Source: a virus. Taken from it: DNA of 64,000 nt. The notes under the pieces are model-generated. The model was not told the origin of the DNA and ran no database searches. It was given only the letters and a program-made list of their open reading frames with translations. Both the position numbers and the translations under genes were made by a program. Shown in pieces: positions 1-64,000 of this stretch (its first letter is position 1; the number at the start of each line of letters is the position of its first letter). Where the stretch lies: positions 19,354 through 83,353 of the IMG/VR virus record IMGVR_UViG_3300034105_001195; one strand, written 5' to 3'.

Positions 1-152
1 GTCAGAGTTGCCGTTATAACGCCTTCTGGGGCTGTTACAGACGCTCCCAGGATCAAGTCGTTCATATTATACTCAAGGTGGCATCCATTGGTCACAGAGA
101 CGCTAACGGATTTATTTAATGCGTTTTTGACGGTATTTGATACTGATATCAA
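1..152 (-). CDS. 5' part of a tail/baseplate protein (runs off the window)
   Basis: Open frame from a TTG at 152 (LISVSNTVKNALNKSVSVSVTNGCHLEYNMNDLI...) directly after the stop of the 154..621 gene; position downstream of the TMP. Confidence 0.5.
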   Translation of the reverse strand, partial: MISVSNTVKNALNKSVSVSVTNGCHLEYNMNDLILGASVTAPEGVITATL

Positions 153-153
153 T

Positions 154-621
154 TTATACCTCTTCTAAAGATAAAGATACATCCCAAAACTCTTGCGGGA
201 CTGAGGCTGTAGTAGATTTAACATTTCTTTTAGATACAGTAAAACTACATGATGTAAAGGAGGCTAGAATAATTTCATCTCTTGCAGAAACTGCATTATA
301 AGATATCTTAACCTTAAATGTTCCCTTACCTTTATTTAAATAGAATGCTCTTATATCTTCTGCACCCATTCCACCGTCCACGGTCATGGTGCTATATGTA
401 GGGATATCTCCCCAAGAAGCAGATACTGTTTTTTTATCTGCAATCCATATTTTTCTCAATGAGCCATTTGACATTCTTTGAGTCTTTTCAATTCTGTCTA
501 CGTCTACCGACGCTGAGCCTCTATTATGCTCAGACAATTTTGTCCAAGTTGGGGTATTTGCGTCTGTGCCTGTGTCAAAATAAATTAATGATCCTACAGG
601 AAGTGTCATTGGATAGCTCAT
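154..621 (-). CDS. Putative distal tail (Dit-like) protein
   Basis: 155 aa immediately downstream of the TMP; RMSNGSLRK...W motif typical of minor tail proteins at this position. Confidence 0.6.
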   Translation of the reverse strand: MSYPMTLPVGSLIYFDTGTDANTPTWTKLSEHNRGSASVDVDRIEKTQRMSNGSLRKIWIADKKTVSASWGDIPTYSTMTVDGGMGAEDIRAFYLNKGKGTFKVKISYNAVSARDEIILASFTSCSFTVSKRNVKSTTASVPQEFWDVSLSLEEV

Positions 622-3600
622 GTTTTAATACTCACATTCATTGGGTTACCCTTCATTTTAGCATTTAACTTTGTATCTTGTCCAATGGCCTGCTTTGTCA
701 TTGATACCACTTGTCTTACAAATGCATCAGTATTCATACCTTCAGATGGGTATATGTTCTGTGTAAGATTAATTACGTTTCCGCCGCCTCTAGAATCGCT
801 CATTGGCTCAAACATTTTGGCTGCTTGACCTACATCATATCTTGGAGATGCAAATGGTAGCTTAGCCATATTAGGGATAACCATTCCTCCAAACGCCATT
901 TCTGGTCCACGGTCTCCAACAATTGTAGGAACCTTTGGATTAAGCTTCATGGTTCCATATCCAGCTTTTACTGCTTGAACATTAAGGCCTGCTGGTGAAC
1001 CATCACCTGTTACTTTCCATTTTTTACCATTCTTATCTAAGAACTCAACACCAATCCAGGTAGAGCTTGGCCTTCCATTTTTAGTATTTGTTGTTTGTGT
1101 TGCACCTGCTGCGATTAAGGTAGATGGATGAACAATTGTAGCTCCTGCATAGGCTCCAGCAGTTGCTCCCAGAGTTGTAGGAACAGAACTAATCTTAGCG
1201 GTAGCCTTTGACGGACTCATGTCCATTTTCTTGCCATTAATATTAATGTCTCCTGTCATTGCGTCGACAGTAATTCCCTTTGAGGCTAAGCCTTTTGTAA
1301 TAGCGCCTTCTACTCCGCCCATAAAACCTGCAGCCTGGTCTGTCACGCTTGGATTATTTACCCTAGGAGATCTCTTTAATTGCAACTTAGGCGTGACAAT
1401 TGTTTCTGGTCTTGCTGTGTTTACGGTTCCAACTACACCTGCTGAAGCGGCTTGGCCTTCAGGTGTTTTTGCATACTCCTCTAGAGTCATTCCTAAAGCA
1501 TAGGCATTAATTCTTAATGTAGTCATTGCTTGATTAACATCATTAATTTGTTGCGTCTGTGTTGCAATCTTTTTATTTAATGCACCTAAATTTTCTGCTG
1601 CAAGAGCTGCATTATCTGACATCTTTTCTTGTCCAGCGTTGATTGCTTTAATTTTAGCTTCAAGAGGAGCATTGGCCAATTTGTTTGCATCTTCAATTGC
1701 TTTCTTCTGTGAATTATATTGTAGGGTAGACTGAAGCCCTTCCATATCAAGGCTTGCCTGCTGAGCACCTGCTGTATTTCCAGTTGCAATTGCAGCATCG
1801 TATTCCGCCTGCTTTTTAGCAATCTCTCTGCCAAGGTCACCCTCTTGCTTTGCTGCATCAAGGGCTTTTAGCCTTGCATCTGCTAGCTTGTTGTTTGCAT
1901 CTATCTGACTTTGTAAACGCTTTAATTCGTTTTTAGTATCAATTTGTTTTTGAGCGCTTTGGCCTTTAGCCGCTTTCTCTAGAACATCTCTCTGATCTGT
2001 TAACTTTTTTAAAGCTTTATAATTTTCTTTTAGTAATCCTTCTTTGTTTGCTGAAGCAACCGATGCGGCAACTGAATCGGCAACCATAGACAAATTCCTT
2101 ACTGCTTCGGCGCCTAGTTGTGAAAGATCTCCAGTAAAGCCCTTTGCCCCAAGACTCATTTTTTCAAATAGGCTAACAACTGTATCCATAGGGTTAATAA
2201 TTTTTCTAAGTTCTGGATTTTGTTTAATCATTTCTGCTCTAGTTCCTGCAGTAAGTACGGCCTTAGAAGACTCTAGTTTATTTAACTTTTTAAGCATTGC
2301 TTCTTGTGCTTGATACTCAGTTAATACTTTTGTGTTTCCGCTCTTGTCTGCTTTTGCAGCCTTCTTGCTTTTTTCAATCTCATCTATAATTCCAGCCTGT
2401 ATAGCCATCAGACCAGTGTTGACTGCCTTTGCGCCTTCACGTCCATTATTTGCTGAAGCAGAAACATAATTGTTTATTGCAGATTCTGCTGCATCCTGGC
2501 CTGTTCTAATATTTTTAAATGCACGGTTGCCTACAGTAAATGCTCCAGCCTTTTCTGCCTGATCAGAAAGCTTAAACATTGCAAATATTTTTTTGCTTGC
2601 TTCATCCGCTGACATTCCAGCGGCCATCAATGCGGTCTTAATATCGATTGCTACCTGCGGAAGCTCTGATTCCTTAGATTGATTAATTAATTTAATTTGA
2701 TCGGTATAGGTTTCCTTAACTTCTTTCTTAAGCTTTTTATACTCTTCAATTGTCATAGAAATAGGAAGCCCCGCATCTTGCATGCTTTCAAAAAGCATTT
2801 GGTTTCTTTCTCGTATGGCTTCTATATTTTTAACTGTATCAGCAAGCTTAGAGTTATAATCAGTAAACTTAAGTCCTGCCTTTTGAGCAGCTTCTGCTGT
2901 AAGGCCATAGCGTGTTGCTCCAATTCTTAAATGCTCGTTATGGTCTCTCATTCTCTTAATGCCCAAAGCAATAGTTGTAGAAAGTCCTGCAACTACAAGA
3001 TTTGCCCTAGTTGCCATTAATGCTACTCTTCCAAGCATTGGTGCAAGTTTAGAACCGCTAGCTGCTAGCTTGTCCGCTTGTAATGCTGCTTTACCCGCAC
3101 CTGGAAGTGATTGTGCTAATGTATTTCCAAGTCCGCCCATTCTTGATGTGACTGGTCCAGTCTTTCTGTCAGAAACTGCACCTGAATATGTAAATCCTTC
3201 TGGCCTTTGCTTCCCGCCGCCGCCCATCATCATAAATGGAATAATTCCACCTAAAGTAGATAGTGCTGTCCCCCCCATTCCTCCAATTTTGCCACCCAAC
3301 ATTTGTGCAGCAAAAGCTGCAATTAGAGGCCCTATCATTCCGCCTATGTTATATCCTTGAGCCATTGTCGATCTATTTGGAATAATACCTCCAGCGTTTC
3401 TAGGAACAAAAACTTCTGGGCCTTTTTCTCCCACAACGTATGGCTGTCCAGCATTAACTGGTCCGCCCATTTCTCTTTTTTCTAAACCAAATATAACTTG
3501 CTTTAAAGAGTCTGTAAGTGGTGTATCTTTTTTAGATTCCCAATTTAAGAATTTCTTTCTTAGTATGTCTTTATCAATTGGTGATAATTGAGACAGAACA

Positions 3601-6600
3601 GCTCTATCTCCTATAAGATCCGAAGCAGCAGATCTTATAACTGAATCTAACACGTCTGGCTCAAGAGCATTCTTTAAAGACCCCTGTGCATCTTTAACAT
3701 AACCGTAAGGTTTTTCTTTTGCAAGAGCTGCAGCAAACTTATCATAGAATAACTTTTGAGTATTCTTTCTTAATCCCGTGCTAGCAAATAATGTTTCAGC
3801 CATCTTAATAGATAGAGAGTTTACACCCCATGGAGCAGACTCGTACATGCTAGGCTTAGGTGCACCTGTTGGTCCAAATCCTGCGCCAATTCTGTGCATT
3901 GCTTTACCCTTAAGTACATTTCCAATCATTCCGCCGATATTAAATCCATTTTCTGGAGTCTTAAATGCGTTATCCGATAGACTTACGGAGTGACCCTTTT
4001 GTCTGCGCTTTAATTCATCTGCTGCAATCATTTTAGCAATAGCCGCTGGAGTCATTGTTTTTTCTGGAGACATCTTTAATGATGAATGAACTCCGTGCAA
4101 ATCTCCATATGTTTGTCTTCTTGCGTCAGAGAGTCTTTGAATCATTGCATTATAAACAACCTTCTCTTCTGAGTTTAAATCGAATCTACTTATTGTTTGT
4201 TTTAGCTTAGGCAAAGCCTCATTAATCTCTTGAAGCATACGATCATTGTATTGATCTGCTGTCATTCCCTTTGGAATACTTGCAGTTGACTCAGCAAAGA
4301 ATTTCTTTGTGTTGCTTCCCTTTACCCCTAGCAAATTAACCATTGCTTGGTGCTTGAATGAAGGCATTGTTGCAGAATATTCTCTTGGGCCAGAGGCTGT
4401 TGCAAATACTCCAGCTGGTCCCACATCTGCAAGAATATTACCAGATAGATTTCCCCTACCTAGGTCTTTATCTCCACGCAATGCTGAAGCCACTAGTTGT
4501 CTAAAGTATTGATCAGATGTGAACTTGCCGTCTTGATTTGCTATAGCAGGATTGTACTTAGACTCTAGTGCTAGTATTCTTCTTGCACCCGTTGGGTCTG
4601 TTGGATCTTTCATTACAACAACTCTTTGATTAGGTGTTTGTAGGCCATGTACGTCACGAGCAATTTCAGTTGCCCTCAATTCAGCAAGTGCTGCTTTTTC
4701 ATCTAGTACTGGCTTAACAAAAACTTTATCTCCGCCTTTACTATAAACTCCACCAATTCCAGCTACTGGGAAACTTCTTCCAGATGTTGGCTCTAGCAAT
4801 CCATCATAATCGGTTACTGGAGTTTTGCTGAATCTAGAATCTTTGACTGCTTGATTTGCCTTTTCCATTGCAGCTTTTGCTGCTCTTTGAGCTTCTACCT
4901 GCTTAATAGTTCTAGGCATTCCAAGGAACATCGCTTTGCCGCCTCTGAATAATTTCTGTGCAAACTGCCCTGGAACCTGACCTCCCATATTAAGTCTTCT
5001 TCCTGGCTTCTTAGCTTTTAAAAAGTCCATGAATACTTTTGTTATTCCAAAGTTATGTTTTAATCTTAACGGAGCCTTGATAATTCTTTCTTCAGTTCCA
5101 GGTCCTGTGCCTAACCCTAAAACCTTTCCTATTGTATCAATAGCCTTTCGCTTTTCTGTTTCAGTTTGTGGCAATCTGTCTTCAAAAGGATTTTCGTGAT
5201 TTTTTGTTAAGTTTGCAAATGTACTTGTCCATAAATTTTGTTCTTTATTTCCCGCCATTGCTTGACCAAAATTACCAGTTGCGCTGTAGCCGTATTGTCC
5301 TGCTTTTTGAATGTGCTCTGTGGCATAAGCATGAATATTTGGCTCCCATCTTCTTGATTTTTCATTCCAAATTGATTTGCCAAATAGCTCCATCTGTAAT
5401 CTTTTAACTTCCCCAGCGTTTGCAAATCCCATCTTTGTCAATGTATTAATTAAAGACGGTGAAGGATGAATAGCATGATGCCTATTGCTAGCCTTTATAT
5501 TTATTCCAGAAGAAGTTTTAACTGGTGGCTTAAGCAGCCCTCCTCCTATTTTTTTATCTAATTCTCTAGTTTGTTTTTCTTTTATTTCTCGCATTCTTTC
5601 GTCATCAATTGTGTCTGTTTTAGGGTCGTAAGCATACTGTCTTGCTTCATCATATAGTCTTTTGGCTGTACGAACTGATTCAACTTCTGACATTCCTAAA
5701 CCATTAAGTATTGCTGCGTCATGCATTACGTGCCTGACTTGTGTGTCTTCTAAAAAGTTCTTTGGAATTGATAGTCTTGAAACGTATGCAGATGCTCCTC
5801 TTATATTATTTTCTGCTTGCCTTCTTATTCCACCGCCTTCATATCTTCCCATGCCAGAGGTGTTGCCTGGTCCGCCATTTAATGAATACATTAAAGGCAT
5901 ATTCTTTTGTGCAATACTTGCTGGAATAACTGCTTCTCCAGGAGTTAATACAACTGGAACCTGTCCGCCTGTTGCATATCTTGGGGTCCCACCTAGTAGG
6001 CTCTTTACGGTTGACATATTTTGTTCTGTAGATTTTTTATTAATTACGAATGCGCCTGGTTCTGCTGTTGTGTGGTATGTGTCTGTGTTGCCTGTACCAG
6101 GAACAATGCCACCCCGAGCAAACTTAGGCTTTGTTGTTTGAATATTATATCCTGCTCCTGAAGTTCTTACGCCCCCAAGTGCTCTTGCAATTCTATCAAC
6201 TAAGGTCTTTGTCGACCCCTTATGGAACATCTCTTTCATATTTGATTTACCACTTGCTGGATCAACCACTGGCTGAGATGTAAATGGAACTGTAGTTAGA
6301 TTTGCTGTTCGCCCCATTGCCGTTGCAGTTGCAGCGGTTGTTTCTGCAAGCATTGCTTCAACTGTTGCATTTAGTTGTATTACTTTTGCTCTTGCTTGAT
6401 CCACTGTTATCTTGCTTGCCTGAAGCTGCTTAACAATTGCTTCAGTTTCTAATGCAGCAAGTTGAGTAATTTCAGAAAATTGTGGTAGCAATGCCTGATA
6501 TGAATCTGCTAGGCCAGAGGTAATTGTGCCTGTTGCCATAACCTCAGCCTTTAATACTTTAATTTCTGCTTCTGATTGCATTGCAATTGCCGCTGTCATT

Positions 6601-8828
6601 GCATGCCACTTTGCTGCTTCTTGTGCAACAACACCTGTTGATATTCCATTTACAGATGTAACACCTGGAATCTTTGGAAGATCTTGATTCATATATGCTT
6701 GAGGGTTTTTACCAATTCTAACATTTACTGGAGACGCTCCTGGAACTGTTCCAAATATAGTTCCTGGCTGTTGTGTCTGAGCTGGAATCATATGAGACAT
6801 ATCTCTTGTGTATGCTTCGCCAACTAGTGGGTTATTCTTATCTACAAATCTTTGCCCGCTTGGACTTCCAGCTGCAATTACTCCGCCTGCAAGTGTTGAG
6901 ATTCCTGGCTGCACTGCAACCTTTGCAGAGTTAGCCTTTATCTCAAGAGTATCAAATGATGCGGCAAGAGTATTTATTGCATTTGTTAATACAATTGTTG
7001 CTTCTGTATCCGAGTAGAATGATGTAGCAAGACCTTTAGCTGCAGCATCTGCTGCCATAATTTCTGGAGTAAGTAATTTAAATCCTTGTCCGCCTTTTAC
7101 TAGCTGTCTTAGGTGAAATATTCCCTTGATGACATATCCAATAAAGTTGCCCATAACACCAGCCAACATAATAATTGGTCCAGATACTGCGGTTATTCCT
7201 CCTAGTACATTTAGGAATGTCTTTACTGGCTGTGGAAGCTTCTGGAAGAATTTAATAATTCCGTCTACTACTTCTAAAACCTTTGTACTAATTACTAAAA
7301 ATTGGTTTCCAACTGCTGCAAGATCTGCTTGAACTGAAGCAAGAGCTCTCTTAAATTTACCAGATGCTGACTCTGTCAACATACCTAATTCTCGGGCTGA
7401 AATATTTGCAAGATCCGTTGCGCTTGACTTCATCAAATCCATTACCTGAAGCGTCTGGGATCCTTCTTTTCCTAAGTTTGCAAATAGAGCGGACATTCTT
7501 GCATACTGGAATTTACCGAATAGCTGCTCAATTGCTCTTGATTTGCTTAGTGGGTCTAAGTTGTCTAGGGCTGATTGAAGATCCATAATTGTCGCAGTTA
7601 GGTTGCCTGCGTTAGATGTTACAATCTGATCAATATCTATTCCAAAGCCATTAAACATTTCTTTAGCAACCTTTGTTGGGTTGATAAGAGAAGCCATTGC
7701 TGACTTAATTGCGTTAGCACCTTCTGATGCGTTTACTCCGCCTTCTTTCATTGCAGTTAAATACAATGCTAAATCTTTTACGTCTCCACCAAGAGACTTT
7801 ACAACGGGACCTGCTTTAGGAATTGCTTCAACTAAATCTGCTAGGCTTGTTGAGGTTTGGTTTTCAACTGCGTTAAGGAAGTCAATAGACTGTGTAAGTT
7901 CTTCAGTGCTTGACTTAAATGCATTCTGAATAGCAAGAGTTGCCTTCATGGCCTCTTGTCTATCTACTTCTCCAAGGATTGCAAGTCTAGAAGTTTCTTT
8001 TGTTGCTTCAAGTAGTGCTTGTCCCTGTTGTCCAGTTGCAGCTAGATCTGCGGCAAGTCCGATTGTATCTTTATATGCAATACCGTATGCTCCCGCAATT
8101 TCTCTTGCTGTTTCTGAAACATCTTTTCTTACCTTTGCAAGCTCTACTGCAGATACTGAAGATAGGCCACCGTAAACCTTTTGCAGTCTGACTAACTCTT
8201 GATCAGCTTCTCTAAAAGCTTTTTGTGCAGCCATACCAAATGCTGCTAGTGGTACGGTTAATCCTACTGTTAACTGACGACCTGCCCACTGAGTATTCTT
8301 ACCCCAGTTAATAAGACTTGTTGCTCCATCATTCATCACCTTGTTCATGATGGCAAGTTCTTGTCTTGCTATTGCTGTCTTATTCTTTACTTCATCTAGA
8401 CCCTTTGCAACCATTACGTTATATTGCATTAAGCCCTGTGCGTTTTTACCTACAGGTTGAATAATTGCTTGCTCAAGCATTACCTGCTGTTTTGCAAGGT
8501 CTCTAACTAGATTGCTAGTCCTCTTTGTATGCCCGCTCCATGTGTTGTAGTAGTCATTTAGCTTTAGTCTGCCTCTGTCTAAATTTTTGCCAAACTTTTC
8601 TACATCTGAAGTGAGGGATACGAAGTGTTGCGAGAACTGGCCTGTTGATGTAAGCGTTGTTGCAAACGCCTTATTCATTACTGCAATTTGATTTGCAAGT
8701 TTAGCGTTAGTTCCCGCTGTAACTTCTTGTAACTTTAAGAGTTGGGCAGTAGTCGCAGCCAGTTGGGTTCTTAAGCCCGTAAAGTCTGCGTTGGCGGTAA
8801 TATTGGTGGTGATTAAATTATCTGCCAT
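618..8828 (-). CDS. Tail tape measure protein with inserted cargo domains
   Basis: 2736 aa; Ala/Gly-rich helical N-half with a TP901-type TMP core (LTVGLTVPLAAFG...FLNAVENQTSTSLADLVEAIPKAGP); C-terminal VGEKGPE/VGDRGPE motifs; follows the tail chaperone. Confidence 0.93.
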   Translation of the reverse strand: MADNLITTNITANADFTGLRTQLAATTAQLLKLQEVTAGTNAKLANQIAVMNKAFATTLTSTGQFSQHFVSLTSDVEKFGKNLDRGRLKLNDYYNTWSGHTKRTSNLVRDLAKQQVMLEQAIIQPVGKNAQGLMQYNVMVAKGLDEVKNKTAIARQELAIMNKVMNDGATSLINWGKNTQWAGRQLTVGLTVPLAAFGMAAQKAFREADQELVRLQKVYGGLSSVSAVELAKVRKDVSETAREIAGAYGIAYKDTIGLAADLAATGQQGQALLEATKETSRLAILGEVDRQEAMKATLAIQNAFKSSTEELTQSIDFLNAVENQTSTSLADLVEAIPKAGPVVKSLGGDVKDLALYLTAMKEGGVNASEGANAIKSAMASLINPTKVAKEMFNGFGIDIDQIVTSNAGNLTATIMDLQSALDNLDPLSKSRAIEQLFGKFQYARMSALFANLGKEGSQTLQVMDLMKSSATDLANISARELGMLTESASGKFKRALASVQADLAAVGNQFLVISTKVLEVVDGIIKFFQKLPQPVKTFLNVLGGITAVSGPIIMLAGVMGNFIGYVIKGIFHLRQLVKGGQGFKLLTPEIMAADAAAKGLATSFYSDTEATIVLTNAINTLAASFDTLEIKANSAKVAVQPGISTLAGGVIAAGSPSGQRFVDKNNPLVGEAYTRDMSHMIPAQTQQPGTIFGTVPGASPVNVRIGKNPQAYMNQDLPKIPGVTSVNGISTGVVAQEAAKWHAMTAAIAMQSEAEIKVLKAEVMATGTITSGLADSYQALLPQFSEITQLAALETEAIVKQLQASKITVDQARAKVIQLNATVEAMLAETTAATATAMGRTANLTTVPFTSQPVVDPASGKSNMKEMFHKGSTKTLVDRIARALGGVRTSGAGYNIQTTKPKFARGGIVPGTGNTDTYHTTAEPGAFVINKKSTEQNMSTVKSLLGGTPRYATGGQVPVVLTPGEAVIPASIAQKNMPLMYSLNGGPGNTSGMGRYEGGGIRRQAENNIRGASAYVSRLSIPKNFLEDTQVRHVMHDAAILNGLGMSEVESVRTAKRLYDEARQYAYDPKTDTIDDERMREIKEKQTRELDKKIGGGLLKPPVKTSSGINIKASNRHHAIHPSPSLINTLTKMGFANAGEVKRLQMELFGKSIWNEKSRRWEPNIHAYATEHIQKAGQYGYSATGNFGQAMAGNKEQNLWTSTFANLTKNHENPFEDRLPQTETEKRKAIDTIGKVLGLGTGPGTEERIIKAPLRLKHNFGITKVFMDFLKAKKPGRRLNMGGQVPGQFAQKLFRGGKAMFLGMPRTIKQVEAQRAAKAAMEKANQAVKDSRFSKTPVTDYDGLLEPTSGRSFPVAGIGGVYSKGGDKVFVKPVLDEKAALAELRATEIARDVHGLQTPNQRVVVMKDPTDPTGARRILALESKYNPAIANQDGKFTSDQYFRQLVASALRGDKDLGRGNLSGNILADVGPAGVFATASGPREYSATMPSFKHQAMVNLLGVKGSNTKKFFAESTASIPKGMTADQYNDRMLQEINEALPKLKQTISRFDLNSEEKVVYNAMIQRLSDARRQTYGDLHGVHSSLKMSPEKTMTPAAIAKMIAADELKRRQKGHSVSLSDNAFKTPENGFNIGGMIGNVLKGKAMHRIGAGFGPTGAPKPSMYESAPWGVNSLSIKMAETLFASTGLRKNTQKLFYDKFAAALAKEKPYGYVKDAQGSLKNALEPDVLDSVIRSAASDLIGDRAVLSQLSPIDKDILRKKFLNWESKKDTPLTDSLKQVIFGLEKREMGGPVNAGQPYVVGEKGPEVFVPRNAGGIIPNRSTMAQGYNIGGMIGPLIAAFAAQMLGGKIGGMGGTALSTLGGIIPFMMMGGGGKQRPEGFTYSGAVSDRKTGPVTSRMGGLGNTLAQSLPGAGKAALQADKLAASGSKLAPMLGRVALMATRANLVVAGLSTTIALGIKRMRDHNEHLRIGATRYGLTAEAAQKAGLKFTDYNSKLADTVKNIEAIRERNQMLFESMQDAGLPISMTIEEYKKLKKEVKETYTDQIKLINQSKESELPQVAIDIKTALMAAGMSADEASKKIFAMFKLSDQAEKAGAFTVGNRAFKNIRTGQDAAESAINNYVSASANNGREGAKAVNTGLMAIQAGIIDEIEKSKKAAKADKSGNTKVLTEYQAQEAMLKKLNKLESSKAVLTAGTRAEMIKQNPELRKIINPMDTVVSLFEKMSLGAKGFTGDLSQLGAEAVRNLSMVADSVAASVASANKEGLLKENYKALKKLTDQRDVLEKAAKGQSAQKQIDTKNELKRLQSQIDANNKLADARLKALDAAKQEGDLGREIAKKQAEYDAAIATGNTAGAQQASLDMEGLQSTLQYNSQKKAIEDANKLANAPLEAKIKAINAGQEKMSDNAALAAENLGALNKKIATQTQQINDVNQAMTTLRINAYALGMTLEEYAKTPEGQAASAGVVGTVNTARPETIVTPKLQLKRSPRVNNPSVTDQAAGFMGGVEGAITKGLASKGITVDAMTGDININGKKMDMSPSKATAKISSVPTTLGATAGAYAGATIVHPSTLIAAGATQTTNTKNGRPSSTWIGVEFLDKNGKKWKVTGDGSPAGLNVQAVKAGYGTMKLNPKVPTIVGDRGPEMAFGGMVIPNMAKLPFASPRYDVGQAAKMFEPMSDSRGGGNVINLTQNIYPSEGMNTDAFVRQVVSMTKQAIGQDTKLNAKMKGNPMNVSIKT

Positions 8829-8837
8829 ATGTATATG

Positions 8838-9212
8838 TTACTCTATAGAGTATCCTAATCCTGCTCCAATGCCGAATCCAGCTTCGCTGGCAAATGCTCC
8901 TTGTAGTCCAACAATATCATCTGCTGATGCGTTGATTCCAAGTGCTTTTCTTCTAACATCTTCGAAAGACGACTCCTCCTTATTTTGGTTACTGCTTTCA
9001 TTTAACTCAACACCTTGAATCGAAGCTAAGAACTTTCTTTTCTCTGATTCCGTTTTTTGCATTGACTTAAAAGTCTGGACCATCTCTGGCATTGAAAGAT
9101 TATCTTCTAGTTCTTCGTAATTTTTCCAATTACCTAAAAGAAATACTTCCCCTTCTAAAGCGGCTAGATCTAGTTCTGACCAGCCAGTACTGCTGCCGCT
9201 AGTAGGTTTGGG
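8838..9212 (-). CDS. Tail assembly chaperone, -1 frameshift extension (gpGT-like)
   Basis: The -1 frame is open from the slippery site at 9206-9212 through WSELDLAALEGEVFLLGNWKNYEELEDNLSMPEM to the stop at 8838. Confidence 0.8.
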   Translation of the reverse strand, partial: PKPTSGSSTGWSELDLAALEGEVFLLGNWKNYEELEDNLSMPEMVQTFKSMQKTESEKRKFLASIQGVELNESSNQNKEESSFEDVRRKALGINASADDIVGLQGAFASEAGFGIGAGLGYSIE

Positions 9213-9502
9213 TCGTCCATCTTAATTCCTCCGCAGATCTCAAGAATGCGGTTGATTGTTGGAACGTCAAGTGTATCTTCAAATGCGTCTTTATCCTTTA
9301 CGAGCTCAGGCAATTGCTTTTCTAGGGCTACTGCACATGCTTCGATAAGAATCGTGAGTGTTTCGTCTTCTGATGTTACTTCTTGTGTCTTCTGAATGAC
9401 TTTCATAAACTTGCGAAGCTCTTTAATTGTTAAAGGCTTAAGTTTAACTGTTGCGCCATTTTGTAGCTGAATTTCTTCAACATCGTATACTGTTGTTGCC
9501 AT
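9170..9502 (-). CDS. Tail assembly chaperone (gpG-like)
   Basis: 110 aa between the major tail protein and TMP; LKPLTIKELRKF; ends just after a slippery heptamer. Confidence 0.85.
   Translation of the reverse strand: MATTVYDVEEIQLQNGATVKLKPLTIKELRKFMKVIQKTQEVTSEDETLTILIEACAVALEKQLPELVKDKDAFEDTLDVPTINRILEICGGIKMDDPNLLAAAVLAGQN
9206..9212 (-). other. Programmed -1 frameshift site C CCA AAC
   Basis: X XXY YYZ heptamer in the correct phase (GAC CCA AAC) near the chaperone end; the -1 frame is open. Confidence 0.8.
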
Positions 9503-9559
9503 TTAATCCTCCTCGGATCTAGTCTTAATTATTGTATCATATTGACAATATAAGGGCAA

Positions 9560-9592
9560 TAAAAAACCCCCCAATTGCTTGAGGGGAATTTT
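9560..9592 (-). terminator. Rho-independent terminator after the major tail gene
   Basis: Minus strand CCCCTCAAGCAATTGGGGGG followed by a T-run. Confidence 0.65.
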
Positions 9593-9611
9593 ATTAATTA
9601 ATTAATATTAA

Positions 9612-10376
9612 TTATAGCCAGGTGCGGTCTACGATTGTACCGTATTCTGCGCCTGCGTCTGCTGATGCTCCTGATGGAAGCAAACGGAATGTTACTGGGA
9701 ATGTTGATGCTGCGTTACGAGCCAAAGAGAACTGTGACTGTTGTACAGAAAGAACACGACGTGCATAATATACACGCTCAGTCTTTGATGATTCTGCAGT
9801 TGTTGGAGCCTGTCCAATTGCAACTAGCTGACGCTCAACTGGAGCTTCTCCTAGTGCACCTGCTGCAAGACCTAGCTTCTTACCGTTTTCAGTAAGAGTT
9901 GCTGCTGATTGTCCAAATACGGCAAGAACGTTCTCAAGAGTTCCTTCTGCCATTTCTGTTGCAATCATAACTTCCATTGTCTCCTTGAACAGCTTAGCTG
10001 TATCAAGAAGCTGATCTACTGTTACTGAACCGTATGATGGGTTGTAAGTAATTTGAAGACCGTTGTTTGTGAATCCGACGTTACGGTAAGCAGCTCCTGA
10101 GTTTGCAAGAGTTGCTGGTGCAACTGCTGAACCTGTGGTTGCATCTACTGCGTTAAGAGTTGTTGTGTATGACTCTCCTGCAACGTATGGTCCTGGTGTA
10201 GCTGATGTTCCATTCTTAAATGCTGGGACTGTCTTATTGCGTCCAGCAGCGCCTGTGATAGCTGTTCCTGGAACCATGTTTTCTACGTAACCTGATGTAG
10301 TAGAATCTTCTACTGACAAAAATAGTGGTGACGCACCAACAAGAATGTTTCTAGCATTACCTGTGTTTTGTGCCAT
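9612..10376 (-). CDS. Major tail (tube) protein
   Basis: 254 aa; NILVGA...YRNVGFTNNGLQITYNPSY...VDQLLD...FPVTFRLLP, typical of actinophage tail tube proteins; gene order. Confidence 0.88.
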   Translation of the reverse strand: MAQNTGNARNILVGASPLFLSVEDSTTSGYVENMVPGTAITGAAGRNKTVPAFKNGTSATPGPYVAGESYTTTLNAVDATTGSAVAPATLANSGAAYRNVGFTNNGLQITYNPSYGSVTVDQLLDTAKLFKETMEVMIATEMAEGTLENVLAVFGQSAATLTENGKKLGLAAGALGEAPVERQLVAIGQAPTTAESSKTERVYYARRVLSVQQSQFSLARNAASTFPVTFRLLPSGASADAGAEYGTIVDRTWL

Positions 10377-10488
10377 GTTGTATAACCTCCATTAAATAAA
10401 TATATATATATTGACTTACTTTAAATCAAGCTGGCTAGGCTCATTTCCTCTTATGTCCAATTTTACTGGATTAAGCCTTTAAAAGCAA

Positions 10489-10998
10489 CTAGGCAAATCG
10501 GCCTAGTCTATCGGTGACTCTAGAGTATTTGACCTCTAGTATTACGTCTGCTGACAGGAACCCCTGAAGTTCTTGAGATGGCTCAATTGGAGAGGTCTCT
10601 GTAATATGAATGCTGTGGAAAATTAATTTATTAGAAGTCTTTGAGGCATTGACATCCTTTGCAGATTCGTCCATTCTTCTGAAAAGGTCTGTCATGAGGT
10701 TTCTCATCTCGTAGATTTCTGTTACATCTGTTGAATAGATGGTGAACAAAACCTTCTCACAGCATATTAGCCAGTTCTCCTCATAGGATAAACCGATTTT
10801 GTCATATACGATGTGCTTCTTGCCGTTTAGGAATTGATCCATTTCTGGCAATTGCTGGACTGGAACAATAGGGATTATCTCTGTTCCAAGGTTGTCCGAG
10901 TAATAATCGTTCTGATTAAACATTCCCGTCAACTTTAATTGTGTCCATAGGAACTTGCGAAGCTCGAACATTGCGTCTATCTTATAATCTACTGTCAT
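10489..10998 (-). CDS. Putative tail terminator protein
   Basis: 169 aa directly upstream of the major tail protein. Confidence 0.6.
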   Translation of the reverse strand: MTVDYKIDAMFELRKFLWTQLKLTGMFNQNDYYSDNLGTEIIPIVPVQQLPEMDQFLNGKKHIVYDKIGLSYEENWLICCEKVLFTIYSTDVTEIYEMRNLMTDLFRRMDESAKDVNASKTSNKLIFHSIHITETSPIEPSQELQGFLSADVILEVKYSRVTDRLGRFA

Positions 10999-11783
10999 AG
11001 TGAGCCTCCAAATGATGAACTTAATGCTGCGTCCGCCTGCATTCTTATTTTACCAGCACTGAAGCTATACTGCACCTTTTTAATATTAATTGGGACATCT
11101 AGGGCTTTAGCGATCTTAGCATTAAAGATTCTTTGGAATCCAGATGAACGTATTGAAGAGTTTACTAGTTGCCCGCCAAAAAATCTACCATATGTAAGAG
11201 CAAACTGATTTGTTGCCGCCCTGCCTCCAGGCCTCTTGACGGTCACAGAGGTTCCTTTAGGCATAAAGACTGTTGCACCATCTAATTCAAATACTAAGCG
11301 CTCTGCTGACTTTGGGCGAATTACTACGGGCATTCCCTCTTCCATCACGGTAGCCTTATTACTAAATACATATTTTCTTTTTTGCTTTTTGTTCTTAGAA
11401 GGAACTGCTGATTTAGATAATTTAAAGTCACGACCTATTCTAAATGAAAGTCCACCTGTGTCTATTAAGTATAAATCAAATAATCTAAATGAGGGATTAC
11501 CTGTCTTATTCCACTCATATACGTGGTGAAGGCTTTTAGGCTTTGTTCTTGCCTGAGCATCTACATACTGACCGAAGTCTTTTTCTATTTGATTAAATAT
11601 GGTTGTTTTAAATAAGTTTTTAAATTCGGCATTTGATGTCAGCTTAGAAAGGACTGCAGCTTCATAGTATAGGAATGCTGATATCTGGGCTACTGTGCTG
11701 TCTTTGATTACTCCTGGAACTGATCCAGCCATCAATCTTTCTAGACCGCTAGATGCTTGCAGTAATGCTACGCTACTGTCCAA
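10995..11783 (-). CDS. Putative neck/tail completion protein
   Basis: 262 aa, basic, in the head-tail joining block. Confidence 0.5.
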   Translation of the reverse strand: MDSSVALLQASSGLERLMAGSVPGVIKDSTVAQISAFLYYEAAVLSKLTSNAEFKNLFKTTIFNQIEKDFGQYVDAQARTKPKSLHHVYEWNKTGNPSFRLFDLYLIDTGGLSFRIGRDFKLSKSAVPSKNKKQKRKYVFSNKATVMEEGMPVVIRPKSAERLVFELDGATVFMPKGTSVTVKRPGGRAATNQFALTYGRFFGGQLVNSSIRSSGFQRIFNAKIAKALDVPINIKKVQYSFSAGKIRMQADAALSSSFGGSL

Positions 11784-12201
11784 TTACCTGACTCTCCGAT
11801 CTTTTTATAGTGGCGTTATATCCAACAATTCCACCTAGTGGTTCTGTCATTGGAACAACACCCATTACTTCAAATACTGTCGGAGTGTTATTTGGAAAGT
11901 TAATTTCTTCCCATATTACGGTGCCATCTAGATTTCTGATGTTTGTAATCTTTTCTCTAAAGGTAACCTTTGTTGCAGTTCTTACTTGTAATACCTGATC
12001 ATTTAAATACTTATTAGAAAAGACTTGCTTGTCTCCAGCCGTTCTTGAAGATGAGTTGCTTACTGTACCTTTAGCACTGCATGGTACAGTTCTAGTAAAT
12101 TGCCACTCTTTTTTTAATGCGCCAGTTGACTCGTCTTGTGTATCGAATTGCTTATAGACATCCATAAGCATAGGAAAGACTGAATCAATAATGGCATACA
12201 T
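11773..12201 (-). CDS. Putative head closure (stopper) protein
   Basis: 142 aa, beta-rich; position after the adaptor. Confidence 0.55.
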   Translation of the reverse strand: MYAIIDSVFPMLMDVYKQFDTQDESTGALKKEWQFTRTVPCSAKGTVSNSSSRTAGDKQVFSNKYLNDQVLQVRTATKVTFREKITNIRNLDGTVIWEEINFPNNTPTVFEVMGVVPMTEPLGGIVGYNATIKRSESQVIGQ

Positions 12202-13187
12202 TAGATCAGAACCATTTGAGTGATAACATACGGATTAAGAAGCTGGTCTACATATAGATTGCCAGTTCCCTTTGATGCCGATGCATTATACTCAAAGCTC
12301 CAGTCAAATGTCTTGATTGATTTGATGTACTTATTTCTCCAGACCTTGTCCTTTGAGAAGTAATCTTTCATCAGTTCAACTGTAGCAAGCTGGACCTTAT
12401 CTGGAACAGATTCCCATCCAAATTGTCCTACGATCTTGTACTTAATATTTTTAGAAAATACACCGTTAAATGTATCATTAATTGATGGCGGAACTAAGCC
12501 ATTTGCAACATATACCGTATTATCCAATAGGTTAGTTCTGTTTACTCTTACTCCGAATCCAGTCTCTGAAACAATTGGATCGTACAACCAATTATTGACT
12601 TTAGGAGTAGAAAGATTGTCCACTAGCAAGATATCATTAGAGTAAATCTTATATATCTTGTTTAGTTTAGCTGGAAGAGGAAGTGTGTCTGAATCATCTC
12701 CATAGATTGATTCTTCTCCTGAGTATAGATAAAAGTCTTGATTTGTAAAATCTTCTACTATCTTTCTTGCATATCTTTCTGCTGCCTGTAGATCTCCGTA
12801 TGTCTTATAATTTGGATCGCTTGGGTCTGCCCCAAAGTTCAAATCATCTATCTGTTCATTGATATTGATATAGGGAGATACTACATTAGCATATGTGGTA
12901 TGTGTTCCTACTGCCCCGCCTGAAACTGTATACTGCCATACAATCTTAAAGTTTCTAGGATATGACGAATACGAAAATGGCAACACTATTTGATAGGTAC
13001 CAATATCTGTCTCTACCGCCGTTGCATTAATCGTTGACAATATAGTTGTCGGTAGTATGACATTGGTTGGATCTTTTGTTACGTCATAAATCTTTGCTGT
13101 TACAACGCTAGAAGGTGTTATTAGTTCACCCTCCCAATAGATCTTTGTTCTAATTGGTGAGTTGCTATTTACGTATATCTCTGCCAT
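12201..13187 (-). CDS. Head-tail adaptor protein with an N-terminal extension
   Basis: 328 aa; ARKIVEDFTNQDF...FGWESVPDKVQLATVELMKD...VDQLLNPY resembles gp6/gp15-like adaptors. Confidence 0.7.
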   Translation of the reverse strand: MAEIYVNSNSPIRTKIYWEGELITPSSVVTAKIYDVTKDPTNVILPTTILSTINATAVETDIGTYQIVLPFSYSSYPRNFKIVWQYTVSGGAVGTHTTYANVVSPYININEQIDDLNFGADPSDPNYKTYGDLQAAERYARKIVEDFTNQDFYLYSGEESIYGDDSDTLPLPAKLNKIYKIYSNDILLVDNLSTPKVNNWLYDPIVSETGFGVRVNRTNLLDNTVYVANGLVPPSINDTFNGVFSKNIKYKIVGQFGWESVPDKVQLATVELMKDYFSKDKVWRNKYIKSIKTFDWSFEYNASASKGTGNLYVDQLLNPYVITQMVLI

Positions 13188-13201
13188 GTTATAGGCTTAG
13201 A

Positions 13202-13609
13202 TTAGTTGTAATACTCCTGAACTTCTTTTGGAGTTGCTAATCTGAAGCCCTCCTCCTTATCAAAAATTTCTTGAGCATTGTCTTCTGTCATTGCAATAAA
13301 CGGGTGCTCTCTTGTAAATGTAAATCCATTAATATCATACCTGAAGTTTTCTCTAGTCATTCTAACTAGCACTGTGTCTTCTGGCTGAGCATTTGGATCA
13401 AATCTTGGAAGAATCTCTTCTGCGTTCTCGCTGAATTCATCTGTCGAATCTTCGATGTCCTTAATAGTCTTTTGATAAACAGACCATGTGACTCCCTCTT
13501 CTGCAAGGGCGGCAACGATATCTGCCTTACTCTTAATACCATCAGTATCAACTGCAAAGTCCTCTGCAATTTTTCTGAGTTCTGCTACTTTCAATGTCTC
13601 GAATGACAT
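13202..13609 (-). CDS. Virion-module protein with an N-terminal HeH/Rho-N-like motif
   Basis: LKVAELRKIAEDFAVDTDGIKSKADIVAAL; acidic remainder; follows the capsid gene. Confidence 0.55.
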   Translation of the reverse strand: MSFETLKVAELRKIAEDFAVDTDGIKSKADIVAALAEEGVTWSVYQKTIKDIEDSTDEFSENAEEILPRFDPNAQPEDTVLVRMTRENFRYDINGFTFTREHPFIAMTEDNAQEIFDKEEGFRLATPKEVQEYYN

Positions 13610-13658
13610 ATTATCTCCTTTGTTAGGTTATTCAATTATAGCATTGATAAATTAAAAT

Positions 13659-13690
13659 GAAAAGCCCCCAAAATTAATTGGGGGCCTTTC
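13659..13690 (-). terminator. Terminator after the major capsid gene
   Basis: GCCCCCAA-N6-TTGGGGGC inverted repeat with a T-run on the minus strand. Confidence 0.75.
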
Positions 13691-13711
13691 GAGGGTTTTA
13701 TCTTAAATTAA

Positions 13712-14761
13712 TTAAGAAGCAACCTTAACGTTCTTTACAACGACCCAAGCGTCAGCTTGTTCGATCTGGACGCCAACACGAGTATACATTGTGTACTCGA
13801 TTGAGTCCTTACGTGGCCAGAAGAAGCGGTAGACTGTTACGTCACGCTTAACTCCGATAACTACGTTATTTGGGAATGACAAGTGAATGTCTCCGTGTGA
13901 TCCTGTTGGTGTTGTGTAATCACCAGTCTGTGTCTCGTTAAGAAGTGGTACTTCAACAATCGGAATACCGAATGCGAATGGTGCCACATATCCTGCTGGT
14001 CCACCTAGTGGTGCGACTCCGCCACGGATAACGCTTGAAGCGATGTCCTGTGGAATTGTCTGGTTTGTTCCAATGCTGTTAGCATATAGGAAATCCTGAA
14101 TCAAGTTTGATCCAGCAAGGAAGCGAAGGTCTCCACGACGTTGCTTGTACTTACGTGGCATAGCCTTAAGTGCCTTGTTGAATACTTCACGTGATACTGT
14201 GGCTCCAGCTGCGTCTACGACACGACCTGATGCCTTTGCCTTCTTTACAACGCCATCGAATGACTTGTAAAGAGCGTCTCCTGTTAGGGAAACATTTCCA
14301 TTGAGGATTACATCTTCAATGTCGTTACCTGCCTGTGTTGCCATCAAACGTGCAATGTGATCTTCTAGATCTGCACCTTCGATGTTGTCTTCTAGAGACT
14401 CTGTTGAAAGCTCCCAGTCCATGCGGAGTTTCTTTGTTGTCAAAGAGATTTTTGAGAAAGTTACTGCATTGTTAGATGCTGTATCGTCTGCCTCAGTTGC
14501 AAGCTTCATAAGCTTCTCACCAACGGACATACGGTCAATCTCGGCTGTGTCTGACTTCATACGAACTGTACGTGCGACCTTACCGATTACGGTTGCGTCG
14601 AACATATAGTCAAGGAAGCGAGCTGATTGTTCTGGGTTAAGAAGTCCACCGTTACCAGCTTCTGATGCACGGTGTGTTCCTGTTCCACCAGTTGTTGAGG
14701 CAAATGTGCCTGTAGCTGTAGTTCCAGCTGCAACTGCTTTTTCTAATGTTTCATTGCTCAT
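13712..14761 (-). CDS. Major capsid protein (HK97 fold)
   Basis: 349 aa; GGLLNPEQSARFLDYMFD...ELSTESLEDNIEG...NDIEDVILNG; follows the protease/scaffold gene. Confidence 0.92.
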   Translation of the reverse strand: MSNETLEKAVAAGTTATGTFASTTGGTGTHRASEAGNGGLLNPEQSARFLDYMFDATVIGKVARTVRMKSDTAEIDRMSVGEKLMKLATEADDTASNNAVTFSKISLTTKKLRMDWELSTESLEDNIEGADLEDHIARLMATQAGNDIEDVILNGNVSLTGDALYKSFDGVVKKAKASGRVVDAAGATVSREVFNKALKAMPRKYKQRRGDLRFLAGSNLIQDFLYANSIGTNQTIPQDIASSVIRGGVAPLGGPAGYVAPFAFGIPIVEVPLLNETQTGDYTTPTGSHGDIHLSFPNNVVIGVKRDVTVYRFFWPRKDSIEYTMYTRVGVQIEQADAWVVVKNVKVAS

Positions 14762-14776
14762 TATTTTATACCTACC

Positions 14777-16126
14777 TTAGTTGAATATTTCGTTTACGGA
14801 ACCGAGGAAAGAACCGTTCCATTTAGATTTTTTGATTGTTACTTCTTCTGATCGGCCAAGATCTGAAGACTTCTTGATTGCAGTCTCTGATTCTACTGCG
14901 TCGACACGCTTTTGTACACCATCAATCGTGTTCTTGATGTTATTTACAGCGCTTGAAAGTGCTGTGTGTTGTTCTGCCAACTCTGAAATTCTAGCATCTA
15001 CGCTCTTGCTGAAAGTTTCAACAGTCTCTTGGATTGTTGTTACTTGTGCTGCATTTGCTTCAGATGCCTTGTTTAGAGTTTCTGAGAAAAAGCCTTTTAG
15101 ATCGCCTAACATCTTCGCAAAATCAGGTTCATCAACCTTATCTTCTGATACTTCGGCTGCTTTTTCCAGAGTCTCGGCAGGAACGTCTTCTGCTACTGCA
15201 TCTGCAGGAGCTTCAGCTGGAGTTGCATCTTCTGCAACAACTGCTGTATCTTCAACGGCTGCTTCTGTTGTTTCTGCTTCGGCTGGTGCCTCTACTGCAA
15301 CATCTTCGACAACTACGTTTTCTGTATTATCTGACATTTCATTACCTCCTTCTGCGTTTGCCTGTTTTGCAATTGTTTGTGTTTCAGGCAACGTAAATCT
15401 TGAATGCTTGTATGCATCAAGAATCTTATCTATCTCTTTTGCTTTGTTAACATCTGAGCTTTCAACCCATCCGATTAACTCTGCTGGCTTTCCAGATACT
15501 GGAGAGTCATATGTTTTATCTGTTGAGATAAAAACAGAATCACTGTCTGCACAGTAAAATATATTTTCAGTTACTACTCCTACTGCAATTCCCTTTGCAA
15601 TGTATTGTCCATTGACCTTCTGGATAGAAAGAATGTTACAAAGTTCATTTGCTGGTGAATCAACAATAGAAAGCTCAATTAGTTCATAGTTCTTAATAAA
15701 TCTTACGGTCTTGCCACTCGCCTTGTTAACTTCATTGTCTGACTCAAGAATCTTTCCGCCGATTGAGAATCCAGATAGAGTTCCGTCTAAAACTTTCTCC
15801 CAGGTGTCTTGTGCGCCCTTTGAGATGTATGCATCGACATACACTCCGTTGAAGAACTCTTTTGACTTTGGGTCGTAGAAAGTTTCTGGTTTAAAAGAAA
15901 CCATCTTTCCTACCGCATTTGATCCGTGCATCTCACGAATATTCCCACGGAAATTTTCGAATGCCTTGAGACTTGATTCTGCTGTTACAACATCACCAGT
16001 CTGATCAACATTGTCTAGGGTTGCGAATCCAGATACGGTTCTCTTTTCACGGTTAACTTTAGTAAAAGGAACCGACAAATTAATAACGTTGCCGTTACTG
16101 GTCCATAAAGACTTTTCAATGTTCAT
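14777..16126 (-). CDS. Prohead protease fused to a scaffold
   Basis: N-terminal HK97-type protease motifs (VSGFATLDNVDQTGD, IREMH, GFSIGG, ELSIVDSPAN); acidic coiled-coil C-terminus with a possible internal start (GGAGG before MSDNTE). Confidence 0.88.
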   Translation of the reverse strand: MNIEKSLWTSNGNVINLSVPFTKVNREKRTVSGFATLDNVDQTGDVVTAESSLKAFENFRGNIREMHGSNAVGKMVSFKPETFYDPKSKEFFNGVYVDAYISKGAQDTWEKVLDGTLSGFSIGGKILESDNEVNKASGKTVRFIKNYELIELSIVDSPANELCNILSIQKVNGQYIAKGIAVGVVTENIFYCADSDSVFISTDKTYDSPVSGKPAELIGWVESSDVNKAKEIDKILDAYKHSRFTLPETQTIAKQANAEGGNEMSDNTENVVVEDVAVEAPAEAETTEAAVEDTAVVAEDATPAEAPADAVAEDVPAETLEKAAEVSEDKVDEPDFAKMLGDLKGFFSETLNKASEANAAQVTTIQETVETFSKSVDARISELAEQHTALSSAVNNIKNTIDGVQKRVDAVESETAIKKSSDLGRSEEVTIKKSKWNGSFLGSVNEIFN

Positions 16127-16179
16127 ATGCTTAATTTTATAGTGTTATAGACTATAAAGCAAATAACAGTTGAGTGGAC

Positions 16180-17763
16180 TTAGTCAACCTGTCTTCCGTC
16201 GCCTTTAGCATTTCTGCCTTCCCCATCAACATCGGGGGCGGCTGCCTGACGGTCTTGAGATCTTTGTCTTGTATTTCCTGCTTGAGCTCTTTGCTCTGCG
16301 GCGGCTTGTCCTTTTAAATCGACCATGTCGTCTCCGCCATCAAGTGGAATCATACCCTTTCTAATTCTAACTTCATTAGGGGTAATTACCTGCATACGCA
16401 AATATCTTTCATCAATTTTAGACTGGGTATCCTCATCGGTCAAAGTCAATTCATTAAACTTCAAAGTTAGGGCATCGGTCTTTTCTTCAAATATTGCATT
16501 TATTTTCTTTTCAAGTGTCATCTGGGCTGGACGGCAAACTTGCTCTTTAAATGTCTTGTCTGCATCACGGGCAACCGCTAAATTTACACCCTCTGGAGTT
16601 CCAATTTTATTAATTGGCACACGGTGGGCTAATAGGATTTCGTCTCTATTTGATTTACGATACTTCTCAAATGAACCCTCTTGGCTTCCCGCCTCAATTG
16701 GCTCCATTTTAAATTCAACCTTTGAGTCTGGGCTATCTGCTGGAAGCGGAACATATAAAGATCTGTGGTTCTTTCCCTTTAATCCAACTTGGAAAAACTC
16801 AAGCAATTTACGCTCTGACTCTGGAGAAAGCTTTGCTCCCTTTACTGTAATAATATATCTTGGGACCGCTTTGTTTTCAAAGTAGTCTAGGTTATATCGA
16901 CCAGATAATTCATTACCTGCGAGTGCTACCTGTGCAGCAATAATATCTGGGATACCATAATAATTATTCATCGGAGTATACTTCTTAAAATGAATAATCT
17001 CATTTGGGCGATCTTCTTGCCCAGCAATTGGATTCTCTGTTTCAGTATCTCCAAAGTTATTAAAGAATACAGCCTTGCCGTATAGCAATTGAATAAAGCC
17101 GTCTCTTAGTCTACGAACACGCATTGTCTTTGCTGGAATATGTCCAATATATCCAATGTTTCCGCCTGTTGTTCTGCCTACTTCAAGGTAGCCATTTCCT
17201 GTTGCTTCTAAATCTGTGTAAACCTTAATCAAAGTCTGTGTAAATGTATCTTCAGAGTTTGTTGTATCTAGCCAGGCGTGTAAGTCTTGACGAAGCTTAT
17301 TCAGCTTTCTACGGGCTCTCTCTAACTGCTTGTCATCTGTGATTGCATCAAAGGCATCATTAGTTTTCTTTGTATCAACAAAGTCATATCCGAGCCCAAC
17401 AATGTTTGCAACCTTTGCGTTAATTGCCGCATAGTTATATGTTGAAATCTCATACACCTTTGAAAGATACTCTTGGTTATATGGAGGCTCAATAAGGTCA
17501 AACATAGCATATCCACTAATTGCTTGTGCAAGTAGGTTTTGCTGTGTTCCCGTTTCTTCAATGCCAGTAAATGACTTTGAGAACTCTCTATTAATTCTAC
17601 GCTTAAATGCAGATCCTAGACCTCTGACTTTTTTTAGCTCTTCAAGGTTTACTGCAAATGGGTCATTGCTCTTTTCATCTTTCTTGAAAGAGAACCAGTC
17701 TGCTGTATTTGATATATCAATAATGTTTTCTGAGTTGTTTTCGTTAAGAAATTCTACTGTCAT
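16180..17763 (-). CDS. Portal protein
   Basis: 527 aa; DLEATGNGYLEV, EIIHFK...YYGIPD, YFENKAVP, ITPNEVR motifs of HK97/PBSX-type portals. Confidence 0.92.
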   Translation of the reverse strand: MTVEFLNENNSENIIDISNTADWFSFKKDEKSNDPFAVNLEELKKVRGLGSAFKRRINREFSKSFTGIEETGTQQNLLAQAISGYAMFDLIEPPYNQEYLSKVYEISTYNYAAINAKVANIVGLGYDFVDTKKTNDAFDAITDDKQLERARRKLNKLRQDLHAWLDTTNSEDTFTQTLIKVYTDLEATGNGYLEVGRTTGGNIGYIGHIPAKTMRVRRLRDGFIQLLYGKAVFFNNFGDTETENPIAGQEDRPNEIIHFKKYTPMNNYYGIPDIIAAQVALAGNELSGRYNLDYFENKAVPRYIITVKGAKLSPESERKLLEFFQVGLKGKNHRSLYVPLPADSPDSKVEFKMEPIEAGSQEGSFEKYRKSNRDEILLAHRVPINKIGTPEGVNLAVARDADKTFKEQVCRPAQMTLEKKINAIFEEKTDALTLKFNELTLTDEDTQSKIDERYLRMQVITPNEVRIRKGMIPLDGGDDMVDLKGQAAAEQRAQAGNTRQRSQDRQAAAPDVDGEGRNAKGDGRQVD

Positions 17764-18101
17764 CTTAAACCACCTAGTTTCTTCATTTCGTCCTTATAGT
17801 TACCAATATCATATGGATCAGGGATTAGTCCCCAGTTGAGTCTTTGCTGTTGGTGCTCAAATTCTTCGTCATCAATTTTGCGTCTTGCTGAAAGAAATTT
17901 AGGCCCGCCTTCATATATACCGAATGAGCGAACTTCTCTAGCCAAAGCATCGATGTTGGATCTATTGCCTTTTTTGGACGTGACCGAAAGAAAGTTGCCA
18001 TCGTCATCTCCAATCCATCTGCCGTCTGGCATCTCCCAGACATATATACCTAGAATTGACTCTTCGTCATTAACTTTATATTTAGCTTTACTCATATCCA
18101 T
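17760..18101 (-). CDS. Hypothetical protein upstream of the portal
   Basis: 113-aa ORF overlapping the portal start, preceded by a TGnTATGAT element. Confidence 0.6.
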   Translation of the reverse strand: MDMSKAKYKVNDEESILGIYVWEMPDGRWIGDDDGNFLSVTSKKGNRSNIDALAREVRSFGIYEGGPKFLSARRKIDDEEFEHQQQRLNWGLIPDPYDIGNYKDEMKKLGGLR

Positions 18102-18163
18102 AGAACTAAATCATACCATTATTTCGTGTCAAAGTCCAGAGTTTGCACACTGGTTGGACACAA

Positions 18164-19969
18164 TTAAAGGCTAACTGACTCTGGCTCTACCACTGTTAGA
18201 AAGAACGGGGTGGAATCGTCACCAGAGGATGACTCTATTAGTGAAAATGAAGTGTCGTTAATCTGATTTACCGTATTTCCCGTATAAAGCAGGTAATGGT
18301 TTAGAATTCTATTTACAGATAGGGTGGTCTCATATACGGCTACGTTATTATACATATGCCCAATCCCAGACTTGGTGTCGTTCTGATTCTGATTAAATTT
18401 GATGCTTGTATCAGATGATGTTAGATTAATTACAATATGATGTGGTGTGTCTACTACTAGGAAGTTCCAGACATTTGTTTCCGCCGTCCTGTCTATGCCA
18501 TTTACATAAATTGAGGATATCCCTGTCTTTGTTATTAGCCCCGCATTATTCCACTCGTACTTTTTAGTAGCACCTGAGAATAGGACATTCTCATTATACT
18601 GAGGTGTGTATATAAGTTCTATGCAAGAAACGGCGGGAATAGAATTTAATGAGAATCCATGTCCATTATACATAGTCAGCCCATTGTACTTATTGTAAGA
18701 AAGGGTCTTGCTATTAAATTTTGGCAAAGCATAGTCATAGTCGGAAGATACATAGTATCCTGAATTATCGCTATAGAAGTTCTTGCCCGTATAGAAAGCT
18801 ATTTCTAGGGATCTGAGAATTGGAAGATACTTACTGGTATCTGCAGAGGATAAGGTTATCCTTAAATAAACAATCTCTGAGAACTGATCATCATTTTTAT
18901 TTATATATGGAAGAGGGCTTCCATTCTTGCAAGTCCGCCAAGCAATATTATCAATGCTTGCCTCTACTAGAATTCCAGTTACATCGTTGCTCCAGTGGAT
19001 TTGAGATGTATCGATATTCAAATAATTAGGCACAATGAAATAGTCTGTAAATGTAAATGATGCAGTTGCTGCAGTCTCTGTCTCTGGTATATAGATATAG
19101 GAATTGTCATCAGATATTGTAATGCCGCCCGTTGCTACTTCAGACCAAGGCTTGGATCCTGGATATGAATAAATAAACTTAGGTCTAAGTGACTCTGTGT
19201 TCATGCTGAAAAGATAGCCATTGTCTGCTGATACAATTTGAGATATGTTTACTTCTTGAGTTCCCTCATTATAATGAGCCAATACCTGGGTACCAGATAA
19301 AGCGTATCTATAGAATCCTACACAGTCTACTACAAATCTACCAGTAGACGGTCCTGATTGAAAGGTTGCTGTCTCATTGGAAAACTTGTATGAGTCTATT
19401 TGCAATGCATCAGCAATAAATCCGTTTATGTATAGGGATAATATATTGCTCTGGAATATACCTACAACATATACTACTTCAGAATTTGATACTGTGGCTT
19501 GAACCTGGTTGGCTCCAACTCTAAATATAATATTGCCGTTCTGATAAAATATGCCCGTATTTGTTGCGGTGTCTCCAACTATTGTTGTGCTTACGTTATA
19601 TCCTGGAAGTGCACACCAAGCCTCTATGGAGAAAGAGTTATCCTTGTAATACTTTGTAGCAATTCCTTTTGGGTTGTATGCAATAATGGTTGAACTTAAA
19701 ACCTCAGTTCCTCTTACCGATCCCGTAACTAAAGGCATAATCTGTTTTGAGGAAGCGGAAGAAGCAGTACCGTTATTTAGACTACCTGAGTAATCGTAAA
19801 TCTGAATTCCGCTTATTTCTCCATAGTTAAGGCCACTATCTTTTAAAGCTTGATATGTTGCATATTGAGACATCAGTTCGGTATACGTGTTAGTTGTACC
19901 CGATTGAACCTCATCTAGTAAATAAAATGAGTTTGGAAAGTCGTTTAAGACTCTACTTTTATATGACAT
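18164..19969 (-). CDS. Virion protein with a LamG/concanavalin-A-like domain
   Basis: 601 aa; FSIEAW...LSLYING...FYRYALSGTQVLAHY LamG pattern. Confidence 0.7.
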   Translation of the reverse strand: MSYKSRVLNDFPNSFYLLDEVQSGTTNTYTELMSQYATYQALKDSGLNYGEISGIQIYDYSGSLNNGTASSASSKQIMPLVTGSVRGTEVLSSTIIAYNPKGIATKYYKDNSFSIEAWCALPGYNVSTTIVGDTATNTGIFYQNGNIIFRVGANQVQATVSNSEVVYVVGIFQSNILSLYINGFIADALQIDSYKFSNETATFQSGPSTGRFVVDCVGFYRYALSGTQVLAHYNEGTQEVNISQIVSADNGYLFSMNTESLRPKFIYSYPGSKPWSEVATGGITISDDNSYIYIPETETAATASFTFTDYFIVPNYLNIDTSQIHWSNDVTGILVEASIDNIAWRTCKNGSPLPYINKNDDQFSEIVYLRITLSSADTSKYLPILRSLEIAFYTGKNFYSDNSGYYVSSDYDYALPKFNSKTLSYNKYNGLTMYNGHGFSLNSIPAVSCIELIYTPQYNENVLFSGATKKYEWNNAGLITKTGISSIYVNGIDRTAETNVWNFLVVDTPHHIVINLTSSDTSIKFNQNQNDTKSGIGHMYNNVAVYETTLSVNRILNHYLLYTGNTVNQINDTSFSLIESSSGDDSTPFFLTVVEPESVSL

Positions 19970-19987
19970 TCCATCCTCCTCTTTTAA

Positions 19988-20185
19988 TTAAAGTGCTGCT
20001 ATTTGTGTTTGCTTTTCAGCAATAAGTGATTCAAGCTTTGATACTGAATCTGCATTTGGCTCTGCTTTTGCATTTTCTGCAATAAGCTGAACTTCCAAAG
20101 AGTACATCTGGTACTCAAGGTTTCTTACTTCTGCATCAACAATTGCTGCTTTTTCATCATTTGTTAACTTTGTATATGTTGCCAT
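19988..20185 (-). CDS. Small coiled-coil protein
   Basis: 65 aa with a GGAG RBS. Confidence 0.6.
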   Translation of the reverse strand: MATYTKLTNDEKAAIVDAEVRNLEYQMYSLEVQLIAENAKAEPNADSVSKLESLIAEKQTQIAAL

Positions 20186-20198
20186 TTTATTCTCCTTT

Positions 20199-20381
20199 TT
20201 ATAATTCAGCCAGTAGCTGGCTGTATGTGTTTTTTTCAGACTTTGCGTTTTCTAAAATAGTGCTATTAGAAACTTTGTGATCTTCGGGTTCATCCTTAAA
20301 TGGCTCAAGCCTAAATATTAAATCATTTAATATTTCAATTTTACCATTTAAAATTTCTTTTTTCTCTTCTATTGATATCAT
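20199..20381 (-). CDS. Small hypothetical protein
   Basis: Likely start MISIEEKK, adjacent to the upstream stop. Confidence 0.55.
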   Translation of the reverse strand: MISIEEKKEILNGKIEILNDLIFRLEPFKDEPEDHKVSNSTILENAKSEKNTYSQLLAEL

Positions 20382-20382
20382 A

Positions 20383-22245
20383 TTACTCCCAAGAGGTGTA
20401 TGCAGACCAAGCTGACGTGCTTGATCCTGTGGCTCTTGCTCTCCATCTAGCATAGCTATAAGTTGAGCTATTTCTTGTTACCGTTTTATTTCCGCCTCCA
20501 TTAACTGAGCCTGATGATGATGCTGATACTGTGCTTCCATTAGAGCTAAGCTGTAGTTCCCAATCGTAGCCCGTAGGCGTTCCGCCAGTGCCTTGACTAA
20601 TTGATAGCGTCCAAGTGTAATAGGAGCTAATATACCCATCATAGTTATTTGAAACACCTGGAACCCCTGGAGCTGTAACTGGATTTGTAGACGGACCCTT
20701 TTCAATAGATGAGGCCTCGCTACTTGTTCCTGCAGAGTTAGACGCTGTTGCAAAAGCTTTAAAATAATATCCCGCATCTGCTGCAACTACATCATAACTT
20801 ACTGAAGAAGAATAGCTCTGCGCCCGTGTTGTTTCATAGGAAGCAACATTCTGTGTTCCTCTTGTAATCTTAATAAAATACGATGTAGGTGATCCTGCCC
20901 ACCCGCTTGTAGAAGCAGATAGAGTGTTTCCTGTTGATGCTGTACCCGAAAAGGATACGGTTCCTCCTGAAGGAATAACTACTGGCTGTGCTAGTGGTCC
21001 ACCTTCTGTTCCTGGAGTAAATGTTCCACCATTTGATGTTCCTCCTGAATTTGTTGCAGTTGCAAAAACTCTATAGTAATATCTGCCACCTCCGTCGTAG
21101 TCGGATGCTGGAATAGTATAAGTTGCACTTGAGGATGTAGAAGATGCTACAAATGTTTCGTTTGTATTAACATTTGGTGTTCCTCTATATAGTCTCAAGT
21201 CATATGATGTTGGGCTATTACTCCAAGATCCAACTCCGTAAGTTAATGTTTGTCCTACTGTATATCCTCCAGTTGGAGAAAGTGTGGGTGCAGATGTATT
21301 TACAGGAACTGGATTTGCTAATGATACTGTAGCGCTTGTTCTATACCCAGAATACTTTATTGTTGCTGCTACAGGTGTTGATGTTTGAACTCCATAACCC
21401 TGACTATTTGTTGATCTTGGGTATACTGTAAAATTTCTTGCGTTATCATCTGGTGGGGTATATATGTAATTATTATTGGTGCCTGGTGACACATTTGTAA
21501 AATAATTACCATTTACATATATATCATATGAAATAGCACCTGCGGCAACTGGCCAAGTTAAGTAAAGTTGTCTACTTGTATTAACACCTCTAATTGAAAC
21601 GCTTGCATCGCCTGCTGTTCCTGTTCCAGAGAACTGCTTTGCTCCAGAATTTACTGAAGGAGTTCCTGCGGTTCCTCCGCCAACTGCTTCATAATAAGTA
21701 GATATATTGTCAAGTGTAGTAAAGCTTCCAGAATATGATAGACCTGTGTTTCCAATTGAAACTGAGCTTGGCGTATTAGGTGTTGCTGTGTTATCAAATG
21801 CGCTTAAGGATGTAACTTGTGGAAGCATAGTTATTCCAGTTGATATTGTTATTGGCGTTGATCCTCTTTGGTTTATTGCTGTTATTCTACATCCTATTAT
21901 TATTTCTGCATCGGCAGCTACTGTTGTATATGTATTATTTGTTGCACCAGATATATCTGATCCCGCCCTTGTCCACTGGTAAGAATAAGATGTTGGGTTG
22001 TATGCATCATTTGCATTCCATGAACCAACTGATGCGGTATAAACACAACCAATTCTTCCCGCTGTTCCGCTTGTTGCAGATATAGAAGGAGATGCAGTAT
22101 TTACTGGAAACTCTGGATAACTTATTGCCCAGTTTGCACCATTAAAAATCCATGCTTGTTTTGCAGTAAGCCACTGCGCCCCATTATAAAGTTTTAATGA
22201 TTTTTGATTGTACCAATTTGTGCCATCATATGCTTTTATAGTCAT
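20383..22245 (-). CDS. Fibre/adhesin protein with Ig-like repeats
   Basis: 620 aa, Ser/Thr-rich; repeated PVNT.SP.IS...GSW...PTSY.Y modules and ATA.NS.G. Confidence 0.7.
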   Translation of the reverse strand: MTIKAYDGTNWYNQKSLKLYNGAQWLTAKQAWIFNGANWAISYPEFPVNTASPSISATSGTAGRIGCVYTASVGSWNANDAYNPTSYSYQWTRAGSDISGATNNTYTTVAADAEIIIGCRITAINQRGSTPITISTGITMLPQVTSLSAFDNTATPNTPSSVSIGNTGLSYSGSFTTLDNISTYYEAVGGGTAGTPSVNSGAKQFSGTGTAGDASVSIRGVNTSRQLYLTWPVAAGAISYDIYVNGNYFTNVSPGTNNNYIYTPPDDNARNFTVYPRSTNSQGYGVQTSTPVAATIKYSGYRTSATVSLANPVPVNTSAPTLSPTGGYTVGQTLTYGVGSWSNSPTSYDLRLYRGTPNVNTNETFVASSTSSSATYTIPASDYDGGGRYYYRVFATATNSGGTSNGGTFTPGTEGGPLAQPVVIPSGGTVSFSGTASTGNTLSASTSGWAGSPTSYFIKITRGTQNVASYETTRAQSYSSSVSYDVVAADAGYYFKAFATASNSAGTSSEASSIEKGPSTNPVTAPGVPGVSNNYDGYISSYYTWTLSISQGTGGTPTGYDWELQLSSNGSTVSASSSGSVNGGGNKTVTRNSSTYSYARWRARATGSSTSAWSAYTSWE

Positions 22246-22253
22246 ATGTTATC

Positions 22254-23330
22254 CTAGTAGAAAATATATAAATCGCCAGCTGCAGTGCCAGTTGGTGGCG
22301 TTCCAGTTGTGTTATAGAATATTTTATTTGAGTTTGCTGTATTAGTTCCATTTGAATATGCAGTAGTTGCAAGATTTATATTTGCACCTAATGATACTGG
22401 TGAGTTGTTAATTGAGATTGATGAATTGGCAAGCATTGTATTTGTAATCGATCCCGCCGAAGGAGTAAATGCTGGACCTTGTGGTCCAGTTGGACCAGCT
22501 GGTCCCTGTATTCCTTGAACACCCTGCGCTCCTTGTGAACCAGTAGCGCCAGTTAAACCTTGTATGCCCTGTGTGCCTTGTTCTCCAGTGTCGCCTTTAG
22601 GTCCTTGTATTCCTTGTGGACCTAAATTAGAAACTGTAATAGAACCAGCCATTGATGAGTGGTATTCGCAAGCATAATAAAGTTGAGGAGCATTAAATGG
22701 AACTTCAAATATAATTGTTCCATTATCCCGTGTTCCTGAAGATAGTGTTACTCCAGTAGAATAAACACTTCCTGCGCTATATGCACCTGAAACTGTTTGA
22801 ATCCAAAATGGATGTCCGACAGCATTAACATTAATTATATATCTATGTCCCCGAATAAAAGATAAAGTTGGATTAGCAGAACCATTAATCGTATAAGATC
22901 CTGATCCTGAGTTTGTAACTGCTAATGTTATTCCGCCTGAAGGTCCTGTTGCGCCAGTTAGTCCTTGAATTCCTTGAATACCCTGAATACCTTGTGGGCC
23001 TTGCGGTCCTACAATTTGACCAGCAGATGTCCAATCTGAACCGCCCCATATATAAAGGTCTCCATCTGCGTCAACAATTCTTGCATCATTTGCACTATTG
23101 CCAGTTGCTGGTAGTAGGGCAACGGTTGCTACTGATGCTTTAACATTAATAGATGTTCCTTGAGGTCCTATGGGGCCTGCAGGGCCTTGTGGGCCTACTT
23201 CTCCTTGTGGTCCTTGAGCGCCAGTTGCAATTCTTTGTAGGTTCCAGGCGATTCCATCCCAAATCCATGTGCTTCCGCCAGCGGTAAATGATTGATTTAC
23301 TGTTGGGCTATTTGGAAAGTCTATTGCCAT
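22254..23330 (-). CDS. Collagen-like fibre protein with a cupredoxin-like domain
   Basis: Gly-X-Y runs flanking GHPFWI...[13 protein letters not shown]. Confidence 0.75.
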
Positions 23331-23332
23331 TG

Positions 23333-23587
23333 TTATGCCCCTATCCCTGCTATTGCTCTTGCTTCATCTTCAGTTAATCCTAATGCCTCAAGCTTTGCAA
23401 TAGCCGATACAACTAATTGATTTTTTTCATTTTTAATTTGATCTACCGTTTCAAATGCTGCTAAAAATTCTTGTTTAGTAAACCCAGGTGTTTCATCTTT
23501 CCATATAATATCTTCATATGTTGTTCCAGAGCTATAAAATTCTTTATCTGAAGATAAGTAATGTAATACTTCATAATAAGTTGCCAT
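23333..23587 (-). CDS. Small fibre-associated/chaperone-like protein
   Basis: 84 aa from MATYYEV, coupled to the upstream fibre gene; C-terminal SAIAKLEALGLTEDEARAI. Confidence 0.55.
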   Translation of the reverse strand: MATYYEVLHYLSSDKEFYSSGTTYEDIIWKDETPGFTKQEFLAAFETVDQIKNEKNQLVVSAIAKLEALGLTEDEARAIAGIGA

Positions 23588-24300
23588 TATGGTGTTACCT
23601 CCATCAATAACATTGTGCTTTCTCCATTTATCCACTGCATGTATATAAATCCATTTTGATCAACACCATTTGAATTACTAATTGATCTTTGGGCTTGAGT
23701 TTTATAAGTGACTGGCGATGTTGTTGCAGGAGTATCAATAAATACTCCGCCTACATCTGCAGAGGATGTACCTGTATCTCCTGTCCAAAGAGTGTTACCT
23801 CCAAAACTTCCTATTGAAGTTGAACCTCTAAGTACTGGGAACAATAATCCAAAGTCTCCAGTCCCACTAAGTTTTCTTAACCCATTTTGATTTACAAAAA
23901 TTACAATTTTATTTGATGCGGAAGTTGGAGTAATTGTAGCACTTAGCCCAGTATCAACAGCACTTGCGCCTATACTTGCTGTAACTATAATATTTGTTGA
24001 ACCTCTAACTATTTGAACTACTTTCCCAAGTCCTTGCGCTCCTGTTGCACCCGTTAGTCCTTGTATGCCCTGAATTCCTTGAGGGCCCGTAGGTCCTGCT
24101 ATACCCTGAATTCCTTGTGCGCCCGTTGGTCCTGCGGGACCTGTTAATCCTTGAATGCCTTGGGGTCCTTGTGGACCTGTAGGTCCTGTTACGCCCGTTC
24201 TAACAACGTTCCACCGAGAACCATTCCATGTCCATGAGTTTGTTCCTACAGTAAATACTTGATTTAATGTGGGGGAATTTGGAAAATCTATTGCTGCCAT
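23587..24300 (-). CDS. Collagen-like fibre protein
   Basis: 237 aa; Gly-X-Y repeats and a C-terminal GKVVQIV...[14 protein letters not shown]...MLLMEV tip domain. Confidence 0.75.
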
Positions 24301-24302
24301 TG

Positions 24303-24434
24303 TTATTCCCCTATCTCTGTAACTACTCTAGCGTTGCATCTTGCTTCCGCTTCATTAATAGAATCAATTTCTTCTTGAGTTAAATCTCTTTCAACTAGTT
24401 GCTGTAACACAACATCGTATTCTGTTATTTTCAT
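24303..24434 (-). CDS. Small protein (43 aa), absent from the ORF track
   Basis: [25 protein letters not shown]... fills the gap between two fibre genes exactly. Confidence 0.55.
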
Positions 24435-24435
24435 T

Positions 24436-26250
24436 TTATGATAGCCCCCATAGAGTCCAAGTTCCACCTGTCCAAGTTTCATTTACTACTTGAAAGTTTA
24501 CTGAATTAATAGCTGAGGCTCCTGTATATGTACCAGCGCCTCTTACTGTAATCATTGTTTGAGTTGTTCCATACAAACTGCTTTGTCCTAATCCGCTAGA
24601 AATCAATTCCCAATGCTTTGTTCCAGTACTATTTGCATTTCTAATATGGAATTTTCCAGAGTTGTATCTGAAAGTTGTTATAGGCTCTGGCGGATTTAGA
24701 TATACTGAAGCACCAGCACTTCCTCCAAATACCCAATCTCCTCCGCCTGTATAATTATTATTGTCTCCGTTAACCTTAACAATCAACGAGTTTCCGAGAA
24801 CTCCGTTGTTTGAAGTACATGTAAGTCCAGTCCACTCAAGAATTAACTCTTTATATGCTCCCGCTAATCCTGTAAATGATGAAAAGAATCCTGAGCTTGA
24901 TGTATAAGGAGTTCCAATTAAGCTCCAAGTTCCACCGCTTGCGCCTGCTGGACCTGCTGGACCTGCTGGTCCTTGTGGGCCTGCTTGAGAATTTCCAAAT
25001 TCAATCCATGATGAGTCATAATAAATATATGTAAGTCCATCATCTGAGTTATACCAAGCTTGTCCTTCTACTGGATTTGCAGGAGGTGTTGTTGCTACTA
25101 CTGAGAATGTTGCTTTTGATCCCGCCTCACCTTGTGGGCCTTGCGGGCCTTGTGGGCCCTGTGGACCAACGATCTGACCTGCAGAAGACCAAGATGAGCC
25201 ATTCCAAATATAAAGGTCTCCATCTGCATCAACAATTCTTGCATCGTTTACAGTATTTCCTGTTGAAGGCAATGCTGCTACAGTTAAAGAAGATGCTTTA
25301 AGATTTATAGATACGCCTTGTGGTCCTTGAATTCCTTGTGGGCCTTGTGCACCTGTTGCGCCTGCGGGACCAGATAAAGATGATCCTGTTTCTACCCAAT
25401 ATGAATCATAGTATGTATAACTTCTGCCGTTATCTGAATTAAACCACGCCTGTCCATTTACTGGACTTGCTGGTGGTGTTGAAGATGTAATAGAAAATGT
25501 TGCTTTAGATCCTTCTGGTCCCGTCGGTCCAGTTAAACCTTGCGGTCCCTGTGGACCTTGCGGTCCAGTTGCGCCTGTGATTCCTTGTGGACCCGTTGAT
25601 CCTTGTGGACCCTGTGGGCCCTGTGCGCCTGTTTCACCAGTTAGTCCTTGTATGCCCTGTGGACCTTGCGGTCCTGTTGCACCTGTTGGTCCTGTTGCAC
25701 CTGTTGGTCCTTGAATTGTTCCAACATTAATCCAGTTGCTACTTACCAAATCCCAAACATATAGGTTACCTGAGATTAAATATCCATCTCCAGCACTCCC
25801 AGTTGGTTGTGCTGCTTGTAATGCTGCAAGTGATGCATAAGAACCAAGTATCTGTACTCCAGTTCCAGTGTCACCTTTGTCGCCTTTAATTCCTTGAATA
25901 CCTTGTGGGCCTTGTGCACCTGTTGCGCCAGTTGCGCCAGTTAAACCTGTTAATCCTTGTGGACCTTGAGGTCCTGTTGCGCCAGTAGATCCTGTTGGTC
26001 CTGCAACAGTACTTGCTGCACCTGTTTCACCTTGTGGTCCTTGCGGACCTTGTGGTCCTGTTGCACCTGTAGGACCTTGTGGTCCTGTTGCACCTGTAGG
26101 GCCTTGTGCACCTGTTGCGCCAGTTGGGCCTGGATTGTTTGTTAAATAATTATCTATATCTGTAGCTAAATAGCCAAGATCTCTTGGGACATCGGGCGAC
26201 ATGTCTAATGTCGGATATCTAAATGTTTTAGGCGTTGTATTTCCTGGCAT
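24436..26250 (-). CDS. Long collagen-like fibre protein
   Basis: 604 aa; several (GPQ/GAT)n tracts separated by small PxSPVxGQAW and GDLYIW modules. Confidence 0.8.
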
Positions 26251-26309
26251 TTTTAAATTATACCATTCTCAGGGTTATAAGCCTTTTAAAAGCTTACTAT
26301 TTGAGCCTT

Positions 26310-26567
26310 TCATTGTCTATCTGGTTTTACATCCCAAGTAGCGTAATGTTCTTTCCAGTTATCCGTCCCATAAAAGTCCATCTGAGATGAAATGAAATCA
26401 TCGCCTTCTGGTAGTCTTTTTTGTGTGCGTGTTCCAGAAATCCCATACCATCTAACGAGGGGGGAACTACAAGTATCACAGGTATAACCTGGATCTTCTT
26501 CTTTAATACTTCTAAAATGAGTATACTGAACTTTACACTCTTGGCATTCATATTGATATGATGGCAT
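26310..26567 (-). CDS. FmdB-like zinc-ribbon protein
   Basis: MPSYQYECQEC...CDTCSSPLVR. Confidence 0.75.
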   Translation of the reverse strand: MPSYQYECQECKVQYTHFRSIKEEDPGYTCDTCSSPLVRWYGISGTRTQKRLPEGDDFISSQMDFYGTDNWKEHYATWDVKPDRQ

Positions 26568-26618
26568 GTTAACTCTTTTCTATGATGCCTTAATTATAGC
26601 AAATTGTGCTAGTAATTA

Positions 26619-28178
26619 CTAGAAGGTAATTGTTCCTGATCCCGCCGTAAACCGATAAACTCTATATCCTGAACGAGTTGGTTGATTATAAGTTAACGTT
26701 CCAGGAATTGTTGTAATGGCTGGGTATGTGTCTGGGTAAGCAATAACTACTACACCAGATCCGCCTGAGCCTCCATTGCCACCGCCACCTGCACCGCTAT
26801 TTCCTCCTGCGCCTCCGCCGCCGCCAGTGTTTGCTGTTCCTGGTGTACCATTGGAAATTCCATTAGCTCCTGCGCCTCCGCCGCCAGAACCACCAGCGCC
26901 ACTTGCTCCACCATAATTATTTTGTCCTGGTCCTCCTCCTCCAGCATAAGTTAAAGATGAGCCCGTAATTGAATAGGATAAACCTGCGCCGCCTGCGCCG
27001 CCATTAGATCCACCTACTGCGCCAGCCCCTCCGCCTCCGCCGCCTGCATATGGATTACCTTGGCCAGATCCTCCGCTATTACCTTGTCCTGAAGTTCCTG
27101 CTCCGCCGACACCTGGTAAAGGGCTACCGCCGCCTGCGCCGCCTCCGCCTGAACCACCAGATCCTCCTGCGGTTCCATCTTGACATTTTCCTGCTCCGCC
27201 ACCAACGCTTATTAAGTTATCAAAAACTGAATTACTTCCATTTGAACCATTTCTTAAAGGATTACTTGATCCACCATTACTTGCTCCAAGGCCACCGTTG
27301 CCACCATTACCAACTGTTACTAAGAATGACAAAGAACCAGCAACGCTTTTAGTTCCGTATAATAATCCTCCTGCACCGCCACCTCCTGAAGAACCGTCCC
27401 CTACTACTGCTCCTGCTGCACCGCCACCTCCAGCTACAACCAAGTATTCAACTGTTGGGGTGATTGCTCTTGATATTATATTAAATGATCTTGGTATTAT
27501 GTTAAGTCCATCTGATGCATTAACAGTAAACGAATACGTTGTATCAGTTGTTATTTCTGGCAGTGTTCCTGAAATTACTCCTGTTGAAGAATTTAAAGAA
27601 ACGCCAGAAGGAAGTGTTGATCCACTTGCTAATGCATATGTTATAGTATTAGAATCTGAGTCCGTTGCCGATAAAGCAGACAAGGTAATACTTACTTGCT
27701 CATTAAACGTACCTAAAGATCCGCTTGCTGTAACCCAGACTGGATTAGCATTTACATACAAAGCATCTGGAATTAATCCAAATAGATTTGAAGGGTTTGT
27801 AACCTTTATATCATAAGGCTCATACGCATTAGACAGGCCTGTAAATGTAGCAGTTAGTTGAACTAATGAATTAAATGTAGTTGAAGAAGCATTTATTTGT
27901 ACTCCATTTGTGCCGATTGCGGTTGCATATGCACCGTTGACAAAGTTTGTTCCATAAATAGTAATTACACCTGAGTCTGTTGCTTCTGAATAATTTCCTG
28001 AAATAGAAGAAACTCCAGGAACTTCCTGAACAATATTTTCCCAATTCCCAGCAGCTGTATATAACTCTAGTCTCTGAGCTTCACCATTTGAGTACAATTG
28101 GCCAGTTCCTGGATTAGCAGGACGACCTGCATTATTTCCAAACGGAATTCCTGAACCTGATGATTTCTTAATAGCCAT
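26619..28178 (-). CDS. Fibre protein with Ig-like and glycine-rich domains
   Basis: LPSGVSLNSSTGVISGT (putative Ig), VEYLVVAGGGG...GSGVVVIAYP glycine-rich domain. Confidence 0.75.
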   Translation of the reverse strand: MAIKKSSGSGIPFGNNAGRPANPGTGQLYSNGEAQRLELYTAAGNWENIVQEVPGVSSISGNYSEATDSGVITIYGTNFVNGAYATAIGTNGVQINASSTTFNSLVQLTATFTGLSNAYEPYDIKVTNPSNLFGLIPDALYVNANPVWVTASGSLGTFNEQVSITLSALSATDSDSNTITYALASGSTLPSGVSLNSSTGVISGTLPEITTDTTYSFTVNASDGLNIIPRSFNIISRAITPTVEYLVVAGGGGAAGAVVGDGSSGGGGAGGLLYGTKSVAGSLSFLVTVGNGGNGGLGASNGGSSNPLRNGSNGSNSVFDNLISVGGGAGKCQDGTAGGSGGSGGGGAGGGSPLPGVGGAGTSGQGNSGGSGQGNPYAGGGGGGAGAVGGSNGGAGGAGLSYSITGSSLTYAGGGGPGQNNYGGASGAGGSGGGGAGANGISNGTPGTANTGGGGGAGGNSGAGGGGNGGSGGSGVVVIAYPDTYPAITTIPGTLTYNQPTRSGYRVYRFTAGSGTITF

Positions 28179-28582
28179 TATATGAAACTCCATCCTAGCG
28201 TTGTACCTGTATAAATTAATGTAGTTACTGATTGATCTACGTCAATTATAGCATCTTCTGTTAAACCATTGATCTTATTTCCATTACGGGATAAGGTAAT
28301 ATTATTTGTTCCCGCCGATCCTGTTGCATCAAATATAATAATTTCTTGCCCAAGTGTTGGGCTTGCAGGAAGTGTTAATGTTCTTGCTGCTGCTGTATCA
28401 ACAAAATATCTGCGTCCCGCAACTAATGTTGTGTTTGCAGAAATTGCAAGATTTACCTCTTGCTTATATGAACCAAGGGCGGAATTAAGAGCTGCAGTAT
28501 CTACATAGTCTCCAGGTAAAGCAGCTTGTACTCCAACATATTGCCATGTTGTTCCATCCCATACTTTAATTACTTTAGCCAT
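28178..28582 (-). CDS. Small fibre/adaptor protein
   Basis: 134 aa; YFVDT..TLTLPASP...RNGNKING domain shared with the C-terminus of 32928..34811. Confidence 0.65.
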   Translation of the reverse strand: MAKVIKVWDGTTWQYVGVQAALPGDYVDTAALNSALGSYKQEVNLAISANTTLVAGRRYFVDTAAARTLTLPASPTLGQEIIIFDATGSAGTNNITLSRNGNKINGLTEDAIIDVDQSVTTLIYTGTTLGWSFI

Positions 28583-28584
28583 TA

Positions 28585-30135
28585 TTATGCAGTCTTTGTA
28601 ACTGTGAAGTTATAGACTCTACCTCCCATTGCAGTTGCGGATGAACCATCATATACATTCCATACAAGTCTTACCGTTTGTGGTGATGCTAGTGTAAATG
28701 TTCCAGTTTTTGTAATTTGGGTATTTCTAGCATCTGGTGGTCTAACAGTATTTACTATTAATGATTTAGCTGTTGGAGTTACCGCCCAGAGTGGCATACC
28801 GTCATGTGAATCTCCACCACCATCCCAGTATAAGTAATGTGATCCAGAATAGCTATATGTTCCAGCTGCCAATGGATTTCCATTATTCAAAGTATAGCCA
28901 AATCCTGCAGTTCCTCCAGCACCTGCACTCTGATTTCCTCCATAGTAGTCACCCTGATTTGAGCAAGTCCACTGGAATGATCCTGTTGTTGTTACACTGC
29001 TGTCTCCAGAATTTGTCCATTGAGCAGACTCGTTTGTATACCCTGCACCACCAGTAACTGTTTGACCAGTGTATGTCGGTGTAACTGAATTAGATGCAGA
29101 AGATGGCTGGGAAGTTCCAACTGAGTTTGTTGCAGTAACCGTAAATGTGTAAGACGTTCCAGCTGAAAGACCAGAAACAGTTATGCTTCCAGAGCCAGAT
29201 TGACTAAGTGTTCCAGTTAAACCTCCTGGAGATGATGTCGCAGTATAAGATGTAATTGTTTGTCCACCATTACTTGAAGGAGCAGTAAATGGGACTGTTG
29301 TGGTATTTCCAGATATAGTTACTGTTCCAATTGTTGGTGCTGTAGGTACTGAGAATATATTAACCACAGTATTAAAAGATCTAGTTGAGGTATTTACTCC
29401 ATCTGAAGCGGTGATATCAAAAGAGTATGTCGTTGACGATGCTACATCTGGAGATGTTCCAGTAAGAGCTCCAGTTGAAGAATTAAGACTCATCCAAGAT
29501 GGCAAGTTAGTAGAAGAATATACGATAGATGTTCCGTCTGGATCTGTAGCAGAAATTGATGTATTCAATGAAGACTGTTCATATATTGTAGCAATTGTTC
29601 CAGCTGCTGTATTCCATGTTGGCGTTCCACCAGAATCTAAAGAATTTTCTAATATAGCAAACTGATTATCGCTATTAATTAGCTTAACGTCATAAGGTTC
29701 ATAGGCCACTGGCAAATTTGGTGTTGTTGCAGTTGCAGTTGTGGCACCTACAAATGTTGCTAGCGGAGAATTATATGCTACAGAATTTGTTCCTATAAAC
29801 TGAACTGCAAGTCCTGATTTATAATTGGATCCAGTAATTGTAATAACAGTCCCTGTTGTAGCTGCAGTTAGTGGAGATATGCTAGCAATTTGTGGTGCAG
29901 GATCTTGTGATACCTTTTCCCATCCTGTAAATCTATAAGCAATTAGTGCATTTAATGTTGTGTCAAAGTATAAGTCGCCTATTGATGGTGATGCAGGTCT
30001 ATTTTCTGTTGTCCCACGACCAACGTGACCATTTGATGCGGTTGCATGTCCAGAAATTGCAGCGGTAACCTCAGCATCAGTAGCAATAGCTGTGTTTGCT
30101 GATAGTATATTTGCTATATCTCTAGATTTAGACAT
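28585..30135 (-). CDS. Fibre protein with IPT/Ig and fibronectin type III domains
   Basis: IASISP, SLNSSTGALTGT, VPTAPTIGTV...GLSAGTSYTFTVTATNSVGTS. Confidence 0.75.
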   Translation of the reverse strand: MSKSRDIANILSANTAIATDAEVTAAISGHATASNGHVGRGTTENRPASPSIGDLYFDTTLNALIAYRFTGWEKVSQDPAPQIASISPLTAATTGTVITITGSNYKSGLAVQFIGTNSVAYNSPLATFVGATTATATTPNLPVAYEPYDVKLINSDNQFAILENSLDSGGTPTWNTAAGTIATIYEQSSLNTSISATDPDGTSIVYSSTNLPSWMSLNSSTGALTGTSPDVASSTTYSFDITASDGVNTSTRSFNTVVNIFSVPTAPTIGTVTISGNTTTVPFTAPSSNGGQTITSYTATSSPGGLTGTLSQSGSGSITVSGLSAGTSYTFTVTATNSVGTSQPSSASNSVTPTYTGQTVTGGAGYTNESAQWTNSGDSSVTTTGSFQWTCSNQGDYYGGNQSAGAGGTAGFGYTLNNGNPLAAGTYSYSGSHYLYWDGGGDSHDGMPLWAVTPTAKSLIVNTVRPPDARNTQITKTGTFTLASPQTVRLVWNVYDGSSATAMGGRVYNFTVTKTA

Positions 30136-30373
30136 TATCTATTGGCTTCTCCAAATTAAAATACTCATATGCTTGATCTTCTGAATCAAACCAGCGCCAT
30201 CCATCAACTGGATATTCATAGGTATCCTTTTCGTCTCTGTATAGGGCATAGTCTTGGTTTAATACATAGAGTCTACCACAGACTACCATGTTTTCATTTT
30301 CTACTCTGTAGAACCCGTCGGTTTTTTCGTGGTATCCCTCTTCAGGAATAACTTCATTATGTCTATATATCAT
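30128..30373 (-). CDS. Small hypothetical protein
   Basis: 81 aa coupled to the LRR gene; YEYPVDGWRWFDSE. Confidence 0.55.
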   Translation of the reverse strand: MIYRHNEVIPEEGYHEKTDGFYRVENENMVVCGRLYVLNQDYALYRDEKDTYEYPVDGWRWFDSEDQAYEYFNLEKPIDNV

Positions 30374-32928
30374 GATCCTGATACCGTCCATCCCTTTGCT
30401 GTGGCAATAGATGGGGTATCATCTACTGTTCCATGGTTTGTTGTTACAGTTAATGTTTGTGCTCCAGCAGCCGTTCCTAAAGATGTATAAAGAGCATCTA
30501 ATGCGGCTCCATTAAGTCTCATGCCTGCTATAGATACAGCGTATTTTAGTCCCGTCAGAATTATTGAAGTAACATTTGTAAACGAAGTTGATGAAAATGG
30601 TGGTGAACCAGGTGCTGCTACTAGTCCAGAGCAGTTAACATTTATAGTTTTTATAGCTCTAGTTGATGAAGAGTTTAATCCAAAAACTGATCCGCCTGAC
30701 AAGGAAGTCAAAGATGTGCTTGAACTTAACAAGTTAGTTATACTTGTATGTGCAGAGTTAGAAATTGTTAAACTTTTTAAACTAAAAGTATATGCTGCAA
30801 AACTTTGGAACCCAGTTGATACAACTGAAGCAGTATTAAATAAGGGAATAGATTCTAGAGAAACACAACTATCAAACATAGTAGACATAGTTGTAACAGA
30901 AGCAGTATTGAATAAAGGCACAGACTTTAAAGAAAAACAATCAGAAAACATGCTAGACATAGTTGTAACAGAAGCAGTATTGAATAAAGGCACAGACTTT
31001 AAAGACAAACAATAAAAAAACATGCTAGACATACTTGTAACAGAAGCAGTATTAAACAAAGGAACAGACTTTAAAGATGCACAACCAGAAAACATGCCAG
31101 ACATATTTGTAACAGAAGCAGTATTAAACAAAGGAACAGATTCTAAGGCTCTACAATAACTAAACATGCTAGACATATTTGTAACAGAAGAAGTATTAAA
31201 TAAAGGCACAAAATTTAAAGAATAACAACCCTCAAACATATTACTCATATTTGTAACAGAAGAAGTATTAAATAAGGGTACAGACTTTAAGGAATAACAA
31301 CTATAAAACATAGTAGACATACTTGTAACAGAAGAAGTAACAAATAAAGGAACAGATTCTAGAGAAACACAACCATCAAACATGCTAGACATATTTGTAA
31401 CAGAAGAAGTATTAAATAAAGGCACAGACTTTAAGGAAGAGCAACCATTAAACATACTAGATGTATTTGAAAGCATTGGAGTATTAAATAAAGGTACAGA
31501 CTTTAAAGAAGAACAACTATCAAACATGGCAGACATAGTTGTAACAGAAGAAGTATTAAATAAGGGAACAGACTTTAAGGAAGAGCAATTAGCAAACATG
31601 TTAGACATAGTTGTAACAGAGGAAGTATTGAATAAAGGAACAGATTCTAGAGAAACACAACCATCAAACATGCTAGACATACTTGTAACAGAAGAAGTAA
31701 CAAATAAAGGAACAGATTCTAAAGAGATACAGGTATCAAACATACTAGATGTATTTGTAATCGTAGAATTACTATTTACTGTAAAGTTTTTTAATTGCAA
31801 ACAATATGCAAATAAACTTGCATAAGATGTTAAATTACTAGATACAATATTTACTCTTTGTAGATAGCCCATAATAAAAGTTGGAGAAGTTGAACCAGTT
31901 AGTTTAATTGTTGTAAGATTTGTTCCAGCAATTGCTATATCTAGCCAAGGAATTTGTGCGGAAGTACCAAGGCTTGTTCTTGTAAATGTTTGCTGTAGAT
32001 CAATCATTGTTAAATTTTGTCCTGCTTGTGGTGTTACCGTAACAAGAACTTGTTTAAATCCGTCAGATGTTACAGTTGATGAGATTGATGAATAGGTGTA
32101 TTGATGAGAGGCTTTTGTATTTGATGTAAAGTTTTCTGTTACTCCATCCCCCCAATCAACTGTATAGTTTCCTTGTGCTAATAATGCAACATAGTTTGAG
32201 TTATCATTAGATATCCCTAGAAGTCCCACAAATTTTTGTTCATTTGAGGCTGGAGCAGTTAGTGTAATCCAGTCTGCTGGTCTTGTCCATCCAAGGTTTG
32301 TTCCTGCTGCATTTACTGCATCTTGAAGAATATGAGAATTAGATTTAGTAGGTCTTGCAACTCCAGGATTTTCAACAACTATTGAGTATGGAGAATGCTC
32401 TGTTGGAAGAGTATCTGGAGAAGTTATTGTTAATGATGTAGCAGAATTTCGTGTTACTGAGTCTGCTGCTCTTTCTACCCCATCTATTCCCTTAAAATAA
32501 ACCGCTACATCTGATGCAAAGTTTGATCCTATGATATATGATTCTGTGTTTACAGTATTTACAAAAGAAGGGCTTATGGAAGAAATAGTGGCTGCAGCGG
32601 TAATCTCGCTAGATGTGGCGGTAGAAACAAAGCCTGATTGATTATATAGGAATGAAATTAAATCTGTTGCTGTCCCACCCAATATTACTACTTTATTAAA
32701 TTCTCCTGTGGTTGTTAAAGTAAGTCCGCTTGATGTTCCAACTAAATCTCCTGCTGAATTATATGCATATACATCTACAGATGAATCGGCAAGACTTGAT
32801 AGCAAAGAGTACTTACCAGAAGGATAATTTGAAGATAGGGTAGTTGTTGTAACATTATCAATTGTGTTTATAGAGAAGTTATTGGCAGAGGATGACCCTC
32901 CTAGTAAAGACGTTCTAATATCGCTCAT
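30370..32928 (-). CDS. BspA/DUF285-like leucine-rich-repeat virion protein
   Basis: 13 tandem 24-aa repeats TxMSxMFxxCxSLxSVPLFNTxSV; YTVDWGDG (PKD-like) motif; C-terminal IATAKGWTV. Confidence 0.85.
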   Translation of the reverse strand: MSDIRTSLLGGSSSANNFSINTIDNVTTTTLSSNYPSGKYSLLSSLADSSVDVYAYNSAGDLVGTSSGLTLTTTGEFNKVVILGGTATDLISFLYNQSGFVSTATSSEITAAATISSISPSFVNTVNTESYIIGSNFASDVAVYFKGIDGVERAADSVTRNSATSLTITSPDTLPTEHSPYSIVVENPGVARPTKSNSHILQDAVNAAGTNLGWTRPADWITLTAPASNEQKFVGLLGISNDNSNYVALLAQGNYTVDWGDGVTENFTSNTKASHQYTYSSISSTVTSDGFKQVLVTVTPQAGQNLTMIDLQQTFTRTSLGTSAQIPWLDIAIAGTNLTTIKLTGSTSPTFIMGYLQRVNIVSSNLTSYASLFAYCLQLKNFTVNSNSTITNTSSMFDTCISLESVPLFVTSSVTSMSSMFDGCVSLESVPLFNTSSVTTMSNMFANCSSLKSVPLFNTSSVTTMSAMFDSCSSLKSVPLFNTPMLSNTSSMFNGCSSLKSVPLFNTSSVTNMSSMFDGCVSLESVPLFVTSSVTSMSTMFYSCYSLKSVPLFNTSSVTNMSNMFEGCYSLNFVPLFNTSSVTNMSSMFSYCRALESVPLFNTASVTNMSGMFSGCASLKSVPLFNTASVTSMSSMFFYCLSLKSVPLFNTASVTTMSSMFSDCFSLKSVPLFNTASVTTMSTMFDSCVSLESIPLFNTASVVSTGFQSFAAYTFSLKSLTISNSAHTSITNLLSSSTSLTSLSGGSVFGLNSSSTRAIKTINVNCSGLVAAPGSPPFSSTSFTNVTSIILTGLKYAVSIAGMRLNGAALDALYTSLGTAAGAQTLTVTTNHGTVDDTPSIATAKGWTVSGS
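30822..31757. repeat. 72-bp tandem repeat, ~13 copies
   Basis: Period of 72 nt visible directly (e.g. CATG..AGACAT at 31021, 31093, 31381). Confidence 0.9.
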
Positions 32929-34811
32929 TATCCAACCTTCCATCCATAAGTAGTTCCAGTATAAAGTAATGTATACCAGCCACCATTATTGTCAATTATT
33001 AAATTTCCAGTCCCGCCGTTTATCTTATTGCCATTTCTGGCCACAGTTATATTATACGTCGAAGCGTTCCCTGAAGCATCTACGATCTGAATCTCATCAT
33101 TTAGCGCTGGAGACGCTGGAAGCGTCAATGTTAGCGCTGATGCCGATGTAACAAAATATCTTTTCTTTGCTACTAATGTAGTATTTGCTGAAATTGAAAG
33201 TGGGGCAACTGAGGTATTTGCAGCTAGTAGAGCATTTACTTCTGCCTGTGTATATGTGTCTACTGAGTTAGCTCCAGTTACTGAGACTATTTCGATTATA
33301 TCTGATGCCGCCGCCGCAGATGTTAAAGTTACTGTATTGCTGTTCGATGTTGTATAGTCTGTAGTCTTAACAAGAAGAAGACCGTTCATAAAGATCTGCT
33401 CAAACCCATCAATAAATGGGAGGTCGGCAGTAAATACTGTTTGCCCTGCTGTTGCAGTAATTGCCTTACGGCGAATAATATTAGAATCAAATGTAGTTAC
33501 ATCTTCATCTGAGTCAATCCAAATCTGACCAATCTCTGGAGATGTTGGGGCGGTTGTTTGATATAGAGCACCTGGTTGAACATTTGCATCAATTTCAGAC
33601 TGAACAAATGCTGTAGTTGCAACCTGTGTCGTATTTGTTCCAGATGTTGGAGTAATTGTAAACATAGCTCCAGATGCATCAATTTTGGCTATTGCTGTTC
33701 CAGTAGAGTTCTGCCATTGCTGAAGGTCTGCCGTTTGTAAAGATACTCCACGAACAACAACTGGGATTACAGATGGGTTAAATGTAGTTGCGTTAAGATA
33801 TCCTAAAGTTCCCGTGGTCATCTTTCCACCTGAATATGCTGTAGAAATCACACCTTCAGTTGCGGTTAATCCTCCAGATGAATTAAAAAATGTTACGGCG
33901 GTTCCACTTGAATTCTGAAATTCAAGTAGGTTAGCAGTTTGTGATGCTGCGGCTCGTATGACTGCACCTATAGTTGAAGCGGCTGGATTTACCACAGTAA
34001 GTGTTCCTAAAGTGGTTGAAATAGCTCCAGCGGTTATTGATACCGATGAATATATGCGTCCAGTTCCAGTTACTTGTGCTAGCACAGATGAAGTGTTACT
34101 TTGCCATTGTGTTAATGCCGAGCCTGAATTTTGTCCTACAGCGCCTTTAATTATAAGACCAGCATTACTGGAGGCACCAGTATTAATCTGTTGAGGTCCA
34201 ACTGTAAAAGTGTTAGCAGATGTTAGAGAAGCTTTATCAGACAAAGCAGTTGTAATTCCTGCAGCATATGATGCATCATCATTAATTGCCGCAGCTAATT
34301 CATTTAGAGTATCTAGGGCTGCTGGAGCGCCATCTATTAAATTGCCTAATTGAGCCAGAGGGATACGAGAATTTTCATCAAGTGTTGCAATTCCATCTGG
34401 CTGTCCAACTTCTGAAATTGGAACATATGTTTCGTCTGATGTATTACCTAAATTTGATACTGCTGTGTCAACATAAGTCTTTGTGGCAATTGTGCTATCT
34501 GTTGAAACTGTAATTGTATTTGCTATATCATCAGAGGATACTGTGATCCCGCCGCTTCCAGTTAATGCAAGAGCAATTGCGTCTCTGGCCTCTTCGTCTG
34601 TGTATGAGGCTACTGGGTTTGTCTCTAATTGCTTTACTCTATAATCAAGGCTTGTTGTGACCGCCGAATTATTAACGCCGACCTTTTCTTCAAGTTTTTC
34701 AATGGCATCATTTAGGTTCGCATGCTGAGAAGCATGAGAAGGATTGTTTACTGGGTCGGAACCTGCGGGATTTGTAAGGTTATCCAACGAGGTAGGGAAA
34801 TTAGTAGCCAT
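32928..34811 (-). CDS. Modular fibre protein
   Basis: MATNFPTSLD...HANLNDAI N-terminus; APAALDTLNELAAAI module; QVATTAFV; repeated QTA.L..WQNS. Confidence 0.75.
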   Translation of the reverse strand: MATNFPTSLDNLTNPAGSDPVNNPSHASQHANLNDAIEKLEEKVGVNNSAVTTSLDYRVKQLETNPVASYTDEEARDAIALALTGSGGITVSSDDIANTITVSTDSTIATKTYVDTAVSNLGNTSDETYVPISEVGQPDGIATLDENSRIPLAQLGNLIDGAPAALDTLNELAAAINDDASYAAGITTALSDKASLTSANTFTVGPQQINTGASSNAGLIIKGAVGQNSGSALTQWQSNTSSVLAQVTGTGRIYSSVSITAGAISTTLGTLTVVNPAASTIGAVIRAAASQTANLLEFQNSSGTAVTFFNSSGGLTATEGVISTAYSGGKMTTGTLGYLNATTFNPSVIPVVVRGVSLQTADLQQWQNSTGTAIAKIDASGAMFTITPTSGTNTTQVATTAFVQSEIDANVQPGALYQTTAPTSPEIGQIWIDSDEDVTTFDSNIIRRKAITATAGQTVFTADLPFIDGFEQIFMNGLLLVKTTDYTTSNSNTVTLTSAAAASDIIEIVSVTGANSVDTYTQAEVNALLAANTSVAPLSISANTTLVAKKRYFVTSASALTLTLPASPALNDEIQIVDASGNASTYNITVARNGNKINGGTGNLIIDNNGGWYTLLYTGTTYGWKVG

Positions 34812-34900
34812 ATCTCTCCTATTATACCCCAAATGGGTTCCTGAATTAGTTACTCTTCCCTTAGTATATCACTAGACAGCTTAGTGGCAGGATCTAATTA

Positions 34901-35197
34901 CTACTGTAGTACAAAACCAAAATGCTTTAGTAAGAAGGTAGCTGCTAGGGCTGACCAGATTAGATTAAACCAAATTAGGGTAGGTAAAGTTTTAACTGTA
35001 GATGACCAGATTAAAGCAAGGCTGGTAACTAAAGCAATAATGTAGACCCACCAGATGCTAACTCCAAAAAGGAGGCCTGGGATAATGATTAAGGCCTTTG
35101 TAATAAAAGCAAAAAACTCAACAGTATTAGGAAGATTCCAATACTTCCTGTGTCTCATTGTTCCTAGGGCGTACAACCATTCTTTTCTAAATGTCAT
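34901..35197 (-). CDS. Small membrane protein
   Basis: 98 aa with about three hydrophobic segments; coupled to the halogenase gene. Confidence 0.7.
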   Translation of the reverse strand: MTFRKEWLYALGTMRHRKYWNLPNTVEFFAFITKALIIIPGLLFGVSIWWVYIIALVTSLALIWSSTVKTLPTLIWFNLIWSALAATFLLKHFGFVLQ

Positions 35198-36783
35198 TAT
35201 GCTTCATCCTTGTGATAGTTTTCTTTTAAGAACTGATAATGAGATGGGGCATTTTTAATTGCTTCATTCCACTTAAATTTAGAGTAGTCTGTAGCCAACT
35301 TAAATCTTTCTGCAACTAACTTATAATCAGAATCTGGATAATGGTACTTCCAGAAATTAATGCTAATATTGCTAATTGGATACCACTCGTTACCAACTGC
35401 AATACAGTGGAATCCATTATTTACACTTATCTCATATGCCTGACTAAGAAGCTTGCCGTCCATCTCTCTTACCCATTGATGAGCCGTCTCTCTTGTAATT
35501 TCTGGATTTACAACATCTCTAGATGTCATATACTTCCAAAAATCTGTGTCATCTCTTTTGCTAAGGACATAGTGTAATTGCAAGAAAGCAGAGAAAGTAT
35601 TAAAATGCTTTTTTACAGTAAAATTATATGTCTCTTGATCAAATTTTGTTATGTGACCTCTAGACAAACTCCGTACTAAATTGCTAGCATTTTCATGAAT
35701 AAAATAAAGACCATTGCTTTCTAGTGGCTCAAGGAATGCAGATGAGAGTCCAATAGCAACAACATTTTTGTTCCATGGCTTAGAAATGATACCCGATCTA
35801 AAATGAATGTCTCTGAATACTAAATCATCTGTAATTCTATGTGCGCCTTTTACCTTTCTTAGGTGCTCTTTAAACTCTTCTAGTGCTTCTTCTGGTGTTG
35901 TAAATCTATCTGAATAAACGTATCCTGTTCCTATTCTTGAATAAAGAGGAGCATTCCAAACCCAACCGTTTCCAAGGGCTGTAGACTCAGTGTAGTTTAC
36001 AACTTCTTCTTCAGGATTTTCATATGGAAGCTGAATAGCCCATGTTCTATTTACTGGTAAATATTCTGCATGTGATTCAAAAGGAGTATTAAGGGTTTCT
36101 GAAATAAGCATACCCTTAAAGCCAGTACAGTCTATATAAAGATCTCCAGAGACCACCTCTCCATCTTCTAGTGTGAGAGACTTAATACCATTATCATCGT
36201 GATCTATATTTGTTATTGTAGACTCTATATGCTTTACACCTCTAGGCTTGGCGTACTTGTCTTTAAGCCATTCCGCAAATTTAATTGCGTCAAATTGCAA
36301 TGCATAGTCTTTATGCATTGTAAACGAATCCATTTCGTTTTCTTTTGGAAAGTACATCTTGTTTGAGTTAAGAAGAACTGACTGAGGAAAAATGCAATCT
36401 ACGTAGTCTTGTTTTTTAATTTCTGGATTAAATATTTTCATCACATGCCAGTCATTGCCATTATCTAAAGCAAAATTTCCAACGTGTGGGGATCCGAATG
36501 GATAATGATACCCGCCATCACCCTTTTCATAAAAATCAGTAAATTTAATTGATAGCTTGTACGATGCGTTAGTATAAGACATAAAGTCTTTGTGATCAAT
36601 TTCCAAGGCATGTAGCCATGCGGTAAGTCCAGCTAGAGTAGATTCTCCTACTCCTATTTTAGAAATAGAAGGGCTTTCAATTAGAGTGATATCTCTATCT
36701 GGATAGTATTTTATTAGTGTTGCTGCTGTCATCCAGCCTGCTGATCCGCCGCCTACAATTACAATTTTATCTGACTGATACAT
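35197..36783 (-). CDS. Tryptophan halogenase (PrnA-like flavin-dependent halogenase family)
   Basis: IVIVGGGSAGWMTA (FAD binding), IGVGEST, ASYKLSIKF, YIDCTGF, GWVWNAPL, FLEPLES. Confidence 0.9.
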   Translation of the reverse strand: MYQSDKIVIVGGGSAGWMTAATLIKYYPDRDITLIESPSISKIGVGESTLAGLTAWLHALEIDHKDFMSYTNASYKLSIKFTDFYEKGDGGYHYPFGSPHVGNFALDNGNDWHVMKIFNPEIKKQDYVDCIFPQSVLLNSNKMYFPKENEMDSFTMHKDYALQFDAIKFAEWLKDKYAKPRGVKHIESTITNIDHDDNGIKSLTLEDGEVVSGDLYIDCTGFKGMLISETLNTPFESHAEYLPVNRTWAIQLPYENPEEEVVNYTESTALGNGWVWNAPLYSRIGTGYVYSDRFTTPEEALEEFKEHLRKVKGAHRITDDLVFRDIHFRSGIISKPWNKNVVAIGLSSAFLEPLESNGLYFIHENASNLVRSLSRGHITKFDQETYNFTVKKHFNTFSAFLQLHYVLSKRDDTDFWKYMTSRDVVNPEITRETAHQWVREMDGKLLSQAYEISVNNGFHCIAVGNEWYPISNISINFWKYHYPDSDYKLVAERFKLATDYSKFKWNEAIKNAPSHYQFLKENYHKDEA

Positions 36784-36851
36784 CTTAACTCTATTCTTTA
36801 ATAAATAACGGAAGTTTGCCGTTAAATAAACTAAAAAGCGCCTATATGCAT

Positions 36852-36880
36852 ATTATACATTTTAGGCGCCCTTAAGTCAA
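36852..36880 (-). promoter_or_regulatory. Sigma70-type promoter for the halogenase
   Basis: Minus strand TTGACT-17 nt-TATAAT. Confidence 0.75.
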
Positions 36881-36885
36881 TGCTT

Positions 36886-37173
36886 TTATCTATTTGCCCA
36901 AACTTGAGAATCTTCATCCCATAACTTTGTAAGTGGGTCTGGATTTGGACCTACTGGAGAAACCCAGTTAAAATCTTCATCTAGTATCCAAGACTCGTAT
37001 GGCTTTGGGTCAATGAATTTGGCATTCCCAAAATCATATGTTCCTCCTACTACTGCATTTCTAGTTTGTTCAGTTACTTTAATATTATACCCAGGCATAT
37101 TAATTATTTCTGAGTCTGAACAAATAAATACATTAGAGACTAAATTATTATCAATTCTTGCGTATCTTATCAT
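36886..37173 (-). CDS. Small fibre-associated protein (paralog of 41199..41486)
   Basis: KPYESWILDEDFNWVSPVGPNP...WDE. Confidence 0.7.
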   Translation of the reverse strand: MIRYARIDNNLVSNVFICSDSEIINMPGYNIKVTEQTRNAVVGGTYDFGNAKFIDPKPYESWILDEDFNWVSPVGPNPDPLTKLWDEDSQVWANR

Positions 37174-38276
37174 GCTAAGTAATACCTCACAATCACTACA
37201 CCATTGTTTCCTGGGGAACCAATTTGTCCTGCGCTGTTAGCGTGTCCATTTGTTGTACTTTGTCCACCAGCACCAAAGAAACCATTTGTGGAAAATGGGC
37301 CAACTCCATTGTCTGGGTCTGCTCCTGCTCCACCTTGACCATAATTTTGAGCAGTTCCAGTTATTGAAGATGAGTAACCTGCTCCAGCGTTTCCGCCGCC
37401 GCCGTTTCCTCCATTTGAACCATTTCCTGCTGCTCCGCCTCCGCCGCCGCCTCTTCTATTACTTCCAGTGTCATTTGCTCCAGAACCACCTGAGTAGCCT
37501 CCAGAAAAAACGGGTGAATACAATGTTCCTAAACCTGTTGAAGATGTTTGGGTTACACCAGTAGCTCCGCCACCTCCGCCTCCAGCGCCACCTCCGCCTC
37601 CGTTACCACCAACACCAGATACGGCGGTTCTTGTGTTCCAAGAACCTCCACCACCGCCACCTAGTGCATAAACGTTACCAAAGTATGATGTTCCGCCAGC
37701 GTATCCAGAACTATTTGTTCCACTTGCAGCACCACCGCTACCAACTGTTACACCAGTTGCTCCTGCAACTGGGACTCCAGAAAGAAATATTACATTGCCG
37801 CCTCCGCCACCTCCGCCTCCGCCGTGAGTTCCTCCGTGACCTGCTCCTGCAGAGCCGCCGCCGCCAACTATTAGAACATCTGCAATTGGCATAGCTACAT
37901 TAGGTAGAATAAAATTTCCTGATGCGTTAATAATTGCTGGAACTGTTGTGAATGCAGCAAAAGGATTTGCAAACGCAGTTGTCTGTTTGACCGCCACTTT
38001 ACTTAAAGAAATATAATCTCCTGCTGGAGCAACAATATTAATGCTAGTAAATGCATGCGGAACATTAATAACTTTATTTAAGTACCCGCCAGTTGTAGCT
38101 CCAGAACTTACAAAATATACATATCCGCTACCTTTAGTGTTAGAATCAACTATATAATTGCCTGCAGCACCTGCTTGAGCCCATGATCTGTTATATGTCT
38201 CCATACGAATTGATGCAATATAATCAAATCCTGGAGTTCCTCCACCACCTGATGGTGTAAATGATTGAATTCCCAT
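37170..38276 (-). CDS. Glycine-rich fibre protein (paralog of 41483..42607)
   Basis: DVLIVGGGG...GVVIVRY glycine-rich domain. Confidence 0.75.
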   Translation of the reverse strand: MGIQSFTPSGGGGTPGFDYIASIRMETYNRSWAQAGAAGNYIVDSNTKGSGYVYFVSSGATTGGYLNKVINVPHAFTSINIVAPAGDYISLSKVAVKQTTAFANPFAAFTTVPAIINASGNFILPNVAMPIADVLIVGGGGSAGAGHGGTHGGGGGGGGGNVIFLSGVPVAGATGVTVGSGGAASGTNSSGYAGGTSYFGNVYALGGGGGGSWNTRTAVSGVGGNGGGGGAGGGGGGATGVTQTSSTGLGTLYSPVFSGGYSGGSGANDTGSNRRGGGGGGAAGNGSNGGNGGGGNAGAGYSSSITGTAQNYGQGGAGADPDNGVGPFSTNGFFGAGGQSTTNGHANSAGQIGSPGNNGVVIVRYYLA

Positions 38277-38608
38277 TATACGTCGATCTCCACTCCGTAA
38301 GCATTAAATGTTACAAGCCCTGATGATGACTGAACTGTAATAACATCATTTGTATCTAGTGTGATTCCTAGATTTAGCGCTACGCTTAGGTTTGATCCAA
38401 CTTGTACATCATATGCAATGTAGTGATCTGTTGTTAATGTTGCGCCATCTGGGCGAACTGAAATCCGATATGTAGCAGAGTTAGCATCTCTATTAGCAAC
38501 TGTAATACAATTGATAATGGCCTGCTTTGATCCGCTTACTGTATATAAATTAAAATCTGTTGTTGCTGCTGGTGACTTTTGTCCCAGAATCTTGTATACC
38601 ATTGCCAT
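38276..38608 (-). CDS. Small virion protein (paralog of 42607..42942)
   Basis: YKILGQ.SP...LYTV...FNAYGVE. Confidence 0.7.
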   Translation of the reverse strand: MAMVYKILGQKSPAATTDFNLYTVSGSKQAIINCITVANRDANSATYRISVRPDGATLTTDHYIAYDVQVGSNLSVALNLGITLDTNDVITVQSSSGLVTFNAYGVEIDV

Positions 38609-38612
38609 ATTT

Positions 38613-38978
38613 TTATACCCCTACCATAAAGAATGAGTGTAATGATGCTCCTGCACCGCTTACCTGATTTATTGCTGAAATTCTTGCTGTACTGATATCA
38701 GCTAAAGCAGTTGCTCTATCTAATCCAATGTCTGCTAGTGATGCTACTCTTGCTGTTTCTAGAGATGCCGCCGATGTAGATCTTTTTGTTTCTAGTTCCG
38801 TAATTTTAGCTGCAGTTGCGGCGACAATATCATCGACACCTAACATATTTGCTAGCTCGGTCATAGCTTTAGCAAGATAAATCATATCTTGTGTTGTTGT
38901 TGCAGAGTTCGTCATTGAAGTCATCTTCGTCTTCATTGCGTTGATCTGAGTTGCTAGGCTATCATAAACTACGGTCAT
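38613..38978 (-). CDS. Helical virion protein (paralog of 42944..43312)
   Basis: Y.SLAT.I...QD..YLA...MLGV.DIV.ATA. Confidence 0.7.
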   Translation of the reverse strand: MTVVYDSLATQINAMKTKMTSMTNSATTTQDMIYLAKAMTELANMLGVDDIVAATAAKITELETKRSTSAASLETARVASLADIGLDRATALADISTARISAINQVSGAGASLHSFFMVGV

Positions 38979-39014
38979 TTGTTATCTCCTTGATAAAGTA
39001 TATCATATGTTCTT

Positions 39015-39584
39015 TTATATTCCTAGGTCCAATTCTAGGCTTACTATACGGGCATCAAAGCTGGCTACCTGAGAAGATAATGTTCCTAAAGAGTTTGTAA
39101 CTGTTGTAGAAAAATTAGCATCATCTCCTAGAGCCGCCGCCAACTCATTTAAAGTATTTAAAGCTGTTGGGGCTGAGTCAACTAAATTAGCAAGCTGAGA
39201 TAGAGGGACAAGGCCATTTGCGTCAAGTGTCGCTAGTCCGTCTGGATTGCCTACCAGGGTGTCTGGCACGTATGTCTGAGCGGCGGTAGAAGCAAGACCA
39301 CTAACTGCTGTATCTACATATGTCTTTGTTGCAAGAGCAGTAGTATCGGCAATTCCATGAATATTTGTAGTGGCATTATTATGTGTTGTAATTGCTGAAG
39401 TTAAATCAGTTGCTAGAACGTTTGCAAATACTAGAGCAGAAAATGTTGCTACGCCATTACCTATCTTAAACTTATTAAGAGTTGTATCAATGCCAATTTC
39501 ACCAGCTTGTAAGACTGGATTATATAGAGCCCAATTTGCCGTGGTGTCTCTGCGAAGTCTAAATGTTACATTTGTAGTTGTCAT
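39015..39584 (-). CDS. Fibre protein with an Mtd-N/hyaluronidase-N-like domain
   Basis: RLRRDTTANW...NPVLQAGEIGIDTTLNKFKIGNG; APTALNTLNELAAAL module. Confidence 0.75.
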   Translation of the reverse strand: MTTTNVTFRLRRDTTANWALYNPVLQAGEIGIDTTLNKFKIGNGVATFSALVFANVLATDLTSAITTHNNATTNIHGIADTTALATKTYVDTAVSGLASTAAQTYVPDTLVGNPDGLATLDANGLVPLSQLANLVDSAPTALNTLNELAAALGDDANFSTTVTNSLGTLSSQVASFDARIVSLELDLGI

Positions 39585-39787
39585 GCGGGATTAGCGTCTC
39601 CTCCATCATAACTTACTCCAGCTGCCGCTCCAGTTGAAACTACCGCACCATCATATGAATGAAGGTGATCAAATACTACTGCTGGATCTGTAAACAATGC
39701 CCATTTAGCACCATCCCATTTCCAACGAATTCCGTTGCTTGTGAATGTTTGATTTAATGTTGGGCTTAGGGGGAATATGGTAGCCAT
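39581..39787 (-). CDS. Small fibre module protein
   Basis: FPLSPTLNQTFT...WKWDGAKW, shared with the N-termini of two collagen fibres. Confidence 0.65.
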   Translation of the reverse strand: MATIFPLSPTLNQTFTSNGIRWKWDGAKWALFTDPAVVFDHLHSYDGAVVSTGAAAGVSYDGGDANPA

Positions 39788-39794
39788 ATTAGTA

Positions 39795-41186
39795 TTATAC
39801 CCTAGCTGCGTATGAAGGTACTGCTACCTGAGATTGTGTTTGTGAGATTAAGTAATATTGTCCAGCATCTAGGTAGTGTGCATATGAAGTGGCACTTCCT
39901 GGATTATTTGCAACAGATAGAACCTGTGTTGGTGCCCAGTACTGTGGTGTTTCTACAGGGGCAGGAAGGAATCCAGTAGCAATATATGTTGCCTTTGAAT
40001 ACTTACGATCAAATTGGTCATATAGGTACAATGCATCTTCTGTATATGTGCGACCATTCATATGACCTAGTGTGTCAAATGCCTTTGTTGCTGACTTAAA
40101 GTTCTTAATAGTAGTATATGTATTTGTTGCTGGATTATAGTATCCAAACCAGTAATCGAATGTAGATTCAGTTCCCTTATCTACCGCCGTCTTTCTTTCT
40201 CCTGAGATATAAACCTTGCCCTCATATGAGAACACAAATGTGCGGTCATAAGAGTTAGAAGGCTCTCCTGGCATCTTAGCAATAGCAGACCAAGTATTAG
40301 TTGATCCAGTCCACTTGTATGCAAGGTTTCCAAAATAATGTGTTGTAGGAACGTTTGATGTTTCTAGATAATGTGTTCCAAATGTGTAGACGTTTCCATC
40401 TCCTGGAGCGGCCATAAGAATATTCATTGTATTCAAAGCATCTGGGTAATTAGACTTTGCTGTCTGAGTAAATGATGCTGTAGCCATATCCTTTTGGATA
40501 AAGGTTGTATACATAGTCTGATTATGAGTTTGAACTCCGCCTGCTGAATTATATTGTCCTCCGCCTGCTATGTACATCTTGTTATTAGTATAGTCAAAGG
40601 CAAATGATGCACCTTTGTAGTTATTTGAATAAAGATCGACTGCTGCCATTGTTGTAGCATTTACGATCTTGCCTGCATAATATGCATCTGTGGCAACATT
40701 ATATGTTGGATAAGACCAGACATAATCTGTTCCGCCAATATTTCTACAAGTTAAGGCATTAGTAAGTTGTACTGTTGGAGTTGTAGGAATTGTTGGGGTT
40801 GGTGTAGTATTTGTATTTGAAATCAATCCTGAAGATATTACGGCATTTGAATTTGTTGGCCAGTTGATGTACTGGTTATCTGAAACAAAAACAATCTTGG
40901 CCCAAGACTTGCTTGGGTTAAAGTTCCATGTTGTAGTAAATGAAGGGCTAACAAAAGATGAGTCGATTACATTTCCATCGCCATCTAGAATATTTATATA
41001 AGTAACATTAGTTGGAGCACCGTTAGTAAAATCAAGGCTGTATAGACCACCATTGACAAGCATGCCTACGTTTAGAATAAATATACGCTGCTTTGTTACT
41101 GCTGATGCTGATGGTGCTTTGAACGTCAAGTTACCGCCTAGGGCGGGCAAGGAGTTCTTAGATACCAAATCTAGTGTTACTGCCAT
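39795..41186 (-). CDS. Virion protein with a kelch-like beta-propeller
   Basis: NKMYIAGG, GNVYTFG, TNTWSAIAKMP, GKVYISG, YNPATNTY. Confidence 0.65.
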   Translation of the reverse strand: MAVTLDLVSKNSLPALGGNLTFKAPSASAVTKQRIFILNVGMLVNGGLYSLDFTNGAPTNVTYINILDGDGNVIDSSFVSPSFTTTWNFNPSKSWAKIVFVSDNQYINWPTNSNAVISSGLISNTNTTPTPTIPTTPTVQLTNALTCRNIGGTDYVWSYPTYNVATDAYYAGKIVNATTMAAVDLYSNNYKGASFAFDYTNNKMYIAGGGQYNSAGGVQTHNQTMYTTFIQKDMATASFTQTAKSNYPDALNTMNILMAAPGDGNVYTFGTHYLETSNVPTTHYFGNLAYKWTGSTNTWSAIAKMPGEPSNSYDRTFVFSYEGKVYISGERKTAVDKGTESTFDYWFGYYNPATNTYTTIKNFKSATKAFDTLGHMNGRTYTEDALYLYDQFDRKYSKATYIATGFLPAPVETPQYWAPTQVLSVANNPGSATSYAHYLDAGQYYLISQTQSQVAVPSYAARV

Positions 41187-41198
41187 TTTTTACTCCTT

Positions 41199-41486
41199 TT
41201 ATCTATCTGTCCAGCTTAAAGTGCTCTCATCCCAAAATTTTGCAATTGGATTTGGATTTGGGCCTTCAGGAGATTCCCAAATAAAGTCTGAGTTTAAAAC
41301 CCATGACTCGTAAGGCTTTGCTGATAAAAACTTGTTTATCTCTGCGTCGTATGTCATACCAATAGCGGCAACAGATGTGTCTTCTGTAACTTTTACAAAG
41401 AACTCTGAAATAGAGTTTATCTTGTCGTCGTCACAAATAATTATATTTTCAACTTTATTATTATTTAATATTGCATAAGTACTCAT
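41199..41486 (-). CDS. Small fibre-associated protein
   Basis: KPYESWVLNSDFIWESPEGPNP. Confidence 0.7.
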   Translation of the reverse strand: MSTYAILNNNKVENIIICDDDKINSISEFFVKVTEDTSVAAIGMTYDAEINKFLSAKPYESWVLNSDFIWESPEGPNPNPIAKFWDESTLSWTDR

Positions 41487-42607
41487 ATTGTAAATGACCT
41501 CACAACTACTACCCCATTTGTTCCACCAAGACCAAGTGTACTTGATGTTGGGTGTCCGTTTGATGTTCCTTGACCACCAGAGCCATAGTGAACAGAATAT
41601 CCATTATATCCAGAAACCCCATGTGATCCATTTGGAGTAGATCCATATCCGCCTCCGCCATACATTGCTGTTTGTCCTGAAAGAGTTGAAACAAATCCAG
41701 CTCCACCCCGACCGTCGTTTCCAGCTGTACCGTCGCCAACTGCTCCGCCGCCGCCTCCGCCTCTTGAGCCAGTTGAGTTTCCAGAGTGACCCTGACCTCC
41801 AGATCTTCCTCCTTCAAAACCTAAAGAGCCAGAAACATCTAATCCCATAGAAGCTGTTTGAACAACTCCACCAGGATTTGTTGGAGCGCTTGCGCCTGCA
41901 CAACCTCCTCCAGAGTTTCCTCCAGATCTTCCTGCACGATTATTCCAGCCTCCGCCGCCTCCGCCGCCTAGTGCAAAAATGTTTCCGAAATAAGTTTTTG
42001 CTCCATCAAACCCAGGCTCAACTGCTGCAGGATTTGCTGAAGCGCCTGCGCCAATCTGAACTGATGTTGGTGAAGCACCATTCATTCCATAAAGCATAAC
42101 GACATTGCCTCCGCCTCCGCCTCCGCCTCCGCCGTGGGCATCTCCATGACCTGCTCCTGAGCCTCCGCCTCCGCCAACTAGAATAACATTGACGAGATCT
42201 AGAGCTCCTGTAGGTCTAGTATAAGAACCAGAAGTTGTAATAATTTGTGGTGTTGCAGTAACTGCTGTTGAATAAGGATAAGAAGGAAGGCCAGCAGAAA
42301 AAACTGATGTCGGCTTTACTTTTATCTTAAAAAGTGAAACTAAATCTCCAGTTGCAGAAACTATATTAATACTAGTAAAAGAATGTGCTACGTTAACCAT
42401 TTTATTAAGTGGAACACCTGTTGTTGTTGATCCAACAAAATATGCGTAACCAGTTTCTTGATTTGATGAATACACTCCGTAGTATCCCGCTGTACCACCT
42501 TGTGCCCAAGTTCTATTAAATGTCTCCATATATATGGATCCAACAAATGTCATATTTGGCATTCCGCCGCCGCCGCCTGATGCGGGAACTGTATTAAACC
42601 CTGGCAT
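41483..42607 (-). CDS. Glycine-rich fibre protein
   Basis: NVILVGGGG...GVVVVRS. Confidence 0.75.
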   Translation of the reverse strand: MPGFNTVPASGGGGGMPNMTFVGSIYMETFNRTWAQGGTAGYYGVYSSNQETGYAYFVGSTTTGVPLNKMVNVAHSFTSINIVSATGDLVSLFKIKVKPTSVFSAGLPSYPYSTAVTATPQIITTSGSYTRPTGALDLVNVILVGGGGGSGAGHGDAHGGGGGGGGGNVVMLYGMNGASPTSVQIGAGASANPAAVEPGFDGAKTYFGNIFALGGGGGGGWNNRAGRSGGNSGGGCAGASAPTNPGGVVQTASMGLDVSGSLGFEGGRSGGQGHSGNSTGSRGGGGGGAVGDGTAGNDGRGGAGFVSTLSGQTAMYGGGGYGSTPNGSHGVSGYNGYSVHYGSGGQGTSNGHPTSSTLGLGGTNGVVVVRSFTI

Positions 42608-42942
42608 TATGCATCTACCTCCGAACCAAATAGATTAAACGCTATTGCTGTTGATGCTCCATAAACTTCTACGATATCTCCTGTACCTAGGGTCATTGAA
42701 AGTTGAAGGGCTTGTGATACTCCGCCAGCTGCTGCTGTATCATATACAAGAATTTGCTTGTTGTCTGCGGCTGCTCCTGCTACTCTTACTCTTACTCTAT
42801 ATAGAATATCGTCTGATGTAAGGTTAGCTACTGTTAGTGATGAACAGATAGCCTGCTTTCCTGAAGGAACAGCGTAAATCTGTGTGTATGTTGCGTTTGC
42901 TGATGGAACTACTTGTCCCAGTACCTTGTAATTAATTGCCAT
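42607..42942 (-). CDS. Small virion protein
   Basis: YKVLGQV.P...FNLFGSEV. Confidence 0.7.
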   Translation of the reverse strand: MAINYKVLGQVVPSANATYTQIYAVPSGKQAICSSLTVANLTSDDILYRVRVRVAGAAADNKQILVYDTAAAGGVSQALQLSMTLGTGDIVEVYGASTAIAFNLFGSEVDA

Positions 42943-42943
42943 T

Positions 42944-43312
42944 TTATATCATGCTCCCTATGAATAGTACGTTAAAACTTGTTGACGCTGAATTTATTTG
43001 ATTCATTGTCGTTGTACCTAATGTTGTAATATTGCTAATTGCTGTTGCTCTTTCTGCTACTACGTCTGCCACCGCTCCGACTCGTGCAGTTTCCATCGAT
43101 GCAAGAGAGGCAACTTTCTTTGTTTCAAGATCTGCAATTTTATCTGCAGTTGCTGTAACAATGTCATTTACGCCAAGCATTCCACCTAATGTGTCTAATG
43201 CTGATGCTAAATAAACTAAATCCTGTGCGCTATAAGTTGTGTGACCAATTGATGCTGCAATCTCAGATTTAATAGCGGTAATTTCTGTGGCTAACGAGGT
43301 ATAGTCTGGCAT
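42944..43312 (-). CDS. Helical virion protein
   Basis: 122 aa; paralog of 38613..38978. Confidence 0.7.
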   Translation of the reverse strand: MPDYTSLATEITAIKSEIAASIGHTTYSAQDLVYLASALDTLGGMLGVNDIVTATADKIADLETKKVASLASMETARVGAVADVVAERATAISNITTLGTTTMNQINSASTSFNVLFIGSMI

Positions 43313-43313
43313 T

Positions 43314-43541
43314 TTACATTGTCTCCATTCTGTTCATCCTTAAAGCCATAGCAACTTTTTCATAAGTTTTCTGCCAACCGCTTTTGGTGTATTGCTCAAG
43401 TGTATCATGAGTTGTATTAAAATACAGGTCTCCAATACTAGCATTTTGTGGTCTTTCTTGTACTGTGCCTACTGGTATTGTTGCTCCCCCGCCCCCGCCT
43501 GCGAGAGCTACTGATGCTGAAGCTGCTTTACGAATTCCCAT
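43314..43541 (-). CDS. Small fibre module protein
   Basis: GTVQERP...GDLYFNTT motif. Confidence 0.65.
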   Translation of the reverse strand: MGIRKAASASVALAGGGGGATIPVGTVQERPQNASIGDLYFNTTHDTLEQYTKSGWQKTYEKVAMALRMNRMETM

Positions 43542-43840
43542 TAAAGTTCTACCCCCGATATGTGAAAGTTTACAGAAGTTGAAGATGCAAAACCTTTTAT
43601 AGTTTGCGTGGTAGAAAGAACTGTCTTGGTATCCATAACAAGGGTATCGTTTGCGCCAACTGTTACTCCAGAAAGGTATGCAACGTCATTAAATAAAATT
43701 GAGGCGGTAATTGCTACAGCAGTTGTATTGGTAATTGAAATATTAGTTACTATATTAGTCTTGCTTGCTGGAACAGTATATAGCGTTGCTGAGGAAGTGG
43801 CTGCTGCTGCCCTTACAAATTGTTTTGCTACATTTGCCAT
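43541..43840 (-). CDS. Small virion protein
   Basis: TLYTVPA...NFHISGVE; related to the 110-aa paralogs. Confidence 0.7.
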   Translation of the reverse strand: MANVAKQFVRAAAATSSATLYTVPASKTNIVTNISITNTTAVAITASILFNDVAYLSGVTVGANDTLVMDTKTVLSTTQTIKGFASSTSVNFHISGVEL

Positions 43841-43848
43841 ATTATCTC

Positions 43849-44622
43849 CTAGTACGCTCCCATTATTATACCAATTTCTGTGTCATAAACAGAGTTTGTG
43901 ATATTAGTAATAAAATTAGCATCGTCGCCTACGGCTGCTGCTAATTCATTTAGGGTATTCAGCACTGCTGGAGCCCCATCAATTATATTTCCTAGCTGGG
44001 AGATAGGAACATTTCCAGTTGCATCTAGCGTTGCTATTCCATCTGGGTTACCGACCAAAGAATCTGGCACATAAGTTTCTGCGGCGGTTGAGGAGAGCGC
44101 TGAGACTGCATTATCTACATATGTCTGAGATGCAATTAATGCGGTATTTACTGATATTGCTTTTGTAGTTGTATTGTAAGAAAGACCTGATCCTACTGCA
44201 TTTCCAACGGCATCTTTTGCATTTGTATCGGTATAAGGGTTTACCCATGTAACTGCATAGTCTGCGTTTGAAGATTTAGCTGCAATCTGACCAGTGGTTC
44301 CGCCTGCTGCTACTCCTGGACCAACAGGTCCGACGGGGCCAAAAGATATTTCTACCCAGAATGTTCCATCATAAGTATAGAAGTGAGGATCAACGTTGTT
44401 GTACCAAAGATCACCCTCTTTAGGAGAAGGTGTTGTTGGTGCTGTAGTTCCTATTGATACCGCAGATCCTGATGAACCTGCTCCAACTTCAATCCAACCA
44501 GTATTAGTATAAACTCTTACTTTGTTAGTAACGCTATTTAAATATAGGTCACCGATTCTTGGATTTGCTGGGTCAGTCGCTAAACTGACTGTATTTAAGG
44601 AGACTAATCTTTTTACAGACAT
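43849..44622 (-). CDS. Modular fibre protein
   Basis: GDLYLN, GDLWYN, GGTTGQI.AK.S..DY and APAVLNTLNELAAA modules. Confidence 0.7.
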   Translation of the reverse strand: MSVKRLVSLNTVSLATDPANPRIGDLYLNSVTNKVRVYTNTGWIEVGAGSSGSAVSIGTTAPTTPSPKEGDLWYNNVDPHFYTYDGTFWVEISFGPVGPVGPGVAAGGTTGQIAAKSSNADYAVTWVNPYTDTNAKDAVGNAVGSGLSYNTTTKAISVNTALIASQTYVDNAVSALSSTAAETYVPDSLVGNPDGIATLDATGNVPISQLGNIIDGAPAVLNTLNELAAAVGDDANFITNITNSVYDTEIGIIMGAY

Positions 44623-44632
44623 TTATCTCTCC

Positions 44633-46273
44633 TTAACCAGTGATTACGACTCTGTATGCTCCAGCGGTTGGTGCGGCTGCAAATGTTAATGTTACCACGT
44701 TAACTGATGTATGGTCAACATCTACTTCAACTTCTCCATATGGAGCAGAGTTTGCATATACTGCTACTGTTACATCCCGTGTTCCGAGATTGTGTGTTGC
44801 TGTGAATGTATATGGTGCAACTTCTGTTGTTGTGATATCAGACTTCCACTTACGCACAATCTCATGATAGTTAGTTCCATCATTTGTAAGTGTCCATTGA
44901 TCATTTGTCTCATTCCATAGAACTTCTACGTCAGCAGCTGCTCCACGCTCTACTCTAATACCAGCATCTACTGTTGGATTTCCAGTAAAGTCGGTGTTAA
45001 GGTTAATCTTGTTATCAACAATATTTACCTGAGTGGTATTTACTGAGTTAATTGTTCCAGTTACGTTTAAGTTACCGCCAACTGTAAGGTTGTTAGTAAT
45101 TGTTACGTCATCTGGCAAACCAATTGTAATTGCTGCTGTTTCTCCACCTGAACCAGCTACTGTAATCTCATTTGCTGTTCCAGCAACTGTTGAGATATAA
45201 GCTCCAGTTGTGTCATCTCCGAGGGCTACGGAGTTTGGCTGGATTGTCGTTGAGATATTGATACTTGCTAGGTTTGTTACTGTAGCTGTACCAACTACAT
45301 CTCCAGAAAGTTGTACATCAAAGTCGGCAACATCAAAGTTTAGCTTTGCTGCTGTGTCATCATATGTAACTACGATTCCATTTTCAGTGTTTGGTGCGAC
45401 AATCATGTCTCCAACAATGTCTTGTACTCGCTCAGCGTTTAATGTTATATTTCCTGCTGTGGCTGTAAAGTCTGTTGAATCAAAAGAAGCAATACCCTTG
45501 TTTGATGAGGTTGCGTCTTCTCCAGTTACCGTAATTGATGTTCCAGTGTGTGTTACATCTACGCCTTCTCCACCGAGAATTGAAATTCCGTGGGCTGAAG
45601 GGGTAAGAGCTCCAGTATCAGTTGTAATTGTCTTAACAACTGTATCTTCTAGTTCTACATGTCCTTCTGTTGTATTAAAGTCATCTGTGTTAAAAGATGC
45701 AATACCCTTATTAGTGGTAGAAGCGTCTTCTCCTGCTACTGTAATTGTATGAAGAGTTCCATCTGTTGCATAAGTGGTGTCAATTCCTTCTCCACCAACA
45801 AATTTTACTGTGTCTGTTAAAAGGTCAAGCTTATATCCACCATGTGCATTATCTGCACCAAGATCTAGCTGTGTTGCAAGAGCTACTGTTCCCGCTGCAG
45901 TCAAGCGACCTTGTGCGTCAACTGTAAATGTTGGAATAGCTGTTGATGACCCATATGAACCAGGTGTTACCGCTGTGTCATTAAGTCTAAGAGTTGTTGT
46001 TCCTGCTGTATCGTTGTATGTAGATGTTAACGCTGTGCCAGCAAGTACGGATGCTCCAATAATATCTTGAACAACTTCTGTTGATCCAGACATTGGCATC
46101 CATGGGCCATCTGGTGCAGACAGTCCATTGTAGTAGTACATCGTTGAGTTTGATGTGTCGTAATAAATTTGTCCAGATACTGGGCTAGATGGTGCTGCAC
46201 CCAAGTTCTGAATTCTAGCGTTTAGGAGCTCATTTTTATTGAGATCGACGCTGACTAAAAATTTTCTTGCCAT
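44633..46273 (-). CDS. Fibre/virion structural protein
   Basis: 546 aa; DLNKNELLNARIQNL, GSYGSST.IPTFTVDAQGRLTAA, duplicated GEDA...NKGIASF, THNLGTRDV. Confidence 0.75.
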   Translation of the reverse strand: MARKFLVSVDLNKNELLNARIQNLGAAPSSPVSGQIYYDTSNSTMYYYNGLSAPDGPWMPMSGSTEVVQDIIGASVLAGTALTSTYNDTAGTTTLRLNDTAVTPGSYGSSTAIPTFTVDAQGRLTAAGTVALATQLDLGADNAHGGYKLDLLTDTVKFVGGEGIDTTYATDGTLHTITVAGEDASTTNKGIASFNTDDFNTTEGHVELEDTVVKTITTDTGALTPSAHGISILGGEGVDVTHTGTSITVTGEDATSSNKGIASFDSTDFTATAGNITLNAERVQDIVGDMIVAPNTENGIVVTYDDTAAKLNFDVADFDVQLSGDVVGTATVTNLASINISTTIQPNSVALGDDTTGAYISTVAGTANEITVAGSGGETAAITIGLPDDVTITNNLTVGGNLNVTGTINSVNTTQVNIVDNKINLNTDFTGNPTVDAGIRVERGAAADVEVLWNETNDQWTLTNDGTNYHEIVRKWKSDITTTEVAPYTFTATHNLGTRDVTVAVYANSAPYGEVEVDVDHTSVNVVTLTFAAAPTAGAYRVVITG

Positions 46274-46285
46274 TTTCTTTCTCCC

Positions 46286-46723
46286 TTATGACAGATGTGC
46301 TGTCCCTGAAAACGGTTGTGCCATAGTCAGTGTTATTTGATTAATACTATTATAGTCTATTCCTGTTTCTAATATGTCGCCTGCGCTAGATTTAACTGTT
46401 ACGTTTGGGCTAAAACCTAGATTGTGATTAATTACTACCTGATAGACTCCATTTACTGGACCTGTTACTTGAGATAGCTCCCATGTATGCGTTAGTGCTA
46501 TTTGCTTATCTAGTATAAAGCTTTGGGCTCTATTCCAAGTATTAGTCTGAGAAGCTTTTGGCCCCCAGAATCTTGTTGTTGTTGTATCAAAGTAAAAATC
46601 CCCAGGTACTCCTAGGGTATTGGCTGGATCTCCCGTTCCGCTGATAATTGTACGACCTGGTGCTCCAGATGCTCTTACTACAACGAGTGGGTTATTTTCG
46701 GTTACTATTAAGCGTGTTGCCAT
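46286..46723 (-). CDS. Virion structural protein
   Basis: GDFYFDT...GPK; INHNLGF.PNVTV. Confidence 0.65.
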   Translation of the reverse strand: MATRLIVTENNPLVVVRASGAPGRTIISGTGDPANTLGVPGDFYFDTTTTRFWGPKASQTNTWNRAQSFILDKQIALTHTWELSQVTGPVNGVYQVVINHNLGFSPNVTVKSSAGDILETGIDYNSINQITLTMAQPFSGTAHLS

Positions 46724-47067
46724 TATATTGTCACTGACCTACTTAAGGTCATGTACCCTTCTAGCAATCTTGTCTTGTTAACGCTTGGGTCTATTAGAAC
46801 TAGATCGTATGCTGATTTTGGATAAAACATTTTATTTGTTCTGTCTGCTGATATTGAAATTTGAAGCTTACCTAGGGTTGGGTTAATTACTATACCGTCA
46901 TTTTCTACAAGGGTGAATGCTAATTTTTTTCCGCCTTGTGTATCTCTTACTTGAAGTTTTGCGGTGTGAAAATGTAATTGAATTGGCACCTGGTCTTCAT
47001 CAAGATACTGAACCTCAAATGTAAAGGTTGTATTTTGATCTACTTCGAAATTTTTTTGCGCTGCCAC
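46723..47067 (-). CDS. Virion adaptor protein (BppU-N-like)
   Basis: VDQNTTF...AKLQVR...YDLVL...RLLEG. Confidence 0.6.
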   Translation of the reverse strand: MAAQKNFEVDQNTTFTFEVQYLDEDQVPIQLHFHTAKLQVRDTQGGKKLAFTLVENDGIVINPTLGKLQISISADRTNKMFYPKSAYDLVLIDPSVNKTRLLEGYMTLSRSVTI

Positions 47068-47138
47068 ATTTACCCCTAAATTAGAAAAGCCCTTATGGAT
47101 ATTTTACCATAAGGGCACTCCTAATCGATATTAAATTT

Positions 47139-47363
47139 TTACTTCTTTGTAAAGCCAAATGCTGGCTCGTTAGAATTAAGTGCTTTTAGAATAACTGGCA
47201 GACATGCTGCGATTCCGCCCTTGAGTAAGTCTCCTGGGTCAGTGTTTCCAGTCATGTAAAGAGCGATAGCTGCACCCAAAAAGTGACGACCATAGCTTGC
47301 CAACGCTGCGAGATATTTCTCTTGCATAGTTACTTTCCCATCATTGTTTAGATCTTGTTTCAT
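47139..47363 (-). CDS. Putative holin-like membrane protein
   Basis: 74 aa with two hydrophobic segments, a basic C-terminus and an N-terminal DLNNDGKV loop. Confidence 0.5.
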   Translation of the reverse strand: MKQDLNNDGKVTMQEKYLAALASYGRHFLGAAIALYMTGNTDPGDLLKGGIAACLPVILKALNSNEPAFGFTKK

Positions 47364-47431
47364 TAGATCCTCCTATTTCTGGGCCGTGTGCCCAGGAATT
47401 TGGGTTTTACCCCAATTACATTGTACTACTT

Positions 47432-49366
47432 TTAACTAGAAATGTCTACTAGCTCACAATTTCCGTCTGAACTGCAGGCAAGGGTAGCATTAGTAGATGT
47501 GCCATCTTCTGTCTCGTAGAAAGATAAATCTTCCCAACGAATATCCTTTGGCATTCTTGCAACAAGTGCATCGTATTCTGCTTTGTCTACTTCTTGGTAA
47601 GGTGCTTGCTTGTATGAGTGATCTGAATGCGGCAAGAATGAAATTCCAGATACCTCATCAAAATTCTTATATACCCAAGCTCCTACATCCATCCATTCGT
47701 CTTCCTTTACAGAAACCGTAATTGATGGCTTATGCTCACACCATGCACGTTGGTAAACCAACCAAATGTTTAGGTGCTCAATAGCAGTAAGATCATTTCT
47801 AACAATTGCACCCTCTGGTGCCTTTACTGGGAATGAGAATACGTATGTATCGTTTGGCTTCATTACATCATCTTCTACTGGAATCCCCACCTCTTTAAGG
47901 AAGGTAGAAATTGGATCTCCCTTTGAACCACGAACAGTTCTAATATAATATGGAGAATGCCAAGCATGCATTCCTGAAGATACCCCGACCAATTGAGATA
48001 CTGTTCCAGAAGGCTTTACACAAGTAATAGCGGCAGACTCAGGAATCCCAATTTTCCCAGCCTCTTCTTTATTCTTTGCTCTTGCTGCTTCTCTAAGAGT
48101 CATCAAGAATGACTCTAGTGCAACCAAATCTTGTTTGCCTGACATAAACTTATGCCCAAACTGTCCAGTCAAAGAAACTCCTAGCAGGCGTTCCTCTTCT
48201 GTGTTATCTTTCCAAATCTTACGTAGATACTTAAAGTCTGTAAGAGTAGACTGCCAGGTTCCAAGAATAGTTGCTAGTTCTACTTTGCGTTCGATATCTT
48301 TCTTTGTATCATTTTCACGTAGTACGACTTCTGAAAGATTACAAAACTGGTAAGGACGTAAAATAATCTCTGAGCACGGGTTAGTTCCGTAGTGTATATC
48401 TGGATCTCTTCTTCCATACTTGGCTGCTTGGGCTTGAGCTGCGGCCACATTGTATATACCTCGTTCTCCTGATTTTGAATCATATAGAGATTTCCATTCT
48501 GCAATAAACTGCTCCATCTCTGGCTTGCGTGAATACGCAACAGAGTTATTAGACAGGGCACGTTGTGGGCTTGCTTCCCACCAGTTACCTGACTTTGCCT
48601 GTGCCATTTCAATATCATTAATATTAGAAAGAGAAATCATTGCTGAGCGACGAACTCCTCCAACAACAACTACTTCACCAATCTTGCACATAATGTCGTG
48701 GCATTCGATTGGCTTTAGGTTTCTTCCTGTAGCATTCTTAAACTTTGCAATTGTAAAATCAAACAAGTTAATAAGTGGCTGTGGGCCTGAAGATCTTCCA
48801 CCCATTGTCTTAAGTCTTGCTCCTGCTGGTCTTACCTTAGAAACATCAATTGCTGGAATCTGTCCAGACCAAAGTAGTGCTAGTAACTCACGGTATGCTT
48901 TAGCCCAACCCTGTTTTGAGTCTTCTACTGTAATAACCGTAGTTGACTTTTCTAAAGTTTCTGGAACGGCAGGAAGTTTATTGATGTACTTATACTCAAC
49001 AGAGAATCCTACACCTGTACCGCACATAAGGATATACATGGTTTCATCAAATGAACGTGGGGAATCAACTGGTAAGAAAGCACAGTTATATCCAGCTACA
49101 TTATCTCTTTCCAATGCGGCTCCTGAAGTCATAACAGAACGCATTGATGGCATAACATTTCGTTCAAATACGAACTCTTTTAATTCCGCAACAAGCTTCT
49201 CATTTGGAATATAATTATGGTTCTTTTCTAGATGGCCAAGCATAAAGTTAAAATATCTATCTACTGTTTCGCCCCAAGTCTCACGGCGATTATCTTCTGA
49301 TATCCATCTTGCATATCTTGATAACGCAATGAAATTTTCGTACGGGTTTGCAATAGTCTTAGACAT
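47432..49366 (-). CDS. nrdJ: Class II (adenosylcobalamin-dependent) ribonucleotide reductase
   Basis: 644 aa; RRETW.ETV.R, YNCAF, VVVGGVRRSA, GTNPCSEI, TCVKPSGTVSQL and a C-terminal Cys pair (ACSSDGNC). Confidence 0.92.
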   Translation of the reverse strand: MSKTIANPYENFIALSRYARWISEDNRRETWGETVDRYFNFMLGHLEKNHNYIPNEKLVAELKEFVFERNVMPSMRSVMTSGAALERDNVAGYNCAFLPVDSPRSFDETMYILMCGTGVGFSVEYKYINKLPAVPETLEKSTTVITVEDSKQGWAKAYRELLALLWSGQIPAIDVSKVRPAGARLKTMGGRSSGPQPLINLFDFTIAKFKNATGRNLKPIECHDIMCKIGEVVVVGGVRRSAMISLSNINDIEMAQAKSGNWWEASPQRALSNNSVAYSRKPEMEQFIAEWKSLYDSKSGERGIYNVAAAQAQAAKYGRRDPDIHYGTNPCSEIILRPYQFCNLSEVVLRENDTKKDIERKVELATILGTWQSTLTDFKYLRKIWKDNTEEERLLGVSLTGQFGHKFMSGKQDLVALESFLMTLREAARAKNKEEAGKIGIPESAAITCVKPSGTVSQLVGVSSGMHAWHSPYYIRTVRGSKGDPISTFLKEVGIPVEDDVMKPNDTYVFSFPVKAPEGAIVRNDLTAIEHLNIWLVYQRAWCEHKPSITVSVKEDEWMDVGAWVYKNFDEVSGISFLPHSDHSYKQAPYQEVDKAEYDALVARMPKDIRWEDLSFYETEDGTSTNATLACSSDGNCELVDISS

Positions 49367-49594
49367 TTTATAATACCTTTTTCTCCGCCTAGCGGTTAAG
49401 TTAAATTTAGTGTGAAGATCCTATTCTACCAAACAACTATTCATATGGGAAGCAGTAAAAAATATTTATAGTCTTTATTTTAAAATATTATTGGTCAACT
49501 ATACACTTATACTTGATACTTATCCTGGTTGACTGGCTTGACAGGTTTATAGAATTAATGTTATGCTTAGAGTTCGTTATCTCTAGAGGAGGAA

Positions 49595-50155
49595 ATGCCA
49601 ATGGAGAAAGTAAAACAACGTTTGAGCGAAGTTGCCAATAGTTGGTCGTATATAGTAGTAATAGTATTATTTCTATTTACGGTTCAGCCAGGACCAACAG
49701 CGACTCAAGCTTTGCAGGTAGAAACACCTGTGAAATCAACAGTACAACTAAAGAAAGAAACCTTAGAGAAGTACAGCAATACTGTATACAAGCCTTCTGA
49801 GACGCTAACAGACGAAGAACTAAAAGAACTTCTATCAGCTGTTGGTTTTGAAGGAAAAGCCCTTAAACAGGCTTGGGCTATTGTTAAGGCAGAGTCTAAC
49901 GCAAGACCTATGGCTTACAATGGTAACAGGAAAACTGGAGACAGTTCCTACGGAATTTTTCAGATTAATATGTTGGGTGAACTCGGCATTGATCGTAAAG
50001 AAAAATTTGATCTAAAGTCAAACATTTTATTGTTTGACCCAGTAATAAACGCAGAGATAACGTATTACATGACTAAAGGCGGCACTGATTGGTCATCGTG
50101 GTCTTCCCTAAATGGGGCAAGGCACAAAGAGTTCCTAGCGGAATTCAAACATTAG
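49595..50155 (+). CDS. Lysozyme-like/SLT lytic transglycosylase with an N-terminal signal anchor
   Basis: Hydrophobic N-terminus; AIVKAES, SYGIFQIN, LFDPVINA, DWSSW. Confidence 0.8.
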   Translation: MPMEKVKQRLSEVANSWSYIVVIVLFLFTVQPGPTATQALQVETPVKSTVQLKKETLEKYSNTVYKPSETLTDEELKELLSAVGFEGKALKQAWAIVKAESNARPMAYNGNRKTGDSSYGIFQINMLGELGIDRKEKFDLKSNILLFDPVINAEITYYMTKGGTDWSSWSSLNGARHKEFLAEFKH

Positions 50156-50167
50156 AAAGGAAGGTAC

Positions 50168-50383
50168 ATGAAGATACAATACGTGTCTAAGTACCTTTCT
50201 CTTTCGGGAGAGGGCCTTGTTCCAGAGCTATTATGCCCAATGGATCAAGGCTCTCTTTATCCCAATCAGGACTTTGAAGAGAACATATTTTTATATTGCC
50301 TAACTTGCTCATACAAGAAAACAATCGGAATTGTCGACTATAATAATCTTGTAGCATTAGTAGAAAAGATCATCAATGAATAA
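50168..50383 (+). CDS. Small zinc-ribbon-like protein
   Basis: LCPMD...YCLTCSY. Confidence 0.6.
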   Translation: MKIQYVSKYLSLSGEGLVPELLCPMDQGSLYPNQDFEENIFLYCLTCSYKKTIGIVDYNNLVALVEKIINE

Positions 50384-50508
50384 AGAGCCCGAAAAAAGTG
50401 CGCCGAAAATAGAACAGCCATTTGCAACATATGAGTTTGAATCAACAGCTTTATTAGAAACTGACGCTATGGGGCGTGAGAAATTTTGGGAAGACTTAGG
50501 AAGAGAAA

Positions 50509-50706
50509 ATGACTGAAGAGACAAAGCCATCTGAGAACCTAGAAGACAATCTGCCTATGGTCAATTATATTATGCTTCACCGCATCTATGACATGATGAC
50601 TATTATGGCAAATAAAGCGGACCCTGAGAAAACAGCTAAAATGATTGAATACCATGAACAAGGATATCTCCTTGGACCTGGACCATCTTTTACTCCACCA
50701 GAATAA
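50509..50706 (+). CDS. Hypothetical protein
   Basis: 65 aa with an RBS; YIMLHRIYD. Confidence 0.6.
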   Translation: MTEETKPSENLEDNLPMVNYIMLHRIYDMMTIMANKADPEKTAKMIEYHEQGYLLGPGPSFTPPE

Positions 50707-50720
50707 GTCAACTAGAATGC

Positions 50721-50749
50721 TTGACATAGAAAATAACCTGTATTACAAT
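50721..50749 (+). promoter_or_regulatory. Near-consensus sigma70 promoter
   Basis: TTGACA-17 nt-TACAAT. Confidence 0.8.
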
Positions 50750-50755
50750 TAAGAT

Positions 50756-50850
50756 GTGTAGGTGATGGCGGCAACGTCTCCCTATATAATGTATAGCAAT
50801 ATACTAGAAAAGCCCATTCGGATCCGCCTCTGAATGGGATTTTTTCTTTT
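50756..50850 (+). ncRNA. Candidate small RNA
   Basis: Lies between the promoter and a terminator (CCCATTC...GAATGGG plus T-run); two GCAA-tetraloop hairpins; no plausible CDS. Confidence 0.55.
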
Positions 50851-51412
50851 TATAGATAGATATATATAATACGGGCAATATGGACATATAGTGCAATAAG
50901 TGCGAAAAAAGTGCTTCGGCGAAAGAAGAGCCATATTGTCATCTATGATCATTTTCAGAATATGCCTTATAAGCCCTGTAACAGGGTTCTAAGCCCTTAA
51001 CGGGTCATAATTGGTATCTCCGATAATAAGACCCCAGAAAAGGGCGGGAGAAAAAAGATGAGCTATTTAATCTGTATTACAATACCCAGTACATAGGTAG
51101 CTATTAGGACCAATGGAAGTAATATAAGGATTCTATATCTCTTCATGATCTATATCTTCATCTAGGTCAAAATCAAAGAAGTCTTCTTGTTGTCCCGCCC
51201 AATTTAAAAATTTAGACATAGCTACACCTGAGAAGACTGCTGTCGCAGTTAGCGTAATTAAAGCAAATATCTTCTTCATAATAATATTATACCATAATCC
51301 TAGTCAACTACAATATTCAATGCATGATCTGAACAGTAATAGATCATCTTACCTTCTAGCGTTAGCTTAGAAGTATATGATAATTTATCACAGTATGTAC
51401 AAAAGTTCATTT

Positions 51413-51712
51413 CTACCCTGCCTTCCGCATTTTTCTTATATGTGTTCTAGCTCTGTGGCAATTAGAACATACTACTTCACATTTGGCTATTTCTTCATCG
51501 ATTCGTTTCTTAGATAACGTATTGATTAGTTCCGCCACGTTTGCATGCTTTTGTCCACGAACATGATCAAAGTCCATCATATAGTATGGATAGGATATCT
51601 TACAATCCATACATGGGTTCTTTTCTTTTACTTCTTTTAAATAACGTGCCAGATGTTCTTTTTGTTTCTTGATCGATATCTTCTCTGGAGACATAAGACA
51701 ATTATATAACAT
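51413..51712 (-). CDS. HNH endonuclease-like protein
   Basis: PCMDC...MDFDHVRG...KCEVVCSNCHRART. Confidence 0.85.
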   Translation of the reverse strand: MLYNCLMSPEKISIKKQKEHLARYLKEVKEKNPCMDCKISYPYYMMDFDHVRGQKHANVAELINTLSKKRIDEEIAKCEVVCSNCHRARTHIRKMRKAG

Positions 51713-51736
51713 CTTATATCTAATTTGAGAGAATAT

Positions 51737-51898
51737 TTAGCCTTGGTAAACTATAGATGTATCAATTAGAGTTATATCACGAGATACTATATACCCGCCT
51801 GTTTGATCCAGAAATTGTTTTGCTGATGCTTGATCAGCTGCTAATACTTGTACAATCATTTCTACCTTGTAAGTAAAACATGAGCTTTGGTTTGACAT
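51737..51898 (-). CDS. Small hypothetical protein
   Basis: MSNQSSCFTYKVEMIVQVLA... Confidence 0.5.
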   Translation of the reverse strand: MSNQSSCFTYKVEMIVQVLAADQASAKQFLDQTGGYIVSRDITLIDTSIVYQG

Positions 51899-52211
51899 AT
51901 TAATCCTAGTCGACTGCTTTATCATATTCTACTAAATGTTAATAAAATATTTTTTTAGACTTATAGCCTTTATATTTGTTTTTATTTTTTTAATGATAAC
52001 TTCCAGAATTTAAGCATACAACCCCTATACCCCTTTTATGATTTCTAAAAGAGAACCCCGAAATGATCGGAGTATAAATCCGCCATTCATCGGTTGAACC
52101 TATAGTAGGCCTAGCTATTATCTGAAAGTAATTGTATAATACAACTTCCGTCATCATCGCACTTGGAGTTTAACCCCTTGATATTATCTCCGAAAACTGT
52201 CCAAGGTTTAC

Positions 52212-52241
52212 AGTATAGCATTTGGTATTTTCGCAAGTCAA
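52212..52241 (-). promoter_or_regulatory. Sigma70-type leftward promoter
   Basis: Minus strand TTGACT-18 nt-TATACT with a TGn extension. Confidence 0.65.
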
Positions 52242-52385
52242 TGGATCCAAGGAAATTCTTTTTCCCGCCCCCCTTTTTGAAATTTGAGAAAATGTTAATA
52301 TATTTTTAATTTGTATGATACACACTATTATAAATGTCCGTTTTGTCCGATAGTGCGCCCATAGGCTTATCGGGCTGAGCGTGAG

Positions 52386-52461
52386 TGTGATGCGACTCAC
52401 AAAAGTTTTTTACCGACACGCCCGAGAAACGGGCATAAATGTCAGTCCCCCCTGCTAGAAT
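52386..52461 (+). promoter_or_regulatory. Early promoter 1: CRP site + CGACAC + TGTCAG-N10-TAGAAT
   Basis: TGTGATGCGACTCACA 52386-52401; TGTCAG 52440; -10 at 52456. Confidence 0.8.
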
Positions 52462-52517
52462 AAATATATAAAGAAAAACAAGCGGTAAAGAAATCCGCTA
52501 AAGAAAGGAGCAATCAA

Positions 52518-52727
52518 ATGCTCACTCAAAATACACTAGACAAAATTGTCTATGAATATCAACACGGGGGCGTGAAGTCTAACCACCCCGAATTGACTAC
52601 CTATGAGCGAAAGGCGTTGCTAAAACACTTATTCTCTCTCCCTACCTATTGCTCAAATTGCCACGGCAAGGGCGAGGTCTATGTCGGAAATGACGAGGAC
52701 TTTACCATTGAGCCTTGTGTGGTATAA
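52518..52727 (+). CDS. Early hypothetical protein (Cys-containing)
   Basis: 69 aa with an AAGGAG RBS; CSNCHGKG. Confidence 0.7.
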   Translation: MLTQNTLDKIVYEYQHGGVKSNHPELTTYERKALLKHLFSLPTYCSNCHGKGEVYVGNDEDFTIEPCVV

Positions 52728-52783
52728 ATCACACACGACACTAGCCCAAAATGGGGCTAGATGTCAGTAGGTCGTGATAGTCT
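52718..52783 (+). promoter_or_regulatory. Early promoter 2: CRP-like site + CGACAC + TGTCAG-N10-TAGTCT
   Basis: TGTGGTATAAATCACA 52718; TGTCAG 52762. Confidence 0.75.
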
Positions 52784-52809
52784 TACGACATACAAATAAA
52801 TAAAGAATT

Positions 52810-52863
52810 AGAGCGTGAGCCTAGCAAATAATCCGAAAGGTGAGCCTAGCAAATAATCGCTCT
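52810..52863 (+). repeat. 19-bp direct repeat within a symmetric stem-loop (candidate RNA element)
   Basis: GTGAGCCTAGCAAATAATC at 52815 and 52840, closed by AGAGCG/CGCTCT. Confidence 0.75.
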
Positions 52864-52902
52864 CAACAAAATAACAAACTAACGAAAAGGATAGAAAATA
52901 AA

Positions 52903-53058
52903 ATGAAAATTACTTACTCAATATGGCAAGGTGCTAACCTACTTAGCGTAGATAACACCGCTAACAATGCTGATGAATTACTAGATGTAATGAAAGACCT
53001 AAACAAACTAGGTAAAAACTTTACCTACAATGTAAGAAAAGTAGAGGTAAATAACTAA
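52903..53058 (+). CDS. Early hypothetical protein
   Basis: MKITYSIWQG, preceded by an RBS. Confidence 0.6.
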   Translation: MKITYSIWQGANLLSVDNTANNADELLDVMKDLNKLGKNFTYNVRKVEVNN

Positions 53059-53240
53059 TGTCATACGCATACTCATACCAAACTAATAGCGTATCTAAAT
53101 GGGATACCATACAGAGCGATATAGCAGACGCATATCGCCACCTTGATGATGAAGAATTAGAGCAACCTCCCGTTGATGATTTTGATGATGTTGATGATGA
53201 AGAATTAGCGAGAGTATTCGCTCTCAGTTGGGATAACTAA
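53058..53240 (+). CDS. Early acidic hypothetical protein
   Basis: 60 aa, translationally coupled. Confidence 0.6.
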   Translation: MSYAYSYQTNSVSKWDTIQSDIADAYRHLDDEELEQPPVDDFDDVDDEELARVFALSWDN

Positions 53241-53242
53241 TA

Positions 53243-53422
53243 ATGATTACAGACGGATTTATATTAGAAATAAATAGCGACTACGGATTAGAATTAGATA
53301 GTTTCTTAGGTGCTATCTACTTACCTTGGCACACTATTATTATCACCGCTCTAGCGGTAGTAGCCTATAAGGCTTATAAGATTTATCTAAAGCGAAACGG
53401 ATTAGTGGGGTGGAAATACTAA
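53243..53422 (+). CDS. Small membrane protein
   Basis: 59 aa read manually; hydrophobic segment followed by basic residues. Confidence 0.5.
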   Translation: MITDGFILEINSDYGLELDSFLGAIYLPWHTIIITALAVVAYKAYKIYLKRNGLVGWKY

Positions 53423-53585
53423 ATGACTACTAATCGCATACTAACTACGCTAGTCCAATTAGGTATCGGTATTCCCGCCCTAATTATGCTCCGCCTTGTA
53501 TGGCGTGAGATGATCGAGGACACTAAGCAAATGTGGCGTGAATCACACTAGTTATTCGGCGTGTCGGCTTGACAAAGTCAAGCTG

Positions 53586-53647
53586 GCCCGCAAAGGCACG
53601 GGGTCGGGCGTGTCGTTACGCTAATGTTATAGAACCCCTTGAATTTT
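53586..53647 (+). repeat. Early-region scaffold repeat, copy 1
   Basis: GCCCGCAAAGGCACGGGGTCGGGCGTGTCGTTACG is identical at 54466; 27 nt are identical at 55912. Confidence 0.9.
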
Positions 53648-53723
53648 GTGAGGTTTATCACAAAAAAAGATTTCTTGAAACACGGCGTGTCGTGTTGATA
53701 ATGTCGGTGTGCTCGTGTATACT
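53647..53723 (+). promoter_or_regulatory. Early promoter: perfect CRP site + TGTCGG-N10-TATACT
   Basis: TGTGAGGTTTATCACA 53647; TGTCGG 53702. Confidence 0.8.
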
Positions 53724-54142
53724 ACCTACTATAACCACAACGAAAGGTCGATAAAATGACACTAGATGAATACAAGGCTTATGTAGAAGCCACACGCAAG
53801 GAAAGCCTATTGAAGGCTATCGCAACAATGTCAGAGGCTAATGATAAGATGTCCTCTCTATTCAATACTAAGGAGGCAGACTAAATGGGTTATGTAGAAA
53901 TCTTTCGCATAGATGATGAGGGTGCTGGCTGGGTAGATTTATCCGAAGCAACCCCCGATGAATTACTAGATTTAGAAATTGGTTTATTTCAGGAAGGTGC
54001 TATCTAATGAAAAAATACACATTTGGCGTTTGGCTAGACATAGACGCAGAAGATGAAGAAATGGCGTTATCTTTATTTGATAGCGTTGTGAAAAATGCTT
54101 TTGTTTCAGACTCTTATTGTTTTGAATGGAAAGAGGTCGCAG

Positions 54143-54337
54143 ATGAAATCGCAGTTTGAAAAAGATTTAGAAATCAAGGAAAGTTTTATTGATTTACTAA
54201 ATGACATTTACCCTAGCGTAAAGATTGGCTACTCTACTTTTACACCCGCCGAAATTTTAGAATGTTGCGACCCAGTAGCATTTGCGATTGGCTTAGTTGA
54301 ACACGAAGATTATTTAGCAGAAATGGAAAATGAATGA
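54143..54337 (+). CDS. Early hypothetical protein
   Basis: MKSQFEKDLEIKESFIDLLND...CCDPVAF. Confidence 0.6.
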   Translation: MKSQFEKDLEIKESFIDLLNDIYPSVKIGYSTFTPAEILECCDPVAFAIGLVEHEDYLAEMENE

Positions 54338-54465
54338 GCGACTTATTCGGATTTGAAAAAGCAATTCAATTAGATCATCTTAGCGATGAGCAAATAAATC
54401 AGCTTGAGGAAATCCTAAAAGATTTTCAATAACTAGCGGCGTGTCGCCTTGACAAAAGGTGATCC

Positions 54466-54527
54466 GCCCGCAAAGGCACGGGGTCGGGCGTGTCGTTACG
54501 ACAATGTTATAAAATCCCGTGAAATTT
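54466..54527 (+). repeat. Early-region scaffold repeat, copy 2
   Basis: 35-nt exact match to 53586. Confidence 0.9.
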
Positions 54528-54565
54528 GCGGCGTGTCGATTTGACAGACAAATCGGACATATTGA

Positions 54566-54651
54566 TGTGATTAGTATCACACGACTTGAGCGTCTCAGTA
54601 TTTGGACTTACTGGCTAGTAATGTGAAAATGTCAGTGGGTTCGTGTATAAT
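54566..54651 (+). promoter_or_regulatory. Early promoter: perfect CRP site + TGTCAG-N10-TATAAT
   Basis: TGTGATTAGTATCACA 54566; TGTCAG 54630. Confidence 0.8.
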
Positions 54652-54686
54652 TCCATACATAACAACAAACGAAAGAAGGTCTGCCA

Positions 54687-54896
54687 ATGGCTACCAAACT
54701 ATACACAATCGAAAGCCTACTTGTAGGACAAAACTATCGCTCACGAAATCGCCACTTTGAGGGTGAAATCGTATCTGCTCGACCACGCCCCGAAATTTGG
54801 TATGGCGATAAAACTGAAGCCTATCTAATCGGAATAAATTATCGTGGCTCAATAAAAACTCAATACGCAACTATTGCGGTGAAGGTCGGTGAATAA
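54687..54896 (+). CDS. Early hypothetical protein
   Basis: 69 aa with an RBS, directly after the promoter. Confidence 0.7.
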   Translation: MATKLYTIESLLVGQNYRSRNRHFEGEIVSARPRPEIWYGDKTEAYLIGINYRGSIKTQYATIAVKVGE

Positions 54897-55224
54897 ATGA
54901 AAAGTTTTTCATCTGATGTAATTGACCACAATGAATTTTATCTAATTCACGATTTGATATTTTTCTGTTGTGATGAACAACAATTCCGCCACTCTTGTAA
55001 AGAACACGGCGAGATTATGGGTTGCTATTATTGCGAATTTGATTACTCAACAAAATGCGAGTGTGATGAATAATGATAAACTCAGTAATGCGAATAGATT
55101 GCTCAGATTGTAATTCAACTGGTCTAATCTTTTTTGGCGATAACAATAATTTTGATGTCGAAACTTGCGATTGCGATTTCGGCAAAGAACAAGATTTATT
55201 TTTCAACTAACGAAAGGGAAACTA

Positions 55225-55431
55225 ATGTATAAAATAACTGTTGCTAATGATAGCGAGCCTATCCACTTTGTAAGAGAATACTCAGATGAATTAGAGGCTC
55301 ACACCGAATTCGCTAAGTATGTGGATTGGGGATTTGCTGATGAATACTCAACTGTAAATCTTTACACACCTAGCGGAAAATGCTACACGAAATTATTTTA
55401 TCGTGAAGGTAGAAGGGTCGTAGTAAAATGA
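55225..55431 (+). CDS. Early hypothetical protein
   Basis: MYKITVAND..., AACGAAAGGG leader. Confidence 0.65.
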   Translation: MYKITVANDSEPIHFVREYSDELEAHTEFAKYVDWGFADEYSTVNLYTPSGKCYTKLFYREGRRVVVK

Positions 55432-55587
55432 ACGGATACAAATTCAGAACTGCGCTTGCTAAAATTGCTCCTGATTACCAAATAGATGAGGATAATGACG
55501 GACAAATTATTATTTACACAAATCTAAAAGATGACGGAAATGATAACTATGTAGAGTTTGACCTAGACGAATTGGAGAACAACTAAA

Positions 55588-55779
55588 ATGATGACACGAA
55601 AAGATTATGTCGCTACCGCAGAAATTCTAAAGTATGCCAGCGACAAAACTCACCCCGCTTTATTTTCTAAAATCGTAAATGATTTTGCGGAAATGTTTGC
55701 GGTTGATAATCCGAGATTTGATGTAAAACGATTTCACGAAGCGAGTGGATACAATGTTCCTAAATTCACTTCAAGATAA
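55588..55779 (+). CDS. Early hypothetical protein
   Basis: MTRKDYVATAEIL...DNPRFDVKRF, a pattern common in phage early proteins. Confidence 0.7.
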   Translation: MMTRKDYVATAEILKYASDKTHPALFSKIVNDFAEMFAVDNPRFDVKRFHEASGYNVPKFTSR

Positions 55780-55885
55780 AGTAAAGCGAATTCAGGAATT
55801 GCGTCGCAGTAATGCGGCGCAACCTGTTCGCAATAAAAAGAAATACACACGCAAGATCAAACATAAGAATAAATATTCAGAGTAG
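55754..55885 (+). CDS. Small basic protein (43 aa)
   Basis: Manual translation MFLNSLQDKVKRIQELRRSNAAQPVRNKKKYTRKIKHKNKYSE. Confidence 0.55.
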   Translation: MFLNSLQDKVKRIQELRRSNAAQPVRNKKKYTRKIKHKNKYSE

Positions 55886-55940
55886 CGCATAACTATGCAG
55901 CTCGCCCCCATAGGCACGGGGTCGGGCGTGTCGTTACGGG

Positions 55941-56005
55941 TGTGATCAAAATCACCCTGGAAAGCTGGGCCAGGATTGGAATATGTCGGTCCATTCTGCT
56001 ATACT
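55941..56005 (+). promoter_or_regulatory. Early promoter: CRP-like site + TGTCGG-N10-TATACT
   Basis: TGTGATCAAAATCACC 55941; TGTCGG 55984. Confidence 0.75.
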
Positions 56006-56032
56006 TGCCATTCAACCAACGATTGAGGTCCA

Positions 56033-56752
56033 ATGAAACTGAAACGCTCTAACGATAGAAAGGTGGCTAACCTTGTCACAAAAAATGGAAAGCAAGCAGC
56101 AATTGCCAACACTTTCGGATTACCTGCTGGAAAAAATTTCTCGTGCCCTGGTGCCACTAGTATTTGTGAAAGCGTTTGCTACGCAGGAAAACTCGAAAAG
56201 TTATTCCCTGGAGTAAAAACTAATCTGCTACACAATTGGGAATTGCTACGCAATGCCGATATGGATACAATGCTTATTCTATTAGATGAGATGATTGTAG
56301 AATTTATCGCCGATTGTGAAAAGAAAGACGCTCCTAAGTTATTCCGTATACACTGGGACGGTGACTTCTTCAATGATACTTATACATATGCCTGGAAAGT
56401 AATTATTGAAAATCATCCCGATGTTCAATTTTGGGTTTATACTCGTGTAAAATCTGCAGCGCTTATTCTAAAGGATGTCTCTAACCTATCTCTCTATTAT
56501 TCTACCGACGATGATAATAAGGAAATCGGTCACGAACTAAAAGTAAATGAGGGAATTCGTCTTGCTTACCTAGGGAAGACATTCGCCGTGACTGAAAGCA
56601 CAATGAAAGAATTGACTGGCAAGCCTGGCGCTAAGTGTCCTGAAAATATGAAGAGTATTCCACTGATTAGCAATGCAGGGTCCGCCTGCGTATCGTGTGG
56701 CTTGTGCGTTTATGGAAAAGCGGATGTTAGATTTTCTGCGAGTAAAAAATAA
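56033..56752 (+). CDS. GP88-family (radical-SAM-like, Cys-rich) phage protein
   Basis: SCPGATSICESVCYA, FRIHWDGDF, FWVYTR, CVSCGLC. Confidence 0.75.
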   Translation: MKLKRSNDRKVANLVTKNGKQAAIANTFGLPAGKNFSCPGATSICESVCYAGKLEKLFPGVKTNLLHNWELLRNADMDTMLILLDEMIVEFIADCEKKDAPKLFRIHWDGDFFNDTYTYAWKVIIENHPDVQFWVYTRVKSAALILKDVSNLSLYYSTDDDNKEIGHELKVNEGIRLAYLGKTFAVTESTMKELTGKPGAKCPENMKSIPLISNAGSACVSCGLCVYGKADVRFSASKK

Positions 56753-56904
56753 TGACTGACATGATCGGATCTGCAATTGGAATTCTATTAATTGCATTCT
56801 TGTGCTCACCAATTGTGCTAGCCATGTACGTGTGGCGTGGTGCCAAGGTTGATAATAATCATGACGGTAAAGATGATGTGCCCTATCGTTGGGAGAAAGA
56901 ATAA
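56752..56904 (+). CDS. Small membrane protein
   Basis: 50 aa with an N-terminal transmembrane segment, then DNNHDGK. Confidence 0.5.
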   Translation: MTDMIGSAIGILLIAFLCSPIVLAMYVWRGAKVDNNHDGKDDVPYRWEKE

Positions 56905-56952
56905 CGGCGTGTCGAGTTGACAATTGTCAGCTCGGCCCCTATATGTAGGGGG

Positions 56953-56982
56953 TTATCCACAGGGTTACGAGAGTTATCCACA
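56953..56982 (+). promoter_or_regulatory. Two perfect DnaA boxes (direct, 21 bp apart)
   Basis: TTATCCACA at 56953 and 56974. Confidence 0.75.
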
Positions 56983-56993
56983 ACCCCTGAAAT

Positions 56994-57064
56994 TGTGAGT
57001 ATTATCACAAAAACTGCGACACGCCGAGGATGGATTAGGTAATGTCAGTGCCATACGCTATAAT
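56994..57064 (+). promoter_or_regulatory. Early promoter: perfect CRP site + CGACAC + TGTCAG-N10-TATAAT
   Basis: TGTGAGTATTATCACA 56994; CGACAC 57017; TGTCAG 57043. Confidence 0.8.
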
Positions 57065-57092
57065 TGCTACTATCCAACAACGAAAGGTAACA

Positions 57093-57317
57093 ATGTCTAA
57101 TCTAATCAAAGTTCCACACACAGTAGTATTCGAGGCAATAATTGACTTGGATAAAATTCCTGCAAGTTTATTGCCTGCGCTAATTGCGCTTGACGAAACA
57201 ACACTAAAGCAAATGTGCAAGGAAGCAACACTACACGCACTTGGTATGTCTAATGTATTACCACTTGCTAATGAAAACAATACTTGGGCTGAAGTAACTA
57301 TTGCGAAAGGAAACTAA
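57093..57317 (+). CDS. Early hypothetical protein
   Basis: MSNLIKVPH, after AACGAAAGGT. Confidence 0.65.
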   Translation: MSNLIKVPHTVVFEAIIDLDKIPASLLPALIALDETTLKQMCKEATLHALGMSNVLPLANENNTWAEVTIAKGN

Positions 57318-57319
57318 CA

Positions 57320-57586
57320 ATGGGATACAATACTGCACTAGATTTATCTAATGAGTTTGATTTAGAAGTAGCAATTGGCTATCACTTACAAGGTAATCAT
57401 TACCCGCCCGTTCCACTATCTATGGTCGAGCCTTGCATCGAGGCTATTGACGCCTATTGGGAAAATGACTACAACCGACAGATCGAAATGCCTGAAGGCG
57501 TATTCTATCGAGGCGAAAGGTTTGCACCTGCATCGGCTATTGTCGAACAGCACCACCTAGACGCTTGGCTACAAGAAAGTGACTAA
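57320..57586 (+). CDS. Early hypothetical protein
   Basis: HLQGNHYPPVP...HHLDAWL. Confidence 0.7.
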   Translation: MGYNTALDLSNEFDLEVAIGYHLQGNHYPPVPLSMVEPCIEAIDAYWENDYNRQIEMPEGVFYRGERFAPASAIVEQHHLDAWLQESD

Positions 57587-57653
57587 GGTCACACAATAAG
57601 TTTCTCAAATAGTGAGATAGGGCTAGACAAATGTCAGACCCCAATGTTATACT
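57578..57653 (+). promoter_or_regulatory. Early promoter: CRP-like site + TGTCAG-N10-TATACT
   Basis: AGTGACTAAGGTCACA 57578; TGTCAG 57632. Confidence 0.75.
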
Positions 57654-57680
57654 TACCACCTACACAGAAAAGAGGCAAAA

Positions 57681-57863
57681 ATGACAATCAACGACAAGTT
57701 GTATCAGGTTGGCGATTTATTCACCACCCTAAAGTCAAAAAAGACGGGCGTTATCAAAGAGATACACCCACAAGCATCTGGCTCGGTGCGTGTCTTGCTA
57801 GAAATGCCTAGCAAAGAAACTCGCTGGACTTCAGTATCTGCTAAAACACTTCTAGGCGCATAA
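57681..57863 (+). CDS. Small SH3/KOW-like early protein
   Basis: YQVGDLF...TGVIKEI. Confidence 0.6.
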   Translation: MTINDKLYQVGDLFTTLKSKKTGVIKEIHPQASGSVRVLLEMPSKETRWTSVSAKTLLGA

Positions 57864-57942
57864 CCTAGAACGAAACAGGGACAGTTTAGAGAGTGTTCTA
57901 GTCCAATGTCGTAAGTAAGAACTCTCCACCTTCGGGTGGAAA

Positions 57943-57964
57943 TGTCAGACCCCCCTGCTATACT
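57943..57964 (+). promoter_or_regulatory. Early promoter TGTCAG-N10-TATACT
   Basis: Exact motif upstream of the 58004 ORF. Confidence 0.75.
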
Positions 57965-58003
57965 ATCCATAACAACAACCAACCAACGAAAGGCAATAAA
58001 TAA

Positions 58004-58420
58004 ATGAGCAGACAAATCACAGTAAAGGTCGCAACGACCAAAGTAATCAAGGCACTAGAGGCTCGTCTAGCAACGCTAGAAAACGATTACAACACACAGA
58101 CCGCAAAGGAAGTAAAGTTCGGCAAAGCGCAAGAAGCGTGGCGCAAGGAAATTGGTAAGTGGGCTATTGCCAACTTCTCAAAGGCTGAGAACCTTCGCAC
58201 AAACTATCGTGCTTGGAACAACACTCTCAATGTTGATTTTGACATCATCACAAAAGAGGGAACTTTCCCTGCTGAACCTGAAAAGGATTTTGAGGTTATC
58301 CATCAGCATCAGTATCGTGAGATGAAAGAGGACATCACAAATGCCCTAACAATTCTCAAGATGACAGATGAGGAAACAGTAAATGCTTCCACTATGAAGC
58401 AAATTGCTAAGTATCTCTAA
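58004..58420 (+). CDS. Early hypothetical protein
   Basis: 138 aa with an AACGAAAGG leader. Confidence 0.75.
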   Translation: MSRQITVKVATTKVIKALEARLATLENDYNTQTAKEVKFGKAQEAWRKEIGKWAIANFSKAENLRTNYRAWNNTLNVDFDIITKEGTFPAEPEKDFEVIHQHQYREMKEDITNALTILKMTDEETVNASTMKQIAKYL

Positions 58421-58528
58421 ATAGGTTTTGGGGGGTTAGCACACAAAGTCTAGACACCTGAACCCAAACGACCTGAGTAAGTCGCCAAACTGCTCTCCTT
58501 CGGGAAACTACTAACAAAGGCAAAACAA

Positions 58529-58789
58529 ATGGCAAATCGCTATCGTGTCGAAATCTATGACGCAAACAAACTCAATGATGTAACAATTTATTCTGAGCAA
58601 GGTGTTGATAAGGAATACCTAACTGAATTAGTTTTTAGCAATCTAAATAAATTCAGCGGCAAAATAAATGCTTACGTTTTTGACAACGTAAAGAAAAAGA
58701 AGACAACCGCAATGTTCTTAGATGAATCTATTGTGAACTTCAATAAACAATTACTAAGCAAGGCTACAAGGATCGAATTCGGGAGTTAA
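58529..58789 (+). CDS. Early hypothetical protein
   Basis: 86 aa with an AAAGG RBS. Confidence 0.65.
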   Translation: MANRYRVEIYDANKLNDVTIYSEQGVDKEYLTELVFSNLNKFSGKINAYVFDNVKKKKTTAMFLDESIVNFNKQLLSKATRIEFGS

Positions 58790-58818
58790 TCCCGAGCTCG
58801 GCCCCCAATGGTGAGGGG

Positions 58819-58850
58819 TTATCCACAGCGTTACGGCCACCTGTGGATAA
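58819..58850 (+). promoter_or_regulatory. Two perfect DnaA boxes (inverted pair)
   Basis: TTATCCACA 58819 and TGTGGATAA 58842. Confidence 0.75.
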
Positions 58851-58862
58851 ACCCTGAAATTC

Positions 58863-58938
58863 TGTGAGATTAATCACACTGATCAATTCGGACATATTGT
58901 AACTAATCCTAGACAATGTCAGTGGGGTCTGTTATACT
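58863..58938 (+). promoter_or_regulatory. Early promoter: perfect CRP site + TGTCAG-N10-TATACT
   Basis: TGTGAGATTAATCACA 58863; TGTCAG 58917. Confidence 0.8.
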
Positions 58939-58969
58939 TACAACTAATCAAACGAAAGGTAAAAAATAT

Positions 58970-59977
58970 ATGGCTCACAATCTAGAAATGGAAAACGGCG
59001 AAGTTGCTTTCGCTCTCCGTGGCGCACCTGCTTGGCACAACCTTGCAAATCGCATCTTTACAAAAGATGAGGAAGTTACAACTGCAACAATGCTTGAAGA
59101 AGCAAAGTTAGCAAATTGGAATGTTCGCTTATCTCCACTCACCGACCACATTTCAGAATCTTGGAATGATGTATCTCAGGCTCAGTTGGTTATTCGTGAT
59201 AACCCATTCAATAAGGGAACTGATGTTCTCGCAACTGTTGGCAAGCGTTACAAGCCAGTTCAGAATGAGGAACTATTTGCATTCGCCGATGCAATTCACG
59301 ATGCCAATGCTGATTGCCGTTGGGAATCTGCTGGCTCACTAAAGAAGGGCAAAGTTGTGTTCGGAACTGTAGATATTCCACGCACAATGGTTCTTGACCC
59401 ACAAGGCGCTAACGATGAGACAAAACTTTATCTCATTGTATGGACTTCACACGATGGTTCTGTTGCCGTTCAAGCAGCGGTTACTCCTGTTCGTGTTGTC
59501 TGTCAAAATACATTGAACCTTGCAATGCGTAATGCTAAGCAATCATTCAAGATTCGTCATACACAATCTGTTGATGGTCGTATTCAAGTTGCTCGTGAAA
59601 CTCTTGGGCTTGCTCTTGGTTACTTCGATGAATTCGAAACTGAAGCAAAGGCACTTTACTCTCAGGCAATTACTGATGCTGAATTTTCTAAGTTGATTCA
59701 GACAATCTATCCTAAGCCAGATAAGGATTCTGCTAAGGTTGCATTGACTAAGTGGGAGAATAAGGTTGTCCTGCTTGATGAGTTGTATCATAACTCACCA
59801 ACTAACGCTAACATCAAGGGAACTAAATGGGGTGCGTTCAATGCACTTACTGAGCGCCTTGATTACTATCGTTCAGGTCGTGGCAATTCTGAAACACTAA
59901 TGGCTGGTGCATCAGGCTTTGACCCAATTCTAACTGCTGAGAAAAACAAAATCAAGAAATTGGTTTCTGCTTTCTAA
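58970..59977 (+). CDS. DUF932-family phage/plasmid protein
   Basis: MAHNLE...PAWHNL, YKPVQNEELF, ESAGSLKKG, SHDGS, TPVRVVCQNTL, IRHT, GTKWGAFNALTE. Confidence 0.88.
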   Translation: MAHNLEMENGEVAFALRGAPAWHNLANRIFTKDEEVTTATMLEEAKLANWNVRLSPLTDHISESWNDVSQAQLVIRDNPFNKGTDVLATVGKRYKPVQNEELFAFADAIHDANADCRWESAGSLKKGKVVFGTVDIPRTMVLDPQGANDETKLYLIVWTSHDGSVAVQAAVTPVRVVCQNTLNLAMRNAKQSFKIRHTQSVDGRIQVARETLGLALGYFDEFETEAKALYSQAITDAEFSKLIQTIYPKPDKDSAKVALTKWENKVVLLDELYHNSPTNANIKGTKWGAFNALTERLDYYRSGRGNSETLMAGASGFDPILTAEKNKIKKLVSAF

Positions 59978-60024
59978 ATAAATAAATCCTGAGCAAGATT
60001 CAAAACTGCTCACAATTTTTTCTT

Positions 60025-60098
60025 GATCCATTAGCTCAGTTGGTTAGAGCGCTACCCTGTCACGGTAGAGGCCGACGGTTCAAGTCCGTTATGGGTCG
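60025..60098 (+). tRNA. tRNA-Asp(GTC)
   Basis: Acceptor stem GATCCAT/ATGGGTC; D-arm GCTC/GAGC; anticodon arm CTACC-CTGTCAC-GGTAG; T-arm GACGG-TTCAAGT-CCGTT; CCA not encoded. Confidence 0.92.
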
Positions 60099-60142
60099 CA
60101 TATCAATATGTGAGACGCCCGCAGTATTAAGGGAACTAAAAC

Positions 60143-60208
60143 TGTGTTACGACTCACATAAAAAATCCCCTGAAATCTATTGCATATGTCAGTGGGGTCG
60201 TGTACAAT
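60143..60208 (+). promoter_or_regulatory. Early promoter: CRP-like site + TGTCAG-N10-TACAAT
   Basis: TGTGTTACGACTCACA 60143; TGTCAG 60187. Confidence 0.75.
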
Positions 60209-60237
60209 ACTCCATATACAACAACGAAAGGTATAAA

Positions 60238-60663
60238 ATGTCATCACGAACTAAAGGTTACATTGGAACACTAGTGGACGGCAAAAAGCTTGCCACAATT
60301 GCAAATGGTATATATAACTTACAATACAGTTCAGACTTTTCTGAGTGCACAGTAGATAATCTATTGTTTATTGAATTAGAAGAGAAGAATGTATTTGGGG
60401 ATCCTAAATATGCTCTCGTATGCTCAGAGGGTGTTGGCTGGGAACAAGATACATATGGTTGCCTAGAAGTACCAACAAACATCGGCGCTATGGGTCTATG
60501 GAATGGACGTGTCTTTATCTCAGTAGATACTGTTAAGTCTTGCCTTACTGATAAGACTGAGGATATATCAGATTACATTAGAGTCTTTGGCTCCCGCCTT
60601 GATTCCAACTGCTCCCTATGGCAGTCCAAGATGTCAGTGGCTACTGCTACAATAGCGCAATGA
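60238..60663 (+). CDS. Early hypothetical protein
   Basis: Start MSSRTKG after AACGAAAGGT; the longer ORF-track start overlaps the tRNA. Confidence 0.7.
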   Translation: MSSRTKGYIGTLVDGKKLATIANGIYNLQYSSDFSECTVDNLLFIELEEKNVFGDPKYALVCSEGVGWEQDTYGCLEVPTNIGAMGLWNGRVFISVDTVKSCLTDKTEDISDYIRVFGSRLDSNCSLWQSKMSVATATIAQ

Positions 60664-61322
60664 CAAAGTATCAGAAGTATACCTGGGTGTGCACAGGCGA
60701 CTGTGACGCATTAATCGAATACACATTTAAAGATGGCTATGGATGGCCAAACGGTGTGATGGACCTCACATGCAGATGTGGGACCAATTGCACATTATTG
60801 TCAGTGGAAGATGCTACAATACCGTATACAGATTCACCCCTACCAACGGAAGAGGAAAAAATGGAAACAACAGAAACATCAGCAGTAACAGTTCCCGATA
60901 CATATAACCCTAACCTATTGGTTACCTACAAAGTAATCCGTGGTTATTCAGATGCAGAATATGCAACTGACAAGGTAACATCAATTGAGTGGGACTTGCA
61001 CAATGCACGTCAAGCACAGAAAACTAATGGCGTCTACCAAGACAAGATTAATACAGTCAAGGACATCATCACTGAAGTCTATGAAGATTCAGATGACAAG
61101 GATACACTACGTTCAATCGCAGAAGCCCTTGGCATCGAATTGGTTCGAGAAGTTTTATTCACTGCAACTCTCGAAGTTAGCGGAACATATACATATAACA
61201 TTCTTGAGAATGATTATGACCTCGACCTTGATTCAGAAGTCACAGATGCTCTTTACGCCGATTCAAATAACGGTAACATCACAATTGATGACACCGAAGT
61301 TTGCCACGTAAGGGAAGCATAA
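60660..61322 (+). CDS. Early protein with a Cys-rich N-terminus and an acidic C-terminus (possible second start at 60861)
   Basis: ATG lies 7 nt after the -10 of motif 60632; an internal promoter motif at 60799 and a GAGGA RBS precede METTETS. Confidence 0.65.
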   Translation: MTKYQKYTWVCTGDCDALIEYTFKDGYGWPNGVMDLTCRCGTNCTLLSVEDATIPYTDSPLPTEEEKMETTETSAVTVPDTYNPNLLVTYKVIRGYSDAEYATDKVTSIEWDLHNARQAQKTNGVYQDKINTVKDIITEVYEDSDDKDTLRSIAEALGIELVREVLFTATLEVSGTYTYNILENDYDLDLDSEVTDALYADSNNGNITIDDTEVCHVREA

Positions 61323-61534
61323 TGTATTTCGAGTTGACTGCTCCCGATAGGCTATCTCTTGAGATGGCTTATTGGGATGCACAAATCACAGGGCTCGACC
61401 CAGAATTTATGCCACCGTTGACATTCAATGTTGGAACTGGTAGTATTGAGAAAGTAAGTCGTATTCGTGACAAGTATAATTTATCCGAATCATATTGGTC
61501 AGACAGAGAAGCGACAGGATACAAGGAGAAATAA
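61322..61534 (+). CDS. Early hypothetical protein
   Basis: MYFELTAPD, coupled start. Confidence 0.6.
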   Translation: MYFELTAPDRLSLEMAYWDAQITGLDPEFMPPLTFNVGTGSIEKVSRIRDKYNLSESYWSDREATGYKEK

Positions 61535-61676
61535 TGTCAGATTACAAGGATGGTTTTGAGGACGGGTATAAGTTTGCTCGTGAAGAGATTATGGAGAAGT
61601 TGGCAGAGATTGATATCGCTGACATCGACTCTTGGATTCTTGACCGTCTTTCAGAAATGATTGAAGGTGGGTCACT

Positions 61677-61886
61677 ATGACAACCGAAGATCTAAATCGC
61701 TGGATTGGTTGTGATCAATGCAGCACGGCACAGGCAATGTATCTAATTAAACTTATGGATGGCGAGCTTTTCTTTTGCGGGCACCATTTCAATAAGAACA
61801 AAGAGGCCCTTGACAAGGTCTCATACGAAGTGATAGAATTAAACAAAATAGAAGAAGCGGCACCTATACTAGAAACGGCGGAATAA
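61677..61886 (+). CDS. Small Zn-binding protein
   Basis: CDQC...LFFCGHH. Confidence 0.7.
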   Translation: MTTEDLNRWIGCDQCSTAQAMYLIKLMDGELFFCGHHFNKNKEALDKVSYEVIELNKIEEAAPILETAE

Positions 61887-61887
61887 A

Positions 61888-62256
61888 ATGGGCGATAGAG
61901 CAAACTTTGGTTTTAAAGACCGTAAGGGAGATACAATCTTTCTATACGGCCACTGGGCTGGACATCGAATGCTAGAGAATCTAGCCAATGCTGTGGAGCA
62001 GGCACGTCCACGCTGGTCCGATGAATCATATGCTACACGTATCTGTGTTAGCCAATTGGTAAATGAAGAATGGGCTAGCGAAACAGGTTGGGGCCTAAAT
62101 GTAAATGAATTAGGTGACAACGAGCACAAGGTCCCTATTATTAACTGGGCCGAAAAAACGTTTACCCTAATGGAAGAGGACCTGCAGACAGAGGTCTTCA
62201 GCCAATCGCTGGATGCATTTGTTGCTAAGCATTCCAGTCAACCAAGTATGGTATAA
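61888..62256 (+). CDS. Phage early hypothetical protein
   Basis: MGDRANF...LYGHWAG...RWSDESYATRI. Confidence 0.75.
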   Translation: MGDRANFGFKDRKGDTIFLYGHWAGHRMLENLANAVEQARPRWSDESYATRICVSQLVNEEWASETGWGLNVNELGDNEHKVPIINWAEKTFTLMEEDLQTEVFSQSLDAFVAKHSSQPSMV

Positions 62257-62381
62257 TTAATCCAAGGACCTTGGTCCTGGTTTTAATATAGAAATGAAAT
62301 GGTGCATCTATTTAGTCTACGGGCCAGGTGCTAAGTAAAGCGGTTTATTTCTTTCGTTGGAAATCAGCAGCCATATTCATA

Positions 62382-62412
62382 CCCCCCAGCTATAAGCTGG
62401 GGGTTTCTTTTT
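62382..62412 (+). terminator. Rho-independent terminator
   Basis: CCCCCAGCT-ATA-AGCTGGGGG followed by TTTCTTTTT. Confidence 0.85.
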
Positions 62413-62476
62413 GCCCACAAAGACATGAGGGTATCATATCTCTTTTACGACGTCAATATAAAAAGCCCTAGAATTT

Positions 62477-62560
62477 TGTGATCTTGACCACATTCTGAAT
62501 AAAATGTGGTGTGAAACACACCCAAATACTATTCCAAATGTCAGTGGTCCATTGTATAAT
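62477..62560 (+). promoter_or_regulatory. Early promoter: two CRP-like sites + TGTCAG-N10-TATAAT
   Basis: TGTGATCTTGACCACA 62477; TGTGGTGTGAAACACA 62505; TGTCAG 62539. Confidence 0.75.
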
Positions 62561-62587
62561 TGGAACATATCAACGAAAGGATATAAA

Positions 62588-63382
62588 ATGCCAAATTGGT
62601 GTTACAACACATTAACTATCCAAGGACCTAAGTCTGAGGTAGATATGATTAAAGATAGATTGAATGCTCCATTTACATTAGCACAGGAGACATTTGGTAT
62701 GGGTGATATTTCTTCTATGGGTTTCCCCACCAAAATTGAACAGGTAACTTATTCTAATCCTGTCTTTGCTTTCTTTAATATCCACTCATATAAGGATGAC
62801 GGTATTACTGATGAGGAATATGCCTGCCAGCCTTCTCGTGGTGATATAGATATTCAGAATGACCCTGATTGGTTCCGCAAATCTGTTGAGTTTGCTAAGA
62901 CTCAGAAGGATTGGTATTCTTGGAATAATTCCAACTGGGGAACTAAATGGGATGTAGCCGTCCGTGACGGTGATGAATATCCAAATACAGAATTGCTTGA
63001 ATATAAATCAGAAGGTGATGACAACTGGGTTGTATATAAGTATGAGACTGCTTGGTCACCTGCTGTAACTATCTTAACTAAACTATCTAATCTTGTTCCT
63101 AACTGCCTGCTTACTTTAGAGTATGAGGAAGAAACAGGTTGGGGTGGGGAATATGAGATTGTCCGTGGTGATGTTAAAACTATTCTAGAATATGAGAATC
63201 GCTGTTATGCTTGCCAATCTTTTGATACATTAGATTACTGCGAGAATGACTGCGGTGAATTCTGCTCTGAATGCAATGAGGGTTCTTGGCAGAATGAAGT
63301 GGAAATGGCAGAATGTCAGACCCATAGTGTAATATTAGCAAATCAGAAAACCTACACACAGGAGGAAGCATTAAATGGCTAG
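62588..63382 (+). CDS. DUF1281/YubB-like ferredoxin-fold protein with a Cys-rich tail
   Basis: MPNWCYNTLTI, DWYSWN..NWGTKWD, YETAWSP, LEYEEE. Confidence 0.8.
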   Translation: MPNWCYNTLTIQGPKSEVDMIKDRLNAPFTLAQETFGMGDISSMGFPTKIEQVTYSNPVFAFFNIHSYKDDGITDEEYACQPSRGDIDIQNDPDWFRKSVEFAKTQKDWYSWNNSNWGTKWDVAVRDGDEYPNTELLEYKSEGDDNWVVYKYETAWSPAVTILTKLSNLVPNCLLTLEYEEETGWGGEYEIVRGDVKTILEYENRCYACQSFDTLDYCENDCGEFCSECNEGSWQNEVEMAECQTHSVILANQKTYTQEEALNG

Positions 63383-63590
63383 TTTCTTAGAAGATGTAAA
63401 TCAAATGGTAATTGACGCTGTCTATCAAGATATAGCAGAGCAATTGCTAGAAGACTGGATTAATAATAATCTTGACGAGGGTCAATATTATGCAGATAAA
63501 CAATTTGCTGAAATGTCAGGAGATAGGTTTATCCAAGATGAGTTTAATAAATTCTATAATCTAAAAGAAGGAGATGAGGACTACCTATGA
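63375..63590 (+). CDS. Acidic hypothetical protein
   Basis: 71 aa with a GGAGG RBS. Confidence 0.65.
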   Translation: MASFLEDVNQMVIDAVYQDIAEQLLEDWINNNLDEGQYYADKQFAEMSGDRFIQDEFNKFYNLKEGDEDYL

Positions 63591-63753
63591 GAAGTTATGA
63601 CTTTGTAATTAAATTAGCAGGTAGTGTATCTGCTAACAATGAGGAAGAAGCACACGAGAAAATTAATCTACACCTAGACGATTTAGGTGCAGTAGATAGT
63701 TTAAGATACGATTTGGAATGGCCTGATGTATCTTGGGATATGGAGTATGAGTT

Positions 63754-63936
63754 ATGCTAGGTTATACTGAATCCGATCTAAATAGAATGATTAATGCTGT
63801 TCACGATGCTAAGTTATTCTATCTTAGGACCCCGTCCGATTTAATGGACAAGCAACCTTTGAGGAAAGACCTAGAAGACGCTGTTAGTTTCTTGCAAGGT
63901 CTGTGGGCGGAGGGTTACTTTGACCACACAAACTAA
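63754..63936 (+). CDS. Hypothetical protein
   Basis: 60 aa; FLQGLWAEGYF. Confidence 0.6.
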   Translation: MLGYTESDLNRMINAVHDAKLFYLRTPSDLMDKQPLRKDLEDAVSFLQGLWAEGYFDHTN

Positions 63937-64000
63937 ATCTAGTAGGTTCATAGAGTATATGAAGATACATCTAATTAGTCTTATGCAAGACTTAGAGGCA

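What the first reader, a model, noticed from the sequence alone, without database searches (positions are those of the whole stretch)
3945..4935. HipA/CtkA/PI3K-like kinase domain embedded in the tape measure protein
Seen: GIGGVY...VFVKP (Gly loop and Lys), ALAELRATEIARDVHGLQTP (helix Glu), ASALRGDKDLGRGN (D-x-D-x3-N catalytic-loop-like) and ILADVG (metal-binding Asp). Established: this motif order characterises HipA/PI3-4-kinase-like atypical kinases, and TMPs leave the tail during DNA injection. Inference: a virion-delivered kinase that acts before phage gene expression, for host takeover or anti-defence. The His usually found in the catalytic loop is Gly here, so it may be divergent or inactive.
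Basis: partly seen in the sequence, partly recalled or inferred. Interest (0 to 1): 0.8.

Follow-up and report, generated by a model that had tools for sequence, protein, structure and literature searches.

The report
Kinase-fold domain inside phage tape measure
The giant tail tape measure protein of this uncultured phage carries a well-conserved domain with the fold and catalytic residues of an atypical protein kinase, so the phage may bring a ready-made kinase into the host cell with its DNA.

Summary
All five motifs lie in frame in a 2736-aa tape measure protein (TMP; window 618-8828, minus strand) at aa 1350-1470. AlphaFold2 on a 42-row alignment gives pLDDT 92 and pTM 0.87. All 50 rows of an all-against-PDB structural search are kinase-fold proteins: CotH Z 11.8, CtkA up to 10.9, MavQ 10.0, PI4KIIalpha 9.8, HipT/HipA about 9. 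Lys1372, Glu1383, Asn1460 and Asp1468 are invariant and Asp1455 is 99% conserved across 128 diverged rows, and they sit in the expected predicted strand, helix and loops.

No Pfam, PHROG or PDB sequence profile recognises the domain. It has no standalone form. It was found only inside giant TMPs of uncultured phages, with none in 50,697 GenBank phage records. It is therefore an unannotated kinase-like family in a new carrier.

Catalytic activity, substrate (protein or lipid), delivery into the cytoplasm and host are untested. Kinase domains in injected "polyvalent" phage proteins were predicted in 2017, so the concept has precedent.

First-stage readers noted this same stretch in an overlapping window (e1-6134641).

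The parts
618..8828 (-). Tape measure protein gene, 2736 aa
   Evidence: ORF list and translation. PF10145 at aa 239-438. PHROG tape-measure families over aa 13-850. It lies downstream of the portal, protease, major capsid, adaptor and Ig-domain tube-like genes.
7515..8114 (-). PhageMin_Tail (PF10145) core of the TMP, aa 239-438
   Evidence: E 5e-28.
7116..7322 (-). First hydrophobic cluster of the TMP, aa 503-571
   Evidence: Kyte-Doolittle scan, window 19, score 1.4 or more.
4929..5876 (-). Cassette-like variable domain just upstream of the kinase, aa 985-1300; predicted to be folded, fold not recognised
   Evidence: Identity is only 0.22-0.46 among close and mid relatives. The domain is replaced by unrelated sequence in about half of 34 related loci. 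AF2 pLDDT 76, pTM 0.75. Best PDB Z is 4.6 and best Foldseek E is 0.57.
4932..4991 (-). Conserved Gly-rich junction N-M-GGQVPGQFAQKLFRGGKA, aa 1280-1299, between the variable cassette and the kinase
   Evidence: Invariant columns N296, G298, G299, F305, A306, Q307, L309, F310, G312 and G313 of alignment A4, although the cassette before it is 25-32% identical.
3993..4907 (-). Protein-kinase-like domain, aa 1308-1612 (N-terminal helix, N-lobe sheet, C helix, catalytic and Mg loops, helical C-lobe)
   Evidence: AF2 pLDDT 92. Structural matches span model residues 16-289. The conserved core is query residues ~8-305 in 150 representatives.
4743..4781 (-). Gly-rich loop region G1350-R-S1352-F-P-V-A-G-I-G-G1360-V-Y1362, with an invariant Ser
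   Evidence: G1350, S1352 and G1360 are 100% and Y1362 is 97% conserved. The region is the loop and strand before the Lys-bearing strand in the model.
4713..4715 (-). Lys1372, candidate ATP-binding Lys
   Evidence: 100% conserved. It lies inside predicted strand 68-75 of the model.
4680..4682 (-). Glu1383, candidate C-helix Glu
   Evidence: 100% conserved. It lies inside predicted helix 78-95.
4449..4478 (-). Catalytic-loop motif R1451-G-D1453-K-D1455-L-G-R-G-N1460
   Evidence: R 97%, D1453 97%, D1455 99%, L 98%, N1460 100%. The motif directly follows predicted helix 139-152. D1455 to N1460 has the D-x4-N spacing.
4419..4427 (-). Asp1468-Val-Gly1470, candidate Mg-binding (DFG-like) motif
   Evidence: D 100%, G 97%. 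It follows a short predicted hairpin after N1460.
3375..3470 (-). Internal copy of a TMP C-terminal-type motif (GGPVNAGQPYVVGEKGPEVFVPRNAGGIIPN), aa 1787-1818
   Evidence: PHROG 30701 and PHROG 1538 (the C-terminal part of a tape-measure profile) match aa 1770-1825. A similar motif recurs at aa 2638-2653.
3204..3347 (-). Second hydrophobic, Gly-rich cluster, aa ~1828-1875
   Evidence: (score 1.46 at 1828-1846) and the sequence.

Best explanation
Residues ~1308-1612 of the tape measure protein form a bilobal protein-kinase-like (PKL) domain. It belongs to a family that no public profile library used here recognises. The family has kept the full catalytic set: a Gly-rich loop, Lys1372 in the third strand, Glu1383 in the C helix, the D1455-x4-N1460 catalytic loop and the D1468-V-G Mg-binding motif.

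The domain is most likely an active ATP-dependent phosphotransferase. Because it is part of the TMP, it would be carried in the tail and expelled into the host envelope and cell at the start of infection. It could then phosphorylate host targets before any phage gene is expressed, for example as pre-loaded host takeover or counter-defence.

What is shown: the fold (by prediction), invariance of the catalytic residues, purifying selection, and restriction to TMPs. What is inferred: catalytic activity (I put it at ~0.75), action in the infected cell after ejection (~0.5), and a protein rather than a lipid substrate (~0.6). The confidence given is for the whole chain. For 'this is a PKL-fold domain' alone it is ~0.95.
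For: - **Fold.** AF2 on alignment A2 (42 rows) gives mean pLDDT 92 and pTM 0.87, and all five models score 89.6-92.0.
- **Foldseek against PDB.** Four matches reach E<=0.001, all CtkA (best 3e-4, prob 0.99). HipA, PI4KIIalpha, LepB and many classical kinases follow.
- **VIA-align against 48,161 chains.** CotH 5jda scores Z 11.8 (217 aligned, rmsd 4.0), CtkA 9.8, PI4KIIalpha 9.8/9.4, MavQ 9.2, HipA 9.0 and Fam20C 8.9. Sixteen chains reach Z>=8, and all 50 rows shown are kinases or kinase-fold proteins.
- **Second look.** CotH 11.8, CtkA 10.9, MavQ 10.0, LepB 9.2, HipT 8.9.
- **Control.** The neighbouring domain, run through the same pipeline, gives no chain at Z>=5 (best 4.6) and a best Foldseek E of 0.57.
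- **Language-model neighbours.** The only named ESM Atlas neighbours carry LepB_N.
- **Catalytic residues.** K1372, E1383, N1460 and D1468 are 100%, D1455 99% and D1453 97% conserved over 128 rows down to 27% identity. Each sits in the predicted element expected of a kinase.
- **Selection.** Among 217 full-length relatives the kinase segment is as conserved as the essential N-terminal TMP core. Identity is 0.89-0.93 in close, 0.75-0.79 in mid and 0.39-0.53 in far relatives. The flanking aa 1001-1300 falls to 0.22-0.46 in close and mid relatives.
- **Carrier.** At least 812 relatives lie in proteins of 1504-4788 aa. There are 162 representatives at 50% clustering. Of the 115 representatives whose kinase starts beyond residue 650, 111 also match the TMP N-terminal core.
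- **No standalone form.** Only 20 short hits were found. All are partial (87% coverage at most), and 17 of the 20 lie on contigs under 3 kb.
- **Precedent.** Kinase domains in phage 'polyvalent proteins' were proposed to be injected with the DNA (PMC5512222, passages read). T7 kinase broadly disarms defences (PMC13645617, abstract read). The TMP is believed to form the conduit through the cell wall (PMC7824862, passage read). BFVD neighbours of the model are large phage virion-type proteins, namely portal- or head-morphogenesis-fused and ADP-ribosyltransferase-annotated proteins.
Against: - **No experiment.** The phage is uncultured: an IMG/VR record of 83,353 b, 68% complete.
- **No sequence profile sees a kinase.** Pfam and PHROGs give nothing for the domain. 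Only 1 of 42 members has a weak HipA_2 hit (E 0.016). PDB phmmer and hmmsearch give no kinase. hhalign probability is 0.3% against E. coli HipA and at most 0.9% against a 27-row CotH profile.
- **No coordinates.** I could not get the model's coordinates. Placing K/E/D/N/D at the active site therefore rests on order, spacing and predicted secondary structure, not on a 3D superposition.
- **Short N-to-D spacing.** Only 7 residues separate N1460 from D1468. From memory, classical kinases have about 12.
- **Tail lumen.** From my own knowledge, TMPs sit as extended helices in a tube lumen of about 4 nm. A folded 30-kDa domain would hardly fit, so it would have to be stored unfolded and refold after ejection. 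ATP is available only if the domain reaches the cytoplasm, and neither step is shown.
- **Nearest structure.** CotH phosphorylates structural proteins during assembly, which suits a rival reading.
- **Ascertainment.** The relatives were collected by similarity to the kinase, which inflates its coverage there, though not its identity relative to the N-core.
Confidence: 0.5

Rival explanations
1. The kinase works in the producer cell, not in the newly infected one. It would phosphorylate the TMP itself or other virion proteins (tube, chaperones, fibres) during tail assembly. This would resemble CotH, which phosphorylates spore-coat proteins to pattern a large protein assembly.
For: CotH is the best structural match (Z 11.8). 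CotH polyphosphorylates structural coat proteins (PMC7821199, abstract seen in the listing). ATP is certainly available in the producer cytoplasm, which removes the ATP and refolding problems. Ser1352 next to the Gly-rich loop is invariant; Hip kinases autophosphorylate a Ser adjacent to that loop (bioRxiv 10.1101/2021.04.14.439929, passages read).
Against: An assembly kinase does not need to be fused into the TMP, yet no standalone form exists. The fold neighbours differ by only about 1-2 Z units, so CotH is not clearly closer than the effector or toxin kinases CtkA, MavQ, LepB and HipA. hhalign against CotH is not significant.
Confidence: 0.2
2. It is a lipid kinase or small-molecule kinase rather than a protein kinase. 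Tethered at the membrane by the TMP's hydrophobic segments, it would modify a host membrane lipid (for example phosphatidylinositol in an actinobacterial host) to help channel formation or DNA entry.
For: Phosphoinositide kinases are among the top matches: MavQ Z 10.0, PI4KIIalpha 9.8, LepB 9.2, PI3K/Vps34 about 9. The ESM Atlas named neighbours carry LepB_N. Some BFVD neighbours are annotated PI3K/PI4K. The kinase lies between two hydrophobic clusters of the TMP, aa 503-571 and 1828-1875. Host hints point weakly to Actinomycetota: two MAG-labelled contigs, a GP88 family protein, and a Laminin_G_3 protein whose only isolated-phage relatives are Streptomyces phages.
Against: Fold similarity cannot separate lipid kinases from protein kinases; CotH, CtkA, HipA and Fam20C score the same or higher. 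The host is not established: 0 of 400 further genomes of that phylum sample carry the domain, no WhiB gene is in the record, and the MAG contigs may be binned phage contigs. The PI3K/PI4K Pfam model does not match, and the loop reads D-K-D-L, not D-R-H.
Confidence: 0.15
3. It is a kinase-fold module without phosphotransfer to a substrate. It could be a nucleotide-binding switch, for example sensing cytoplasmic ATP to trigger channel opening or TMP refolding. Alternatively it could be a kinase-fold enzyme with another chemistry such as AMPylation or glutamylation, as known from memory for SelO and SidJ.
For: The catalytic loop lacks the Lys or His that many kinases carry two residues after the catalytic Asp; that position varies in the rows printed. 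The N-to-D spacing is unusually short. The family is isolated in sequence space.
Against: Pseudokinases usually lose at least one of K, D, N and D, whereas here all are fixed over 128 diverged rows. No SelO- or SidJ-like chain appears among the 50 best rows. That absence is weak evidence.
Confidence: 0.1
4. The motif resemblance is chance, and the region is only a structural spacer of a very long tape measure.
For: The loose catalytic pattern alone appears in 171 of 2000 shuffles of the TMP. No sequence profile recognises a kinase.
Against: The model is a high-confidence bilobal fold, with 50 of 50 top structural rows kinase-fold, against none at Z>=5 for the neighbouring domain. The exact catalytic residues are invariant. 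The full ordered pattern arises in only 9 of 2000 shuffles.
Confidence: 0.02

Closest known systems
CotH spore-coat kinase (Bacillus cereus, PDB 5jda/5jd9; Pfam PF08757)
   Same: It is the best structural match: Z 11.8, 216-217 residues aligned, rmsd 3.9-4.0. It is an atypical kinase fold. The best (non-significant) hhalign path places the TMP D1455-x4-N1460 on the conserved D-x4-N of CotH.
   Different: The CotH HMM finds nothing in the phage record. hhalign probability is at most 0.9% and structural-alignment identity is 9-11%. CotH is a free enzyme of sporulating cells, not a module of a virion protein.
HipA / HipT / CtkA Hip-type Ser/Thr kinases (PDB 3akk, 3tpb, 4pu3, 7wcf, 8ezr)
   Same: Z is 8.8-10.9 and these are the top Foldseek hits. 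Both have a Gly-rich loop with an adjacent conserved Ser, a catalytic D-x4-N motif and a Mg-binding Asp. These are the motifs that define Hip kinases (bioRxiv 10.1101/2021.04.14.439929).
   Different: There is no Pfam HipA_C or HipA_2 membership. hhalign against E. coli HipA gives 0.3%. There is no adjacent antitoxin gene, no HipA N-subdomain, and no His in the catalytic loop.
Phosphoinositide kinases PI4KIIalpha, PI3K/Vps34, and the Legionella effectors MavQ and LepB
   Same: Z is 9-10 over about 200-220 residues. LepB_N clusters are the only named ESM Atlas neighbours. MavQ and LepB are kinases injected into another cell by a secretion machine (from my own knowledge).
   Different: The PI3_PI4_kinase Pfam model does not match. 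The loop is D-K-D-L-x3-N rather than D-R-H-x2-N. Lipid substrates are not known for the unknown host.
Kinase domains of phage and plasmid 'polyvalent proteins' (Iyer et al. 2017, PMC5512222)
   Same: The concept is the same: a kinase domain embedded in a large multidomain protein that is proposed to be delivered with the invading DNA and to act early (passages read). BFVD neighbours of the model include portal-, MuF- and ART-type giant phage proteins.
   Different: That group is described as having lost the whole C-terminal subdomain and as lying in Verrucomicrobia-Chlamydia and Bacteroidetes (pro)phages. The TMP domain keeps a helical C-lobe and sits in a tape measure protein. 'Tape measure' occurs 0 times in that paper. 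I could not see its supplementary architecture files, which may list other carriers.
Phage T7 protein kinase (gp0.7)
   Same: It is a phage kinase that phosphorylates host proteins and disarms defence systems (PMC13645617, abstract read).
   Different: T7 kinase is an early gene product made after DNA entry, not a virion component (from my own knowledge). No sequence similarity was detected: tblastn of the domain against 50,697 phage records gave no match.
Enzymatic domains embedded in tape measure proteins (peptidoglycan hydrolase, Rpf or peptidase motifs in TM4, T5 pb2 and others; recalled, not checked here)
   Same: A catalytic module is inserted in a TMP and carried to the cell envelope.
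   Different: Those act on peptidoglycan outside the cytoplasm and need no ATP. A kinase needs ATP and therefore access to the cytoplasm.

Membership tests
Protein-kinase-like (PKL) fold superfamily | Bilobal fold: N-lobe beta-sheet with a C helix, and a helical C-lobe | tested here: met
   AF2 pLDDT 92 with strands 44-48, 61-65, 68-75, 102-108 and 118-125, helix 78-95 and C-terminal helices. Z is 11.8 to CotH and all 50 best rows are kinase-fold. Foldseek probability is 0.99 to CtkA.
Protein-kinase-like (PKL) fold superfamily | ATP-binding Lys in the third strand, paired with a Glu in the C helix | tested here: met
   K1372 and E1383 are 100% conserved in 128 rows and lie in predicted strand 68-75 and helix 78-95.
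Protein-kinase-like (PKL) fold superfamily | Catalytic loop Asp-x4-Asn after helix E, followed by a Mg-binding Asp (DFG-like) | tested here: met
   D1455 is 99%, N1460 100%, D1468 100% and G1470 97% conserved. The loop starts right after predicted helix 139-152.
Protein-kinase-like (PKL) fold superfamily | Phosphotransfer activity | not testable with these tools
   This needs a biochemical assay.
Hip kinases (HipA/HipT/CtkA; Pfam HipA_C, HipA_2) | Match to the family sequence profile | tested here: not met
   There is no Pfam hit for the window's domain. One of 42 family members hits HipA_2 at E 0.016. The HipA_2 HMM finds nothing in the record even at E<=10. hhalign against E. coli HipA gives 0.3%.
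Hip kinases (HipA/HipT/CtkA; Pfam HipA_C, HipA_2) | [quoted passage not shown] | tested here: inconclusive
   Analogous motifs and an invariant Ser1352 exist, but these are common to the fold. Residue-level equivalence could not be shown.
Hip kinases (HipA/HipT/CtkA; Pfam HipA_C, HipA_2) | Adjacent antitoxin or DNA-binding partner gene (a criterion used) | tested here: not met
   The domain is internal to a TMP gene flanked by tail genes.
CotH (PF08757) | Match to the family profile | tested here: not met
   There were 0 matches in the record, while the control genomes matched. hhalign of A2 against 27 CotH domains gives 0.2-0.9%.
PI3K/PI4K (PF00454) | Profile match and a D-R-H-x2-N catalytic loop | tested here: not met
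   There is no Pfam match in the window's domain or in any of the 42 members' top families. The loop reads G-D-K-D-L-G-R-G-N.
Polyvalent-protein kinases of Iyer et al. 2017 | [quoted passage not shown] | tested here: not met
   The model has seven helices after the DVG motif, residues 192-313, at pLDDT around 90.
Tape measure protein (PF10145, TP901-type) | PhageMin_Tail core, position in the tail gene module, and hydrophobic segments | tested here: met
   

The most novel reading that the evidence does not exclude
The tape measure protein doubles as an injection vehicle for a cytoplasm-acting enzyme. The kinase module would be threaded out of the tail unfolded and would refold in the host. 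There it would phosphorylate host proteins (or a membrane lipid) within seconds of adsorption, before any phage transcription. This would be a pre-loaded counterpart of the T7 kinase that blunts defence systems. The hypervariable cassette next to it would be a second, swappable effector or targeting module. If true, it would show directly that internal TMP segments reach the cytoplasm and function there.
Probability: 0.35. Interest if true: 0.85.

Novelty: new variant of a known kind. Interest (0 to 1): 0.66.

Why it matters
- **A different kind of TMP domain.** From my own knowledge, the enzymatic domains known in TMPs act on the cell wall. A conserved ATP-dependent kinase fold in the TMP of at least 800 uncultured phages implies either that part of the TMP enters and works in the cytoplasm, or that tails are built with the help of phosphorylation. 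Either would be new for siphophage biology.
- **A defined, testable candidate.** It is a candidate for an effector that acts before phage gene expression. This is timely because phage kinases have just been shown to disarm many defence systems (PMC13645617, abstract).
- **An unannotated kinase family.** It adds a kinase-like family that Pfam, PHROGs, and PDB sequence searches do not recognise.
- **A possible module-swapping site.** The neighbouring cassette-like domain suggests a site where modules are exchanged.

Tried and rejected
- **Sequence routes to a known family all failed.**
  - Pfam and PHROGs on the domain gave nothing.
  - phmmer and profile hmmsearch against PDB gave only repeat-summed WD40 noise over a 20-residue stretch.
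  - Pfam on all 42 alignment members gave 29 scattered weak families and one HipA_2 hit at E 0.016.
  - The CotH and HipA_2 HMMs found nothing in the phage record.
  - hhalign against E. coli HipA and against a 27-row CotH alignment gave at most 0.9%. In one search three minus-strand CotH rows were taken in the wrong orientation; one search repeats it with the right strands.
- **Isolated phages.** blastn and tblastn of the region against 50,697 GenBank phage records gave no match.
- **Standalone or bridging homologues.** Searches in the 145-616 aa range, with the single sequence and with the profile, returned only fragments.
- **Host.**
  - A single-protein scan of genome contigs found nothing.
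  - An alignment scan found two MAG-labelled contigs, Bifidobacterium sp. and Acidimicrobiaceae.
  - 0 of 400 further genomes of that phylum sample have the domain.
  - No WhiB gene is in the record.
  - I therefore leave the host open.
- **Internal start.** I looked for an internal translation start before the kinase. A purine-rich stretch precedes Met1281, but I do not count it as evidence.
- **Neighbouring domain.** The fold of aa 985-1300 was not recognised.
- **Literature.** Nine full-text searches were run. The searches combining 'tape measure (protein)' with 'kinase domain', 'protein kinase'+'ejected', 'HipA', or 'kinase'+'embedded' returned no paper describing a kinase inside a TMP. 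I judged this from listings and, for PMC8876498, PMC7824862, PMC5512222 and PMC12363180, from passages. Subscription journals and supplements were not visible.


Full report
**What is there.** The window's largest ORF (618-8828, minus strand, 2736 aa) is a tail tape measure protein (TMP).
- Pfam PF10145 matches aa 239-438 (E 5e-28).
- Ten PHROG tape-measure families cover aa ~13-850.
- The genes before it are portal, prohead protease, major capsid-type protein, adaptor and an Ig-domain protein.
- The window is bases 19354-83353 of an IMG/VR virus record of 83,353 b, estimated 68% complete.
- The finding's stretch is aa 1298-1628 of this protein. In frame it is 3945-4937; as written it is one base off, which is why searches failed.
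- All quoted motifs are present at aa 1357-1470.

**Is it more than chance?**
- The full ordered pattern (Gly loop, Lys, Glu, D-x4-N, D-[hydrophobic]-G) occurs once in the six-frame translation of the window. It arises in 9 of 2000 shuffles of the TMP. The catalytic part alone arises in 171 of 2000. The motif by itself is therefore suggestive only.
- An exhaustive phmmer of the 351-aa stretch against 1.84 billion cluster representatives found 162 relatives (156 at E<=1e-10).
- The word-indexed search found at least 812 relatives in proteins of 1504-4788 aa.
- I cut the matching part out of 243 of them and aligned these with the query. On 128 rows (the query plus 127 representatives, down to 27% identity), G1350, S1352, G1360, K1372, E1383, P1399, Q1444, N1460 and D1468 are invariant. 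D1455 is 99% and D1453 is 97% conserved.

**Fold.**
- A 42-row alignment was built from the window, six related viral loci and 35 parts of stored relatives. It gave an AlphaFold2 model with mean pLDDT 92 and pTM 0.87.
- The order of elements is that of a protein kinase: an N-terminal helix, three strands, a long helix, two strands, a short helix, a helix ending at R1451, a loop, two tiny hairpin strands, and then a helical lobe.
- K1372 lies in the third strand and E1383 in the long helix. D1453/D1455/N1460 lie in the loop right after the helix, and D1468 follows the hairpin.
- Foldseek against the PDB gave CtkA as the four matches at E<=0.001 (prob 0.99). HipA, PI4KIIalpha, LepB and many classical kinases followed.
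- VIA-align against 48,161 representative chains gave CotH Z 11.8 (217 aligned, rmsd 4.0), CtkA 9.8, PI4KIIalpha 9.8/9.4, MavQ 9.2, HipA 9.0 and Fam20C 8.9. Sixteen chains reached Z>=8.
- Every one of the 50 rows is a kinase or kinase-fold protein by its title. For 8k20_B (Bud32), 5dzt_A (CylM) and 5y81_B (Tra1) this rests on my own knowledge.
- The second look at Foldseek's top 1000 chains gave CotH 11.8, CtkA 10.9, MavQ 10.0, PI4KIIalpha 9.8, LepB 9.2, PI3Kdelta 9.1, HipT 8.9 and HipA 8.8.
- As a control, I modelled the neighbouring domain (aa 985-1300; pLDDT 76) and ran the same searches. No chain reached Z 5 (best 4.6) and the best Foldseek E was 0.57. The kinase signal is therefore specific to the stretch in question.
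- The ESM Atlas listed unnamed clusters first; its only named neighbours carry LepB_N.

**Not a member of a described family by sequence.**
- Pfam and PHROGs give nothing for the domain.
- PDB sequence searches give no kinase.
- One of 42 members has a weak HipA_2 hit (E 0.016).
- The CotH and HipA_2 HMMs do not match the record.
- hhalign gives 0.3% against E. coli HipA and 0.2-0.9% against a profile of 27 CotH domains fetched from unnamed actinobacterial genomes.
- The best local path in both CotH runs nevertheless lays helix E and D1455-x4-N1460 on CotH's conserved D-x4-N. That is the expected register, but it is not significant.
- The catalytic loop has no His. The two positions after D-L vary across the family (rows printed), so the Gly in this phage says nothing about inactivity.

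**Where the family lives.**
- Of the 150 listed representatives, 115 have the kinase starting beyond residue 650, and 111 of those also match the TMP N-terminal core.
- The other 35 are mostly truncated at the N-terminus.
- The median start is residue 772, directly after the TMP core, and a median of about 1860 residues follow.
- This phage has about 600 extra residues between the core and the kinase.
- No standalone form was found. Searches in the 145-616 aa range returned 20 and 14 proteins. All are partial (87-90% of the query at most), and, 17 of 20 lie on contigs under 3 kb.
- No GenBank phage record matches (0 of 50,697).
- The sources name the proteins only 'TP901 family phage tail tape measure protein' or 'hypothetical'.
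- Two related loci lie on contigs of MAGs labelled Bifidobacterium sp. and Acidimicrobiaceae. One MAG has two such contigs. However, 0 of 400 other genomes sampled from that phylum have the domain, and the 85-kb contig may be a binned phage.
- A GP88-family protein and distant Streptomyces-phage relatives of one structural gene hint at an actinobacterial host. No WhiB gene was found. The host stays open.

**Selection.** Along the TMP, across 217 full-length relatives, the kinase segment is as conserved as the N-terminal core.
- Kinase-segment identity is 0.89-0.93 in 55 close, 0.75-0.79 in 65 mid and 0.39-0.53 in 97 far relatives.
- In the close and mid groups, aa 1001-1300 drops to 0.22-0.46, and aa 1801-2000 and 2401-2600 drop to 0.35-0.51.
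- The set was collected through the kinase, so its coverage is biased, but the comparison of identities within aligned parts stands.

**How it most likely works.**
- *Shown:* a kinase fold by prediction, a complete and invariant catalytic set, purifying selection, and obligatory fusion to the TMP.
- *Inferred:* it is an active phosphotransferase that travels with the TMP.
- The TMP is thought to leave the tail first and to form the conduit through the envelope (passage in PMC7824862). The kinase lies between two hydrophobic clusters (aa 503-571 and 1828-1875). A topology in which it faces the cytoplasm is therefore possible.
- There it could phosphorylate host proteins before phage gene expression.
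- Precedents are the kinase domains of injected 'polyvalent proteins' (PMC5512222) and the defence-disarming T7 kinase (PMC13645617, abstract).
- In the BFVD library, the nearest predicted viral structures are large virion-type proteins: annotated ADP-ribosyltransferase in Mycobacterium phage Onyinye, HK97 portal fusions, head-morphogenesis fusions, and PI3K/PI4K-annotated proteins of uncultured and haloarchaeal tailed viruses. Nine matches have E<=0.001. This suggests that kinase-fold cargo in virion proteins is more common than annotated.

**Against this reading.**
- From my own knowledge, a folded 30-kDa domain hardly fits a tail-tube lumen of about 4 nm, so storage unfolded and refolding after ejection must be assumed.
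- ATP is needed.
- The best structural neighbour, CotH, is an assembly kinase.
- Lipid kinases score as well as protein kinases.

The rivals are therefore an assembly or autophosphorylation role in the producer cell (0.2), a lipid or small-molecule kinase at the membrane (0.15), and a nucleotide-binding switch or other chemistry (0.1).

**Novelty.** The fold class and the idea of injected phage kinases are known. What is new:
1. a kinase-like family that the profile libraries used here do not recognise;
2. the tape measure protein as its carrier, with no free form;
3. its breadth in uncultured phages.

The four full-text searches pairing 'tape measure' with kinase terms found no description of a kinase inside a TMP. 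The polyvalent-protein paper found does not mention tape measure proteins in its main text; its supplements were not visible. I rate it a new variant of a known kind, with interest 0.66.

**Limits.** There is no experiment, and no access to model coordinates, so the active-site geometry is not verified.

Noticed in passing
window 4929-5876 (-), TMP aa 985-1300: A cassette-like domain lies just before the kinase. It is 77-87% identical in 7 related loci and 36-40% identical in 10 more. In the other 17 of 34 loci it is replaced by unrelated sequence beyond its first ~90-190 residues. AF2 predicts a folded alpha/beta domain (pLDDT 76, pTM 0.75) with invariant R1032, H1036-D1037, H1172 and N1186, E1171 and G1185 at 90% or more, and D1217 invariant. 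No PDB fold match was found (best Z 4.6, best Foldseek E 0.57). It may be a second, swappable enzyme or targeting module.
   Followed up: partly
window 4932-4991 (-), TMP aa 1280-1299: The Gly-rich junction N-x-GGQ(V/I)PGQFAQKLF-GGG-KA is almost invariant even where the cassette before it is only 25-32% identical. Similar GG-x-(V/I)-P and 'GYN-x-GGM' strings recur at aa 906, 954, 1632, 1813, 1829, 1860 and 2647. They could be linkers, processing sites or recombination joints; this was not tested.
   Followed up: partly
window 3375-3470 and 870-917 (-), TMP aa 1787-1818 and 2638-2653: Two copies of a motif typical of TMP C-termini are present: VVGEKGPEVFVP..GGIIPN and IVGDRGPEMAFGGMVIPN. The first is internal, matched by PHROG 30701 and by the C-terminal part of PHROG 1538, and is followed by a hydrophobic Gly-rich segment. 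The protein looks like one TMP extended by a second TMP-like C-terminal half.
   Followed up: no
window 18164-19969 (-): A 601-aa protein with a Laminin_G_3 domain. Its only relatives among isolated phages are hypothetical proteins of ~130-kb Streptomyces phages at 23-25% identity (34 records).
   Followed up: no
No other of 400 genomes sampled from its phylum has the domain. Binned phage contigs are more likely than prophages.
   Followed up: partly
BFVD hits of model mb293b1f788ae: Kinase-fold matches (E 1e-5 to 4e-4, prob 1.00) lie in large phage proteins annotated as ADP-ribosyltransferase (Mycobacterium phage Onyinye, 1340 aa), HK97 portal (1201 aa) or uncharacterised (Haloarcula hispanica tailed virus 1, 1100 aa); Gordonia phage Sixama, 774 aa, is weaker at E 4.4e-3. 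Kinase-like cargo in virion proteins may be under-annotated.
   Followed up: no

Follow-up and report, generated by a model that had tools for sequence, protein, structure and literature searches.

Promoters resembling those activated by PafBC precede the small genes of a lake phage

The small genes of an uncultured lake phage are preceded by a repeated promoter in which the box TGTCRG stands exactly 10 nt from a -10 element, a form that resembles the promoters activated by bacterial PafBC. This resemblance suggests that the phage probably borrows the PafBC switch of its host. Judging from the sequences, we give a probability of roughly one half to the reading that host PafBC and the housekeeping sigma factor together read these promoters. 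The first-pass annotation of this DNA knew of no description of such a phage promoter class, and the literature that we searched contains no account of one.

A repeated promoter in the small-gene block

The window (the whole stretch of 64,000 nucleotides that was analysed) is part of an 83,353-bp lake-phage record whose nearest cultured kin are the Streptomyces BE-cluster phages. The search of both its strands with the pattern TGTCRG-N10-TANNNT, which fixes TGTC and the G at position 6, resulted in 16 matches, of which 15 are on the plus strand (52440-63335) and one is on the minus strand. Dinucleotide-preserving shuffles (n = 100) gave a mean of 1.01 matches and a maximum of 5, and none of the 100 reached 16. 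The minus-strand match, at 16056, falls within the ORF of the prohead protease and is probably there by chance. The entire record again gave 15 + 1 matches, with the plus-strand sites in a single region, as the first-pass annotation had expected of a genome-wide scan; the pattern read backwards gave 2 + 0. All 14 positions that it had listed were recovered exactly, but its list was incomplete, since it missed the copy at 63314. The features are as follows (genes of the block from the ORF map):

52440-64000, +, small-gene block of ~35 genes, with a box-type promoter before each gene or pair of genes
52440-52461, +, promoter 1, TGTCAG-N10-TAGAAT; start at 52518, 56 nt past the -10
52762-52783, +, promoter 2, TGTCAG-N10-TAGTCT; next start preceded by a Shine-Dalgarno (SD) sequence at 52903
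53702-53723, +, promoter 3, TGTCGG-N10-TATACT; start at 53756
53829-53850, +, promoter 4, TGTCAG-N10-TAAGAT; start at 53885
54630-54651, +, promoter 5, TGTCAG-N10-TATAAT; start at 54687
55984-56005, +, promoter 6, TGTCGG-N10-TATACT; stands before the gene 56033-56752 (GP88 family)
57043-57064, +, promoter 7, TGTCAG-N10-TATAAT; start at 57093
57632-57653, +, promoter 8, TGTCAG-N10-TATACT; start at 57681
57943-57964, +, promoter 9, TGTCAGACCCCCCTGC-TATACT; box plus spacer nearly identical to bacterial sites before DNA-repair genes
58917-58938, +, promoter 10, TGTCAG-N10-TATACT; stands before the gene 58970-59977 (DUF932)
60025-60099, +, tRNA-Asp(GTC) gene, within the small-gene block
60187-60208, +, promoter 11, TGTCAG-N10-TACAAT; start at 60238
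60632-60653, +, promoter 12, TGTCAG-N10-TACAAT; probably in tandem with promoter 13
60799-60820, +, promoter 13, TGTCAG-N10-TACAAT; start at 60861
62539-62560, +, promoter 14, TGTCAG-N10-TATAAT; heads the gene 62588-63382 (DUF1281_C match)
63314-63335, +, promoter 15, TGTCAG-N10-TAATAT; start at 63375

Promoter 1 is located where the plus-strand block diverges from minus-strand genes. The block continues past the end of the window, which is also the end of the contig, and complete relatives have one or two further box promoters beyond this point. Only three products of the ~35 genes have Pfam matches (GP88, DUF932, and DUF1281_C); no function could be given to the others. The earlier statement that nearly all copies adjoin gene blocks agrees with the spacing of the genes: 13 of the 15 promoters have an SD-preceded start codon 27-56 nt past the -10. 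At 52762 this distance is 119 nt, and at 60632 no SD-preceded start was found within 150 nt, so that this copy looks like a tandem promoter with the one at 60799.

The arrangement is conserved in the phage group. All 80 IMG/VR relatives that were fetched carry between 7 and 18 copies of the box, nearly always on the gene strand. Four complete relatives have 14, 16, 15, and 17 forward copies vs 0, 0, 0, and 1 reverse ones, and 59 of their 63 sites are confined to one block of 10-13 kb. Three cultured BE-cluster relatives hold 0, 1, and 1 sites. Among distinct sites of the relatives, the spacer is of 10 nt in 199 and of 8 nt in 3, with none of 6, 7, 9, or 11-14 nt and none on the reverse strand. 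Letters other than RG occur at positions 5-6 in just 13 of the 212 distinct sites whose TGTC is correctly spaced from a strong -10. In the logo, which was built from 498 distinct cores, TGTCAG reaches ~2 bits per position amid freely diverged surrounding and intervening bases, and positions -9 to -4, where a -35 would be, have at most 0.13 bits. The block shows no excess of generic -35/-10 matches over shuffles (38 vs 31.1 +/- 5.5). The box promoters thus lack a -35 element (a TTGACA-like hexamer 16-18 nt before the -10) and are not of the canonical sigma A (-35/-10) class. A CRP-type palindrome precedes most of the boxes at a distance of 43-64 nt, and repeated elements other than the box accompany the promoters.

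Outside the block, the phage uses extended -10 promoters (TGnTAYAAT), and the genes are often leaderless, in keeping with a kinship to actinophages. The minus strand of the window has 11 such promoters, one with TTG at the -35 and none with the box. The first-pass annotation had assigned TTGNNN-17/18-TANNNT promoters to these other genes; this is only weakly borne out, by the 1/11 in the window and by some promoters with TTGACA at the -35 in one complete relative (G001).

Comparison with bacterial PafBC promoters

PMC8635444 gives the PafBC consensus as tGTCgg(N10)tA(N3)T. Such promoters have no -35; their box covers -23 to -28, and its invariant GTC is read by residues R46 and R50 of PafB. 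The sites had been identified at first pass as the RecA-NDp/PafBC motif, and at the level of sequence this identification is supported: box, spacing, and missing -35 agree with the consensus (PMC8635444), as do the bases that the pattern leaves free. Phage and bacterial promoters have in common the box TGTCRG (-28 to -23), a spacer of exactly 10 nt between it and TANNNT, and the absence of a -35, and in both the box is followed by T or A and then by GG or CC. The four commonest triplets at positions 7-9 of the phage sites are TGG, ACC, TGC, and TCC, which together account for 200 of 257 distinct sites (4.5% expected). For the comparison we used five Actinomycetota genomes, which contain 144 box sites vs 1 control. 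The same four triplets are also the most frequent ones among the first 30 of these sites, of which they take up 13; TGG occurs in 39 of the 144 (counted by hand from the listing). A flank preference after the box, TGTCRGTG, is also a feature of RecA-NDp. The bacterial TGTCRGACCCCC sites stand before RadA-like, HD-dGTPase-like, and RmuC genes.

The two sets differ in several respects. The phage sites head 15 or more small-gene units and not repair genes, and most have the upstream palindrome. Position 5 is A in 227 of the 257 distinct phage sites, whereas it is G in 25 of the first 30 of the 144 bacterial sites. The phage -10 is a full consensus accompanied by the extended TG (positions 14-15) in 157 of the 257 sites, a dinucleotide present in only 1 of the same 30 bacterial sites. 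This match of the phage -10 to the consensus points to the housekeeping sigma factor as the reader.

The host is likely actinobacterial; neither KatG nor the phage tRNA, when used to search for it, pointed to a host. HTH_PafC is present in 182 of 301 sampled Actinomycetota, and a WYL domain in 6 of 30 actinobacterial genomes of 1.3-1.8 Mb (24 being without), so that a streamlined lake host may lack PafBC. Among small genomes, 7 of the 15 that encode PafC have TGTC-N12-TANNNT in the 350 nt before recA, as against 0 of the 14 that lack PafC, which links the motif to PafC in bacteria. In two low-GC genomes where pafB and pafC form a clear pair (G030 and G260), the box is not enriched (18 vs 10 and 15 vs 18 in the control, respectively), and none of their 33 sites has TGG, ACC, TGC, or TCC at positions 7-9. 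The low-GC PafB of G260 nevertheless keeps the reading residues: in its alignment with the M. smegmatis chain 7p5x_AY (E 1e-26), the RMFERD stretch with R46 and R50 is unchanged.

What may read the box

The alternative raised at first pass, a WYL/PafBC-like activator encoded by the phage, is not supported by the phage records searched. WYL (PF13280) has no match at E<=1 in the phage's own record and five relatives that are 98-100% complete, HTH_PafC (PF19187) none at E<=10 in five phage records, and sigma-70 region 2 (PF04542) none in six. HTH_11 gave only weak matches (E 0.003-0.02), to one ORF of 50 aa in 3 of 5 records.

We therefore consider a host reader. The RNA polymerase-sigma A of the host would bind the consensus extended -10 (TGnTAYAAT), and host PafB/PafC loaded with ssDNA would insert between sigma region 4 and the DNA, where it would read the GTC of TGTCAG at -28 to -23 and stand in for the missing -35 contact. 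The 11-kb small-gene block would then fire, or be strongly boosted, once ssDNA appears in the infected cell, whether from nuclease attack on the entering genome, the onset of phage replication, or the breakdown of host DNA. The parts given here to PafBC and ssDNA, the timing that would follow, and the actinobacterial host are inferred. By likeness alone, i.e., its small genes of unknown function, two of which have homologues in the terminal-repeat block of Streptomyces BE phages, the block might be called early. PafBC requires ssDNA (PMC11804915), and a strict role as the first genes sits awkwardly with this requirement. The box promoters might also fire without an activator, because the box-less promoters share the same extended -10.

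This last point is the starting place of another explanation, in which the promoters are constitutive extended -10 promoters and TGTCAG is the operator of a shut-off or immunity-type repressor, of phage or host. TGnTAYAAT alone seems sufficient as a promoter elsewhere in the genome, TG is present in 157/257 distinct box sites, and the shut-off of early genes through promoter-overlapping sites is common in phages. Yet an operator does not need an exact distance from the -10, contrary to the spacer lengths given above; the box is asymmetric and 6 bp long, and the logo shows no conserved second half-site; and the 100 of 257 sites that lack TG would have to be weak promoters. PafBC itself could not be this repressor, because it does not bind duplex DNA on its own (PMC11804915). 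We regard the operator explanation as distinctly unlikely. That a non-WYL phage factor, or a host factor other than PafBC, reads TGTCAG is simply unlikely: the block would then be a "middle" class switched on by the product of a box-less promoter, in the manner of the T4 MotA box at -30, which serves phage-made MotA/AsiA. A second, box-less class that host polymerase could read first does exist, and the form of box found in the phage was not seen in the low-GC genomes bearing PafBC. Most phage proteins have no known family, so one of them could be an unrecognised DNA-binding protein. A phage factor would however need to have arrived by convergence at the box of the host, at its exact 10-nt spacing, and at its flank preferences. 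The domain searches of five or six phage records found none of HTH_PafC, WYL, and sigma domains. Phage factors and their sites usually drift, yet the box is constant over the 498 distinct cores.

The box could also be without function and hitch-hike in a promoter cassette repeated by duplication and recombination within the block. Metatranscriptome contigs have joints at copies of the promoter, and these point to recombination between cassettes; other repeated elements also travel with the promoters. We find this very improbable, because six bases and the spacer length were kept while the neighbouring bases varied: flanks and spacer diverged freely around a TGTCAG of ~2 bits per position, and the letters at positions 5-6 depart from RG in only 13/212 sites.

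Reading by host PafBC is thus the explanation that we retain. The wider scenario, in which a globally abundant group of lake phages swapped the -35 of its small genes for the host's PafBC box and uses the ssDNA alarm as an on-switch, is more tentative, a little short of an even bet. If true, this would be the first known viral use of "sigma adaptation", and ssDNA would act as the cue for the release of takeover or counter-defence genes; a host DNA-damage sensor would gate a viral gene programme by an unusual mechanism. To our knowledge, the PafBC mechanism has so far been known only from mycobacterial repair genes. The scenario, if true, would also connect phage infection with ssDNA sensing by WYL proteins and with the timing of defence or counter-defence, and ~500 natural promoter variants would become available for resolving the grammar of PafBC promoters. 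The matter has ecological weight as well, since this phage group is common in lake metagenomes: part of the block is present in 24 runs of 24 coded studies, every one with a lake or fresh-water label, and one of these runs may be the sample from which the phage record came. The proposal can be tested with existing components, i.e., M. smegmatis RNA polymerase-sigma A, PafBC, and dT12 ssDNA (as in PMC11804915).

Comparison with other phage systems

The phage's kinship to cultured actinophages gives a frame for these promoters. Its portal protein is 57-60% identical to those of Streptomyces BE phages, and GP88 homologues occur in 393 phage records, including 283 of Mycobacterium and 101 of Streptomyces. 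The terminal-repeat block of the Streptomyces BE phage Karimac (NC_048724.1) is similarly made of numerous tiny genes that all lie on one strand and have their own hairpin, promoter, and short leader, and it includes homologous genes (GP88, and DUF932 at 47-51% identity). Its promoters differ: it has 12 TTGNNN-N17/18-TAGNNT promoters on the gene strand and one on the other, with a GCCGCCCCGG upstream element (11 copies) and no TGTCRG box. Because this homologous block has -35/-10 promoters and 0 boxes, the box appears to replace the -35 in the lake phage.

Stoperators of cluster A mycobacteriophages are repressor sites that occur genome-wide and are not phased to the -10. Like the box, they are short asymmetric repeats of actinophages with one orientation relative to transcription, but the boxes of the lake phage are in one block and locked 10 nt from the -10. 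The middle promoters of T4 are closer in design: an upstream box (MotA, -30) replaces the -35 and the host primary sigma factor reads the -10, and PMC8635444 itself compares PafBC with the "sigma appropriation" of T4 MotA/AsiA. T4 makes its own activator and co-activator (MotA/AsiA), whereas the search of five or six phage records for WYL, HTH_PafC, and sigma-70 region 2 gave no candidate, and the box of the lake phage equals that of a host activator.

A fixed-spacing motif ahead of small genes

In the window, the pattern TGTCRG-N10-TANNNT, whose first hexamer we call the box, has 16 matches: 15 lie within 52440-63335 on the + strand, and a single one, at 16056, is on the - strand. Shuffled versions of the window gave a mean of 1.0 matches and a maximum of 5. 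The source IMG/VR virus record is 83,353 bp long, with an estimated completeness of 68%; the window spans its bases 19354-83353, and the remainder contributes no site. The enrichment is limited to one region and strand, as the first-pass annotation had expected. The 14 positions it listed were all recovered exactly by the pattern scan, but the list was incomplete, a fifteenth site being present at 63314. It had also placed almost every copy just upstream of a gene block, which agrees with the geometry: a start codon preceded by a Shine-Dalgarno (SD) sequence lies 27-56 nt after the -10 hexamer at 13 of the 15 sites, and 119 nt after it at one. At site 60632, no SD-preceded start follows within 150 nt, and this copy and 60799 are probably tandem promoters.

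Together, the sites lead a + strand block of about 35 small genes, in a window of about 40% G+C. Only three of the products have a Pfam match (GP88, DUF932, and DUF1281_C), none of known function. A tRNA gene lies in the block, just before promoter 11 (60187):

60025-60099, + strand, tRNA-Asp(GTC) gene

The rest of the window is nearly all on the - strand and includes capsid, protease, portal, and fibre genes, with halogenase-like and ribonucleotide-reductase-like genes. The tryptophan-halogenase-family gene (35197-36783, - strand; E 3e-109) lies amid structural and fibre genes. Collagen triple-helix repeats occur in fibre-like proteins encoded at 22254-23330 and 24436-26250 (- strand), and five DUF285 repeats in an 857-aa protein encoded at 30370-32943 (- strand).

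A search of IMG/VR with the DUF932 protein retrieved 283 related loci. Each of the best 80 (93-100% identical) has between 7 and 18 copies of the pattern, with very few off the gene strand. Four complete genomes (110-115 kb) have 14, 16, 15, and 17 forward copies versus 0, 0, 0, and 1 reverse copies, and 59 of their 63 sites sit in one 10-13 kb block. The logo built from 498 distinct cores has the consensus W-TGTCAG-(T/A)-S-S-N3-M-T-G-N-TAYAAT and shows no conservation in the -35 region. Scanning the block of the window for generic -35/-10 pairs likewise revealed no enrichment (38 matches versus 31.1 +/- 5.5 by chance). Replication iterons and packaging repeats were rejected as explanations of the motif, since they account neither for the fixed distance to a consensus -10, nor for the single strand and the 27-56 nt to start codons.

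Other promoter elements and the phage host

Outside the block, the promoters resemble extended -10 elements (TGnTAYAAT), mostly without a -35, e.g., on the - strand of the window at 51294, 26265, 13643, and 9539, and in loci L092-L097 of the complete phage relative G001. Non-block genes often have their ATG 6-7 nt after the -10 and are thus leaderless. Leaderless genes are common in actinobacteria.

The window has 13 palindromes of the CRP/GlxR type (TGTGA-N6-TCACA, at most one mismatch), versus 2.6 in shuffles. Twelve are in the block (52386-62492), and in 11 of these 12 the first base is 43-64 nt ahead of a box start. We calculate that their centres lie near -64, -74, and -84 relative to the inferred transcription start, a roughly helical phasing. 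Given this placement, the phage promoters may also answer to a Crp-family protein.

Six lake metatranscriptome runs contain 24-36% of the sampled words, and contigs of four map to the block; these contigs are assembled from RNA libraries possibly containing DNA, carry no start, strand, or level, and are used for no inference on transcription. Some connect distant points of the block (53593-58946 and 52467-57962), and certain joints end at, or adjoin, promoter copies (e.g., 57962 to 52467, 53965 to 58946). The repeated promoters may be cassette-swap points in the phage population.

Portal proteins of Streptomyces BE-cluster phages (Stanwilliamsviridae) share 57-60% identity with the portal encoded here. 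Homologues of GP88 were found in 393 records of cultured phages, of which 283 are Mycobacterium and 101 are Streptomyces phages, and those of DUF932 in 633 records, mostly of actinophages. The block has no megablast match among cultured phages, three cultured relatives lack the motif, and WhiB was not found in the window's own record. G001, the complete relative, has genes for DNA polymerase III alpha, DnaB, RecA, and a KatG-like enzyme, the last being a catalase-peroxidase of 687 aa (L093:13497-15560, - strand; Pfam peroxidase E 5e-65), as well as for a GuaC/IMPDH-like enzyme, a 2OG-Fe(II) oxygenase, and a subtilase. We found part of the block in 24 sequencing runs (24 coded studies); every run is labelled lake or fresh water, and one may be the source sample. 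From the actinophage kinship, the leaderless genes, and the lake-only runs, we infer that the host is a lake actinobacterium. The KatG-like protein compared with genome contigs (58-62% identity to many phyla) and the phage tRNA-Asp compared with 301 Actinomycetota (best match only 89% identity over 56 nt) gave no host signal.

Candidate readers of the box

The consensus -10 implies the primary sigma factor of the host. At a probability of about 0.5, we propose that host PafBC, an ssDNA-responsive WYL-protein activator, activates the phage promoters by sigma adaptation. According to PMC11804915, PafBC alone does not bind duplex DNA, joins polymerase already on a PafBC promoter only when loaded with ssDNA, and is also able to bind gaps of ssDNA. 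In the phage sites, we would expect the strong extended -10 to help this first docking. If the ssDNA requirement is real, the block may fire on nuclease attack or replication onset rather than first.

The first-pass annotation had offered a phage-encoded WYL/PafBC-like activator as an alternative. This found no support: WYL has no match in the window's own record, nor in five relatives of 98-100% completeness, HTH_PafC has none in the five phage records searched, and sigma-70 region 2 has none in six phage records. HTH_11 gave weak matches only, in a 50-aa ORF. That an unrecognised phage factor, or another host factor, reads the same box seems to us unlikely. The box-less promoters share TGnTAYAAT, so the box promoters may be active in their own right; this favours taking the box as an operator on constitutive promoters, which we regard as slightly less likely still. 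The spacer is 10 nt long in 199 distinct sites, 8 nt in 3, and 6, 7, 9, or 11-14 nt in none. Such rigidity across diverged copies points to a protein contacting both the box and the polymerase bound at the -10, and we consider it very improbable that the box is a hitch-hiking repeat.

Several observations cut the other way for host PafBC: its patchiness, the null result in the low-GC genomes G030 and G260, the A at position 5, the TG in the -10, and the motif-free cultured relatives. HTH_PafC was found in 182 of the 301 sampled Actinomycetota genomes, tallies including up to 11 unpublished ones (G011, G028, G058, G092, G098, G130, G158, G184, G236, G249, G278), on none of which single-genome claims rest. 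Among small genomes, any WYL domain occurs in only 6 of the 30 of 1.3-1.8 Mb, and 7 of 15 with PafC, versus 0 of 14 without it, have TGTC-N12-TANNNT upstream of recA. The small genomes whose order was looked up fall in orders represented by only 5-6 species. With PafBC patchy in the phylum and WYL rare in small genomes, a streamlined lake host could be without PafBC.

G030 and G260, which have clear pafB-pafC pairs, were tested as host-like models and set aside, as they do not use the phage form of the box: the box is not enriched, and none of their 33 sites has a phage-type triplet at positions 7-9. Even so, G030 carries a TGTCGC box properly spaced for its recA, and the PafB of G260, a protein that the protein atlas places no more closely than Actinomycetota, retains the RMFERD stretch with both arginines that read the box. 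No box lies within 260 nt of recA in the Actinomycetota genomes G250, G211, and G260. In G185, a low-GC small genome, the recA promoter TTGACA/TATAGAAT overlaps the palindrome CGAAC-N4-GTTCG (L254), which on our reading of the sequence is a putative LexA-type box, not a PafBC-type one.

In the literature on PafBC/RecA-NDp (RecA-NDp reportedly from Gamulin 2004) with phages, we found no paper describing phage promoters of the PafBC class, in line with the first-pass annotation, which knew of none. Rafique et al. (2025, ACS Infect Dis), cited in PMC12848934, reportedly treat pafBC and mycobacteriophage resistance.

Comparison with PafBC promoters and with phage Karimac

In PMC8635444, the PafBC consensus is tGTCgg(N10)tA(N3)T, with the box at -23 to -28 and no -35; the GTC is read by R46 and R50 of PafB, and PafC is in contact with region 4 of sigma. 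Each of the sequence features given there is shared by the phage sites. Five Actinomycetota genomes contain 144 sites, versus 1 with a reversed-pattern control. In the first 30 of these bacterial sites, the box is followed by T in 12 and by A in 8, despite loci of 73% G+C, and the commonest triplets at positions 7-9, which the search pattern leaves free, are TGG, ACC, TGC, and TCC (together 13/30). The same four lead in the phages, with 200 of 257 distinct sites versus 4.5% expected. Bacterial sites that read TGTCRGACCCCC, nearly the same as phage site 57943, precede RadA-like, HD-dGTPase-like, and RmuC genes. The two sets differ at position 5, where phage sites prefer A and bacterial ones G, and in the extended -10 TG, a feature of phage sites present in only 1 of the 30 bacterial ones.

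The homologous small-gene block of Streptomyces phage Karimac has the same cassette layout as in the lake phages. In its terminal-repeat block (L242, 1-11.8 kb), each small gene is preceded by a hairpin, the conserved GCCGCCCCGG, often AAAAGATCTTG, and a -35/-10 promoter whose -10 is TAGACT. To our knowledge, the GCCGCCCCGG upstream element has not been described. It has 11 copies on the gene strand, and the block has no box. Karimac uses -35/-10 promoters (12 on the gene strand, 1 on the other), whereas the lake phages use the box. Hence, the box occupies the place of the -35 of its kin, as sigma adaptation predicts.
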